Positions 1 to 64,000 of a stretch of 64,000 nt of DNA are shown in pieces. Numbering within the stretch: the stretch's first letter is position 1; the number at the start of each line of letters is the position of its first letter. This DNA comes from Macrostomum lignano (Eukaryota), in NCBI GenBank assembly GCA_002269645.1, contig NIVC01003811.1, forward strand, positions 1 to 64,000, written 5' to 3'. The notes under the pieces were generated by a model. It had not been told where the DNA came from. It made no database searches and saw nothing but the letters and a program-made list of their open reading frames with translations. A program made the position numbers and the translations under genes.

Positions 1-49
1 TTTGAATAGTTTCTAATTGCGTTTTGAAAGTTTTTTTAACATCAGAAAG

Positions 50-1255
50 TCTCACAAACTACAGAAACTCCACAAACTAAACAGAAACTCTCACAAACTA
101 AAAAGAAAACTCTCACAAACTAAACAGAAACTCTCACAAACTAAACAGAACTCTCACAAACTAAACAGAAACTCTCACAAACTAAACAGAAACTCTCACA
201 AACTAAACAGAAATCTCACAAACTAAACAGAAACTCTCACAAAACTAGACAGAAAACTCTCATAAACTAGACAGAAACTCTCATAAACTAGACAGAAACT
301 CTCACAAACTAAACAGAAACACTCACAAACTAAACAGAAACTCCCACAAACTAGACAGAAACTCCCACAAACTAGACAGAAACTCTCACAAACTACACAG
401 AAACTCTCACAAACTAAACAGAAACTCTCACAAACTAAACAGAAACTCTCACAAACTACAAAAAACTCTCACAACCTAAACAGAAACTCTCACAAACTAC
501 AAAAACTCTCACAAACTACAAAAACTCTCACAAACTACAGAAACTCTCACAAACTACAAAAACTCTCACAAACTACAAAAACTCTCACAAACTACAGAAA
601 CTCTCACATGCTACAAAAACTCTCAACAAACTACAAAAACTCTCACAAACTACAGAAACTCTCACAAACTACAAAAACTCTCACAAACTACAGAAACTCT
701 CACAAACTACAAAAACTCTCACAACCTAAACAGAAACTCTCACAAACTACAAAAACTCTCACAAACTACAAAAAACTCTCACAACCTAAACAGAAACTCT
801 CACAAACTACAAAAACTCTCACAAACTACAAAAACTCTCACAAACTACAGAAACTCTCACAAACTACAAAAACTCTCACAAACTACAAAAACTCTCACAA
901 ACTACAGAAACTCTCACATGCTACAAAAACTCTCACAAACTACAAAAACTCTCACAAACTACAGAAACTCTCACAAACTACAAAACTCTCACAAACTACA
1001 GAAACTCTCACAAACTACAAAAACTCTCACAACCTAAACAGAAACTCTCACAAACTACAAAAACTCTCACAAACTACAGAAACTATCACAAGCTACAAAA
1101 ACTCTCACAAACTACAAAAACTCTCACAAACTACAGAAACTCTCACAAACTACAAAAACTCTCACAAACTACAGAAACTCTCACAAGCTACAAAAACTCT
1201 CACAAACTACAAAAACTCTCACAAACTACAGAAACTCTCACAAACTACAAAAACT
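50..1255. repeat. Minisatellite, ~19-20 bp unit CTCACAAACTA(C/A)A(G/A)AAACT
   Basis: Directly visible tandem array; ORFs 17..226 and 608..1315 are its translations. Confidence 0.95.
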
Positions 1256-2103
1256 ACTACTGAGCAGTGGAGCTCAGAGCCTGCAAACTGTAACCCAACT
1301 AGCAAAACCTGTTAAGCCGTAAAACTCAGGAAAGTTTTAAATAATCCTTCACCAGGGTTTGATGCATTTTCAACTCAACAGCATCAATTTATCATCGAAT
1401 CTGAGCAGGAGTTTCCTAGAAAGCTCCCTTAATCCGTCTCAGTGTGCATTGAGCTGGAGCTTGGATCATGAGGATTAACTGAAAACTCTACGATTCGAAG
1501 AAAAACTTCTCAAAGATTCCCAACTAGAAAAATTCAACAAATACCTCAACAGTCTGCTGTCAGTAGTAAAAAAAGAATAATAACGACGATTTTATTACTC
1601 GTAGTTAATTGTAAAAAATCGAAATAAAGAATTTCTCTGACAGCGAAAATTAATTATAATGCTGCTGAATTAAAGCAGAAAAACACCTGCATAAAAAAGT
1701 GTTTTTTGTCAAAAAAGAAAAACATATTTTGATGCTCGCGTGCACCCAGTAGGCAGCAAGCAGATGATCAGGAGAGGCCTAAAAGCTCACCACAGTCTGA
1801 ATAACGAAGTTATCCCAGTCAATATAGATCAGAGGTAGAGCAAAGGGCCGCTGAGGCGTGTTACAAAGCGAGGCGACGTGGCGTTTTGAGTTTTTGCTTC
1901 GAGCTGCTCCACAAATTCGACCAGGCAAGGCGGGAGGAAGACTGAGAATAGAGAGACAAGCTGCGAGCTGAGTCTCTCTCTTCCCCATGGTCTGTTGACA
2001 AATAAACTGACGAATTGCGAGTGGCGAATCTCTACTAAAAAGGCCATACCGTCGCTTGTGGATTCCTTAGCTACACGCCTCTCGAACAAGGGACATCACA
2101 GAC

Positions 2104-5100
2104 ATGCACGGCAGACCAACTGGACTCTTGACTCTTTGTTCCATCATAGTCTTTGTAGCCAGCAGATGCAGCGAATGCTCTGCGTTCAATCAGTCCACTT
2201 GGACTGACGAACAAAGACTTCTGCATCGAATATTGTCCTCGTACGATCCGGCATCCAGGCCGACAATTCATGCTGGCAAAACTGTTGAAGTTCGATTCCA
2301 GATAGCCATGGTGCAGATCTCTCAGCTGGTGAGTTTGGTTTATCCTCCCTGATTCCCCATCTATCACCACCCCAGCAGGAGCGCTCGAACCCAGGCCTGG
2401 TCGGGTTAAACCGGACGAACAGAGACTGATGGAGGCGATGATGCAGCGTTACGACGCCTCCGTTCGTCCGGTGATCAACGCGTCCGATCAGGTCACGGTG
2501 ACGTTCGGCTTCGCACTGATCCTCATCACGGATATGGTTTGCCATACCTGCAGTCATTTATCAAGATTTTTTATACCTTAATTATCTAACTTGAAAGCAA
2601 CTGAAAGCTTCTGAATAATATTATCCATTATTGTTTTCTTTCTGTTTCAGGACGAGGTCAACCAGGTTCTAACGACAAACGTTTGGCTTGAACAGGTTGG
2701 CTTGAAATGTACTTTTAGAAATGAGCGATCCGTCATAGCACTGACTTAAAGTCCTTGAAGACATTCTGATAATCACATATCACATATCGCGGTGTATCTT
2801 AAGAAAATTGCAGTATAATAGAGACACTAAAAGCGATTTATCTTAGAAATAAGTTTGAGACCACTGTGTGCATAGCAGAGTGTGTTAAACTGGGTAGCAA
2901 CAGTCTATGGCCAGCCCTGCTGACCAACCCAAAAGCTGGGCAGCGATAGTCTATGGCCAGCCCTGCTGACCAACCCAAAAGCTGGGCAGCGATAGTCTAT
3001 GGCCAGCCCTGCTGACCAACCCAAAAGCTGGGCAGCGATAGTCTATGGCCAGCCCTGCTGACCAGCCCAAAACTGGGCAGCGATAGTCTATGGCCAGCCC
3101 TGCTGACCAACCCAGACTGCAAGCTTAAAAATCCACAGATTATTTTTTCGACCTCCCTAGCAACACTGCTGCTGTCATCTTAGCAGTAATATATGGTTGG
3201 TCAGAGGGGGACTAAGACGATTTTATCATGGTTTGGTGACCATAAGATAAATTATAAATATTTAATAAAACATCTTGCACTTTCCAACTATAGGCGGCAA
3301 AAAAGGCATTGACAGATAAAAAGAAGAAAAGTTTTATCCTTAAAGAGAAGCATGATTGCTTTCTATAACTTCTCTCGCAGAATTCGATTCTGCAACTCAA
3401 TTTTCTAGAGAGAATGAAATGTATAAACATGTACTTTTTGTCTATGCAGAACCTAATGATTGCTAATGTGCATAGGCTTAGGGAATTTCGTGTTCCTATT
3501 AGGGGAGCAGCTGGGATGCGAGACTGCCCGATCTGCTCTGTCGCTGTTCGAGTTTAGCGAGTGCTTCACCGCCGCCGCCACTTCACTTGAGAATCCAGCT
3601 GCCTAAAAGAGATGAAGGAGCGGCTTTTGAAGGGATTGAGTCGTGACTTACAAACAGTTCGAAAGTTCGATCTTCGAATCTTTAAAGTTTGGAAACTTGA
3701 AAACTGAATGAAACTTAAGGTTGATTTTTTTACCTTGGATTCATGAAGTCATAAAATCGATTGTTAGGATTCAAATTAGATGTGTCAGTAGCGCTTAAGT
3801 AGATGTGTCAGTAGTGCTTAAGTAGATGTGTCAGTAGTGCTTAAGTAGATGTGTCAGTAGTGCTTAAGTAGATGTGTCAGTAGTGCTTAATTAGATGTGT
3901 CAGTAGTGCTTAATTAGATGTGTCAGTAGTGCTTAAGTAGATGTGTCAGTAGTGCTTAAGTAGATGTGTCAGTAGTGCTTAAGTAGATGTGTCAGTAGTG
4001 CTTAAGTAGATGTGTCAGTAGTGCTTAAGTAGATGTGTCAGTAGTGCTTAATTAGATGTGTCAGTAGTGCTTAATTAGATGTGTCAGTAGTGCTTAAGTA
4101 GATGTGTCAGTAGTGCTTAAGTAGATGTGTCAGTAGTGCTTAAGTAGATGTGTCAGTAGTGCTTAAGTAGATGTGTCAGTAGTGCTTAAGTAGATGTGTC
4201 AGTAGTGCTTAAGTAGATGTGTCAGTAGTGCTTAATTAGATGTGTCAGTAGTGCTTAATTAGATGTGTCAGTAGTGCTTAAGTAGATGTGTCAGTAGTGC
4301 TTAATTAGATGTGTCAGTAGCGCTTAAGTAGATGTGTCAGTAGTGCTTAAGTAGATGTGTCAGTAGTGCTTAAGTAGATGTGTCAGTAGTGCTTAATTAG
4401 ATGTGTCAGTAGTGCTTAATTAGATGTGTCAGTAGTGCTTAATTAGATGTGTCAGTAGTGCTTAATTAGATGTGTCAGCAGTGCTTAAGTAGATGTGTCA
4501 GTATGTGTCCGTCAAAACACAGAATTGAATTTTACTGTATGTCCTGACATATCCTAAGAATCAATTACTGATTATCACAAATTAAACATAGAGACCTGTC
4601 CACCTGTCAATCAAAACAGGAGTGGCACGACGAGCGGCTGCACTGGGACCCGAAGGACTACAACGGTTTGGAGGTGCTGCGAGTGCCATGTCAGAAAATC
4701 TGGCTGCCTGACATTGTGCTGTACAACAGGTGACATAGTGATTCTACAGACACTGACACACTGATTCTACAGGCACTGACATACTGATTCTACTGACACT
4801 GACACACTGATTCTACAGACACTGACACACTGATTCTACAGGCACTGACACACTGATTCTACAGACACTGACACACTGATTCTACAGACACTGACACACT
4901 GATTCTACAGACACTGACACACTGATTCTACAGACACTGACACACTGATTCTACTGACACTGACACACTGATTCTACAGACACTGACACACTGATTCTAC
5001 AGACACTGACACACTGATTCTACAGGCACTGACACACTGATTCTACAGACACTGACACACTGATTCTACAGACACTGACACACTGATTCTACAGACACTG

Positions 5101-8100
5101 ACACACTGATTCTACTGACACTGACACACTGATTCTACAGACACTGACACACTGATTCTACAGACACTGACACACTGATTCTACAGGCACTGACACACTG
5201 ATTCTACAGACACTGACACACTGATTCTACAGACACTGACACACTGATTCTACAGGCACTGACACACTGATTCTACAGACACTGACACACTGATTCTACA
5301 GACACTGACACACTGATTCTACAGACACTGACACACTGATTCTACAGACACTGACACACTGATTCTACAGACACTGACACACTGATTCTACTGACACTGA
5401 CACACTGATTCTACAGACACTGACACACTGATTCTACAGACACTGACACACTGATTCTACAGGCACTGACACACTGATTCTACAGACACTGACACACTGA
5501 TTCTACAGACACTGACACACTGATTCTACAGACACTGACACACTGATTCTACTGACACTGACACACTGATTCTACAGGCACTGACACACTGATTCTACAG
5601 ACACTGACACACTGATTCTACAGTCACTGACACATCAAAGTCAACCGTGACCCCCAACCCCTACACCTGACGCAGTGCTGATGACTTCACCACAGGCTAC
5701 ATGCAGAGCAAGGCGATGGTGGACGCGAACGGCACCGTGTTTTGGCCCCCACCCGCCAAGCTGCGATCCACCTGCAAGATCGACATCACGTATTTCCCGT
5801 TTGACGATCAGATTTGCACCATGAAGTTCGGCTCGTGGACCTACGATGGTTATCAAGTGAACATCACCAAGAAGTTGGTTAGATCTTCTGTTCAACCATC
5901 GAGAAATTTTTATTTAAATCACGTGACATCTTGACAACACTTTCAGGCGCGAGGAAGTGGACTTTCAAAATTATGTTCAAAGCGGAGAGTGGAATCTGAT
6001 TCGAATCGATGTGGAACGGCAGGAGGTGAGATCAGTGACCTGGATTTGGAACCTAAGGAAATTGATGTGGAACCTTAAGAAGTAGATATGGAACCTTGGG
6101 AAGTAGATATGGAACTGATGGAAATAGACATGGAACTGATGGAAATAGACATGGAACTGATGGAAATAGATATGGAACTGATGGAAACAGATATGGAGCT
6201 GATGGAAATAAACATGGAACTGATGGAAATAGATATGGAACTGATGGAAATAGACATGGAACTGATGGAAATAGACATGGAACTGATGGAAATAGACATG
6301 GAACTGATGGAAAAAGACATGGAACTGATGGAAATAGACATGGAACTGATGGAAATGGACTTGGAACTGATGGAAATAGACACGGAACTGATGGAAATAG
6401 ACATGGAACTGATGGAAATAGACACGGAACTGATGGAAATAGATATGGAACTGGAGTGAAATACTGCAATAAATCTATTCGAAACACCAGGGTACTTCGT
6501 TAGGAGTCTTACATGTTAGCAAGTATTGACGCGTATCTCGTAATTTTATTTAGTTTGACTAAACAAGGCCAACAAAAGGTATAAGTTTACAGAGCCTAGT
6601 AAACTTATTAACGCCCGAGTACCCCAGGGAATGGCAGTGGGCAGTCCAGCGGCCGCCCAAGTCTCTTTAATCAAATTTCTGCCTGGGAAGGCTGCTGCTG
6701 CAGCGGCCGAGCTCTCAATATTTGTGAAGTAGAATTTTGTCTGGACCGCTCCAGATGGTGTCGAGTGAGAGCAGAGCAGATCATGAACTTGATAGGAGCC
6801 TTGGAGCCTTGAGCAAAAGGTTCAATAAGTCTGCTTTGAGTTCTGTTACTGCATTGCAAAGTTGTTCAGCTCGGATGCTTGTTGATCTAGTCTAATTTCC
6901 GGTCTGCTAAGGATCTATTCTCATCGATCGGGGGCTAATCTCAGCTGTATCAGACAAATCTAATCTCAGCGAAATCTAATCTGAGCTGTCTCAGGCAAAA
7001 TCTAATCTCAGCTGTCTCAGACTAAATCTAATTTCAGCTGTATCAGGCTAAATCTAGTCTCAGCTAAATCTAATGTCAGCTGTCTCAGGCTAAATCTAAT
7101 CTCAGCTGTCTCACCTAAATCTAATTTAAGCTGTCTCACCTAAATCTAATCTCAGCTGTCTCAGGCTAAATCTAATCTCAGCTGTCTCAGGCTAAATCTA
7201 ATCTCAGCTGTCTCAGGCTAAATCTAATCTCAGCTGTCTCAGGCTAAATCTAATCTCAGCTGTCTCAGGCTAAATCTAATCTCAGCTGTCTCAGGCTAAA
7301 TCTAATCTCAGCTGTCTCAGGCTAAATCTAATATCAGCTAAATCTAATCTCAGCTAAATCTAATCTCAGCTGTCTCAGGCTAAATCTAATCTCAGCTGTC
7401 TCAGGCTAAATCTAATCTCAGCTAAATCTAATCTCAGCTGTCTCAGGCTAAATCTAATCTCAGGTGTCTCAGTTAAATCTAACCCAAATGTCACCAGCCA
7501 ATAAATAAAAAGCTCTACCTCTCCAAAACCATTCCAGACCGTCTACCCCATCAGCCCGGTGCCCTACCCGGACATCAAGTTCCACATAGTGATCCGCAGG
7601 CGCACCCTGTACTACCTGTTCAACATCATCTTCCCCTGCCTGTGGCTCACGGTACTCAGCCTGCTGGGATTCTGGTTGCCACCCGACTCCGGGGAGAAGA
7701 TCACACTGGGCATCACAGTGCTGCTGGCCTTCTCAGTCTTCATGCTGCTCATCGCTGAGAACATGCCGGCCACTAGCGAGTTCGTGCCGCTTATTGGTGA
7801 GCGACCCACCTTAGTGTGAATTAATGGCTTGAGTGAACGTGAAGTTCTTCTATTAATCAGCTGACTTATAGTGCTATGAAATTTGTGATTGTTTTGAAAA
7901 TCTACATGTACTTCCTTGTGTGAATCTGTTTTATTTGTGAGTTGGAAACTTGTGTGAACAAGATAGTTGTCTAAACACTGTAGCTGTGTGAACAATACAG
8001 CTGTGTGAATAAGATGTTAGTGTGAATAAGATAACTTCGTGATTCATATATATGATTCTATAAAACCATTAACAATTGTGTAAATCAAGTTTTTCACTAG

Positions 8101-8878
8101 CAGCAATACTCTGTCACAGTGTAAAATACTCAATATAATATCAACACACGCAGGCATCTACCTGACGGTGACCATGTCCACCACATCGCTGTCAATCGTG
8201 CTGACGGTATTCGTGCTCCATCTGCACCACATCGGGCCGAACGACAAACCGGTGCCGCCAAGGCTGAAGCATTTCTTCTTCAACCTGGCAGCCCGGATGC
8301 TCTGCATGAGTTCGGTCACTCGCTACCAAAAACGCGCCCGAAAAAGGCGTCAAAAGTTCGACGAGTGCCGCCAGCAGCAGCAACAGCCGGAAGAGGTCGA
8401 ACTACTCGGCACCTCGACATCGCCACAACCAGCAGTAGCTGACCAGCAGCCGAGAAAAGTCGCAGGCAGTCCCGGCAGCTGCAACGGGCAGTTCCTGACG
8501 GCGGCAGACAACGCCATCATGGAGGAGGACAACCGACGCGGCACCATCGCCAACCGGGGAGCCACCGATGACAGCCCGACCGCCTCGGCAGCCACAGCAG
8601 CCGGACCCAGCGGCTTAGCGAGGCCCCAGCAGCAGCAGCAGCAACCGGCTTCTCTGCTGCTCGGACGCAAGTACCAAGAGTACGACCATGTCTACCGGCA
8701 TCTGAGACGCCTCATCAGGCGCCAGGTTGAAGAAGAGGCTGCCCAATTGTTAATTAACGATTGGCGAATGCTGGCCTTCATTGTTGACAGAATGCTGTTC
8801 TGGCTGTTCCTGGTGGCCGCGTTTGGATCCACCATCGTCATCCTGGTCATCATGCCGCTGTTCAAGGAGGTGGCCTAG
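2104..8878 (+). CDS. Nicotinic acetylcholine receptor subunit (Cys-loop LGIC, cation-type, non-alpha). Exons: 2104-2328 (or alternative ~2379-2536), 2651-2695, 4620-4729, 5676-5873, 5947-6025, 7538-7796, 8154-8878
   Basis: GT-AG exons join in frame: signal-peptide-like N-terminus, [46 protein letters not shown], Cys-loop [27 protein letters not shown]1, M2 with [18 protein letters not shown]3, long loop, M4 ([10 protein letters not shown]). Confidence 0.95.
2379..2536 (+). CDS. Second, paralogous N-terminal nAChR exon (candidate mutually exclusive exon)
   Basis: Reads [42 protein letters not shown] and ends in a phase-0 GT donor at 2537, matching the acceptor phase of exon 2651; CAGCAG acceptor at 2373-2378. 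Confidence 0.75.
2890..3115. repeat. Intronic tandem repeat, 46-bp unit, ~4-5 copies
   Basis: GATAGTCTATGGCCAGCCCTGCTGACCAACCCAAAAGCTGGGCAGC repeated. Confidence 0.95.
3776..4508. repeat. Intronic minisatellite, 23-bp unit AGATGTGTCAGTAGTGCTTAAGT
   Basis: Directly visible. Confidence 0.95.
4731..5634. repeat. Intronic minisatellite, 23-bp unit CTGACACACTGATTCTACAGACA
   Basis: Directly visible; fills almost the whole intron, starting at the donor. Confidence 0.95.
6057..6455. repeat. Intronic minisatellite, 21-bp unit ATGGAACTGATGGAAATAGAC
   Basis: Directly visible; the unit is a multiple of 3, hence the spurious ORFs. Confidence 0.95.
6935..7480. repeat. Intronic minisatellite, 26-bp unit TAAATCTAATCTCAGCTGTCTCAGGC
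   Basis: Directly visible. Confidence 0.95.
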
Positions 8879-8929
8879 CAGTGCGAGCAAGCTTAACTTG
8901 AAGTTGGTTTTGTACATGTACCTGTACAT

Positions 8930-9868
8930 GGAGTCTGACAGGCCTGACAGATTGAGGGTTGTGTCTTACAGTGGAGGGTTATGTCTGACAGGTTGGGGAA
9001 TTGTGTCTGACAGGTTGGGTGTTGTGTCTGACAGGTTAGGGGTTGCGTCTGACAGGTGGAGAATTGTGTCTGACAGGCGAGGAATTGTGTCTGACAGGTG
9101 GAGAATTGTGTCTGACAGGTGGAGAATTGTGTCTGACAGGCGGGGAATTGTGTCTGACAGGTGGAGAGTTGTGTCTGACAGGTGGAGAATTGTGTCTGAC
9201 AGGTGGAGAATTGTGTCTGACAGGTGGAGAATTGTGTCTGACAGGCGGGGAATTGTGTCTGACAGGTGGAGAATTGTGTCTGACAGGTGGAGAATTGTGT
9301 CTGACAGGTGGAGAATTGTGTCTGACAGGCGGGGAATTGTGTCTGACAGGTGGAGAGTTGTGTCTGACAGGTGGGAAATTGTGTCTGACAGGTTGAGGAA
9401 TTGTGTCTGACAGGTTGAGGAATTGTGTCTGACAGGTTGAGGAATTGTGTCTGACAGGTTGGGGAATTGTGTCTTACAGGTGGGGGTTGTGTCTGACAGG
9501 TTGGGGAATTGTGTCTTACAGGTTGGGGAATTGTGTCTTACAGGTTGGGGAATTGTGTCTTACAGGTGGGGGTTGTGTCTGACAGGTTGGGGAATTGTGT
9601 CTTACAGGTTGGGGAATTGTGTCTGACAGGTTGGGGAATTGTGTCTTACAGGTGGGGGTTGTGTCTGACAGGTAAAGAATTGTGTCTGACAGGTGGAAGG
9701 TTGTGTCTGACAGGTGGAAGGTTGTGTCTGACAGGTGGGGAATCGTTTGGTGAGGAATTACCTGACAGGTGGGGGTTGTGTCTGACAGGTAAAGAATTGT
9801 GTCTGACAGGTGGAAGCTTGTGTCTGACAGGCGGGGAATCGTTTGGTGAGGAATTACCTGACAGGTAG
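8930..9868. repeat. Minisatellite downstream of the nAChR stop, 21-bp unit CTGACAGGTGGAGAATTGTGT
   Basis: Directly visible. Confidence 0.95.
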
Positions 9869-10424
9869 AGAATGCTGCATCATCCAACATGATGCAGGAA
9901 AACTTGGTCGCATACTGTACGATTGCTTGCTTTGTTGTAAGTTCGTGTGAGCGAAATATAAAACAGACTCAAATTATTGCTTAAACTAGTCGTAATTAAA
10001 GTTAAATTAAAAGTGAATAAAGCTACGCACACTTAGAAGATTGAATAGATTAGAGTATGCGTTAGTTTGGAACCATAATCTTTTTTTTAAATGTCTTTTA
10101 CAGTAACTAGTTAATATATATAATGTAATTTAAAAATAATTCTGATTTATAATTATGCATGCGCATTACACTACTAACACAACTGACTTTAGTAGCACAA
10201 TAAAAATATGAAAAACTTCATGCGTTTAACGTTTGAAAAACAGAAATAGAAACTTTATGATCATTATTACAACTAAAATTAATCAATAAATACGCGATTT
10301 GACCAATTACGATAAGTAACCAAAGCACTTTTAAAAGTGAATGACATGATTCGAAATGTAACATTCCTTTAGCGAATTGGCAGAAGAATTAGGACAATTA
10401 GGAAACCCAAGTAAAGAAATTGCA

Positions 10425-10850
10425 TTCTGGTTGAGGAAATGGCATCCCAATTGAGGAAATGGCATCCCAATTGAGGAAATGGCATCCCAATAAAGGAAAT
10501 GGCATCCCAATTGAGGAAATGGCATCCCAATTGAGGAAATGGCATCCCAATTGAGGAAATGGCATCCCAATAAAGGAAATGGCATCCCAATTGAGGAAAT
10601 GGCATCCCAATTGAGGAAATGGCATCCCAATAAAGGAAATGGCATCCCAATAAAGGAAATGGCATCCCGATTAAGGAAATGGCATCCCAATTGAGAAAAT
10701 GGCATCCCAATTGAGGAAATGGCATCCTAATTAAGGAAATGGCATCCTGACTAAGGAAATGGCGTCTCAATTAAGGAAATGGCATCCTGACTAAGGAAAT
10801 GGCGTCTCAATTCAGGAAATGGCATCCCTATTGAGAAAATGGCATCCCAC
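10425..10850. repeat. Minisatellite, 20-bp unit GAGGAAATGGCATCCCAATT
   Basis: Directly visible, just beyond the MTMR14 stop. Confidence 0.95.
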
Positions 10851-10881
10851 CGGGAAAAAAGGAAAATGGCGCTCTCAAGCC

Positions 10882-13284
10882 TCAGGGCAGCGAGTCGTTA
10901 AACAGTGCCGCAGACAGGACGCCCAGGACGGCCCCGGCAGCAGCGCCAGCCAATGAGACGCTGCGGTCGGAACCAGCAACCTCGCGGCCTGGTTCATCAA
11001 CACCGGCACTGCCCGATGATCGACGCAGCGCCCCGGCGAACATGGCTGACACGCAGCGCAACTTCTCAGCTCTGGTCATGCCGTTGGGATTCGAACAATG
11101 ATCCCCACTACCGCCAGCGATGAGAGGATAATGCGACACCATCGACAGTTCTGGCAGGTCGGCAGCCAGGCCGACAAAGTGGAAGCAATACTCCAGGATT
11201 CTCTGGCCCTTGGCCAGCCTGTCGGGCAGGCGGTGGCCCCACAGGAACCAGTCGTAGCCTAAGCAGAGGCGCAGAATCTCGCTAGGACTGAGGCTCGCAT
11301 GCGCCAGGCCCTCCGACCACAGCAGTAAGCGGATTAGCGAGACGAATAGAGGAGTTCGGTCCCAGCCGCTCAGGCAGTGAAGCAGCAGCCCGCTGCACTG
11401 ACCGTCTGCTGAGGGTGCAGGACGGACAGGGGGTGATGCGGGAAGTGACTGTGGGGTGATGAGGGGAGTAACTGTGGGGTGATGAGCTGAGTGACTGTGG
11501 AGTGATGAGGGGAGTGACAGTGGAGTGATGATGGGAGTGACTGGAGTGATGAGGGGAGTGACTGGAGTGATGAGGGGAGTGACTGGAGTGATGAGGGGAG
11601 TGACAGTGAAGTGATAAGGGGAGTGACAGTGGGGTGATGAGGGGAGTGACAGTGGGGTGATGAGGGGAGTGACTGGAGTGATGAGGGGAGTGACAGTGAA
11701 GTGATAAGGGGAGTGACAGTGGGGTGCTGAGGGGAGTGACAGTGGGGTGATGAGGGGAGTGACAGTGGGGTGATGAGCTGAGTGACAGTGAAGTGATAAG
11801 GGGAGTGACAGTGGGGTGATGAGGGGAGTGACAGTGGGGTGATGAGCTGAGTGACAGTGAAGTGATAAGGGGAGTGACAGTGGTGAGTGATAAGGGAAGT
11901 GACGGTGTGATGAGGGGAGTGACAGTGGTGAGTGATGAGGGAAGTGACGGTGTGATGAGGGGAGTGACAGTGGTGAGTGATGAGGGAAGTGACTGTGTGA
12001 TGAGGGGAGTGACTGATCCCAATATCCCCCAGTCAGCGCCCACTCTGTACCGCCATCTCCGCCGGCGCCCGCCATCTGAGCCAGGCCGCTCTCCGTCAGG
12101 TAGCCCAGCATGATGAGCAGGTAGTTTGCGGTGAGCCTGTCCAGATCCCAGCTGCGGTACTCCTGCCAGGCGATGGCGGCAGCGCAGGCTGGTAGCCGGC
12201 CGTTCAGCCGCAGGGTGGCCGCCTGCCCAGTCCAGTCGTAGCGCAGCGGGGCGCCGTCGACAGCTGGCCAGTTGCTGAAGAAGTCGCAGCCGGGATAGGG
12301 CAGGTGGAGCCGGCGAAAGTCCGCGTAGCTGATGGGAAATTGGGATTTGGACAGGCTCACTCCCGCCCGGCCTTCCTAGCAGCTCTCATATCTAATAGCT
12401 TCCATTCTGATCTAATCTCACAACTACTAGCTTCTATTCTGATCTAATCTCATATCTAATAGCTTCTATTCTGATCTAATCTCATATCTACAAGCTTCTA
12501 TTCTGATCTAATCCCATATCTACAAGCTTCTATTCTGATCTAATCCCATATCTACAAGCTTCTATTCTGATCTAATCCCATATCTACAAGCTTCTATTCT
12601 GATCTAATCCCATATCTACAAGCTTCTATTCTGATCTAATCCCATATCTACAAGCTTCTATTCTGATCTAATCCCATATCTACAAACTTCTATTCAGATC
12701 TAATCTCATACCTACCAGCTCAGCCAGAGCTCGGCAGTCCACAGAGGCACGCGCACTTGTGTGCCGGGCACAAGCAGCGGCCGAGATTCCGTAGTCAAAT
12801 CCACGATATGACTGACACACAGCGAGTCTAACAGAATCTTATCTGACCCGCGAGCCTCCTCGCCAGTCGGCCAGGCGCTCAGAGTGGCCGAACGGCAAAG
12901 GAGGCGGCCCTGACAGATCAAGGCGGGCAGTGGCAGGCGGCCCCGGACTCGAGCCCCAGCCGCTGAGCAGCACAGATCGGAGAGTCGGCGGGGATAGCGA
13001 AACTGCTTCGAAGCAGACGAGGTAAGCAACTTAGTAGCCAGCCCCGTAGGCAGGAAAATCCTTGGCGGATAGGTGGCGCAGACCTGGCCAGATTCATTAT
13101 CCAATGCGGCATCGCATAGCCGATAATCTCGCAATATAATCTGCTCAATACTGCTGCTCAATTGAGCAATGAACTCTGGCCATTCCCCTATTAGCGAGGC
13201 GTTGTACTCAGCTGATTGCATGCGGCTTAGCAGGTGAGTTATAAGCAGGCTCTGCTCATGCTGCTTGGAGTTCACCTGAGCCAT
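10882..13284 (-). CDS. MTMR14: Myotubularin-related protein 14-like (Jumpy/EDTP) phosphoinositide phosphatase. Probable exons 13284-~12757, 12375-12051, ~11408-10882
   Basis: Recognised motifs: DNESGQVCATYPPRI, RGRLPLPALICQGRLLCRSATLS, YADF..LPYPGCDFF, YRSWDL..TANYL, active-site CX5R LLHCLSGWDRTPLFVSL, YDWFLWGH.L.DRL.KG. Exon boundaries inferred from GT/AG phase (first donor uncertain). Confidence 0.9.
11440..12015. repeat. Minisatellite (~20-34 bp variants of GTGGGGTGATGAGGGGAGTGACA) inside MTMR14
   Basis: Directly visible. Confidence 0.95.
12385..12710. repeat. Intronic minisatellite, 32-bp unit AGCTTCTATTCTGATCTAATCCCATATCTACA
   Basis: Directly visible. Confidence 0.95.
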
Positions 13285-13431
13285 CCAAATTATTTGATGC
13301 TATTGATTGATAAGTATAGATATATAAAATGTTGGTATGCAGGAATATTGGCAACAATTGGTTTAAAATTTCTTTCTAAATCCTTTGTAGAAATGCAAAT
13401 TTAACACAGCTAGTAGCCTTCAACCAGTGCA

Positions 13432-13865
13432 ACTGGGCCTTCAATGGGTGCCACTACCCTCCCTGAGCATTCAATGGGTGCCACTACCCTCCCTGAGCCT
13501 TCAATGGGTGCCACTACCTTCCTTGAGCCTTCTATAAATGCCACTACCTTCCCTGTGCCTTCTATGAATGCTACTACCCTCCCTGAGCCTTCAATGGGTG
13601 CCACTATCCTCCCTGAGCCTTCAATGGGTGCCACTACTTTCCCTGAGCCTTCAATGGGTGCCACTACCCTCCATGAGCCTTCAACCAGTTCCACTACCTT
13701 CCCTGAGCCTTCAATGAATGCCACTACCTTCCCTGAGCCTTCAATGAATGCCACTACTTTCCCTGAGCCTTCAATGGGTGCCATTACCTTCCCTGAGCCT
13801 TCAATGGGTTCTATTACCATTCCTGAGCATTTAACAGGTGCCACTACTCTCCTTGAGCCTTTAGT
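13432..13865. repeat. Minisatellite, 30-bp unit CCTTCAATGGGTGCCACTACCCTCCCTGAG, upstream of MTMR14
   Basis: Directly visible. Confidence 0.95.
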
Positions 13866-14323
13866 AGTACTAGTTTGTGGGTGCCACCCACTATGCTTCC
13901 TAAGTTTGAAATAAGCTACCATGGATATTAACAAATATTCAATACATTGTCATTAAAATGATTTTTTTTTCTATTTATTAGTAACACTTTTCTCTTTGGA
14001 CTGCCCTGCAGCTAAGTAGTAACACTTTTCAGCCTGTCAAATTTCAATATCAATATTTGATAATAACTAAACTAATATTTAAAAAAGCTAACTAATATTT
14101 TAAAAAGCATTATTATTCTAAATTGTTGGCATTCAAAAGCAAAAGAAACTAAAAAGCTTAAAAAATCTAAGTCAAGACAAAATGATTGGGTTCTTATCAA
14201 GATCAAAACAATCATTTTGTTAGTACACTTTATAAGGCAATATGAAAAAATGGTTGCTAATTATTTATTAAGCTGCTATTGCATATTGCATTAGATTTTA
14301 AACTAGATTTTTTAATTTTTTGA

Positions 14324-14700
14324 TTAGGGCTTGAATAGGATCAAAATTTTTGGGCAGGATTGGGATTGGGATTCAATTTTTTGGAATTATTATTTGGATT
14401 TAGGAAATAATATTATAAGTATACAGATAAGAATTTAGTTATTTCTCATATTATAACATTTTAATAAAATGTTATAAACAAAATTGACAACAAACTACTT
14501 ATTTATATGACTACTATTATTTACTTTGACATATTTGGTATAAAAATATAAGCTCGTCTTCAATGAAAAAACTTGAAAAAATGTAATCCCCACAGACCCC
14601 TTACTCAATTTTGGGAGTCAGGATTATTATCATTGGGATGGGGATCCCAACTACCCCTTTGGCCCTTGGGATTGGGATCAGGATCCTATCTTACCCCTAG
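14324..14700. mobile_element. Possible degenerate MITE with TAGGG..CCCTA termini
   Basis: TTAGGGCTTGAATAGGATC at the left versus GATCCTATCTTACCCCTAG at the right are imperfect inverted repeats; GGGAT motifs inside; no TSD seen. Confidence 0.35.
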
Positions 14701-16299
14701 TTTTAATATTAAAAAAACTATATAATACCCTTTATTGCTCCAGTTTAAGCACTTAGTGAAAATTTATTATCCTAGTTTACAAAATTAAAGTTAGATTATA
14801 CTAATGATTTCATTGTTTTTAATTTAGTATTAATATTTTATTTTCGACTTTTGATAGTTTTTAAATGCTTTTTATGCATATTTAAAATGCTTATAGCCTT
14901 AACATATGCAAACTTCTAAATATTACTTGGCTATTGAGGTGGGGCGGAGAAAAGTGTGGCAGGCGGGATAGGGTATTGCTATTTTGTGGCCCGGCCCAGC
15001 CCGGGCCGGGCCGTGAATTTGTCAATTATCTTAATATTAGTTCATTTGTTGTTTCAAGTAAATGTTTTGAGCTTCTTTGCTATGTTGACTGTACTATGAC
15101 GACCAATTTATATTCATTTCAACAGTTTACAGGTCTTATTTTAGAAGCGATCTTACCTCTCCATCATGTGTGCGTATGAAAAAATTAAATAGTGTAAGGC
15201 CTACTACTACTACTTGACAGGCTTGCGCCAAGACAATCTATCTAAATCAATCATGAAATGGGAAGCTTTTCCTGTCTTGCAGTTTATCATTGCCATGTGT
15301 CATCTTTTCTTAGCAAGTTTCTACTTGCATAAATAATGGCAATTTCTCAGATGTGGCTCCTTATGAGGATGAAGACCACTGTGAAGACCAAAAATATAAA
15401 CTGGAAATTGGACTGTATATGTTATGTTCAGCAAGTTATTATATTTGTGCTATGCATGAATGTTTTAAAATTTCAGGAAAATATAGATCTAAAAGTTGGT
15501 AGGCCTAGCTTAGTTATATAGAAAACACTTGAACATTGTATTTAAATAATACCTACCAAGATGTTTTCATAGCATATATATATATATATAATTTAAAATG
15601 AGAACAAAAAATATTTCATTTGATTATCAAATTTGTATATTAAGTATACTAAATTAGTACCAACACAACAGTGAGACTTTTCTTTTTTAAAGGGTTCTGT
15701 TAAAATTCTTGACAACATGACTCTATTTTGGGAGACATGTGTCCCCTATGCCATAAGCCTCTGCTGTCTATGCATAAAATGTAAAATATAGGAACTATGG
15801 CATTCTTTCGTTTTACGATCACCTAGCACTGTCCCTATGGGAGTCGGGACTATGTGAGTGTGGTAGGCCGGTCTACTGTGGTAGTGCGTCTACCACTGAG
15901 TGAGATCGCTTAAACTGAAATTAATTTGTGCGTTGCCTTCATTCACCCCCCTTTTAATTCACCTGCATAATTTACCTTATTAATAATAATTTTGCTCCGT
16001 CTATGACAATTCCTCTACTTAAGGCTAATAATATTTTTTACGATAATTTGCTTAGTTTCGTGAAATTGCCACCGTTGTAATCTTGACGTCATGCCACCGT
16101 CTGCCCCAATCGCTGCCCCATCAAAAGTTTTGCCTCCGTTCTGTGCCCCAATCACTGCCCCAAGCGATGTAATTTCCCCTTTTAATAATGTTGTTTCTTA
16201 TAATTTTGCGTAGCTGCCAGCCAAGGAACTCCAGGATGGCAATTTGCTCTCCATCCACTGGGTCCGCGGGTGTCCCGCCCTCTGGCAAGAAGAATTTTT

Positions 16300-18030
16300 A
16301 TTTTATTTATACCGCGCTGTTTGGTGCCCGTATTTTCTCTTCTGCTGTTGTTTGTTTTGTTCCTTTTCGTCTTTGTCTTCTACTACTTCTTCGTTTCTCG
16401 CTCGTTTTCTTTGGTACTATAGTTTTACGTTAAGTTGTAATTAAATTTATCCCGCACCCGGCACGCCGGACCCATCAGTCGAGGAAGGCCGTCTCAGACT
16501 CTAATATTTAGCTATTGTTTGCTAGTTTAATAATAAACCGTCAATTTATAATTAATCGTTTGTTCATTAAACCCTTAGTTTTTATATTGAGTCATTTGCC
16601 CGTGGGGCGTAAAACAACCAAAAGTTCTCATCTCAAAGAAAGCTCTGAGAATTCAACGTTCCGTAATACGTAAATTACGGTGGTGGCAGCAACTACCCTA
16701 CTGATAGTACCAATTCGATTAAACGACACACGCTATTTTACGGTGTCAGAATATTCGGTGTCTACCATCGGAACGACCGTGCCGCTCAACGACCGCTCTG
16801 CTACGAATACGACTACCCTCCCCCCGGAATTGAGGACCCCGGCAGTCGGAGTAAAACAGGAGAAAAGATTTTCGTGGTGATTCGTCTGCGCGATTTCCGG
16901 ATTTAATTCGTGCGAACACGACGCCAACCGGTTTCGAAGAAACCCGGACAACCCATTTTTTTATTTTTTCAAATTTTATTTTCTTTCTCCGCCCCCACCT
17001 CACTACCACTGGGGTGAACGACGGCAGGCCTCCAGCGCGGACAACGGCGGGACGATCAGCTCAATTCCCTAGGATGACGGATTGACGTCATTTTTTTTCA
17101 ATTTTTGCTCCCCTGTTTGTTCCCCCGGTTGTCCCCGCCCTTGCTCCTTCGTTTGCTCCTTCTGTTGTTCCCTCCCGTGGCCTCTGTTGTTTTAGTGCTT
17201 CCAGTGGCCGGGTTTTTCCCTTTTCCTTCGTTGTCCCTTCCCTTGCCCCATCCTTTGTCCCACCCCTGGGTTTTTTCATGTTAATTTAATATTTATAAAG
17301 TTGATGTAAAAATCTTTTGGTTCGTCTTTCCTTTTGTTCCTCTCTCTCCCCCTCCCCTTCTTTTGTGTGTTTTGTTTTTTGCTCCTTAATATTTAGTTTG
17401 CGACTAAAACGCTAATAATTTAGCTCGCCCTCGGCACAGCCGAATCCGTCTCTCGAGGTGTTTCTTTTCTTTAACATTTGACGGCAGGAATAATAACTAA
17501 TAATAATAATTTCTCCAATAACAATAATATTTATTCAGTTGTTCCGATTCGAAGCCTTTAGTTTTCTATTGAGTCATTTGCCAGCGGGGCGTAAAATAAC
17601 CAATCAGTCTCAGTCTCAACTCAAAGAAAGCTCTGAGACCCTCAACGTTCCGTAAAACGACATTTACGGTGGTGGCAGCGCTACTTTACTACTGAGAGTA
17701 ACACAACTAGCAATCTCGACGAATTACGAGTTTACGGTGTCTGAGGACCCCTTCTGAACGACACGGGCCGCTACAAGACCACTCGACTACGATTACGACT
17801 ACCCTCCCCCCGGAATTGAGGACCCGGCAGACGGACTATCCAAGGAGAAGAGTCAGTGCATCAATTCGTGCATTTTCCGGCTTTACGAGTGCCGAGACAG
17901 CACAAGCGGCAATTCAAGTCTAAGACCGCGCGAAGATTTTCCGGTGTTCTGCTAACGACAGCGAAACCGACATCTAACCTATTTGAAAAGCACATTTTCT
18001 CTTAAATTTTCTTCTCCACCCCACCTCACG
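16300..18030 (+). repeat. Diverged ~990-bp direct repeat pair
   Basis: Shared blocks ATTGAGTCATTTGCC..GGGGCGTAAAA, CTCAAAGAAAGCTCTGAGA, TTACGGTGGTGGCAGC (TGG at 16681 and 17670), GACTACCCTCCCCCCGGAATTGAGGACCC, CCCCACCTCAC. Confidence 0.85.
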
Positions 18031-19988
18031 AGGGTTCCCCGACAGATATTTTCTCCTTCGAACGGATAATTCAAACAAAAAATGAATTTATGTTTCGGGA
18101 TGCATTACTTACCCTGACGCCGTATTCAGCTTTAAAATTTTGTAGACAAAAGTTTTGTCTTAAAGAAAAAAATATTGGTACGAATACAAAGTGTGTCAAA
18201 ACGAATTTTATCACACATTCCTTACAAAAAAATTCTCACGCCAAAGAACTTATGAAGTAACGGTAGCAATGAATTTTTTGTCAGTTTCTTGACGCATGCC
18301 TCAGCTTTGCAATGACACATGTCGGACTTTTGTATTTCCCGGGATATCTGCTTCCAAAGTGTGCTTTCCGTGAGTCATTCATCATCCGTACCAGGACCAA
18401 CCAAATCTTTGACTTATCGCTCCGTCTCTATGCTTCAATCATTTGCTCTGAAACTTCTATTACTTCTTGACTTCTTCTCAGCTTTGCAATGACACCTTAG
18501 AGTCGCCGGATTCTGGCTATTTCGATAGGAAGCTGTCGGACATTGAGAATGAGTGGCCATCGCAGGGCCCAGTAGGCGCCGTCATGTTCCAGTATATCAA
18601 GGTAAAGACTCCATCGACACTTATTTGAATAATTCAATTACTCGTAACATTCTCTTCATGAACCTAGCACTCTGTAGTAAGTTTTAAAAGATGTATTAGA
18701 TGTATTAAATAAATTTAATGATGTACTAAAAGATGTAACAGAAGCAAGACGAATTGGGTTGATAAAAACTAACATTGTGTGTAAAGTGTACGCTGCATTA
18801 CTTCCTACCTTTTCGTTATTTCAGAAAAAGGCGGCGGACACATTAAAGCAGAAAGCCACCCGATTTCGCCTTTCTGAAGCCGGCCTAAATTCTGCATGGC
18901 AACAACGCCAGGAACGACTCAATCGCGATTTGAAAGCGTTTCGTGTTCGTGAGCACCAGAGACTTGTCACAGACGCACTGTCAGAGTTTAAATCGCGTAT
19001 CAAATTAGAGTTTGCTGCTGACGAATCCGCACTTCACGGCTCTGGGGATTACAATTTGCAGCGAGGATGGACCTAACATCTTGTTGCTAACGAAGACTGA
19101 AATCAGCTCTCTGCTGACGAACAGAGTCTTCATCTAAAACATTTTTTGGCATCGCGAAGTAAGTTATAAGTAGTACACGAACGTGTTTAACTTCTGAAAA
19201 TATACTCTTTTCTTCTTTAATACGCCTGTTTCATTTGAATGGGCCCCATATTAGCAAAAGTAAAGATTGTATGTGGCCGGGCAAAACAGTCGATGGAATA
19301 ATCAAAGTCTTGTCAAGTCTATACCCTTAGCAGCTTTGGGCACAGATTCTATATTAATATAGGCGGATACAGATTCTATAGGCTTTGGGAGTTGTGTCAC
19401 CTTAATTATTATTCCTTTCAGTTTTGGGAACTAAGGACAACTTAAAATTTTTAAGCAATTAGCATTGGTTAAACTGGTTAAATGGGCAGTGTCCTGACAA
19501 TAAAAGAATATTTGCTCATGTCCGTAAAACTGTCGCGAAGTCTATTTAGGATATTTTTTCTTTTCATGCAGGTACGGCCACTCACATTGACCTTCGGCCA
19601 GGTGCCGGTGACACACGTGGAAACAAAAATCCTTCTCGTCTGCGCAGGCCGCCAAGGAAGGCTCCAATGGAAACGCCTTTTCCGTCAGAAATGGCAAATT
19701 CAGAAGAGTGTCGGCCTTGGGAAAATGATCATCCGCTTTTTGTAGCCTTCACATCGGCTGAATGCCAGGGGCAAGTGTGTCCCGGGTGCAGCTGCTCCAT
19801 TGTAACCAAGTCTGCCTTACTGCAGCATCGGTTTGTAGTGGGGCATATGGAACATCATATGACCCCCCAGAGTGCATCCACAGGAGTCGCAACTTCCTGG
19901 AAAGCAACCTCACAGCTGCGCAAAACTTTTTATCATCTGCGAGCGTACTGCCTAGAATCGCGATTCGGTCACGGTTTTTTCGTCTCTA

Positions 19989-22203
19989 TGATGTAACCAC
20001 GCTCTGGTCGCGGGATAGGGCATGGGAACTTTTTCGAAAGTGCCTCCTATCCCGTGCACCCTCTGCACAGAGCTGTCGGGACTCGGCCAGGTCTCCGACC
20101 GGGCCTGGAGACTCCCGCTCTGCTGCACCCCTCCTGCTGCCTTGGTCCCGTCTCTCCTGCCGCCACACCTGCCTTTCCGGAGCCCCTACCCCTTTCTGTA
20201 CCTCCCCCTCTACCCTATCTCTTCTGTTCCCGCCCTATTCTTCCTGTACTTTCTCTACCTCCTCCCTTTTTTTTTCTCCCTCTGCACTCTTTTCCTGCGC
20301 TGTCCCCTCTTTCCCTGTGTCTACTTACAGTACTTTGTGTGCTCACCGTCTCCCCATCCCCTCTCAAACTCCCAAACGGTGACGCAAGTCGTGTGACCCC
20401 TTCTCCCCTCGGTGACTCATCGATGACTCATCCCCCTCTCTTGCGCAACCTTTTCTCACGCTATTGTTCTCCTTCCCAAATTTCTCATGTGACACCCACC
20501 CCACCTCCGCTTCTATTGTTCTCGTTTTTGCTTCTTTTGTTCTCTCGACCCCCACCAATTATCACATTTTCTCCGATTTTCTCTTTCTTTTGTTCTCGTT
20601 TTCGCACCTAATTATCACCTTTTCTCCAATGTTTACTTTTCCATTGTTCTCAGTTTTCCCCAATTATCCCCGATTTCCAATTCCTTTGTTCTCGACCCCA
20701 GCCCTATTGTTCTCAATGTTTGCTTGCGCAACACTTTCGCGACCACCCGCTGCGCCAATTATCCCCCACCCCACCTCCGGATTGCGCAATTTCCCGATTT
20801 CTCATGTTGCTATGCCGGTCTCATGCTTCTCATCATGACTCATTCTGACGTCATTCTGCCGGCAGCCAATCAGAGAGAGGGAGCCATGGTAACGACCTTG
20901 AGGAGGCGGCTGTGAGGTCTATAAAAGGAAGCGATTTCGGCATGAGAATACTCAACTGAGTTTATCTCTGTTCCTCTCCTCGTCCTTCTTTGGACTTGCT
21001 GTCAGATTGAGTTCTGACCCATTCGTCTATAAGACGAATCCCTGCCGGCCCGCGGTCTGTTACCGCCAAGTTATCCTTAGCTCCCCAAGTGAGCTCGCCT
21101 ATCGGCCAGCGGTCTGATACCGCCCAGCATCATCAGCATCGCCTGATCTACATCAGCGCCTCGTCGCTCCAGCGCATCGCCGCTTCACCGTCTGCCTGAC
21201 TGCAGCCTACAGCCGCCCTCGGTCACTCCGCCTCTCTCTCTCTCTGTGCAGCTGCCGGTAAGTTCCTGCTACTAATTTGTGCTCTAATTGCCTTTGCTTA
21301 TCCGGGGTTTGCCTATTTTCCATTGTCTGATTAGAGAGCTGAGCCAATTGTGATACCGTATCTTTTGCTGTATTTTACTCAATAGTGAAGCCGCCTAATT
21401 GCCTGCTTATTTGCCTAAGGGCCTAATTATTAACTATTAACTAACTTCATCATTATTCAATCTTTCACCATCATTTCACTCATGGCTTGCTAAGCCTTTC
21501 TCCCGGGGTGGCAAAGCATAAGGAAGTTTGGGTAAGCTAATGGCCTCTCCCCGTGCAAAGCCCGCCTGTGAGTGCGTGCTGCGGGGCCGCGTGTGCGTGC
21601 AGTAGAGGGATTAGCGAGTCTTGGCACAGAATGGCAGTAGGAAGGTTGCAACCCCATGCTAACGCGTCCCTTCGCCCTGAGCAATCTAAACTGTAGACAG
21701 TACATGTTCGCCTCATACTACTCTTAGTAATCAAAGTCGCAAGTCAGCCTCGCTCACAGCCACAAAGGATCCCCTGCTGAGAAATCCTCCAGGATTGAGC
21801 CCAGAGTTCCCGATCATGCCCAAGCAGAGTCCCTGTACTCGGCTGCATGCGTCTCCCCTGTTAGCCTAAATCCCCTGGTAACCAATCCAGGCGGGGCTCT
21901 AGCCTCGAGAGGTCTGGTAGAAAGATCCAGGTGCGCCAGGTCACATAGAGTGGTGGCAGCCACTCGGTCATACCATGACCGAGTGACCAACTATTGCACC
22001 TTGGCTACAGGTGGGGTCCATGTGGGTCCTTGGCCCTCTGGTCACGAAGCGCTACCAAAGCTACTAATCATGTGGGCGGGACAGTCTGGTGCTGGAGGTC
22101 CGTCAGGTCATTGCCCGGTCATAGGCAGCCTACGGTCATTGCCCCCTCTAGCCATGCGTTCGTCTCTCTACGGAGCGGACAGGCGACAAGGGCGGTTACA
22201 TCA
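19989..22203 (+). repeat. 5' LTR of element 1 (2215 bp)
   Basis: Termini TGATGTAACC...GGTTACATCA (10-bp perfect inverted ends); near-identical to 30924-33138. Confidence 0.95.
20836..20926 (+). promoter_or_regulatory. LTR Pol II promoter: TGACTCA, TGACGTCA, CAGCCAATCAGAG (20863), TATAAAA (20920)
   Basis: Canonical AP-1, CRE, CCAAT and TATA motifs in conventional order. Confidence 0.65.
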
Positions 22204-22206
22204 AAA

Positions 22207-22224
22207 TGGTGGCAGCGGTGGGAT
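22207..22224 (+). other. Primer binding site, tRNA-Leu
   Basis: TGGTGGCAGCGGTGGGAT, 3 nt after the LTR, is complementary to the 3' 18 nt of eukaryotic tRNA-Leu (..AUCCCACCGCUGCCACCA). Confidence 0.9.
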
Positions 22225-24574
22225 CTGGTGCAAACAGCGCTGAGTTTCGGACTGGTGGTTTAGATGTGACAAGCGCACCTGTGGCATCCCTCAGAATGGT
22301 GGCCGAAGCGCAAAGAGTGCCATGTCTAAATCTACCAATCGTAAAAATCGCCAATCGTCATTCTCTTTCCCATGGCGTGAGGCAACAAAATCCAAAAATA
22401 TTAATGTAACTTTTCAAATTTTTCGGGCTGCGAATTCGTTCAATTCATTCGAAATTTCCAAATTCATTCATTCGCCAAAGCCCCTGATTCAATTTAAAAT
22501 TAATTTAGCCGATCAGTTTCAGCGCTAGAAAGTGTGAAGTGGTAGACGAGCGGATTTGATTACAATCAGAATAGCTACCTGGTAACGGAGTGTGTGAAGA
22601 ACTGCGAAAGTGAATTTTCCGGACTCACTTTCTATTTCATGGTAATATGCTTTATTTCCCCTCCCTTTCTTTCTCTCGCCTAGCCTACAGCAGAACTGTG
22701 TGAGTGTTGAGGTGGACAGCCAGCCAGGTACGGAAGCCTCATCACGCAAGCACAGGGAAGCTGGAAGCGAAGCATTTCTTTCCTTTGTCCTACCTCTTTC
22801 TTTTACTCGGGGGAGTGTAACAGTCGCTCTCCCTGATCGCTCAGTTAATCCTAGAAATGCGTAGAGACCGGAGCGTGTTTTGTTTGTCCATTAGAATGAA
22901 CAGCTATCAAGGGCTATGGGGAACTCGCTATATATGCATAGTAAGGGAAGCAGTAGTCATGGCCTTGGAAACATTGGGGGATACCAAAGTCTCGCAGGAA
23001 TGGGAATAGCGGTGTGATTGTATCTCTGTAGGGTATCAGTGTGACTCAAAAATCTCGGGCTAAAAAAAGTGTCACCTCCTATGGAATACCTGCGATCAGC
23101 CCGGACCTGAATTCTGCGGTAACCCCTGGTGCCTTCATGGCTGGGATTCGATCCCAACGTGTCTGCTGACTCTCCCCACTGTATTGCAGACCCGGTAGTA
23201 ACTGCTTTGGTTGCATTTGGGCTGGTGCAGTGGCTGGAAATAGTAGATCCCATAGTATCCTATTGATAGTGGAGTTCAGTGAGTATTGGAATGGTGTACT
23301 GGAAGTCTGGTGGCCCCCAGTGATCTCGTAATGTTTCCTGCTGCATTCTCCTCCTTTAGTAATTCCTCCCCCCTGCTGTCAGTCTGATAGGGGAGGTGGG
23401 TGTGCCAATCAGCCCGACCCGGTAGAACGGCGCTCCTGCCCGACTTGTCAGCCTGGCCCAGGAAGGCGCTATTGCGCAACTCTTTTCCCCTCTGGCCACT
23501 GCAGCCCACTAAGCGCTTAGACGCAGGGTTGCATGCAGTCCCCTAATGTAAAGCCCCGGTACATAGAGTGCCACCCCAGTGCCCCGCAAGGTCAATAAGA
23601 CGGGTTGACGTCTCTGGCAACTTGGAATAACCTAGATGGAGGTACCGCTGTCTCCTGGTAGAACCGGGCGTTCAAGTACAGTAAAGTGGAGAGGCTGACA
23701 ACTGTAGGACTTTCTCCGCCATCAGATAAAGGTCCCAAGTATGCTATTTCGAGCTGCAGCAAAGGTGGAGTATCGGAGGGGCAAGCATTTCAGGAAGATA
23801 CTCACTTAGGTCTGTTTATCCTAGGAAAGCGGGCGAGAGTTTCAGGCTTGTAATCCGCCTAACCTGAAAACTTCGGGGACAGTTTAGTCTGGACTCCCGC
23901 TGCGCGCCTTCGCTCTGAACAGAAGGGGGAGGTCTTGGTTTTTGTGGATTCTGCTAGACGTAGGGGAGCTGGATTCCCGCCTTTTGTGAAGCTGCGTGTA
24001 CAAGATTGGTAGTCCTGAGGTGGAAGCCCCACTGGACTCCGACGGTTTTCCGGCTGTGCAAGGGCAGTAAAGTGGGAGGACCTCCATGGGGATTGCTCCC
24101 GCCACTTGGGTTTTTGGGTCCAGGCGCCAACGCTTCTTCGTAGTAGCTTTCTTAAGGAAATGGGGCCCGGCGCGCAACCCTAGGGGAGAATTTGTACAGG
24201 TGCCGTAAGTCCGTTTACGGTCGGCATTTGGGTTCCCTAGCATGGCCGCAAAATGAAGGTCAAGTCTCTCTGAATAGCCAATTTTTCCCTGTCAGGATGT
24301 GCCATAGACAACTGGTAGTGGTAGCCGCAGTTTGAGTCAGTGTGCTTTGCCGAGTGAAGCCGTTAGGACTGCCTAAATGGAATTATGTGGAGCCACCCGT
24401 TTTTCAATTTGTTTTCTTCGACGCCGCAAGTATGTGGGTTTTGTCTGTGTTTGTGTGTGTGTGAGTGTGTTTGTGTGTTTCGGATCAACTTTTCGGTCTT
24501 TACCTGTAGTTGCCCCGGTTTTCTTTTCTTTTCCTTCCCGGTGGTGGGTACTCCCCCAGCTATCCGGCATTCAC

Positions 24575-26020
24575 ATGTCACGGGCGCGTGGAGATAGGGT
24601 CGTAGAAGCTGTGTGCGCAGACGCCCCTGGTCAACCACCCTCGGCCGCTGACACCCCAGCAGTTGCCGCCCCCGCAGCCGCAATGGCCGCAGCCGCTGGT
24701 AACCAGGTCCCTCAGCCTCCAGAAGCAGTAGTAGTTGAGGAACCAGATGAAGGAGTAGCAGCTCCCGCTCCCAATCAGGGTGGCGCAGCAGCCGCCGCTG
24801 CTCCCCCGGACGCAGCCCAGAATCCTCCTCAGGCAGTCCCGCAGCTAGGAGACTTAGTTGCCGCTATAGCCAATGCGTTTAACCAGCTAAACATGGGCCA
24901 AGACGCCCAGAGGCCGAAAATCTACGTAGAAAAGTTCTCTCCCGGCGAACACTGTTTTGTGCAATGGGTAGAGAGAATGATCTACAAGCTGGACGCGGAG
25001 AGAACTGTAGGAGATCAGGCTAGGAAGCAGGTGCTCATCTCGCACCTCCCAGGTGAATTTCAGAACTTAGCCTTAGGATTGGACGGGCAATTGCCCTTTG
25101 AGCAGTTCGTATCTAGATTAGGAGAGCAGTTGGGCGAGGCCAACACTGATCTGGCTAAGAGAAATAAGCTGAAGAATCTGAGCCAGAAACCCGGCCAATC
25201 ACATAGTGCTTTTGCTGCTATGATAAGATCTCAGATAACGGCCATGTTTCCTCAGATTCAGGGTGAGCAGAGAGAACAAGAAATCGTGTACACCTACTTG
25301 GAACACGCTAAGCTCCCCCGCCAGGTCAGACAAGATCTGTTGAGCCGTCGCTGGCAGACAATTGAGCAGGTGTTAGAACAGCAGCAAGCCCTGTTAGAAG
25401 CCGCAGACTTAGCCGGGAAATGGGACAGTAGTGGCCCGCCCAGGTCTGAGTCCCGCACCGAAGTCCGTCTGCAACCTCAGCAGCCACCCAGGCCCCCTCG
25501 CAAGTGGGTCAGGATGGTGAACCAGGAAGCTGACGAGACGGAGGAGGACGGTGACGGCCTATCAGAGATGCAAGAGAGGTTGGGCGCGCTAGAGCAAACG
25601 CAAAAGGATCTGCGCAACCAGCTGGTGCAGCTCAATGAAACTATGAAGGCGACAGCAGAGTCTGTTGCCCAGCTGCCCCAGCAGATGAGGCCCCCTCGCC
25701 CCGCCACTCCCAACAGGAACTGGAGGCAGGGGCAGGGCGGCTCTAATAGCAGTAGGAACTGGCGCCAACCCCAGCCCCCGCCGCTTGCAATTCAGGAGGC
25801 GCCCACGCCGCCGGCGCCGGGTGTGCAGCAGCAGCAATTGCAGCTTCGTGCGCCACCTGATCGCCATAGGCAAGATTTAGAGGAGTGGGGCAGAGATATG
25901 TTAGACGAGGCTACCAGGGAGAGGCAGGAGAGGCTCGCCCAGCTGCGCGCGCAAGCTCTGATGCCTCCTCCTTCCACGCCTGAAGAGCCCCCGGGTTCGG
26001 GAAACCCGTGGGAGGGCTGA
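24575..26020 (+). CDS. gag: Gag (capsid-like core, no CCHC knuckle) of element 1
   Basis: First ATG after a pyrimidine tract/CAG, in the frame of ORF 24377..26020; Ala/Pro-rich N-terminus; core EKFSPG..FVQWVERM..FEQFVSRL..LKNLSQKPGQSHSAFAAMI (MHR-like). Confidence 0.85.
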   Translation: MSRARGDRVVEAVCADAPGQPPSAADTPAVAAPAAAMAAAAGNQVPQPPEAVVVEEPDEGVAAPAPNQGGAAAAAAPPDAAQNPPQAVPQLGDLVAAIANAFNQLNMGQDAQRPKIYVEKFSPGEHCFVQWVERMIYKLDAERTVGDQARKQVLISHLPGEFQNLALGLDGQLPFEQFVSRLGEQLGEANTDLAKRNKLKNLSQKPGQSHSAFAAMIRSQITAMFPQIQGEQREQEIVYTYLEHAKLPRQVRQDLLSRRWQTIEQVLEQQQALLEAADLAGKWDSSGPPRSESRTEVRLQPQQPPRPPRKWVRMVNQEADETEEDGDGLSEMQERLGALEQTQKDLRNQLVQLNETMKATAESVAQLPQQMRPPRPATPNRNWRQGQGGSNSSRNWRQPQPPPLAIQEAPTPPAPGVQQQQLQLRAPPDRHRQDLEEWGRDMLDEATRERQERLAQLRAQALMPPPSTPEEPPGSGNPWEG

Positions 26021-26523
26021 ATGGCCCGGCCCGAACTCAGCCCCGTTCCCTCTCTAGGGCCCAGCTTAACCTGCCACGTCCGCCCAGCAAGAAGTTTAGA
26101 TTTGAGAAGGTACCCGATTTCTATCAGCCAAGACCAGCTGGAGGACAACGCGGGAGAGATATTGTTGTAGAGTTGCCAATTGAGAATGTTCCCACCCGCC
26201 TCCTGGTAGATGGGGGCAGTGCGCTGTCTTTGCTAACAGTCAAAGACTTTACTAAAATTACCGGACAGAGTGTGGAGGCCCTGGAGCCCCCATGTGTGAA
26301 GGCCGTGTCCTACACGGGCAATGAATTAGAGATGCTAGGCCAGGCCACCCTCACAGCAGTTATTGGGCTAGAAGAGGTGAGAATCCTCTTTCTGGTCGTT
26401 GGCAATTCAGCAGCAGTTTCCCTCCTGGGTAGTGCTTTTCTAGCCAGTACGCATGCTATCATAGACTATCGAACAGAAAAGGTTTACTTGCTAGGTGTGA
26501 GTCTCCCATTCGACCCCCGCTGA
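26008..26523 (+). CDS. Retropepsin-like aspartic protease, in the -1 frame relative to gag
   Basis: IENVPTRLLVDGGSALSLL, AVSYTGNELEMLG, FLVV..SLLGSAFL..HAIIDY: retroviral protease fold motifs; stop at 26521-26523. Confidence 0.85.
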   Translation: MGGLNGPARTQPRSLSRAQLNLPRPPSKKFRFEKVPDFYQPRPAGGQRGRDIVVELPIENVPTRLLVDGGSALSLLTVKDFTKITGQSVEALEPPCVKAVSYTGNELEMLGQATLTAVIGLEEVRILFLVVGNSAAVSLLGSAFLASTHAIIDYRTEKVYLLGVSLPFDPR

Positions 26524-27107
26524 GTAACAGATCGGTAGCTAGCCAGTGATTGCTTAATCCCCCCCCGATTCGCGTGTCGAAATTTTGCTCGTGTTGCCCC
26601 GTTGGAGACCGCTTTTCGCGTATTTACGTATGCCCTCTATTACTCGAATTTATGTTGTGACCTCGTGCTCGTTGGTGTTGTTTAAATATCTAAGATTTTA
26701 GCTCGAAAATTAGGCCCGTACAGTATGCGTTAATTCCCTATCAGTAAATATTAACTTGGAAACTAGTAAAATTTCTATGGGTCTGCTCCACAGGAGGTCC
26801 TGCCCCGCTGTTCAAGATTTTCTGGGAACAATGGAAGTCTGGGACCGTAGGAAATTAGCACCTTTAGGTCTGATTTCGTGTGTTTGTTCACACTTTGTGA
26901 AAGTCCGATTTTGGGAAACTTTTAATTGGTTTCGATGAGGCAATAGGGGGGGCATTCAATGTAATTAAGTTTATCAGGCAAATGGGGCAGCAATTAGTTT
27001 AGAGTAGGCCAGTGGTTTAGTCAATGTAAAGTCAGGTAAGTAATTAAAGTCAAGTTATGGGGACAGATAGTTCAGAATTAGTAAGTAAGCATTAAGAACC
27101 ACCAGCA

Positions 27108-27513
27108 TCAGCAGTTGGGAAGCCGCAGAAATAGCTCCAAGAGCAGTAGCCAGTGCATTGTGAGACCGGCTATTAGGGCCGTCGACAGCACGACCAAATG
27201 CCAGGAGCCGTCGGTCTCCACCACAGGGGTTGGCAAGGGCTGTGGAGCGGCAGCCACGGGCGTCACCGCGGCGACCGGCGGCGGAGCGTGCGCTCGGGCT
27301 GACAACGGCGGTGGTACCGGATGCCAACCGGCCCCGGACGCTGGTTCGCTGGCGGCCCGGCGGTCGCATGGCCCGGGAGCCGCGGCGCCTATGCACCAGA
27401 TGGCGCAGCCGGCCCAGAATCAGAGGGGGCGTCCGGCTCTGAATGGCTGTCTTCGGGCGCTTCGTAGTCGGACTCCTCTTCAAGGATGGGCTCGGCTACT
27501 AGCGGCCGGAATC
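27108..27513 (-). CDS. Candidate antisense terminal exon encoding a low-complexity protein with a C-terminal hydrophobic helix
   Basis: Strong acceptor TTTCATCCCTTAAATTCTCATTTTCAG| at 27514 on the minus strand; GC-rich island with open frames ending in hydrophobic stretches; true frame ambiguous. Confidence 0.4.
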
Positions 27514-27594
27514 CTGAAAATGAGAATTTAAGGGATGAAATAGAAGTAGGGAACTAGCCGGGTATTAGGATGTAGATAGATGGGGATTTTAACT

Positions 27595-27975
27595 TTATGG
27601 CGTGTGGTAGTGGCCTTCCTGGGGGTTTCTTCCTTTCTTCATTCCCTCTCCTCCCTTGAGCTCTAGGTGATCAAGTAGTGGTAGCCTTCTTCCCCGCCTT
27701 CTTTTAATGATACACCTCTAAGTGATGGCAGTTTTTCGTCTTCCTCTCCTCTGGTAGAAGGGCAAATAGTGGCAGTTTCCCCGGGCAATCCACTCTAATG
27801 GTGACGGGTTCCCTCTTTCTCTTCCCTGTTAATGTACAATTGGTGGCAGTTTTCCCTAGCAACCTCTCTCAAAATGGTGGCTGATCCTCCTTTTCTTTTC
27901 TTTGGTAATGCGCCAAGATGGTGGTAGGTTCCCCTTTCTCTTTTATAATAGTACATCAAACTGGTGGCAGTCAAA
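27595..27975 (+). repeat. Array of ~9 (T)GGTGGCAG-like motifs, each followed by a pyrimidine tract and a non-identical spacer
   Basis: e.g. AATTGGTGGCAGTTTT (27841), AACTGGTGGCAGTC (27962), AAATAGTGGCAGTTTCC, AGTGATGGCAGTTTTT, AAATGGTGGCTGATCC, AGATGGTGGTAGGTTCC. Confidence 0.7.
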
Positions 27976-28303
27976 TTAATGATTAATTCCTCTTTCGAAT
28001 TCTTTCGGCTGTTAAGTTTATGAGGGTCTCGGAGGCATGGATGAGAACTGCGTGCGCGTGGCGTTGAAGGAAGAAATCGAAGGGAGTTGGGCCGCATCAT
28101 CATTTATCCTCCGGAGTCTAATCTCCCAAATCCCTCTTCTATTCATATTAACCAAATTAATTTGTGTGCCTGATCTGAATGTGTGCATGTGAGGTGGGAG
28201 TGCGATCTCTGTCGGCTGGAGTACGGATCTGCCGCGGGCGCGACCGGAGGTGGTCTCGGGTCTGCCCCCTGCTCACAGGTGAGGAAACAGGAAGCGGCGG
28301 AAC

Positions 28304-28423
28304 CAGCCAATCAGAGCGCACGGAGACTAGAGCGAGCGGTCCCAAGCCAACGGCGACCCCGGCCGCAGCAGGTGTGCCTCCCAATGTGCTCAACCAATGG
28401 GAAGCCAGCCCCGGCACTATAAG
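28304..28423 (+). promoter_or_regulatory. Internal sense promoter of element 1
   Basis: CAGCCAATCAGAG (28304, identical to the LTR motif), CCAAT at 28381 and 28394, TATAAG at 28418, ~95 bp before ATG 28517. Confidence 0.6.
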
Positions 28424-28516
28424 AAGACCCACGCCTGCCAGAGCTGGAAATCATCAATCAGAGAAATCATTCTGTCCTTCAATCGCTGAAGCATTCTATG
28501 AACTATCCAGCTTGAC

Positions 28517-29086
28517 ATGGACACGAAGCCTACCATCAATCGAATTCAGCTATGCTCCAGCTTACCGTCTGAGCGTCCTGCCAGCCCAGTTAGCCGAAAG
28601 CGGCCCCGTGACGCCATCCAAGAGGCGGAGGACGGCCCCGAGCCGCCAGCGGCGGCCTCCGCCAGGGTCGAAGAAGGTGACGAGACAATCGACCCGGCCA
28701 ATGCTGGGGGCGACACCGCGGACATTTCGGACATGGCGGCCGAATTCGGCGAGGCGGCCCGCCGCCTGCGTGATGTTCTGCCCAACAGCCGCCGAAGTGT
28801 GGACATCGCCCTGCAAAGAGAAGAAGTCGATTGGGGTCAGGTGGCTGGCGAACCTTCGGCGACAGCTATGGATCTGGTGCACTGGGTCGGGCCTGAGTCC
28901 TATCATGGCCCACTCCAGGCCGAGGACAGGCATGCGACTCTAGAGCGCCAACTTCGCGACAACCTGGACCGGCCCTGTCTGCTCATCCTGTCAAAAGCGG
29001 CCCTGCTGGGATTGGTTGACAATACGCTGTTAATGTACATCGAGGCAGCGGCCCAGAGCGCCTACAAATACGCCCTCGCGACCTAG
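28517..29086 (+). CDS. Accessory ORF X part 1 (189 aa, unknown function, NLS-like RKRPR)
   Basis: ATG-initiated GC-rich non-repetitive ORF downstream of a TATA promoter. Confidence 0.65.
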   Translation: MDTKPTINRIQLCSSLPSERPASPVSRKRPRDAIQEAEDGPEPPAAASARVEEGDETIDPANAGGDTADISDMAAEFGEAARRLRDVLPNSRRSVDIALQREEVDWGQVAGEPSATAMDLVHWVGPESYHGPLQAEDRHATLERQLRDNLDRPCLLILSKAALLGLVDNTLLMYIEAAAQSAYKYALAT

Positions 29087-29865
29087 TCCGGCAGGCCGCC
29101 AAGTTCCTCCGCAAGGTTGTGGATGAGGAACCATCACACCTGACAGCCCGGCCGCCGTCCTGTGCCCCCATCACAGCAATCTTCAGCACCTGCGATCGGC
29201 CGGTCTACAAGAAGGTGATCATCAGCTGCGCAGCCTCCTCTCAGATGACTAGACAACTGACGCCAACCCAGAGAGCCCGGCTATTGATTGGCCTGGCCAG
29301 CTTGGCCAGCCGCTGGGGCATGCTTCCTGCGGACCTGCCAGGGCTGCTCTGGGGCTTCCTGAGCGAGGGCGCCGAATGGGAAGAGGCTCTCGTCATCCAC
29401 GACGGCATTCTTGCGGCCTCCGCGCCGGCCTCTGCGCCCCTCCTCTATGCGCCGTTTGCCACAGTGGCCTGGGCCGCCACTCTCTCGCAACGGTTCAATC
29501 GCCGCTGTGGGTGGGTGTTGGCGGCCCTGGGCGACGTTGAGCCCGGCTACGCGGGCCTGGCCGAGGTGCCCCGTGGCACTTTGCAGCATTTTGCAATCGC
29601 GCAGCCGCCCCTGTCTGCACCAACTCTGACACGGCTGCAACAAGTACGGAATGCGGCCTTCGTCGTCCAATGCCAAGCCCTGGGCATCCCGACTCTGCCG
29701 CAGTTGAGGGGCGTGCTGCGCAACGACATCTTGCCTAGCCGATGGCACCGAGTGGTGCTCACGGCCGCGGCAGCCCAACGTTATGTGGAAGCATGGGCAA
29801 GTGCCATGGCTCAGGTGGCGGCATATGGCCCGTACCAGCTAAATCAAGAGGCCCATTTCGAGTAA
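29020..29865 (+). CDS. Accessory ORF X part 2 (frame open for 281 codons from 29020; unknown function)
   Basis: Track ORF 29119..29865; the frame stays open upstream to TGA 29017-29019 and overlaps part 1 in the -1 frame. Confidence 0.65.
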   Translation, partial: QYAVNVHRGSGPERLQIRPRDLVRQAAKFLRKVVDEEPSHLTARPPSCAPITAIFSTCDRPVYKKVIISCAASSQMTRQLTPTQRARLLIGLASLASRWGMLPADLPGLLWGFLSEGAEWEEALVIHDGILAASAPASAPLLYAPFATVAWAATLSQRFNRRCGWVLAALGDVEPGYAGLAEVPRGTLQHFAIAQPPLSAPTLTRLQQVRNAAFVVQCQALGIPTLPQLRGVLRNDILPSRWHRVVLTAAAAQRYVEAWASAMAQVAAYGPYQLNQEAHFE

Positions 29866-30206
29866 GGATGCCGACTGCCTGCTGAGCGACGTCCGCCGGC
29901 CGGTCCGACCCGCCTTTCCGCCCCCTTGCGTTGTGTGTTTGTCGTGTGTGTGTGTGTGAAATTATCCTATTAATATTCGGTTCTTCCATAATATTCATTT
30001 TTAAACTTTAATAACCAATATACGAGTCATTGTTGTGTCATTATCTAAAAATTCCTAAAAATGGCTCTGTGTTGGCTGCTCACTACTTTTACCGTAAGAA
30101 AGGCCATATATTATTACTGCAATTGGCTCAGTTTAAAACGAAAGGCATGGCGAGTGGGTAGATTTCGTTTAACGTATAGGCGAAAGGAAATCAGGTTGGT
30201 GATGGG

Positions 30207-30388
30207 ACTTACCGAGTAGTTGTATAGTTTGGAAAATCGCGCTGAGTGCCTTGGTTGGAAACTGCGACTCCGTGTAGGTTGCAGGCAGCCGGCTCCCGTT
30301 ATCAGTGGCGCCTTTTATACAGTGGCCAGCGCACGGCGCGGCGCCTCCCAGCCTACAACCGATCGCCCCGAAGCCCTCTGACTGGCTG
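30207..30388 (-). promoter_or_regulatory. Internal antisense promoter, short first exon and splice donor
   Basis: On the minus strand: CAGCCAGTCAGAG (30388-30376), TATAAAAGG (30319-30311), then TCG|GTAAGT donor (30212-30207). Confidence 0.55.
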
Positions 30389-30906
30389 AAGCGGGGTCCG
30401 AGCCTTCAAGGACGCTAGGCCTCCGTGCGGTTGAACTCCCGGCGAAATTAGCTTATTAATTTACTGCGCTGCATTAGTATTTTTCCCCTGTGTAATCGTC
30501 ATTCTCCCCGAGGCTCTGCCCTTGGCTGTGTGCTAGCAACCCTTCCCCCCTTCTTTTTCCCCACTTCCCTCACCCTTCCCCGTTTCCTCTCTTTCCCAGC
30601 TGCGCTTCTATCCAATTATGATAATTTATTGTTGACAATTCGCTATTTTTCTCCCTACTATTGCGCTGTCTGTGTTTCCCCCCTCCCACTTTAGCCACAG
30701 CAACAGTTGAAATTTTTGAAATTCTGTATTGCACTCCAACCTATGTATCTCGTTTGTGAATTTATTGCTATCCCCTCTATTTTATCGCCTTTTTCCATTC
30801 CCGCTCGCGGTTTGTTAATTCTGTGATTTCACGTTCGGTTGAGGTCCCGCTCCCGTCTGTGTGGTTCCATGTTGGGCAGTGATGATGACGGAACCAGTTC
30901 CGTCAC

Positions 30907-30923
30907 AAAAGGCAGTGGGGGTG
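30907..30923 (+). other. Polypurine tract of element 1
   Basis: AAAAGGCAGTGGGGGTG abutting the 3' LTR. Confidence 0.75.
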
Positions 30924-33138
30924 TGATGTAACCACGCTCTGGTCGCGGGATAGGGCATGGGAACTTTTTCGAAAGTGCCTCCTATCCCGTGCACCCTCTG
31001 CACAGAGCTGTCGAGACTCGGCCAGGTCTCCGACCGGGCCTGGAGACTCCCGCTCTGCTGCACCCCTCCTGCTGCCTTGGTCCCGTCTCTCCTGCCGCCA
31101 CACCTGCCTTTCCGGAGCCCCTACCCCTTTCTGTACCTCCCCCTCTACCCTATCTCTTCTGTTCCCGCCCTATTCTTCCTGTACTTTCTCTACCTCCTCC
31201 CTTTTTTTTCTCCCTCTGCACTCTTTTCCTGCGCTGTCCCCTCTTTCCCTGTGTCTACTTACAGTACTTTGTGTGCTCACCGTCTCCCCATCCCCTCTCA
31301 AACTCCCAAACGGTGACGCAAGTCGTGTGACCCCTTCTCCCCTCGGTGACTCATCGATGACTCATCCCCCTCTCTTGCGCAACCTTTTCTCACGCTATTG
31401 TTCTCCTTCCCAAATTTCTCATGTGACACCCACCCCACCTCCGCTTCTATTGTTCTCGTTTTTGCTTCTTTTGTTCTCTCGACCCCCACCAATTATCACA
31501 TTTTCTCCGATTTTCTCTTTCTTTTGTTCTCGTTTTCGCACCTAATTATCACCTTTTCTCCAATGTTTACTTTTCCATTGTTCTCAGTTTTCCCCAATTA
31601 TCCCCGATTTCCAATTCCTTTGTTCTCGACCCCAGCCCTATTGTTCTCAATGTTTGCTTGCGCAACACTTTCGCGACCACCCGCTGCGCCAATTATCCCC
31701 CACCCCACCTCCGGATTGCGCAATTTCCCGATTTCTCATGTTGCTATGCCGGTCTCATGCTTCTCATCATGACTCATTCTGACGTCATTCTGCCGGCAGC
31801 CAATCAGAGAGAGGGAGCCATGGTAACGACCTTGAGGAGGCGGCTGTGAGGTCTATAAAAGGAAGCGATTTCGGCATGAGAATACTCAACTGAGTTTATC
31901 TCTGTTCCTCTCCTCGTCCTTCTTTGGACTTGCTGTCAGATTGAGTTCTGACCCATTCGTCTATAAGACGAATCCCTGCCGGCCCGCGGTCTGTTACCGC
32001 CAAGTTATCCTTAGCTCCCCAAGTGAGCTCGCCTATCGGCCAGCGGTCTGATACCGCCCAGCATCATCAGCATCGCCTGATCTACATCAGCGCCTCGTCG
32101 CTCCAGCGCATCGCCGCTTCACCGTCTGCCTGACTGCAGCCTACAGCCGCCCTCGGTCACTCCGCCTCTCTCTCTCTCTGTGCAGCTGCCGGTAAGTTCC
32201 TGCTACTAATTTGTGCTCTAATTGCCTTTGCTTATCCGGGGTTTGCCTATTTTCCATTGTCTGATTAGAGAGCTGAGCCAATTGTGATACCGTATCTTTT
32301 GCTGTATTTTACTCAATAGTGAAGCCGCCTAATTGCCTGCTTATTTGCCTAAGGGCCTAATTATTAACTATTAACTAACTTCATCATTATTCAATCTTTC
32401 ACCATCATTTCACTCATGGCTTGCTAAGCCTTTCTCCCGGGGTGGCAAAGCATAAGGAAGTTTGGGTAAGCTAATGGCCTCTCCCCGTGCAAAGCCCGCC
32501 TGTGAGTGCGTGCTGCGGGGCCGCGTGTGCGTGCAGTAGAGGGATTAGCGAGTCTTGGCACAGAATGGCAGTAGGAAGGTTGCAACCCCATGCTAACGCG
32601 TCCCTTCGCCCTGAGCAATCTAAACTGTAGACAGTACATGTTCGCCTCATACTACTCTTAGTAATCAAAGTCGCAAGTCAGCCTCGCTCACAGCCACAAA
32701 GGATCCCCTGCTGAGAAATCCTCCAGGATTGAGCCCAGAGTTCCCGATCATGCCCCAAGCAGAGTCCCTGTACTCGGCTGCATGCGTCTCCCCTGTTAGC
32801 CTAAATCCCCTGGTAACCAATCCAGGCGGGGCTCTAGCCTCGAGAGGTCTGGTAGAAAGATCCAGGTGCGCCAGGTCACATAGAGTGGTGGCAGCCACTC
32901 GGTCATACCATGACCGAGTGACCAACTATTGCACCTTGGCTACAGGTGGGGTCCATGTGGGTCCTTGGCCCTCTGGTCACGAAGCGCTACCAAAGCTACT
33001 AATCATGTGGGCGGGACAGTCTGGTGCTGGAGGTCCGTCAGGTCATCGCCCGGTCATAGGCAGCCTACGGTCATTGCCCCCTCTAGCCATGCGTTCGTCT
33101 CTCTACGGAGCGGACAGGCGACAAGGGCGGTTACATCA
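30924..33138 (+). repeat. 3' LTR of element 1 (2215 bp)
   Basis: Near-identical to the 5' LTR; I saw two substitutions and two 1-bp homopolymer indels. Confidence 0.95.
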
Positions 33139-35203
33139 TCTATGGAAATCCGCTTCCGTCCGGACGCTCTGCTAAGAAAATAACTGTTCGGATTTATAAC
33201 TGAAAGCGATAAAATATGTTCTGCCGTTAATCTGAAGATACCCGAAATTCTTGCGTTTATTAAATTTGTTCTCTTCCCCAAATTACCTCACATCGAAAGA
33301 GGCAGCTTGAGTAGAAAAAGAGCGACGGAAGGCGCTGGCGAAATAGAGCTGAGTACTGAGAGAAAAATTATGAGTAACACGAGGTTTGTGGGAAAGAACA
33401 AGGCAGATTAAGGCAAGGATTTGAGGAAGGGCGAGATGGAGGTAAGGGGAGCGATGGGCGACAGTGAGACAAATGTACCTACTTTTTGACATTTAAATAG
33501 CTTTCAGACGCAGTCTCTGTTTTGTCTGTTGTCTCTTCTTTAAAACTTCTTTTGCACAAGTCTCATTGTAATGTCTTGTGCATTTTGAAGTTTTTTTACT
33601 GTTTCTTGAACATTTACATGCGCATTTGACAACCGTGGCATTTTTTTAGCTTTTCAAAATAAAAAGCTTTTATGCAATAAAGTCTAATCGTTATTGGAAA
33701 GTTTTACAACGTAAAATTTGTTAATGGTACATTTGCTTCTAAAAATAAGAATATTTTGCCACGTTTTCGCTCATTTATCGCGTCGTTCTTTGATGCAAAT
33801 TCGTGTCCAGAACATATTCCGGTACTTCTTTTTTTAATCCAGCTAAGAGATCTAAAAGATCTATTTAAGAGGATTTTAGCCATTTTTAATGCCTCCCAGA
33901 GTATTTCCTATGTAGCTCCCCAATTTCGTCACGCCAGGAGCACCCGTGCATGGGTTGTTGCACTTCAGAGGAACTGGGCAGCTTCGCTTTTCATGAAAAG
34001 TGTCGCCGTATTCGCTGGCAGCTTGCAGACACTATGCGGCTATGCGGCTGATGTGCTATCCTAGCGGTCCGGCAGTCGGATATTGAGACTAAATGCTGAA
34101 TTCTGATAAAAAATCGATATAAGACCCAATAAATGTGCTATTTTAGCCCACTAGAAGCGCTTCTAATAGGTTCTGAGCGACCGCGTTGCCGTCTTTCGAA
34201 CGCATTTTGCATGCCCAATCAAAATTTAGCGTGGTCCGGATGGTGTCGGGCGGTTCTACGAGTATGTACTCGAGCTCGAATGGCTGGTATGTGCATGGAT
34301 TACTTTAGTAAGTTGACCTGAGATTTTGAAAAGTCGAAATTTTTTTCAAAATGATTGCCCAATTGCAAAATGACTCTTTCCCAATGATTTTGGCATGAGA
34401 AATCGAATGGCGAAACTCCGGAGACGCCAGGCAGTGAGGCAAAAAAGTTGGAGCTATTTTTAACTTTTTCTCGGCTTAGAGATTTGGAATCTCAAAGTCT
34501 GATATTCTAAAGTAGAAATCTCAAAGCATTGTATAGTGCATTTCTGTGCCTAAAAGTTCACTATCTACGTATTTGTGCACCATTTGCACAGCACCTAGCG
34601 ATATCACGGACCAGAACGGGGTGAATCCTGGGTGATTTAGTGAAAGTTGAGATGTTCCAAAAGTCAATTAAGATAAATGTCAATTACGAAATTTATTGTT
34701 GCTCTAAATCGACTAAATCGATAAGAATCAGATGGTTCTTATGGATATAAAGGAAACACGTAGGAGCTAAGACAATATATTTCAAGGAATGGAGAAATTA
34801 CAAAATTACAGACGCAAAATGGATTACCAAAAGTACGCTGATTATGTCCAGAAATTTTTTGTCGGGATGCGTGCAGAGCACCCCGAGAGAATTACACTTT
34901 AAAACTTACTCATGTGGCTAAGGTATACGTATTGACCTAACAAATGGATTGCTACTAACAGCTTGCTGGGTCTCGTTTCTATCAGAAAAACAAACAGAAG
35001 ACATGGATCACATATTGTATCCTAGTTTAGTGTCTTAGAAATAAGTTCCTTTCACTTATATTGATATTGCTTCCGTAAACCACTATTAAAAGTCTATGAG
35101 ATAACTGTTTCTTAAATATTTGTGTCCACAATGCATATTGTTTCTAGTACGGCTAGTGCGGGTTTCACAGATCAAGTGAATCCGTATGGAAATTTTAAAT
35201 AGA

Positions 35204-35878
35204 TCATCTTGCTCGTCCCACACGCCGTTTACGAAGCACCATCTGAGATTTTACTTGCCGCGATCGCAGCTGCATCGGGACAACCGACTCTTGCTCGTCT
35301 CCACCCAGCTCCTGCTCGTCTCCGCCCAGCTCCTGCTCGTCGCCGCCCAGCTCCTGCTCGTCGCCGCCCAGCTCCTGCTCGCCGATGTTTACTTCAAGGT
35401 TATTGACTAACTCTTCGTTATAACGGCTATGATTGGGCTCATTGTTCTGTAACGGAATAGCTGAGCAGAGATCAACCACAGAATGAAGCATACGAAGAAC
35501 GCGGTCATTCCCACGGAGCGCCAACAGGGTGAGCGAACGTTGAAGTACACGTCGCATGTGTGGTGATGTGCACGGACGAGCAAAGCAAGGTTGGTGAGGT
35601 AAATTTACTGTCTGAGACGGTGTAGAAAGACGACGAAGCCACTCTTTACCATTTTGGTGGTGCTCGCCATGGATTGCTTCACCATATACGCCATGTAGAA
35701 ATACAGCCACTTTAGGCTCCTCAATGGAAGTAATAACAGACACTCGGTCTTTACCACACCGCTTGTAGCCATGCTGACTGTAAATGTGAACACAAGACGC
35801 AGTCATTCCACGAGTACAAACACAAAGCCTTTGGAATATACTGCGCAAGTAGATCTTGTGGGAGTGCAAACACCACAA
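35204..35878 (-). CDS. ORF with a SWIM-like zinc finger motif and a 21-bp coding repeat (GGDEQEL); possibly a transposon-derived fragment
   Basis: CVCTRGMTASCVH fits CxC..CxH; no ATG start; no other recognisable domain. Confidence 0.3.
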   Translation of the reverse strand: MWCLHSHKIYLRSIFQRLCVCTRGMTASCVHIYSQHGYKRCGKDRVSVITSIEEPKVAVFLHGVYGEAIHGEHHQNGKEWLRRLSTPSQTVNLPHQPCFARPCTSPHMRRVLQRSLTLLALRGNDRVLRMLHSVVDLCSAIPLQNNEPNHSRYNEELVNNLEVNIGEQELGGDEQELGGDEQELGGDEQELGGDEQESVVPMQLRSRQVKSQMVLRKRRVGRAR

Positions 35879-36134
35879 TTACAGAACCATCAGGACATGG
35901 CAGTGGCGGACCAGGCTGCGGTAAGTCCACAGTAGGTGTAGTCTGTAGGAGGTTCAGCTGCAATTTTTATGGGATTTTAGAAGTCTAACATTAGCATCTA
36001 AATTGACAGACACTCAGAAAGACTAGGATCAGAGACAATAGTACTACAGAGATACTATTTGTGCTTGTCCTATAGTTACTACACTTTACATTTTTGAACC
36101 AACTCAATGCAAACTGAAAAGTAGTGCATACCAT

Positions 36135-36900
36135 CTGATACCAAGTAATGCCAAATAAGTGTTAAGTAATGCCAAGTGTCTGCCAACTAATGCCAAGTAA
36201 GTGCCAAGTAATGCCAACTAATGCCAAGTGTCTGCCAAGTAATGCCAAGTGTCTGCCAAGTAATGCCAAGTAAATGCCAACTAATGCCAAGTAAGTGCTA
36301 ACTAATGCCAAGTGTCTGCCAAGAAATGCCAAGTAAATGCCAGGTGTCTGCCAAGTAAATGCCAAGTAAATGCCAAGTAAGTGCCAAGTAATGCCAAGTA
36401 AATGCCAAGTAAGTGCCAATTAATGCCAACTAATGCCAAGTGTCTGCCAAGTAATGCCAAGAAAATGCCAACTAATGCCAAGTAAGTGCCAAGTAACGCC
36501 ACGTAAGTGCCAAGTAAATGCCAAGTAAATGCCAAGTAAGTGCCAACTAATGCCAACTAATGCCAAGTGTCTGCCAAGTAATGCCAAGTAAATGCCAAGT
36601 AAATGCCAACTAATGCCAAGTAAGTGCCAAGTAATGCCACGTAAGTGCCAAGTAAATGCCAAGTAAATGCCAACTAATGCCAACTAATGCCAAGTGTCTA
36701 CCAAGTAATGCTAAGTAAATGCCAAGTAAATGCCAAGTAAATGCCAACTAATGCCAAGTAAATGCCAACTAATGCCAAGTGTCTGCCAAGTAAATGCCAA
36801 CTAATGCTAAGTAAATGCCAGGTAATGCCAAGTAATCAGTTACTTGGCCAGGCCTAGGCCTATGGCATTTGCCAAGTAAATGCCAAGTAATGCCAGGCCT
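36135..36900. repeat. Minisatellite, ~10-11 bp unit TGCCAAGTAA(A/G)
   Basis: Directly visible. Confidence 0.95.
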
Positions 36901-38039
36901 ATGACAATCTAGTATTCTAAAAATGAAAATATATACTAATAATAGAATCTTCAGTTTGTAATACTCTAAGTTAGTTATTAAATAAGTTTGGACTTTGATT
37001 GTAATCATAAAAGATAAAAAGCAAAGTAAGGCACAAAATGCTATAATTGTATAAAACTTTTATCAGTCTAATTAGAAGGCTATGACAAAAAAGTACATAT
37101 TGCATTTTGCTATTATTCATTCCAAATTTTGTCTAAAAGATATTATAATTAGAAAATATAATAGGCCATCCTTAAAATATTCACTATTGAATATTTGAAA
37201 ATTGAATTTGTATCAAAGCAATTTCTTTTCATGTTCAAATCATATAGGCCTAGTAAACTTTGTTAAAACACTCAAATATTCTACAATATTGTATTATATT
37301 TAGATGCCCAATTAAAGCATAAAATTGTTTAAAATATCTTGAAAAATTACTATAAATATATGGGTGGTTAGGCTCAAAGGAATCATCTTACTAATGAGCA
37401 ACAAAGAGCAATTAGCTTGAAAGTGAGCAAATCATTGAAGTCTAAATTCAAGAAGTATTCCAATCATTTAGATTGTGTAATTGCTATGACCCTCTAGATC
37501 ACAATGCCTAGATTATAAGAAAGAGTGCCAAGCTGCTTGGGCACAACCACTACCAAAGAGAGGAAGTTTAGACAAGAGGAATATTAGTAGTAAAGTGTAT
37601 TATATACTTTATAAAGTATATATAAACTGTATGTAAGTTAGAACCAAGAGAAAGAATAATAGAGAGCCCTAGGGCAAAAATAGACAACAAACTAAGTCTA
37701 GTTATCAACTTAAAAGCATTTCCAATTTGCTATTAAATTTATAAGGCCAATAGACAAAGTGAGAAAGCAAATTTTAATAACCCCCATTAGATTATGGTCC
37801 TTTCTTAATTTATTCTTCCTATTGTCAAATTCTATAAGTATAATCAATATCATGGTTTTGCTATTCCCGAAACTTCCTTAAAGTAGAGTAGGATAAAGTA
37901 ATAAAGTTAAATATTAATTGTACTCTTTGTGCACTGCGGAAAATTTGCACAGATGAGATGCAAGTATTTTTATCTCGTCAAAATAAGCCGAACCTCTTAA
38001 ATACATTTACAGATACAAGTACATGTACGAGCTCGTAAC

Positions 38040-38510
38040 TGACATAAGTTAGAAAATAAGAAAGAATATATATCGAATAGAAAATAGGAGAGAAAAGAGA
38101 GGAAGGAGAAAGGAGAGAGGAGAGAGTAAAGGGAAGAGAGAAAAGATAAGTTTGTAAAGATAAGAGAGATGAAAGGAGATGTAAGAGAAATGGAGTGGAG
38201 GAGAAAGGAGAATAAAGGGGGAGAATCGAGAGGACAGGAAGAGAGGGGAAGGGAGAGGAGAGAGTAGAGAGTAGGGAGAGAGTAGAAAGGAGAAGAGAGA
38301 TGGGAGAGCACGAGAGGTGAGAGATGAGAGGGAGGAGAGAGTAGAGAGGAGAGGTAAAAGAGTAAAGGGGAAAAAGTTGAGAGAAGGGTTGGGAGAGTTG
38401 GGAAAAGAGAGAGATGGTAAAGGAGAGTACAGATGAGAAATAAGACGAGGAGGTAAGACAGGAAATAAAAATTAGGAGAGAGGGTCGAGACAATAGAGGA
38501 GAGAATAGAG
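38040..38510 (+). repeat. Purine-rich (GA) low-complexity tract
   Basis: Almost exclusively A/G on the plus strand. Confidence 0.85.
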
Positions 38511-38658
38511 AATTTCGCACTGACCTAAGGGGTGCGAACAAACACGAGAAATTAAACTGAAATGTGCTAATTTTAACAGTCCAACTTTTATTGTTCCTAC
38601 AAAATTTTAAACAGCTGGGTAAGACCTCCTGCAGAGCAGACCGATAGATATTATTCTG

Positions 38659-38955
38659 GTTTCCAAGATAATATTGACTTACAGGGAATAAACATACCGT
38701 ACGGGCCTAATTTTTGAGCTATAAATGGAACATAATGGAAAGCGTACATAAATATGCGAAAGGCGGTATTTAACACGAGCAAACTTTCAATACGCTAATT
38801 GGGAGGGGATCAAGTAATCATGGGCTGACTACCATTCTGCCACTCAGCAGGGGTCGAACGGGAGACTAACTCCTAATAAATTAACTTTCTCAGTCCTATA
38901 ATCTATAATAGCATGAGTGCTAGCTAGAAAGGCGCTGCCCAGGAGCGACACTGCC
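38659..38955 (-). mobile_element. Diverged fragment of an element-1 relative (protease C-terminus and downstream non-coding segment)
   Basis: Encodes AVSLLGSAFLASTHAIIDYRTEKVNLLGVSLPFDPC* versus AVSLLGSAFLASTHAIIDYRTEKVYLLGVSLPFDPR* at 26410-26523; nucleotide similarity continues to match ~26765. Confidence 0.9.
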
Positions 38956-39298
38956 GTCAAATTGTTAACAATTTCTGTCTTGGGAGCTAAGGGTACAAGC
39001 CGGAACAAGAGGGCGGTACCGTTGCTATCCACACCCTAGAGATCAATGTAGATGTAAGAATAAAGAATTTACAGTAGGGGTTTGCAAATTGCTTGTGCTC
39101 CCTTCTTTAAGAGCCTTATTCCTTTCTTCTTTCTCTGTCCCCGTCACTGCTTGGTTGTTCTTTTTACCTTGATTGAGAACCCAACTCATGACTGGGTCTG
39201 CTTCGTTGGGCCCCTAAGTGAAGCGAGGAGTCCTGATGACAGCGGGCCAGAGGTGAGGAGCAGGGTTTTTTTGTGCGCAGAGTGTGCGTATGCACCCT

Positions 39299-39842
39299 AA
39301 ATTTTATGCAGATGATCGCAAGACGAAACCGAAAGAGCTTGTAGGTTTCGAATTACGATTACCGCATTAGTAGAATTGTATTGGAGGGATCGTATGACGA
39401 AAGTGAATGGATTGCTACGTATATTAACTGATTAATATATTAACTGATCATCGTATCTTAAAACTATTTGTTATAAATTCGCACGCCACGCCCCCCCCCC
39501 TAACTTTCATCATACGATCACCCCTTGGTATAACACAGGTCCAATGAACTGGGGGATCGTAAGACGAAAGTGAGGGGGGGCCGCGCGCCCGAAAAGGTTG
39601 TATTACAGTTTTAGTAAAAAAGCTCTTCTCATGTGCGCCACAGGGACTCGGCTTTCTGCCCGCGGACATATCGTAGAGGCTAGCTGCAATTGATTGTTTA
39701 GTTGAAACAACATCCATTATAGCGACAACTTCCTAATATTTCGTCATACGATCCCTACAGTACAATTTTAACATTAATGTGATCGTAATTCGAAACCTAC
39801 AAGCGCTTTCGGTTTCGTCTTGCGATCATCTACATATAATTT
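39299..39842. mobile_element. MITE-like non-autonomous DNA transposon with ~100-bp TIRs
   Basis: Left GATGATCGCAAGACGAAACCGAAAGAGCTTGTAGGTTTCGAATTACGAT.. is the near-perfect reverse complement of the right end; repeated GATCGYAWGACGAAA motif; possible imperfect TSD CACCCT/CACCAT. Confidence 0.8.
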
Positions 39843-40794
39843 CACCATTTAAATGATCGCATGACAAAAGTGAATACGTGCGTGCAATTAACAATACATA
39901 TAGCGATAGTAAATTGTACCTTGGACATACATTTATCTAGCTATAGATACTGTACACCAACTTGTGTGTTACTGTATGCTAAAGTACTGTGTATGCTAAA
40001 ACTGCACTTGGAAATCGTCAAAATCATTTATAATTTTTAGCCCTATTTTACTCGTAGACATTTGATAATGTTTTTGCATTATCAGCTGTAAGGCCATAGT
40101 TCAAGTAGCTCAGACAGCTGTAGTTCAGGTAGTTAAATTTAAACTTATCTATACACACAACTTTCAGTCTTAATGGCTGGTAGTGGCAGTATATGGTATA
40201 AGTTATATATTTACTCGTGATGTGGCCGCAGCCTTCTGCTGCAAGCATAGGGCCGCAGTCACATCTTAGGCACTGTTGTCCGCTGCTAGTATCTGGAATA
40301 GGAATTTTTCTGCTGCCTCCATGCACTCTAAGCAGCCTTCCTTAGCGCTCAGAAGTTGCACAATATGGCGCAATCCTTAACTTAGGAATTTAGGGAGTTT
40401 TGCCTAGCCTAGGGTTAGTTAGCGGAAGCCGCCAAATTTGGCGCTTGCCTGTACTGTTGTTGCCTGGCCTGCCGCGTACGATCGCTCAGAGTACGCTAGT
40501 CTAGTTAGCCGCACTCCTCCCCCGTGCGCTCTCTGGACCCTTCCCCCTTCTGCTCTCTCGTCACCTAACGGCCGTGGGCTAGCCAGACAATCCACTACAC
40601 AAAAAATACCTGGCTAGCCAGTGAGTCCACGTGTGGACCCACACAGGCTAGCCTAGAGAGTCCACACAGTGCGCACAGTGATAGTACGCTAGATATGCCA
40701 AGGAACGCTGCTATTGGTCCGTGTAGGCTGGGGTCGAGTGCACCCGCGGACGGGAATGAGAAGTCTGGGAATTCTCAGTGCTAAAAATAGACAC

Positions 40795-40870
40795 CGCTAA
40801 AAATTGGTCGAGTGGCCAGTGCGCCTGACTTGAAATTGGAAGGTTTGAGGTTCGAATCTTGCTAGACAAA
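40795..40870 (+). other. tRNA-derived pseudogene or SINE head
   Basis: A box TGGTCGAGTGG (40805) and B box GGTTCGAATC (40849) at tRNA spacing; the acceptor stem does not pair. Confidence 0.5.
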
Positions 40871-42431
40871 ATATTTTCTTGATGTAAGTATTGTGGGTGT
40901 AAAAAAAGCAGAAAAGGCAGAAGACCAAAAATTAGCATTTAAGTGAACAACATTAAATTATGGTAAGGATTATTACTATTAAAATTAGAGGATTATTAAG
41001 TTTAAGCGATGAAAATACGCGGATTAGAAAAGTAGTATTGAAAGAGTAAAAAGTATTATTTATTCGAACATAAATAAAAACGGTGGAAATGATTTTTTAA
41101 AATTTAGTATTAGCATTCATACTTCGTCTGTAATCATAGTACTTTAAATCAGTAGCTCATTTTGGGTTTGTAGAATTTAAGTGATTAAGCTGGTGATAAT
41201 GCATTGGAGAGCCACTCATAAGCCAAATTGATTTATTATCGGGTTAGCCAATAGCCTTAATACTAAGATGCACAGCACAGGTAGGCTCCTTGCATGCACG
41301 CGCTCACAGCTCACACTGCTGCCAATATCAGCAGCAAGCTCAACCGCCTGCAAGTTAGCGATGTGGCAGTCCATTAATGTGGCAGTTGCAGGCCTAAATT
41401 GGTAACTCTCATGAAGTCATGCACTCATCACTCATGGTCTGTGTTTTTTTTGGTTTGTTTTTGTTTTGGCACGGTTTGAGTCTAGCAGTGCTAATATTGA
41501 ACACTTAGTAATCTTTTGTAACACTTCGGGTGAAGCACATTTAGTTCCTGTCATATTTATTGTCATTGAAGTCGAAGATCAATTATACCGGTACCGTTTC
41601 GACGTATCGTAATTATTAAAAAAGAATCTATATTTGAAAGTTTAACTGTTGTGCCACCTTAGATACATTTTTTCTGGTAAAAAAGTCTTAAATGTTTTAT
41701 GTATTGTAATAAAACTTAAAAACTCCCCTGCTTTTATCATGGACGAGTAAAAAAATCGAAAGGTAAGTTCAGTTTTGTTAGTGTTTTCCGTAGCTGTTGA
41801 CAACAAGAACTCAGTTACTTTTCATTTAATGTATCGTAAATTTATGATTTTTAAAGTTCATATGAGAATGCAGCCTAATTGTTTTTATGAATTGTCATGC
41901 ATTTAATACAGTTCTAGAGTAAAGTAAAATTATTCAGACACTTTCTCAAGACCTCAGGCAGTACATTCGCGGCATTCGCCGTGCAATTTTATAATTTTTG
42001 GAGGCTAATATCCATCAAAAATAACAGTGCGGATGCGGAGACAGGAAAAGCGTCATTTTTGCATCACAAGATCAAGCGATAGCATTTGATCTCGGTTAAT
42101 GAAGACTACCATTCTTTTAATTTAGGATGCAAAGCATGTCAGTCTGTTGTATTTTATACATGTATGTTGCCTGTTGCCTGTTAGGTTTAAAAAGTTTTTG
42201 TTTAATATAGATTATATTAATATTTAATCTGAATATAATTTAGATATAATTCTTTTTTAGATTTTTACAAGCCAAAGGTTATAAATACTCACTAGTGACA
42301 TTAGTATCAGTAGCCGAAATATTTTGTTTTGCTTGGTCTTGAAACAAGTATATATATAATGTAGCATATAAAGTGTGAAAAAGGGACACAACAGTAAAAA
42401 AATTCATAAGTGTATTAAAAATGAAAACTAG

Positions 42432-43257
42432 TGTGACGTTGTCAGTTTAAGGTGGTCCCGAAAAAGGCCGTTGGACTGCTGTTTCTCCATAGTTTCAACC
42501 CTTCAGTTCACCGTTTCAACTAAACTTTTCCATTTGTTTATTGCGACGTTTACTTGTAGTAGTGCCCAACGATTTTGTGTCAATTTCTAATTCACTGTAT
42601 ATTTTGCTATCCTCTCTCGCGACCGTATAAAATTGGCACGATCGATAATTTTAAGTTCTCTCGCCAGCCGATGAAAATCACTCGTGCTTACGCTACCCCC
42701 CCCCTTTTGCGCTTCTTTATTAACCCTCGCCTGGCGGGCTGGGGGTTTCACTCGTCCCTGTTCTTGTGTTCTGTGTTCTCTCCTTAGGCTTGTCCTCCGT
42801 CCCGTCTGGCTTGCCTAGCCTTGTCTAGCCTTGTTTTCCTTCTCTCTGTCTGGCTGCCTCGAGCCTCCTTACCTCACGCCACGGTTGACGCCAACCTCGC
42901 CACTGCTCATCTGCCTGCCTACTGCGTCTCACTGCCTTCACTGTGCTCATTGCCATTGCTCATCACGTTACATCGCCATTGCACCGTCGTCTGTCACCTG
43001 ACTATCCAATTTATCTTCAAAGAAACCATTGTTGCAGCCGCCAGTGCCCAGAAAGCTATAGTTTGTTTATTGACATAAATTCTAACCAAGCCTAATATTG
43101 ATACTACCAATAAAACCAACTACGGCAGTCCCTGCCTTTATCGCCAAGTGCTCCGCTACAAATCCGCTTTACAAGAATTGACTTCAACTTATTTTGGGAC
43201 TAAAACGGCCCTTTTAAGGGTCATCGCATAGCTAGCCGCTACGTCAATAACGTGACA
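42432..43257 (+). repeat. 5' LTR of Gypsy element (826 bp)
   Basis: TGTGACG...CGTGACA. Confidence 0.95.
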
Positions 43258-43263
43258 TAATTT

Positions 43264-43280
43264 TGGAGGTCCCACCGAGA
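43264..43280 (+). other. Primer binding site, tRNA-Gln
   Basis: TGGAGGTCCCACCGAGA is complementary to the 3' end of tRNA-Gln (..UCUCGGUGGGACCUCCA). Confidence 0.9.
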
Positions 43281-43680
43281 CGCCTACTCAGCACTGCCGG
43301 CTCGCAACTAGATCAGCGCCATCAAGACTTCGTCTCAGTCCTGCCAGTTCGAAACCAAGCACCAGCCACCACCGAGACGCCTACTCAGCACTGCCGGCTC
43401 GCAACTAGATCAGCGCCATCAAGACTTCGTCTCAGTCCTGCCAGTTCGCAACCAAGCACCAGCCACCAGCGAGACTTCTGCTCAGCTCTGCCGGCTCGTG
43501 ACCGAGCACCTGCCTGCCTGTGCCACGCCTGAGGTTTGGTCCGCAAGGCTGCGAGAGCCTGTGCCACGCCTGAGGTTCGGTCCGCAAGGCTGTGAGAGCC
43601 TGTGCCACGTCAGGCCCAGGGGTCCTGATCGTCACCGGTCGTCGCTGGTCATCCGCGGGTCGTCGCTGGTCGTCGCCCTG
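43272..43680 (+). repeat. Tandem duplications in the Gypsy leader (97-bp x2+, ~41-bp x2+)
   Basis: CCACCGAGACGCCTACTCAGC.. at 43272 and 43369; CCTGTGCCACGCCTGAGGTT.. repeated from ~43516. Confidence 0.85.
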
Positions 43681-43999
43681 AGCAACGCGCGCTGTCAACT
43701 GCGTTGAGCTCGAGCTTACGCTCTGCCAAGATAGCTCCGCTGCGTGTGCCAAGCCACGCCAGGTTACGCTGTGCGCTGATTGTTTGTAGGGACTATTGCC
43801 TGACAGTTAGTCTGGGTGGTTTGCGTGATGGGACTTTCCCCTATTATAGGCTTTTTGTGGTTTGCCCCTGTCAGGCACGTATTTTTGTTAGTAGGACGCA
43901 ATCTCTCTCATCTCTCTCGCGTCATCAACCTCAATTCGTTTTCTCTGGAGCCTTATTTTCGTTCACGCTTGGTTCATTCATCTCGCTCAATCTTGCACA

Positions 44000-46900
44000 A
44001 TGTCCGACAACGGGGACAACCATGCCGCAGCGTCATTGGCTGACGGGGATGCCGTCGTGCCAGATCAGGACGCAGTCGATGCCGGTGAGCAGCCAGCAGG
44101 TGCAGCTGCTGCCGCCGCGCCAGCTCCTAGTGAGCAACTCTTGTTGACTTAAACCTTAGCCTCTCTTCACCGGATGCTCGAAGAGCGTCTCGCCGTTTCC
44201 TCGCCGTCAGCGCCAAATTCCTCGCCGCCTGCGAAGCCAGACATACGCCTTCGCCCTCCAATCGCTTATCAGCCGCAGATGAACTTTGATACGTGGGAAG
44301 CTCAGCTTACTTCGTATCTAGCCACTTGCCGCGTTCCTGAGGACCAGAAGTCCGCCATTCTCGTATCTTGGCTGTCAGCCGAATGCCAAGAGGTATATCT
44401 TAATTACCGGTGTGACCAGTTGCCTTTCGAATCTGCGCTTCGGTTGCTCAGGGAAAGGTACACCGATGCCAAGAAGAAGGACAAGGCCTACGTAGAATTA
44501 GTTGCTGCCGCCCAATCTCATAATGAGCAAATGTCTGACTTCTTTGACAGACTGGTCTCCTATTCTAGACTAGCGGGTCTCTCGCTCGCTGAAGCGAAGC
44601 CCCTACTCAAGGCCAGATTCTGCCATGGGCTGAGGGATAAGGACCTCGCCGAAAAGCTCCTCTTATGGGATCAGGAAACCGACAGTGCCACCTCTGCAGA
44701 AGAGCTGATGCAGAAGGACAAAGATCTTGTCGGGGTCCGCCAGCTTCTGAATGTGCCTTCTACTATAGCCAAGGTTCGTGCCATAGAACCTGACGCTGAG
44801 AAGAAAGCGTTAGAACAGAGGGTCGCCGAGCTTGAGAAGATGGTGACCAACCAAGCCAATAGATTAAGCCAGACCACTCCGCCTGTCACCACCAATCAGG
44901 GGCCCACTCGCACAGAGCCCACTGGGGGCCCACCACAAGTTAGCCAAACCTATAGACAGCCTAGGCCAGCTCCTCGCCCTTCGCGGGCTTGCCATCGATG
45001 CGGCCAGACCGATCACCTGATCGCTGACTGCCCATCGCCCTCGCCGAGACCACAGTCGCCAAAGCAGCCCCGGGGGAGCCAAAATCAGCAGCCCAGCCGT
45101 GGAAAAGTCACGACTGAACTAGGAACCATTGCCACATGGTCTCAGAATTACGGGTTCATCCAATCTGAGCACCTGCCAGAGAAATTGTTTGTCCACATTA
45201 GCCAACTGTCTCCCAGCCTGCGTAGCCTAGTCGAGCAGCACCGCCTTAGGGGGACTAGGGTGAAATTCCAGCGCCAGGTGGACCCCGGGCGCCAGCACGA
45301 CAAGGCCTGCAATGTGCAACCTCAGCCAGGGGACAGTGATCCACAATGCAGACAAGGGGGGTACACGGCTGACACCTTTGAGTCTAGCTATTTCGTGCAG
45401 CTAGGAGTAGGAGACTCTAAGGTTCTGGCCTGCCTAGACTCAGGCGCCAATGCCAGCATCATGGGTGCTGACGTGAAAGCCAAACTGGTCGCAGCTGACC
45501 CCGTCAACAACATATTCACGCCTAGTGCCAATAAGCAGCGTGCCACCGCCTTCGGCGGCTCTCAGGTAGACATTCTAGGATCGTTACGCTGCGAAATCAA
45601 CTTAGGTAATACGACTAAACAGCATGTATTCCTAGTCACTGCTTACTGTACCACAGAAGCCCTGCTGGGCATGGATTTCCTGCGCAGCTTCGAGATGCTG
45701 CTAGACTTCAACTCTGGCCGAGCTTTAGTAGCAGGAGTGTCAGTACCAGTCATTGAGGGGGACAAGGGAATTTTCCAACTCCGACGTGTGATGGCCGCCG
45801 GCACCGTAGAATTGCCCCCGCACTCGGAAACCCTGATTCCCAGTCGTGTCCTCGACTCTTCGCCGTACACCTCCGGTATAGTCATGTCCCGGATCCTCGG
45901 ACCAGAGACCGAACAGTTGGTAGCTAAGACTCTAACCTCAGTTAGCGATACTAACCACATACTAGTGCGCGTGCTCAACAGTGGGGAGCAGCCCATTCAC
46001 ATAACTAGGGGGCAAGAAATTGCCTCATTCCAGGAATTAGATAGTCATGAGGTCATAGCTCAGACGACCCTGAAGGAGTCTGACTTTAGTCTGGACAATG
46101 TAGCTAACCTCACAAGCCAACTCAGTAAACTGCCGCCGCCTAGTAGGGAGTTAGCCAAATGGCTGACAACGCAGTTCCAACTCGACCAAGCCAAATTGTC
46201 TAGGGGCCAACTCGCCACCGTATTGAAACTGCTCAACTACTTCAATAGCCAAATTTCTAGATCAAACGCAGATTTAGGCCATACCACATTACACGAGATG
46301 GGCATAGAATTAATAGATCCCAAGGCCAAGCCTGTTGCGCAACCATACAGGCGCACTACGCCAGCCCAAAAGGATTTCCTAGATCAGAACATAGCGCAGA
46401 TGCTCGAACAAGGGGTCATCGAGGAATGCGACTCCGACTGGGTGTCACCTATCGTTCTAGTCAAGAAGAAGGACGGCACTCAACGCTTGTGTATAGACTA
46501 TAGGGCCGTCAATAAGCTCATCAAGCCGTGTAGCTTCCCCCTGCCACTCATCGAAGAATCTTTTGACAGCCTTGCTGGGGCCACTGTATTCTCTAGTCTA
46601 GATCTGACCTCTGCGTACTGGCAGGTAGGGATTCAAGAGGAGGCTAGGGACTACACCGCCTTTGCCTGCCCCCAGGGCACTTTCCGCTGGAAGGTAGTAT
46701 CATTTGGGATCAAGACAGCGCCTGCCAATTTCGCGAAACTAATGCACAAAGTGTTTAGGCCTCTCCTGATGAAGGTCAGCCTCATCTATCTAGATGACAT
46801 CATCATTAAGGCTGTCAACAATGACCAAATGATCGCGCATCTCGCGCTGGTCCTCTGGCAGCTTAGGAAAGCCGGTCTCAAAATTAAGCCGTCTAAGTGT

Positions 46901-48094
46901 GAGTTGTTCAAGGACAAGGTTGCCTTCCTGGGGTTCGTTGTGTCTAGCCGGGGCATTGAGGCTGACCCAGCGAAAACCCAGGCTGTCCAAGAGTGGCCTA
47001 AACCGCTTTCTAAGAAACAGCTCTTATCCATCTTGGGATTCGCGAATTACTACCGAAAATTCGTGCCGCGATTCTCAATCATCGCCACGCCTTTGTATGC
47101 CTTAGCCAAAAAGGATGCTCCGTTTCTATGGCAACCGCATCATGAACGGGCTTTCCAAGAACTCAAACATAGCCTCTGTTCACCACCGATTCTGGCGTAT
47201 CCAGACCTCTCTGCCAAGGGGCGCGAATTTATTTTGGACTGCGATAGCTCGCTTGACGGCACTGGGGGTGTGCTGTACCAGCTCGGGCCAGATGGCCAAG
47301 AGCAAGTCATAGCTTACGCATCCAAAAAATTCAACAGTAGCCAGAGAAACTACTGCGCCACCATGAGGGAGTTGCTACGGCTCGTTCTGATGCTCGAGCA
47401 TTTCCGTCCTTATCTATTAGACAAGCCTTTCACTGTCCGGGTGGACGCGGCCGCGCTCAAATGGCTGCATTCTAAGAAGCATGCCACTGGTATGCTGGCC
47501 CAATGGCTTGCCACCATTGAACTGTACCCGCTGAAGGTCCAGCAGTCCACTCTAGAACGAATAGCCGAATACGATTTCACAGTCCAGTACCGTCCAGGCG
47601 TTGACCACGTGCCCGCTGACGCTCTTAGTAGACTGCCAAAATTCAGAGCCGATCACTTCGACTGCCCGACGTGCAGCCAGATTCCAGAATTTAAGGGGAA
47701 ATTCCTGGTCCAAGACCCAAAGCACCGGCGCACACCCCCCTCTAGGGAACTGCGTCAGGTGTGCGTCCAGACCATAGGCATTAGCGTAGCGTGTCAGACT
47801 GACACAGATGCCCCGGCTGAACCAACGCCGAATGTTCGTGCTACTGCTAGCGGTGCTGTTCCTAGTCCAGAGACTGAATCCCGTGAACCTGAAACCGAAT
47901 CCCAAGTGCCACCTGAGCTCATCTGGGCCCAGAATGCCCAGGACTCCTGTGTTGACATGGCGCGCCTAATCGCCAGTGTCCAGGGTAAGGCTGAGCCATT
48001 GTCCAAGGCCGAACTGCAGGGTTGTAGTCGGGAAATGCGTGCACTCTGGGCTCAATTCAAGGACCTTGAAGTAGTCGAGGGCTATTGTACTTAG
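44000..48094 (+). CDS. gag-pol: Gag-Pol (gag, CCHC knuckle, cold-shock-like domain, protease, RT, RNase H); in-frame TAA at 44150-44152
   Basis: CHRCGQTDHLIADC (44990), CLDSGANASIM, RLCIDYRAVN, YLDD (46787), LDCDSS, ADALSRL; upstream ATG 44000 is in frame with ORF 44174..48094. Confidence 0.95.
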
Positions 48095-49764
48095 CCAAAT
48101 CTTCCAAAGCCAAGACTGCCAACAGGCGCCTGGTGGTGCCTGAGACCGCAGACGTCAGTCATCTGGTCCTTCAGTATCATGGCCAGTTGAACCATTGCGG
48201 TATCACCAAGACGATGGCCGCCCTGAAGGCGCGCTTCGTTATTTCCGACTTAGATACTATAGTCAAGGGGGTCCTGGCCGAATGCACCGTTTGCGCTAAG
48301 ACTAAGAAGTCAAAGCGTAAGCTCAAGGCCCCTATGCAACCAGAACTGTCCGGTTACCCGAACCAGGTTGTCCACGTGGACCACGCAGGCCCATTCGAAG
48401 AGTGTGAGGGGTACAAGTACCTGCTGGTTATGATTGACAGGTTCACCGGGTTTATCGAAGTAGTTCCTGTTTCCGACGTCAGCGCGGAGACCACTGCCAC
48501 AACCATCCTGACTGAATGGGTTGTCAGGTATGGGGTGATGGAGCAGTTGGTGTCTGATAACGGAACTGCCTTCATCAATAGTACCATGATAGAATTAACT
48601 AGGCTCCTACAGATTGACATGGGTCGGATCACAGCCCGTCGCCCTCAGGCTAACGGTAAAGCTGAGAGGATGATCCAGACGGTGAAAACCCAGATTAGAG
48701 CCATCTGTCTTGAGAGACAATGCGACTGGCCCCTTGCCAGCCGCCTGGCCGCCATGTCAATCCGTGCCACAGTCGCCGAATCCACCGGATTTACTCCAGC
48801 CAAACTTTTCTTCGGGCGTGAGTTCGAACTGCCGCTCGACCTCTGTCACAATCCACCGCCAAATGAGCACTACCAGCCGGAAAAGTACGCCCACCAGTTG
48901 CACCGCACGCTAGTCGAAGCCTCTGCCCTAGCCCGCCGCACTAGGGGTAAAGCCCAGGAAAGGCAGAAAAGGTATTACGACCGCCGCGCCCTCCGCGCTG
49001 AGTTCCACGAGGGAGAATTAGTCTGGGTCTTGAACCCGAATCACAAGGGCATAGAACCCGCTGTGTGGTTGGGGCCATACCGAGTAGTGCAGCGCTGCTC
49101 CGAGCGGACTTACCGTTTAGTCCCCGAGTGTGGTCTCCTAAACCCAGCAGATCGGGTGCCAAATCCGCGCCATAACATTTACAACATTGACCGTCTCAAA
49201 CCGTGTATTAGACAGCCCACTTACCAAGACGTAGTTGACCGGTATGGTGAGGCCACCCATGCCAGGTCTCCAGCGCCTAGTGTGAACCCGCCCAGCGGAC
49301 CCACGAGCGAGCTTAGCCTCGTCACCATTCCCCAGCCTCCCTCTGCCCGGCCAGAGAGCCCACGCAGAGCACCAGGGCCAAATCCACCACCGCCAGCTTC
49401 AGGCGCCTTTGAGGAGGGGGCGGGAGCTGCAGCTGGAGAAGGCCAACCATTCGCCGAAGCTGGCGATGCTGTAGCCATTGAGGGACAGCCACAGCCAGAC
49501 ACTGACACTGACAGCACAGACACTGACACCAGCCATAGCCAAGACAGCTCAGAATCGCTGTACACGGCTTCCTTGGGGGACCCTTCCTCCGAGCAATTAG
49601 AACCACCTGAGATTGCTGCGAATCCAGTCGCTGCGCAAGCAGCTGAGCCACCAGCCCCGGCTGACGTACCCAGATCCAGGTACGGACGCCCCATCCGCCC
49701 GCCTGTCAGGTACCGGACCTGTCAAGTGTCCGACCTGCTCCAGCAGTGGGGAAGCAGACACTAA
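48085..49764 (+). CDS. Integrase (separated from pol by a -1 frameshift at ~48082)
   Basis: H..HCG..CTVC zinc finger, VHVDHAGPF, VSDNG, GKAERMIQ, GPYRV. Confidence 0.93.
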   Translation: MYLAKSSKAKTANRRLVVPETADVSHLVLQYHGQLNHCGITKTMAALKARFVISDLDTIVKGVLAECTVCAKTKKSKRKLKAPMQPELSGYPNQVVHVDHAGPFEECEGYKYLLVMIDRFTGFIEVVPVSDVSAETTATTILTEWVVRYGVMEQLVSDNGTAFINSTMIELTRLLQIDMGRITARRPQANGKAERMIQTVKTQIRAICLERQCDWPLASRLAAMSIRATVAESTGFTPAKLFFGREFELPLDLCHNPPPNEHYQPEKYAHQLHRTLVEASALARRTRGKAQERQKRYYDRRALRAEFHEGELVWVLNPNHKGIEPAVWLGPYRVVQRCSERTYRLVPECGLLNPADRVPNPRHNIYNIDRLKPCIRQPTYQDVVDRYGEATHARSPAPSVNPPSGPTSELSLVTIPQPPSARPESPRRAPGPNPPPPASGAFEEGAGAAAGEGQPFAEAGDAVAIEGQPQPDTDTDSTDTDTSHSQDSSESLYTASLGDPSSEQLEPPEIAANPVAAQAAEPPAPADVPRSRYGRPIRPPVRYRTCQVSDLLQQWGSRH

Positions 49765-49780
49765 CCGCCAGTTTTTCACG

Positions 49781-49920
49781 CCCCGGGCAAGGCGTAAAAC
49801 TACCTCCTATGGCACCTGCCGGCCACAGGTCACTGCGGCGCCTGTAGACCGCAAGCTCAGTCCCCGGGCAAGGCGTAAAACTACCTCCTGTGGCACCTGC
49901 CGGCCACAGGTCCCTGCGGC
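49781..49920 (+). repeat. Direct duplication (81-bp period) just after the integrase stop
   Basis: CCCCGGGCAAGGCGTAAAACTACCTCCT.. at 49781 and 49862. Confidence 0.9.
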
Positions 49921-50589
49921 ATCTGCCAGCCACAGACTAGTAAACTAAAAAATTAATGCATAAATATGGCATAAAATAATGCATATATTGGTCGAAATAT
50001 GATTATGAGATGAATATTATAAGTATAATAGTTGTCAAAAATATATTGCAGTAGTTCTCCGCCTGCATCGTCATTGCCATAGTCTATAAGGTACACAAGG
50101 GCGCGTATGCCCCTGTAAGCCTAATATGACGACAATATGAATATTATTTAAATAGTAAGAGCAAGGATAGTATAAACATTATAGCAATGGCAAAAATAAT
50201 TAAAATAATTGATAGCTTAGAATAATCCTATTGCATCCGTTCGGTATTACCAAAGTCTATGAAATGAATAAGTGCGTCATCTCTGACGTCAGCACCCTAA
50301 AACCATGTAATGTGCAATAGACGGTTGGTAATTAAAGCATAACAACTGGCGACTAGTAAAACTCATAATAACTCAAAAAGAAAATAAAAACTGAAAAAAC
50401 AACCATTGAAAACTCGAAAAAAATGCATATATAGGAATATAGCTAGCTTAGTTCGCTGCTCAGCCCATTGACGAGTGCAGCATCGCTTTCGCTGTTGCGA
50501 AAATGAGCTGTAGCTCGTCACCAAATTTCGCAAATTTCATAATTTAGCTATTAGATAATATTTGTGGGGTAAAAGTAAGCACTACACAC

Positions 50590-51030
50590 ACACACCGCAC
50601 GCACGCTCTCTCTGCCTCTGGCGCGTAGCGCCATCCTCTGCCTTTGGCGCGTGGCGCCGTTCTCTGTCTGGCGCGTGGCGCCGTTTCCCGCCTTGGCGCG
50701 CTGCGCCGTTCTCCGCCTGGCGCGTTGCGCCGTCTTCTGCCTTGGGCGCTCCTGCGCCGTTCTTTGCCTTGGCGCGTTGCGCCGTTCTCCGCCTGGCGCG
50801 CCGCGCCGTTCTCCTGCCTTGGCGCGCTGCGCCGTCTCCCGCCTTGGCGCGCTGCGCCGTTCTCCGCCTGGCGCGCCGCGCCGTTCTCCTGCCTTGGCGC
50901 GCTGCGCCGTCTCCCGCCTTGGCGCGCTGCGCCGTCTCTGCCCTGGCGCGCTGCGCCGTGTCTCCGCCTTGGGCAATCCTGCGCCGGTTTTCTTCCGCCT
51001 TGGCGCGCCGCGCCGTGTCCCGCCGCCCCT
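50590..51030. repeat. GC/CpG-rich ~25-bp tandem repeat (GCCTTGGCGCGCTGCGCCGTTCTCC) in the Gypsy 3' region
   Basis: Directly visible. Confidence 0.9.
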
Positions 51031-51493
51031 GACGCTTGTCGTCGTTTGCCCGCAGTTGTCCGGACTGTGTCTCTGTTTCGTGCCCCTGCTCTGCATCCTT
51101 TGCCTTATCCATCTTGTCATCCTTGCTCTGTGTTTGCCTCATCCATCGTATCACTTCTGCGCGTCCTTTGTCGTTTTTATGTTCGCGCGCGCCGCGCGCT
51201 CCGCCGTGCACTACTTTCCGTAACCACTGTCATATTTTTGTTCTGTATTTGTAACACCACCATGTTGTATTGCTCGTGCTCACCGCGTTCTACTGCCCTG
51301 TAATGTTCTGCTCCCGTAATGGTCTGTAGCCTTGGGAACTTTGTAATTTTGTCCGGTAATCATATACTCCTACATACTACTCAAGCTCCCTGTAATTCGC
51401 TCTGCTATAATTTCATACGCTGCGGTCACGTTGTGTTTCTCTTGCCGTCACCCCGCGTGTTGGTTTTCTTTTTGCGCGACCCTATCCTTTTTC

Positions 51494-51507
51494 GGAAGGG
51501 AGGCGGG
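51494..51507 (+). other. Polypurine tract of the Gypsy element
   Basis: GGAAGGGAGGCGGG abutting the 3' LTR. Confidence 0.85.
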
Positions 51508-52336
51508 TGTGACGTTGTCAGTTTAAGGTGGTCCCGAAAAAGGCCGTTGGACTGCTGTTTCTCCATAGTTTCAACCCTTCAGTTCACCGTTTCAACTAAA
51601 CTTTTCCATTTGTTTATTGCGACGTTTACTTGTAGTAGTGCCCAACGATTTTGTGTCAATTTCTAATTCACTGTATATTTTGCTATCCTCTCTCGCGACC
51701 GTATAAAATTGGCACGATCGATAATTTTAAGTTCTCTCGCCAGCCGATGAAAATCACTCGTGCTTACGCTACCCCCCCCCTTTTGCGCTTCTTTATTAAC
51801 CCTCGCCTGGCGGGCTGGGGGGTTTCACTCGTCCCTGTTCTTGTGTTCTGTGTTCTCTCTCCTTAGGCTTGTCCTCCGTCCCGTCTGGCTTGCCTAGCCT
51901 TGTCTAGCCTTGTTTTCCTTCTCTCTGTCTGGCTGCCTCGAGCCTCCTTACCTCACGCCACGGTTGACGCCAACCTCGCCACTGCTCATCTGCCTGCCTA
52001 CTGCGTCTCACTGCCTTCACTGTGCTCATTGCCATTGCTCATCACGTTACATCGCCATTGCACCGTCGTCTGTCACCTGACTATCCAATTTATCTTCAAA
52101 GAAACCATTGTTGCAGCCGCCAGTGCCCAGAAAGCTATAGTTTGTTTATTGACATAAATTCTAACCAAGCCTAATATTGATACTACCAATAAAACCAACT
52201 ACGGCAGTCCCTGCCTTTATCGCCAAGTGCTCCGCTACAAATCCGCTTTACAAGAATTGACTTCAACTTATTTTGGGACTAAAACGGCCCTTTTAAGGGT
52301 CATCGCATAGCTAGCCGCTACGTCAATAACGTGACA
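51508..52336 (+). repeat. 3' LTR of Gypsy element (829 bp)
   Basis: Differs from the 5' LTR only by a +G and a +CT repeat-length indel, as far as I could see. Confidence 0.95.
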
Positions 52337-52588
52337 CTAGGATGATGAAACTTATTAACGCGCAACTATTAGCATATAAAATAAAGTAGAGTAACATGTT
52401 GTGCACGCTATATTAAAATAATGGTAGTCTTCATCCTGCAGAATGAAATGCTTTGGGTAATATATTTTGTTAATGATATATTCTCCAGTGTATTTTCACG
52501 GAAATCAGCCTCCAAAACAATTACAGGATCTCTGAATTTGACTGTTTTTATTTAATGTATTGATTGTATTCACAGATCAATGTATCGT

Positions 52589-52897
52589 GGGTTGCTTTCA
52601 CAAGCTCGAAATTTCACATCGAAACCAGTTATTTTCATAAACTCGAAATTTCACAACCTCGAAAACCATTTTACGTCGTAGCAACCACTTTCACAAACCC
52701 GAAACTTCATAAGCTCAAAGTTTCATATCCTCGAAAATTTTAGCAGGCGACTTCATAAGCTCGAAAGCTAGTGTAAAAAATACAAATACGGTACATTTTC
52801 GAGGTTGTGAAAGTTCGAGCTGGTGAAATTTTGAGCTTATGAAGTCACTTGCTAAAGTTTTCGAGGATGTGAAATTTCAAGCTTGTGAAGCGACCCC
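52589..52897. mobile_element. MITE-like element with imperfect TIRs and internal ~15-bp repeats (TCACAAGCTCGAAATT)
   Basis: GGGTTGCTTTCACAAGCTCGAAATTTCACATC versus GATGTGAAATTTCAAGCTTGTGAAGCGACCC. Confidence 0.7.
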
Positions 52898-52952
52898 TTT
52901 ATCTGTATCGAAGGTACGCATGTATGTATTAGCGTCCTGATATAATTCTGCT

Positions 52953-53133
52953 CTGGGGCGTAGCCAAATGGGGACACGAACACTTGCCACTTGGGACATG
53001 CCCCCCCCCTGGAAGGGGGATTTTTTCATTGCCTTTTGTTTTTAGCTTCCATCGGTAACATTGCAGTTGAATTCATGTCTCTGTCCTATCGGCTGCCCCC
53101 TGACGACTGACGTGAATCCTGGCTACGCGCCTG
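52953..53133. mobile_element. Short MITE-like element with 14-bp TIRs
   Basis: CTGGGGCGTAGCCA ... TGGCTACGCGCCTG. Confidence 0.5.
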
Positions 53134-56100
53134 ATCTGCTGGTCATCGAAATTTTTCTGAAAGATTTTCCCTCAAAGTTCCTTGCATATGGTACACTGCA
53201 TTGCATTCTGCATCAAAGGTTTGTAAATTATTTATAAATTTGCAAAGGTCTGAGTCTGCAAAAAGTAGTTATACTTTAATTATTTTCATTTGTTATCGTT
53301 GTTACAGTTCTGTTTTGCCTTTTTGCCCCCAATACCTACAGAAAGATGAATTTTACGGTTGCTATAACAACAAAAAATAAACAATAAAAGCAAAAATTGA
53401 ATTGCTAATTTTACGCCACGTTACAGCATGTATTATTTTATTCGAAAGGAATTAGGAAAATACAAAAATAAGAGCAATGAAAATGTTTTATTTTGTTAAA
53501 CTAAACGGGACGAGCTCTTTTTTCAATAGTCTGCCGTCGAAGCATTGGTCAGCTGCCATTGGATGAGGAGATGCGAACTCACTTGTCCTCTAAGTGCACG
53601 GAGTCTCTTTCCCCCACTTTCCGTAAACAACAGTAATGTGTGGCAGTCGGATTGCCACTTTGGTATAGGAATTATTTTCGTTCAATTTACTATTTTTGGA
53701 ATTTAATCATGTGCCCCAACACCCGGAATTTTTGCGTAATTTTGTCAACGGTTGATATTTCGTCATTTTTTTCACAGGTTGTCCTCTCGTTCCCAATTTT
53801 GTTCCTCCCATCTGTCCCACCTTTGAAGCAATGTTTCCCCACTCTTGTTGTTTTTCTTTCCGGTTTATTTTCTGCGTTACCGCCTTTGCCCAACCGTGTG
53901 CCCACCCTTTTGCCCAACCCGCTGCCCAGCTGCCAGTCCAACTTTCGCATCTGTTATTGTTTGTTTTTGCTATCTATTTATTTGCATGTTTTTCAAGCGC
54001 TACTGCAATTGGTTTTTCGAACGAACGAACGCACGCTCGCTCGCGCTCTCTCTCTCTCACACCTAGGGGGCGACCGGGACGGCCAAAGTCGGGCCCGGGT
54101 CGGGCCCGGGAATGAGGACTCGGGCCCGGGTCGGGCCTCGGGAATTCGGGACAAGATCTTTAGGACAGCTCAATAATTGGAAAAAAATCATAATAAATCT
54201 TAATACTTTTAGCATATGCGGATTACTATTAAATATATAATAAATATATCAATATATTAAATTTAATATAATATATTAAATGTATAATAAATATATGATA
54301 AACATTAAATATATTATAATATATAAATATATTAAATATATAATAATATATAGATATAATAAATATAATATACTATATTAAATATAATAAATATTTAAAT
54401 TTAAATATAATAAATATACAATAAATATTATTATTATTTAATACATTAGTTAAGACTTCAGAATAAGATAAGAGTTACATTAAAAGACTTAATACTCAAA
54501 TATCAATATACTCAATAGTTCAAATTCAATGTCACTGTGTGAGTGTGTGGCACAAGTACTGTGTGTGTGCCAGTGACAGTGATACTAACAAGCAGTGAGG
54601 TAGGCAAGCAGTCACTGCGGCAGTGCGGCTGGCACTGGCAGTGGCAGTAAGCAAAAGAAGAAAAGCTGAAGCATTAAGTGTAAGGCACTTGGCATTGGAA
54701 GCAGTAAGGAAGTAAGAACCAAATCAATTGATTGATTCTTTTATTTGAATTTTTAGTTCCTTTACATAGCTTCAATGTAAAGAGCCATGTAGCTCGTACA
54801 CAGTCAGTATTCAGTAAGACAACAAGACAAGATAACAGAACAGAACACAAGTGAAGTGACAACACAACACAACACTCAACTGTCTCAACAGAACAGGCAA
54901 ACAGACAATGGAAATACAAGTAATTAGCTGATACCTGCCTACCTGCTCACCTACCTACTTAAACGAATATGATTACGAATACGATACTACAAGTCTACGA
55001 CTACGACTACCTACGATACAAATATGAACACGATTACAAACTCTAATAGATAGCAAACTTCTTGGAAAAATGGTAGCCTTCTTGGAATGTAAATAGGAAA
55101 TGTTATTTACAAAAGCTTAAAAATGACAAATAAACTTTTTAAAGAATCATATTTTTGCTTTTAGGCTGCAGCCTGCAGCGTGTAAAGTGGAATCAATATT
55201 GCAAAAAAGTATTGCAAAACTATGTTTTAATTTTATCTTCCTGGAAAAAAATCCGATCTTCCTGGAAAGTGGAAACTGGCTGTGGCTGACGCTCACGGTC
55301 ACAGACGCTCACGCTAAGAGCCTACTACGAATCAATGATATTGCTACTTCACATCATATCATCTAAATATACTAAATCTATTACTATTACTGATGCGATG
55401 CTTAACTGAGTGTTGTGCTGTCCTGATCCTGAGTCATGAGTCCTGACCACTGACCTGACATGACGGATGACGATGAAATGATTATTGATTAGAGTACACT
55501 ACACTACACTGTATAATTCTAACGAAAGTGACAGTAATAATTACTCGATACTTATAGCACTAGCCTAGCAGTGATTTTAAAATTTAAATACTAGAAATAC
55601 TGAGTTTGTGAACTGTACTGGACTAGTGAAGTCTGTAACTTTGTAGTCTTTCAGTCAGCATTGCAAATGTAAAGCCACAGCCCACAGCATCAGCTCTGGT
55701 CCTAGACAGGCCTTAGATTTTCACTGGTTATGAACTAGATTGAAGGTGTGCCACCTTAGCAGGTCGAAGTGCATTAATTGCTCAATATTTCGAAATTATT
55801 TTTGATTTCTTTGAGTACAGTTTTGCAACACATAAAACCCTAAAAATGTTAAACTATTGTAAACTACTTAGATGCTACGTATTTTAGTTACATATGTCCT
55901 ATGTGACTAATTAATTATAATTTACCATTCATTAATTTTTTAATCACAAAGTTCTATTAAATAGACTCAAAAAATCAAACTGAGACACATGAATTAACAT
56001 CATATACTAAGGTCCAAGAAATAATACTCATAATAAATATCTTGGACATTTGGACTTACGAAAAATAATCTTGCAATTAACAACGAAATTAGTTAAAAAA

Positions 56101-56757
56101 AATTTTCGCCGCTCCGATTCTGTTCACTGTAATTTGAAATGAGATTTTCCTAGAAATTCAGCATTTCAAATGTACAGTTTAACGCCCACAGGTACGTGAA
56201 ACCACCGGATGCGACTTTGCAGTGAAATGCTTTGCCATTTGATACAAGTTACCCAACATTAGGTAGCCTGATCATTTAGCTAAATCCATAATTAGGCACA
56301 GCAGCTTTCAAAACTCCGAAAAAACGAATTAATCAATAAATATGTAAACTATTATATGAGAAAAATACTGCCGTGTCTAAAACAAAAAGCGTCGAGCATT
56401 TAACTAACCTCACACAGTGCAATGAGAATTAAAAACAAAGATATTTTTATGGAAACTTTACACCATTTTTTACACTGTAAATTTTTTTACACTGTGAAAG
56501 GTTAATCAATGCTACTCACACTTTTAGGGACTTTCACTGCACATTTTGTGGGCGGTGCTGCGCGCAATAATAGTTTCGCAAATTTGTATCAAAACCGCCA
56601 AACGGCAAACATGCGCGCAGTACCCACTCAATAGAGTGTTCGTTTTTGGAAAGAATATTTAAATTGTAACTCGAGCAGACATTAGCTTTTTAAGTGCTTT
56701 GCTTATGAGAATTCAGCAGCCACTGCAACGCAAATTACGCAATTTATCGTAAATAAT

Positions 56758-59700
56758 TGGATGGTTGTTGACTGGACGTATGGTTGTGACTGGATTGTTG
56801 CTGACTGGATGGTTGCTGACTGGATGGACGGTTGCTGACTGGATGGTTGCTGACTGGACGTATGGTTGTGACTGGATTGTTGCTGACTGGAATGGTTGCT
56901 GACTGGACGGATGGTTGCTGACTGGATGGTTGCTGACTGGACGTATGGTTGTGACTGGATTGTTGCTGACTGGATGGTTGCTAACTGGATGGACGGTTGC
57001 TCACTGGATGGCTGCTGACTCGATGGCTGCTGACTAGATGGCTGCTGACTGGATGGTTGCTGACTGGATGTATGGTTGTGACTGGATTGTTGCTGACTGG
57101 ATTGTTGCTGACTGGATGGACTGTTGTTGACTGGATGGTTGCTGACTGGATGGATGTTTGCTGACTGGATGGTTGCTGACTGGATGGTTGCTGACTGGAT
57201 GGTCGCTGACTGGATGGTTGTTGACTGGATGGGTGCTGACTGGATGGATGGTTGCTGACTGGATGGATGTTTGCTGACTGGATGGCTGCTGACAGGATGG
57301 CTGCTGACTGGATGGTTGCTGACTGGACGGTTGCTGACTCGATGGATGGTTGCTGACTAGATGGTTGCTGCCTGGATGGTTTCCGACTGGATGGATGTTT
57401 GCTGACTGGATGGTTGCTGACTGGACGGATGGTTGTGACTGGATTGTTGCTGACTGGATGGACGGTTGCTGACTGGATGGTTGCTGACTGGATGGTTGCT
57501 GACTGGATTGTTCCTGACTGGATTGTTGCTGACTGGACGGACGGTTGCTGACTGGATGGTTGCTGACTGGATGTATGGTTGTGACTGGATTGTTGCTGAC
57601 TGGATTGTTGCTGACTGGATGGACGGTTGCTGACTGGATGGTTGCTGACTGGATGTATGGTTGTGACTGGATTGTTGCTGACTGGATGGATGGTTGCTGA
57701 CTGGATGGACTGTTGTTGACTGGATGGTTGCTGACTGGATGGATGTTTGCTGACTGGATGGTTGCTGACTGGATGGTTGCTGACTGGATGGTTGCTGACT
57801 GGATGGTCGCTGACTGGATGGTTGTTGACTGGATGGTTGCTGACTGGATGGACGGTTGTTGACTGGATGGTTGCTGACTGGATGGATGATTGCTGACTGG
57901 ATGGTTGCTGACTGGACGGTTGCTGACTGGATGGATGGTTGCTGACTGGATGGTTGCTGACTGGATGGACGGTTGCTGACTGGATTGTTGCTGACTGGAT
58001 TGTTGCTGACTGGATGGACGGTTGCTGACTGGATGGTTGCTGACTGGATGTATGGTTGTGACTGGATTGTTGCTGACTGGATTGTTGCTGACTGGATTGT
58101 TGCTGACTGGATGATTGGTTGCTGACTTGATGGACTGTTGTTGACTGGATGGTTGCTGACTGGATGGATGTTTGCTGACTGGATGGTTGCTGACTGGATG
58201 GTTGCTGACTGGATGGTTGCTAACTGGATGGACGGTTGCTCACTGGATGGCTGCTGACTCGATGGCTGCTGACTAGATGGCTGCTGACTGGATGGTTGCT
58301 GACTGGATGTATGGTTGTGACTGGATTGTTGCTGACTGGATTGTTGCTGACTGGATGGACTGTTGTTGACTGGATGGTTGCTGACTGGATGGATGTTTGC
58401 TGACTGGATGGTTGCTGACTGGATGGTTGCTGACTGGATGGTCGCTGACTGGATGGTTGTTGACTGGATGGGTGCTGACTGGATGGATGGTTGCTGACTG
58501 GATGGATGTTTGCTGACTGGATGGCTGCTGACAGGATGGCTGCTGACTGGATGGTTGCTGACTGGACGGTTGCTGACTCGATGGATGGTTGCTGACTAGA
58601 TGGTTGCTGCCTGGATGGTTTCCGACTGGATGGATGTTTGCTGACTGGATGGTTGCTGACTGGACGGATGGTTGTGACTGGATTGTTGCTGACTGGATGG
58701 ACGGTTGCTGACTGGATGGTTGCTGACTGGATGGTTGCTGACTGGATTGTTCCTGACTGGATTGTTGCTGACTGGATGGACGGTTGCTGACTGGATGGTT
58801 GCTGACTGGATGTATGGTTGTGACTGGATTGTTGCTGACTGGATTGTTGCTGACTGGATGGACGGTTGCTGACTGGATGGTTGCTGACTGGATGTATGGT
58901 TGTGACTGGATTGTTGCTGACTGGATGGATGGTTGCTGACTGGATGGACTGTTGTTGACTGGATGGTTGCTGACTGGATGGATGTTTGCTGACTGGATGG
59001 TTGCTGACTGGATGGTTGCTGACTGGATGGTTGCTGACTGGATGGTCGCTGACTGGATGGTTGTTGACTGGATGGTTGCTGACTGGATGGACGGTTGTTG
59101 ACTGGATGGTTGCTGACTGGATGGATGATTGCTGACTGGATGGTTGCTGACTGGACGGTTGCTGACTGGATGGATGGTTGCTGACTGGATAGTTGCTGAC
59201 TGGATGGACGGTTGCTGACTGGATTGTTGCTGACTGGATTGTTGCTGACTGGATGGACGGTTGCTGACTGGATGGTTGCTGACTGGATGTATGGTTGTGA
59301 CTGGATTGTTGCTGACTGGATTGTTGCTGACTGGATTGTTGCTGACTGGATGATTGGTTGCTGACTTGATGGACTGTTGTTGACTGGATGGTTGCTGACT
59401 GGATGGATGTTTGCTGACTGGATGGTTGCTGACTGGATGGATGTTTGCTGACTGGATGGTTGCTGACTGGATGGTTGCTGACTGGATGGTCGCTGACTGG
59501 ATGGTTGTTGACTGGATGGGTGCTGACTGGATGGATGGTTGCTGACTGGATGAATGTTTGCTGACTGGATGGCTGCTGACAGGATGGCTGCTGACTGGAT
59601 GGTTGCTGACTGGACGGTTGCTGACTCGATGGATGGTTGCTGACTAGATGGTTGCTGCCTGGATGGTTTCCGACTGGATGGATGTTTGCTGACTGGATGG

Positions 59701-62013
59701 TTGCTGACTGGACGGATGGTTGTGACTGGATTGTTGCTGACTGGATGGACGGTTGCTGACTGGATGGTTGCTGACTGGATGGTTGCTGACTGGATTGTTC
59801 CTGACTGGATTGTTGCTGACTGGATGGACGGTTGCTGACTGGATGGTTGCTGACTGGATGTATGGTTGTGACTGGATTGTTGCTGACTGGATTGTTGCTG
59901 ACTGGATGGACGGTTGCTGACTGGATGGTTGCTGACTGGATGTATGGTTGTGACTGGATTGTTGCTGACTGGATGGATGGTTGCTGACTGGATGGACTGT
60001 TGTTGACTGGATGGTTGCTGACTGGATGGATGTTTGCTGACTGGATGGTTGCTGACTGGATGGTTGCTGACTGGATGGTTGCTGACTGGATGGTTGCTGA
60101 CTGGATGGTTGTTGACTGGATGGTTGCTGACTGGATGGACGGTTGTTGACTGGATGGTTGCTGACTGGATGGATGATTGCTGACTGGATGGTTGCTGACT
60201 GGACGGTTGCTGACTGGATGGATGGTTGCTGACTGGATAGTTGCTGACTGGATGGACGGTTGCTGACTGGATTGTTGCTGACTGGATTGTTGCTGACTGG
60301 ATGGACGGTTGCTGACTGGATGGTTGCTGACTGGATGTATGGTTGTGACTGGATTGTTGCTGACTGGATTGTTGCTGACTGGATTGTTGCTGACTGGATG
60401 ATTGGTTGCTGACTTGATGGACTGTTGTTGACTGGATGGTTGCTGACTGGATGGATGTTTGCTGACTGGATGGTTGCTGACTGGATGGTTGCTGACTGGA
60501 TGGTCGCTGACTGGATGGTTGTTGACTGGATGGGTGCTGACTGGATGGACGGTTGCTGACTGGATGGCTGCTGACTGGATGGCTGCTGACAGGATGGCTG
60601 CTGACTGGATGGTTGCTGACTGGACGGATGGTTGCTGACTGGATGGTTGCTGACTGGATGTATGGTTGTGACTGGATTGTTGCTGACTGGATGGATGGTT
60701 GCTGACTGGATGGACTGTTGTTGACTGGATGGTTGCTGACTGGATGGATGTTTGCTGACTGGATGGACTGTTGTTGACTGGATGGTTGCTGACTGGATGG
60801 TTGCTGACTGGATGGTCGCTGACTGGATGGTTGTTGACTGGATGGGTGCTGACTGGATGGACGGTTGCTGACTGGATGGCTGCTGACTGGATGGCTGCTG
60901 ACAGGATGGCTGCTGACTGGATGGTTGCTGACTGGACGGATGGTTGCTGACTGGATGGTTGCTGACTGGATGGTTGCTGACTGGATTGTTGCTGACTGGA
61001 TGGATGGTTGCTGGACGAATGGTTGCTGACTGGATGGTTGCTGACTGGATGGTTGCTGACTGGATGGTTGCTGAATGGATGGATGGTTGCTGACTGGATG
61101 GTTGCTGACTGGATGGTTGCTGACTGGACGTATGGTTGTGACTGGATGGTTGCCGACTGGATGGTCGCTGACTGGACGGATGATTGCTGACTGGACGGAT
61201 GGTTGCTGACTGGACGGATGGTTGCTGACTGGATGACTGCTGACTGGATGGTTGTGACTGGATGGTTGCTGACTGGATGATTGCTGACTGGATTGTTGCT
61301 GACTGGATGGACGGTTGCTGACTGGATGGCTGCTGACTGGACGGATGCTGACTGGATGGTTGCTGACTGGATGGTTGCTGACTGGATGGATGCTGACTGG
61401 ACGAATGGTTGCTGACTGGATGGATGTTTGCTGACTGGATGGTTGCTGACTGGATTGTTGCTGACTGGATGGATGGTTGCTGGACGAATGGTTGCTGACT
61501 GGATGGTTGCTGACTGGATGGTTGCTGACTGGATGGTTGCTGAATGGATGGATGGTTGCTGACTGGATGGTTGCTGACTGGATGGTTGCTGACTGGACGT
61601 ATGGTTGTGACTGGATGGTTGCCGACTGGATGGTCGCTGACTGGACGGATGATTGCTGACTGGACGGATGGTTGCTGACTGGACGGATGGTTGCTGACTG
61701 GATGACTGCTGACTGGATGGTTGTGACTGGATGGTTGCTGACTGGATGATTGCTGACTGGATTGTTGCTGACTGGATGGACGGTTGCTGACTGGATGGCT
61801 GCTGACTGGACGGATGCTGACTGGATGGTTGCTGACTGGATGGTTGCTGACTGGATGGATGCTGACTGGACGAATGGTTGCTGACTGGATGGATGTTTGC
61901 TGACTGGATGGTTGCTGACTGGATGGTTGCTGACTGGATTGTTGCTGACTGACGGCTGCTGACTGGACGGATGCTGACTGGATGGATAGTTGCTGACTAA
62001 ATAGTTGCCGACT
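56758..62013. repeat. 5.2-kb minisatellite, core 15-bp unit GGTTGCTGACTGGAT with 19-bp variants and higher-order blocks
   Basis: Directly visible. Confidence 0.97.
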
Positions 62014-62026
62014 TTAGAATAGCAAG

Positions 62027-64000
62027 TTAGCGGCTATCAGAATTCGCGGATGAGCACATTCTCAGCAAACGCTTTTGCTCATGCAACTGCGTCTGCACTT
62101 TTTGTGCAGAAAAAAGGCTCACGAAATTGTTGTAATCGCAACTTGATACTCGCAAATCTGCAAATGCACGAACTCTACTCACCGCAGTATAAAATAATCC
62201 AGCTGGAATAGCTTTCCTGGCGCCTCCTTTGCTAAACGCCACGTACGCTTTTGGAATTGTAAGTCCTTGGCTCTTGTGAATCGTACTAGCCCAAGCCAAT
62301 CGTAGTGGAAATTGTTGACGCGACAATTGGGCTCCTCCTTTAAACTTTTCATTCGTTACTGACAGAATTGGCACTACACGAATTGCACGATTATCTTGTA
62401 CAATTGCCCCCATTGCTGGGCCAGAATAATTGTCAAATTCAACCCAAATACAATCTGGCCAATCCTTTGGTGATTGCCTTCCAGGAGCGTAGCAAATTCC
62501 TCGTACAGTTCCAACTGATCCATTCACAAGTCCATTGCGTACTGACAGATTTCTAGTTAGCATTACTCGAGCACCAATACACAAATAGAGTCGCTTCTCC
62601 AGATTCGTATCCGATTTTTTATGTTCCTTCTTTTTGCCACACAATTTTGCTTCGTCTCCTTTACAAATTGCGTTAATTTGCCGCACAGGATTCAATTCGG
62701 AAACCATCTTTCCCAATAGCATGTAGTTGCGATTTCTCACATCCTCGTTAGTGTGATATAAAAATGTACACCCGCTTTGGAAACCTTCAGGCAAAAGGTC
62801 GGGAGCATAGACGCGACAATTGTTCATCAACGAATTCCAGCAGGCTTCGTCGGCCTTGCCTTCGCGAAGTTTATCCAACAACTGGGCGAATTCCGTATCG
62901 TTTGCTTGTCGGACTTGTTCTGTCAGATGCACAACCTTTTTGAACTCCATGTACAATTTATAGCCTTCAGATTTCAATATATCGTGCTTCTTTTGATTTG
63001 GATTGTAAACGTACAGTTGCGTGTCCAAAACTGGAGGCAATTGAAACACGTCGCCAATTAGGATTACAGATCGACCACCAAAACTCTGTTTACTGTGTTC
63101 TGGAAACAATTCGCGCAAACGAGCATCCACCTTACGGAGTAACCTTTGGCCAAGCATGCTAAATTCGTCAATAAAAATGTAGCGCACATCTTTCCACTGC
63201 TCTTGCATCTCCATTAGGGATTTCTTGCCAACACCAGCACTAAAATTTACATTCAATTTCAAAGCCGAGTGCAAAGTTTCGCCTGCAATATTGAAAGCGG
63301 CTACGCCTGTTGATGCCATAATTCTGCATCTTGATTCTCCAATCAACCGACGCAATGTAGAAATCAAGTAGCTTTTTCCAGTTCCAGCGCTACCATACAA
63401 AATTGCTTTGAGAGGCTCCGGCTTTTCGCCTTGGTTTTCTTCGGCTAGTCTTGAAAGCTGCAAATGACTTTCAATTAGGTTGTACATTTCTCGCTGCCGA
63501 ACATTAAGCGATTCAACACTGTTTATCGGCATGTCAGCGACCTCTCTTGCGCCAAGTTTTAGGTCGCTACTTAAAAACGCCTTTGCTTCTCCAACCGTTG
63601 GAAACTGGCCGCCACTAGCTGCGCTCCAGTCAAAATTTTCTGGCGGCTTTGGCAATTGATCTTCTGGACAGGCCAATAGATTTCTCTCGCGATGAAGTGC
63701 CCCCACTGCAACCATCCAATCTTCTTGCTCTTCGTGCTCATAAGTTGGCTGAGCAGCAGATTGCGCATTTGCGTTGGTCATTTCGGGTAGCTCCGCAACT
63801 GCTTCGACTTCTTCGTCAGCTTCGTCGTTGCGCAAATCGTCCAAATTGGGCAGCTGCAGCTCGCATCGATTCTCAGCAGGCATGGCTTCGTACGCTTGCT
63901 GCCAGCTTGTGTGCAAACCTTTGGCTTCTCGCTCATTTCGCCAACAACTGTACAACAAAACCTGCTGCCGATAATAGCCTTCGCGTCTTTCGTCTGATTG
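62027..64000 (-). CDS. PIF1-family SF1B DNA helicase, probably the C-terminal part of a Helitron/Helentron RepHel; 5'-truncated by the window edge
   Basis: GSAGTGKS, ASTGVAAFNIAGETLHS, FIDEFSM, LIGDVFQLPPV, LTEQVRQ, QFPLRLAWASTIHKSQGLT, YTAVSRV; intronless; frame open to 64000 with EGYYRQQVLLYSCWRNE, a motif typical of the Rep-helicase linker; the Rep domain itself is not visible. Confidence 0.85.
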   Translation of the reverse strand, partial: QSDERREGYYRQQVLLYSCWRNEREAKGLHTSWQQAYEAMPAENRCELQLPNLDDLRNDEADEEVEAVAELPEMTNANAQSAAQPTYEHEEQEDWMVAVGALHRERNLLACPEDQLPKPPENFDWSAASGGQFPTVGEAKAFLSSDLKLGAREVADMPINSVESLNVRQREMYNLIESHLQLSRLAEENQGEKPEPLKAILYGSAGTGKSYLISTLRRLIGESRCRIMASTGVAAFNIAGETLHSALKLNVNFSAGVGKKSLMEMQEQWKDVRYIFIDEFSMLGQRLLRKVDARLRELFPEHSKQSFGGRSVILIGDVFQLPPVLDTQLYVYNPNQKKHDILKSEGYKLYMEFKKVVHLTEQVRQANDTEFAQLLDKLREGKADEACWNSLMNNCRVYAPDLLPEGFQSGCTFLYHTNEDVRNRNYMLLGKMVSELNPVRQINAICKGDEAKLCGKKKEHKKSDTNLEKRLYLCIGARVMLTRNLSVRNGLVNGSVGTVRGICYAPGRQSPKDWPDCIWVEFDNYSGPAMGAIVQDNRAIRVVPILSVTNEKFKGGAQLSRQQFPLRLAWASTIHKSQGLTIPKAYVAFSKGGARKAIPAGLFYTAVSRVRAFADLRVSSCDYNNFVSLFSAQKVQTQLHEQKRLLRMCSSANSDSR

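Follow-up and report, generated by a model that had tools for sequence, protein, structure and literature searches.

In wheat, long-lived elements encoding Gag or Gag-protease have been described together with partner elements, namely RLG_Sabrina_SA (GAG-Pro) with RLG_Wilma and RLG_Quinta with RLG_Cereba (PMC9744471, PMC11302176). Also, the Gypsy-type element Cer1 of C. elegans encodes CERV, an accessory protein of 517 aa (PMC10309623), and LTR retrotransposons of bdelloid rotifers carry non-env ORF3 genes in the env slot, which are family-specific and modular (PMC5408684). Further, a conserved antisense gene with a promoter near the 3' end has been reported for the antisense ORFs of the plant elements Grande, RIRE2 and Retand and for the antisense promoter of HTLV (PMC7264820). 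An LTR family is usually interpreted as a single autonomous element accompanied by parasites, and a published annotation pipeline starts from the RT (PMC12801592); the main text of that paper has no mention of protease, non-autonomous, bipartite, extra ORF, accessory or antisense, and its supplements 2–5 may list such families. The use of 'bipartite' for SINEs (PMC7245038) is unrelated to split elements.

The window, i.e. the whole stretch of 64,000 nucleotides analysed here (Macrostomum lignano, contig NIVC01003811.1, positions 1 to 64,000), contains an LTR element that spans 19989–33138 (Table 1). We slightly favour the reading that this is one part of an obligately segmented LTR retrotransposon, made of a Gag-protease and a capsid-Pol segment, in which an accessory protein family and an antisense gene would regulate a two-RNA cycle. 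The element shows the Ty3/Gypsy hallmarks, that is, TG..CA LTRs, a 4-bp target-site duplication (19985–19988 / 33139–33142), a primer-binding site, presumably of the tRNA-Leu type, and a polypurine tract. The 5' LTR also holds a splice-donor-like site at about 21256. The protease of the window scores below the cut-off against PF13975 (E 0.021), while its family-2 orthologue, introduced below, reaches E 6e-4; the protease frame terminates at a stop, with neither RT nor integrase downstream of it. By its coding content the carrier is a Gypsy element that encodes Gag and protease only, and its intact Gag-protease together with the lack of RT and integrase is the combination expected of a semi-autonomous element of the Sabrina/Quinta type.

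Table 1. Features of the carrier element and its accessory genes, in window coordinates
Feature	Position	Strand	Description
5' LTR	19989..22203	+	2.2 kb, inverted 10-nt termini; CCAAT 20863, TATA 20920
Primer-binding site	22207..22224	+	first 18 nt identical in family 2
Long leader	22225..24574	+	98% in common with Pol-type partners
gag	24575..26020	+	capsid-like domain, no CCHC knuckle; dN/dS 0.10 against the C100 copy
Aspartic protease	25984..26523	+	-1 frame; slippery heptamer 25999-26005; DGG motif
Antisense last coding exon	27108..27513	-	acidic, Pro/Ala-rich, hydrophobic C-terminal segment; no start codon near 5' end
Internal promoter of ORF449	28304..28424	+	CCAAT 28304-28316 and 28394-28398, TATA 28418-28424; predicted from motifs
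Accessory ORF449	28517..29865	+	about 95 low-complexity N-terminal residues, then mostly helical core; frameshifted here
Antisense middle exon	28566..28810	-	inside first 100 ORF449 codons; ATG 28806-28804; phase 1 with last exon
Candidate antisense promoter and short first exon	30213..30388	-	CCAAT-like 13-mer 30388-30376, TATA 30319-30313; GTAAGT donor ends exon
Polypurine tract	30907..30923	+	assigned by sequence
3' LTR	30924..33138	+	99.8% identical to 5' LTR

Window-type protease occurs at about 55 genome loci. Gag and LTR matches lacking ORF449 identified 18 Gag-protease copies without the accessory cassette, with at least 4 different junctions; because these copies have multiplied, ORF449 is not needed in cis. 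Two of the cassette-less family-1 copies (L081, L089) retain the last ORF449 codons, a trace of recombination between types. Several other observations concern the surroundings. Fragments of the protease end with the DNA that follows form a dispersed repeat at 70–86% identity (e.g. 38532–38975, minus strand; 1059 first-look candidates), perhaps a further non-autonomous derivative. The LTR part 21500–22260 gave 736 genome candidates, far above the internal regions, which may represent solo LTRs or more internal types. A second young Gypsy element lies at 42431–52336 (830-bp LTRs, 99.6% identical), and in its Gag a CCHC knuckle precedes a cold-shock domain (PF00313, E 7e-7, above cut-off), a pairing that resembles Lin28-type RNA binders. 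Many minisatellite arrays with periods of 10–32 nt (1–14000, 36100–36850, 56660–62030) create spurious long ORFs.

The accessory gene had been read from the sequence alone as a single protein of about 449 aa broken by a missing base, and this was borne out. A genome DNA search with the region gave 41 matches, the best 30 of which were treated as loci, and 15 of these 30 have one open 449-codon frame; the other five reading frames contain stops. In the window copy, a one-base frameshift lies at 29077–29079, the upstream frame tracking the intact copies to 29077 and the downstream frame from 29080. At the break site, 26 of the 29 other loci are one base off from the window, one is window-like and two are a base short in a different way nearby, and all eight public sequencing runs compared with the window carry the open form. 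The same reading had placed the join at 29020, which was wrong, and the 20 residues of its joined sequence from there are absent from the natural protein. Of 71 one-base deletions among the copies, 60 lie within base runs, which hold 46% of the bases, so the break in the window is either assembly noise or a private mutation. All protein analyses are based on a natural intact ORF449 copy and not on that of the window.

The internal promoter had been thought to repeat a 13-nt CCAAT motif of the LTR, and CAGCCAATCAGAG is indeed found exactly at 28304–28316 and in both LTRs; at up to one mismatch there are 5 matches against 0.12 expected. The likeness between promoter and LTR is exactly 13 nt with none in the flanks, and diverged alleles keep only the CCAAT consensus, which points to a shared factor-binding motif and not to a copied piece of the LTR. 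The arrangement of CCAAT at about −214 and −127 and TATA at about −99 from the ATG is kept in three diverged alleles, including C100 and C201. The idea of a single orphan accessory gene that has a promoter of its own is supported. In three copies (C616, C3989, C3922), a 2.1-kb DNA transposon, which we take to be Ginger-like, sits between the second CCAAT and the TATA; it encodes a stand-alone integrase-type transposase, is flanked by a CCGG duplication and was copied along with the element (positions 1–2078 of locus L036 in the C616 case). The integrase upstream of ORF449 in these copies was considered as cargo of the element and rejected, as it belongs to the nested transposon. Another ORF449 copy (C1570) has a 6.2-kb insertion near window position 26750.

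Two old family-1 alleles, one intact in a complete element on contig C100 and one a broken relic on C201, allow selection to be measured. The C100 allele has 77% protein identity. Over the core (residues 101–449), dN/dS is 0.063 against C100 (bootstrap 0.03–0.09; dS 1.7) and 0.076 against C201, and the changes by codon position are 56/22/182 in the pairwise allele test; over the N-terminal 100 codons, dN/dS against C100 is 0.32. Pairwise tests show purifying selection on the core and nothing that would indicate positive selection. ORF449 is a real gene whose core is under strong purifying selection. The gag genes of the window and C100 elements differ by a dS of 0.165, against 1.4–1.7 for ORF449, and identity along the family-1 element is 94–99% in LTR, leader and gag and 69–76% over the cassette. 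By this gap in identity and dS, the cassette far predates the backbone on which it sits and has been swapped from one backbone to another. On C100, a family-2-like allele lies beside a canonical Gypsy, an arrangement that might represent an unsplit ancestor, though the intervening DNA is pieced together from other repeats.

The enzymes lacking in the carrier occur in related elements. Ten other loci have family-1 LTRs, primer site, leader and first gag codons in common with the window type (98%), the sharing continuing to about 24784; they then switch to a different capsid-like domain fused to RT-RNaseH-integrase and rejoin the window type near 30090. Nine of the ten are complete enough to judge, two of them with a single open frame of 1543 residues. 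Pfam confirmed the order RT-RNaseH-integrase in the partners, the window element being without pol, and Pfam and motif searches found no protease in the two open polyproteins. Target-site duplications flank three of the four family-1 Pol copies with both ends seen and one family-2 Pol copy; flanks are mismatched in one Pol copy and one ORF449 copy, and one family-1 Pol copy ends at a contig edge. One Pol copy (C4365) is without leader bases 22224–23008 yet has a target-site duplication, which narrows the leader part needed in cis.

A second family repeats this layout. A protease search found 14 more loci at about 40% identity, which are Gag-protease elements of family 2, and their LTR and leader are 97% identical to those of two Pol elements with a capsid-like domain and RT-RNaseH-integrase and without protease. 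In the slot of ORF449, family 2 has an ORF of 388–391 aa that is 21–24% identical to family 1 and matches the family-1 profile (HMM E 5e-12); with the reciprocal profile, all four true relatives rank above 402 shuffled or reversed decoys. HxTL, HDG, YAP-W and HR motifs are common to the accessory proteins of both families, and the family-2 ORF has a dN/dS of 0.10–0.18. Between the families, identity is 24% in the accessory core, 45% in the Gag capsid, about 40% in the protease and 72% in RT and integrase, the RTs taken alone being 72% identical. Since family 2 repeats both the split and the ORF449 homologue, the two features predate the divergence of the families. The family-2 Pol elements (C3095, C1757) retain the last 40 codons of the accessory ORF, a trace of recombination between types.

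Is the split obligate, i.e. does neither half replicate alone? We consider this probable. In an RT search of the genome, only 10+2 RTs reached at least 73% identity and no other exceeded 50%, and the two protease-less Pol types form a clade with 100/99 support. A protease motif lies upstream of the RT in all five canonical neighbours and in none of the three Pol-type loci tested, and no copy of the clade joins protease and RT among the 12 RT loci (Pfam on two polyproteins, motif search on three loci). No fully autonomous partner was found, the Pol partner being without protease in both families; the genome searches score the best candidates only, and the assembly could lack an autonomous copy. 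Each Pol type has its LTR and leader (97–98%) in common only with its own Gag-protease type, and the two capsid-like domains within one family are only 27% identical, so the split is old. The nearest canonical Gypsy neighbour (locus L149 on C3853) has a J-domain-like ORF after pol, at positions 8724–9599 of that locus.

The opposite reading holds that the split is not obligate, the carrier being a Sabrina-like passenger, Pol borrowing the protease of unrelated Gypsy families or of an unassembled autonomous copy, and ORF449 being family cargo of unrelated function. Many canonical Gypsy families with their own proteases reside in the genome, and searches scored in part (40 of 736 candidates in the LTR search) leave room for such a copy. 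Against it stand the same reciprocal split in two families whose RTs differ by 28%, as well as the exclusive pairing of LTRs and the distance between the capsid-like domains described above. We regard this reading as a minority prospect, with a probability of roughly a quarter.

ORF449 is interlocked with a gene on the opposite strand. A skip of 27514–28565 with minus-strand GT..AG ends is present in contigs of four of eight runs from three studies, and a skip of 28811–30212 (joint 28809–30212) in one of eight; these contigs are unstranded, the run type was guessed, none of the runs being recorded as RNA, the shorter side measures 28 letters and a joined form present as DNA would also explain them. 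Acceptor, ATG, open frame, phase and donor of the antisense exon are kept in three family-1 alleles, and sense residues at the donor change between alleles although the donor itself is kept. The antisense last exon is open from its acceptor in most copies and frameshifted near 27393 in that of the window; its dN/dS is 0.20–0.31 against the two diverged alleles and 0.52 against a close one, and the hydropathy of its C-terminal segment is 2.02. In family 2, the same arrangement is found in the sequence of three alleles, with a last-exon dN/dS of 0.18 and the codons upstream unconstrained. It appears that in both families a nested antisense gene begins inside the N-terminus of ORF449. The antisense last exons of the two families have no evident similarity, and synonymous change is not reduced in the sense/antisense overlap (p 0.45, 0.18), a comparison of low power as the third positions coincide. 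In cassette-less copies, the start codon of the antisense gene is lost along with ORF449.

Searches with ORF449 revealed few relatives. Outside the genome only unnamed proteins on short contigs match, one full-length (33% over 341 residues, pairwise E 8e-42) and two as fragments, and these cluster with family 1 in a long-branched tree. A word-index protein search returned nothing for three queries; a HMMER scan of representatives gave three matches, among them a bacterial TPR protein that is spurious and matched on repeats. No relatives were found in the viral or metagenome contigs searched, and sequence searches of Pfam, PHROGs, NCBIfam and PDB gave no match, in agreement with the earlier impression that the protein has no recognised domain. 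A single-sequence model reached pLDDT 37 and a 9-row alignment model, family 2 not included, pLDDT 54 and pTM 0.53, with a confident part at about residues 150–285 (pLDDT 70–85) that forms a helical bundle; Foldseek gave nothing at E <=0.001, and the best VIA Z of 6.3, on helical bundles, is within background. An echo of NusB (profile E 0.8; Foldseek E about 1; Z 3.4) does not rise above noise and, like that of the tyrosine-recombinase core-binding domain (Z 4–5), was rejected as a common helical arrangement. A polymerase-like reading of HDG was dropped, as neither H nor D is invariant, each giving way to another residue in one relative. ORF449 represents a new protein family that is under selection and has no fold match.

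The anatomy of the gene says that its product would be soluble, dispensable in cis and made from its own promoter. As noticed earlier, the ORF at 28517 has an RKRPR cluster and an acidic stretch and shows no env-like pattern: hydropathy reveals neither a hydrophobic N-terminus nor a membrane segment (maximum over 19 residues 1.71), and the features of an env-type ORF3 are absent, including any Pfam match. The suggestion of a nuclear protein draws on RKRP, a candidate nuclear localisation signal that is kept in three family-1 alleles and missing from the family-2 homologue, which has no basic cluster; it is therefore not a family-wide feature. The acidic and basic stretches of family 1 sit in the part that also codes for the antisense exon and are not common to family 2. 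The core itself, with 30 K/R against 32 D/E, is not basic.

We tentatively propose, with somewhat less than even confidence, that ORF449 is a trans-acting, Rev/CERV-like RNA-licensing factor that serves both halves. Its core diverges faster than Gag and protease, it has its own promoter and it is dispensable in cis, which points to a host-facing factor acting in trans. The Rev/CERV-like role is suggested by the 3.6-kb leader common to both halves, whose RNAs would have to arrive in the cytoplasm unspliced, and which holds 41 upstream ATGs and splice signals (a donor-like site in the LTR and acceptor-like sites before gag in both halves), and by the precedent of CERV, as described for Cer1 (PMC10309623). 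ORF449 would keep the unspliced genomic RNAs of the two halves from being held back in the nucleus or degraded, presumably by recognising something in the shared LTR or leader RNA. The RNAs of both elements might then be packaged in shared particles, which the Pol polyprotein would enter via its own capsid-like domain and in which the protease of the partner would process it. The nested antisense gene and convergent transcription may tune the level of ORF449. No spliced sense RNA from the LTR was found in the four runs covering the LTR, so that a need for export is presumed; the only joints in contigs over ORF449, which are unstranded, are antisense. Searches gave no sequence or fold link from ORF449 to Rev, CERV or an RNA-binding domain.

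The fast divergence of ORF449 fits counter-silencing equally well. In line with the sequence-only reading, ORF449 may be a transactivator or a suppressor of silencing, bound to chromatin or small-RNA proteins of the host and serving to maintain activity of the shared LTR. Such a factor would likewise act in trans from its own promoter, and the deep alleles on near-identical family-1 backbones are what a conflict gene swapped by template switching would leave. The acidic stretch and RKRP of family 1 suit such a role; their overlap with the antisense exon and their absence from family 2 weaken the argument, as do the lack of a detected DNA-binding or chromatin domain and the purifying selection on the core. 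We hold this explanation to be unlikely, on a level with the non-obligate split and clearly behind the licensing factor.

More doubtful is the idea that ORF449 is an RNA-packaging protein that replaces the nucleocapsid knuckle, possibly a captured RNA-virus nucleoprotein. Neither family's Gag has a CCHC knuckle, a split genome needs co-packaging of two RNAs and the YAP motif is invariant; the size of ORF449 (390–450 aa) and its helical core also resemble, to our mind, negative-strand virus nucleoproteins. However, the confident part of the pTM 0.53 model matched no nucleoprotein in PDB or BFVD, the viral contigs searched gave no relatives, and a separate promoter uncouples the amount of ORF449 from that of Gag, with a core that lacks basic character. 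Slightly less probable again is a toxin-antidote or exclusion pair, formed by the sense ORF and the nested antisense gene, that retains the Gag-protease half in the population. The genes are interlocked and under selection in both families, the family-1 antisense product has a hydrophobic tail and cassette-less copies lose both together, but these copies are common, the antisense last exons are not evidently similar between families, no toxin-like match was found and the overlap shows no reduction in synonymous change. A transduced host gene fragment or neutral open frame, either of which would have refuted the sequence-only reading, has outside relatives that are only unnamed proteins on short contigs in its favour and is next to negligible, given a dN/dS of 0.06–0.18 over both families and not near 1, strong selection inside elements of two families, no named homologue or host-gene match, and no copy with introns or outside element-derived DNA (three queries, best candidates scored).

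If the segmented reading is true, this would be natural genome segmentation in a retroelement, a counterpart of multipartite viruses that has been stable through an RT divergence of 28%, and the Gag-to-Pol ratio would be set by the copy number of two loci and not by a frameshift. Pipelines anchored on the RT would pick up the Pol half alone and overlook the accessory gene. The host should be amenable to knockdown and tagging, so the two-RNA co-ordination of a split retroelement becomes testable. Searches of openly available full-text papers turned up the wheat pairs and the unrelated SINE usage, but no account of two reciprocal halves in which the Pol partner is without protease. Gag-protease-only elements, non-env third ORFs and antisense ORFs are already known; what looks new is an accessory family on an apparently segmented Gypsy element.

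As in the described wheat pairs, primer site and LTR features are common to the partners and cassettes are swapped between near-identical backbones, and RLG_Quinta also has an extra domain of unknown function (PMC9744471, PMC11302176). In contrast, the wheat partner is described as fully autonomous (Cereba with GAG, PRO, RT, RH and INT), whereas the partner here is without protease and has no more than a capsid-like domain, so the dependence looks mutual; the host here is an animal, and the halves are 97–98% identical in LTRs and leader. CERV and ORF449 are similar in size, lineage-restricted and fast-diverging, CERV being described as without homologues outside its host group; CERV is made from a spliced mRNA sharing gag exons and has a G-protein-like domain, while ORF449 has its own promoter and no detected similarity to CERV (PMC10309623). 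The bdelloid ORF3s described can be assigned to known types (GDSL esterase, DEDDy exonuclease, fusogen) and come after a complete gag-pol, whereas ORF449 is unrecognised and lies on the half that is Pol-less (PMC5408684). Unlike the plant and HTLV antisense genes as reported (PMC7264820), the antisense gene here appears to be spliced and to take its start codon from an exon nested in the sense accessory gene, in two families.
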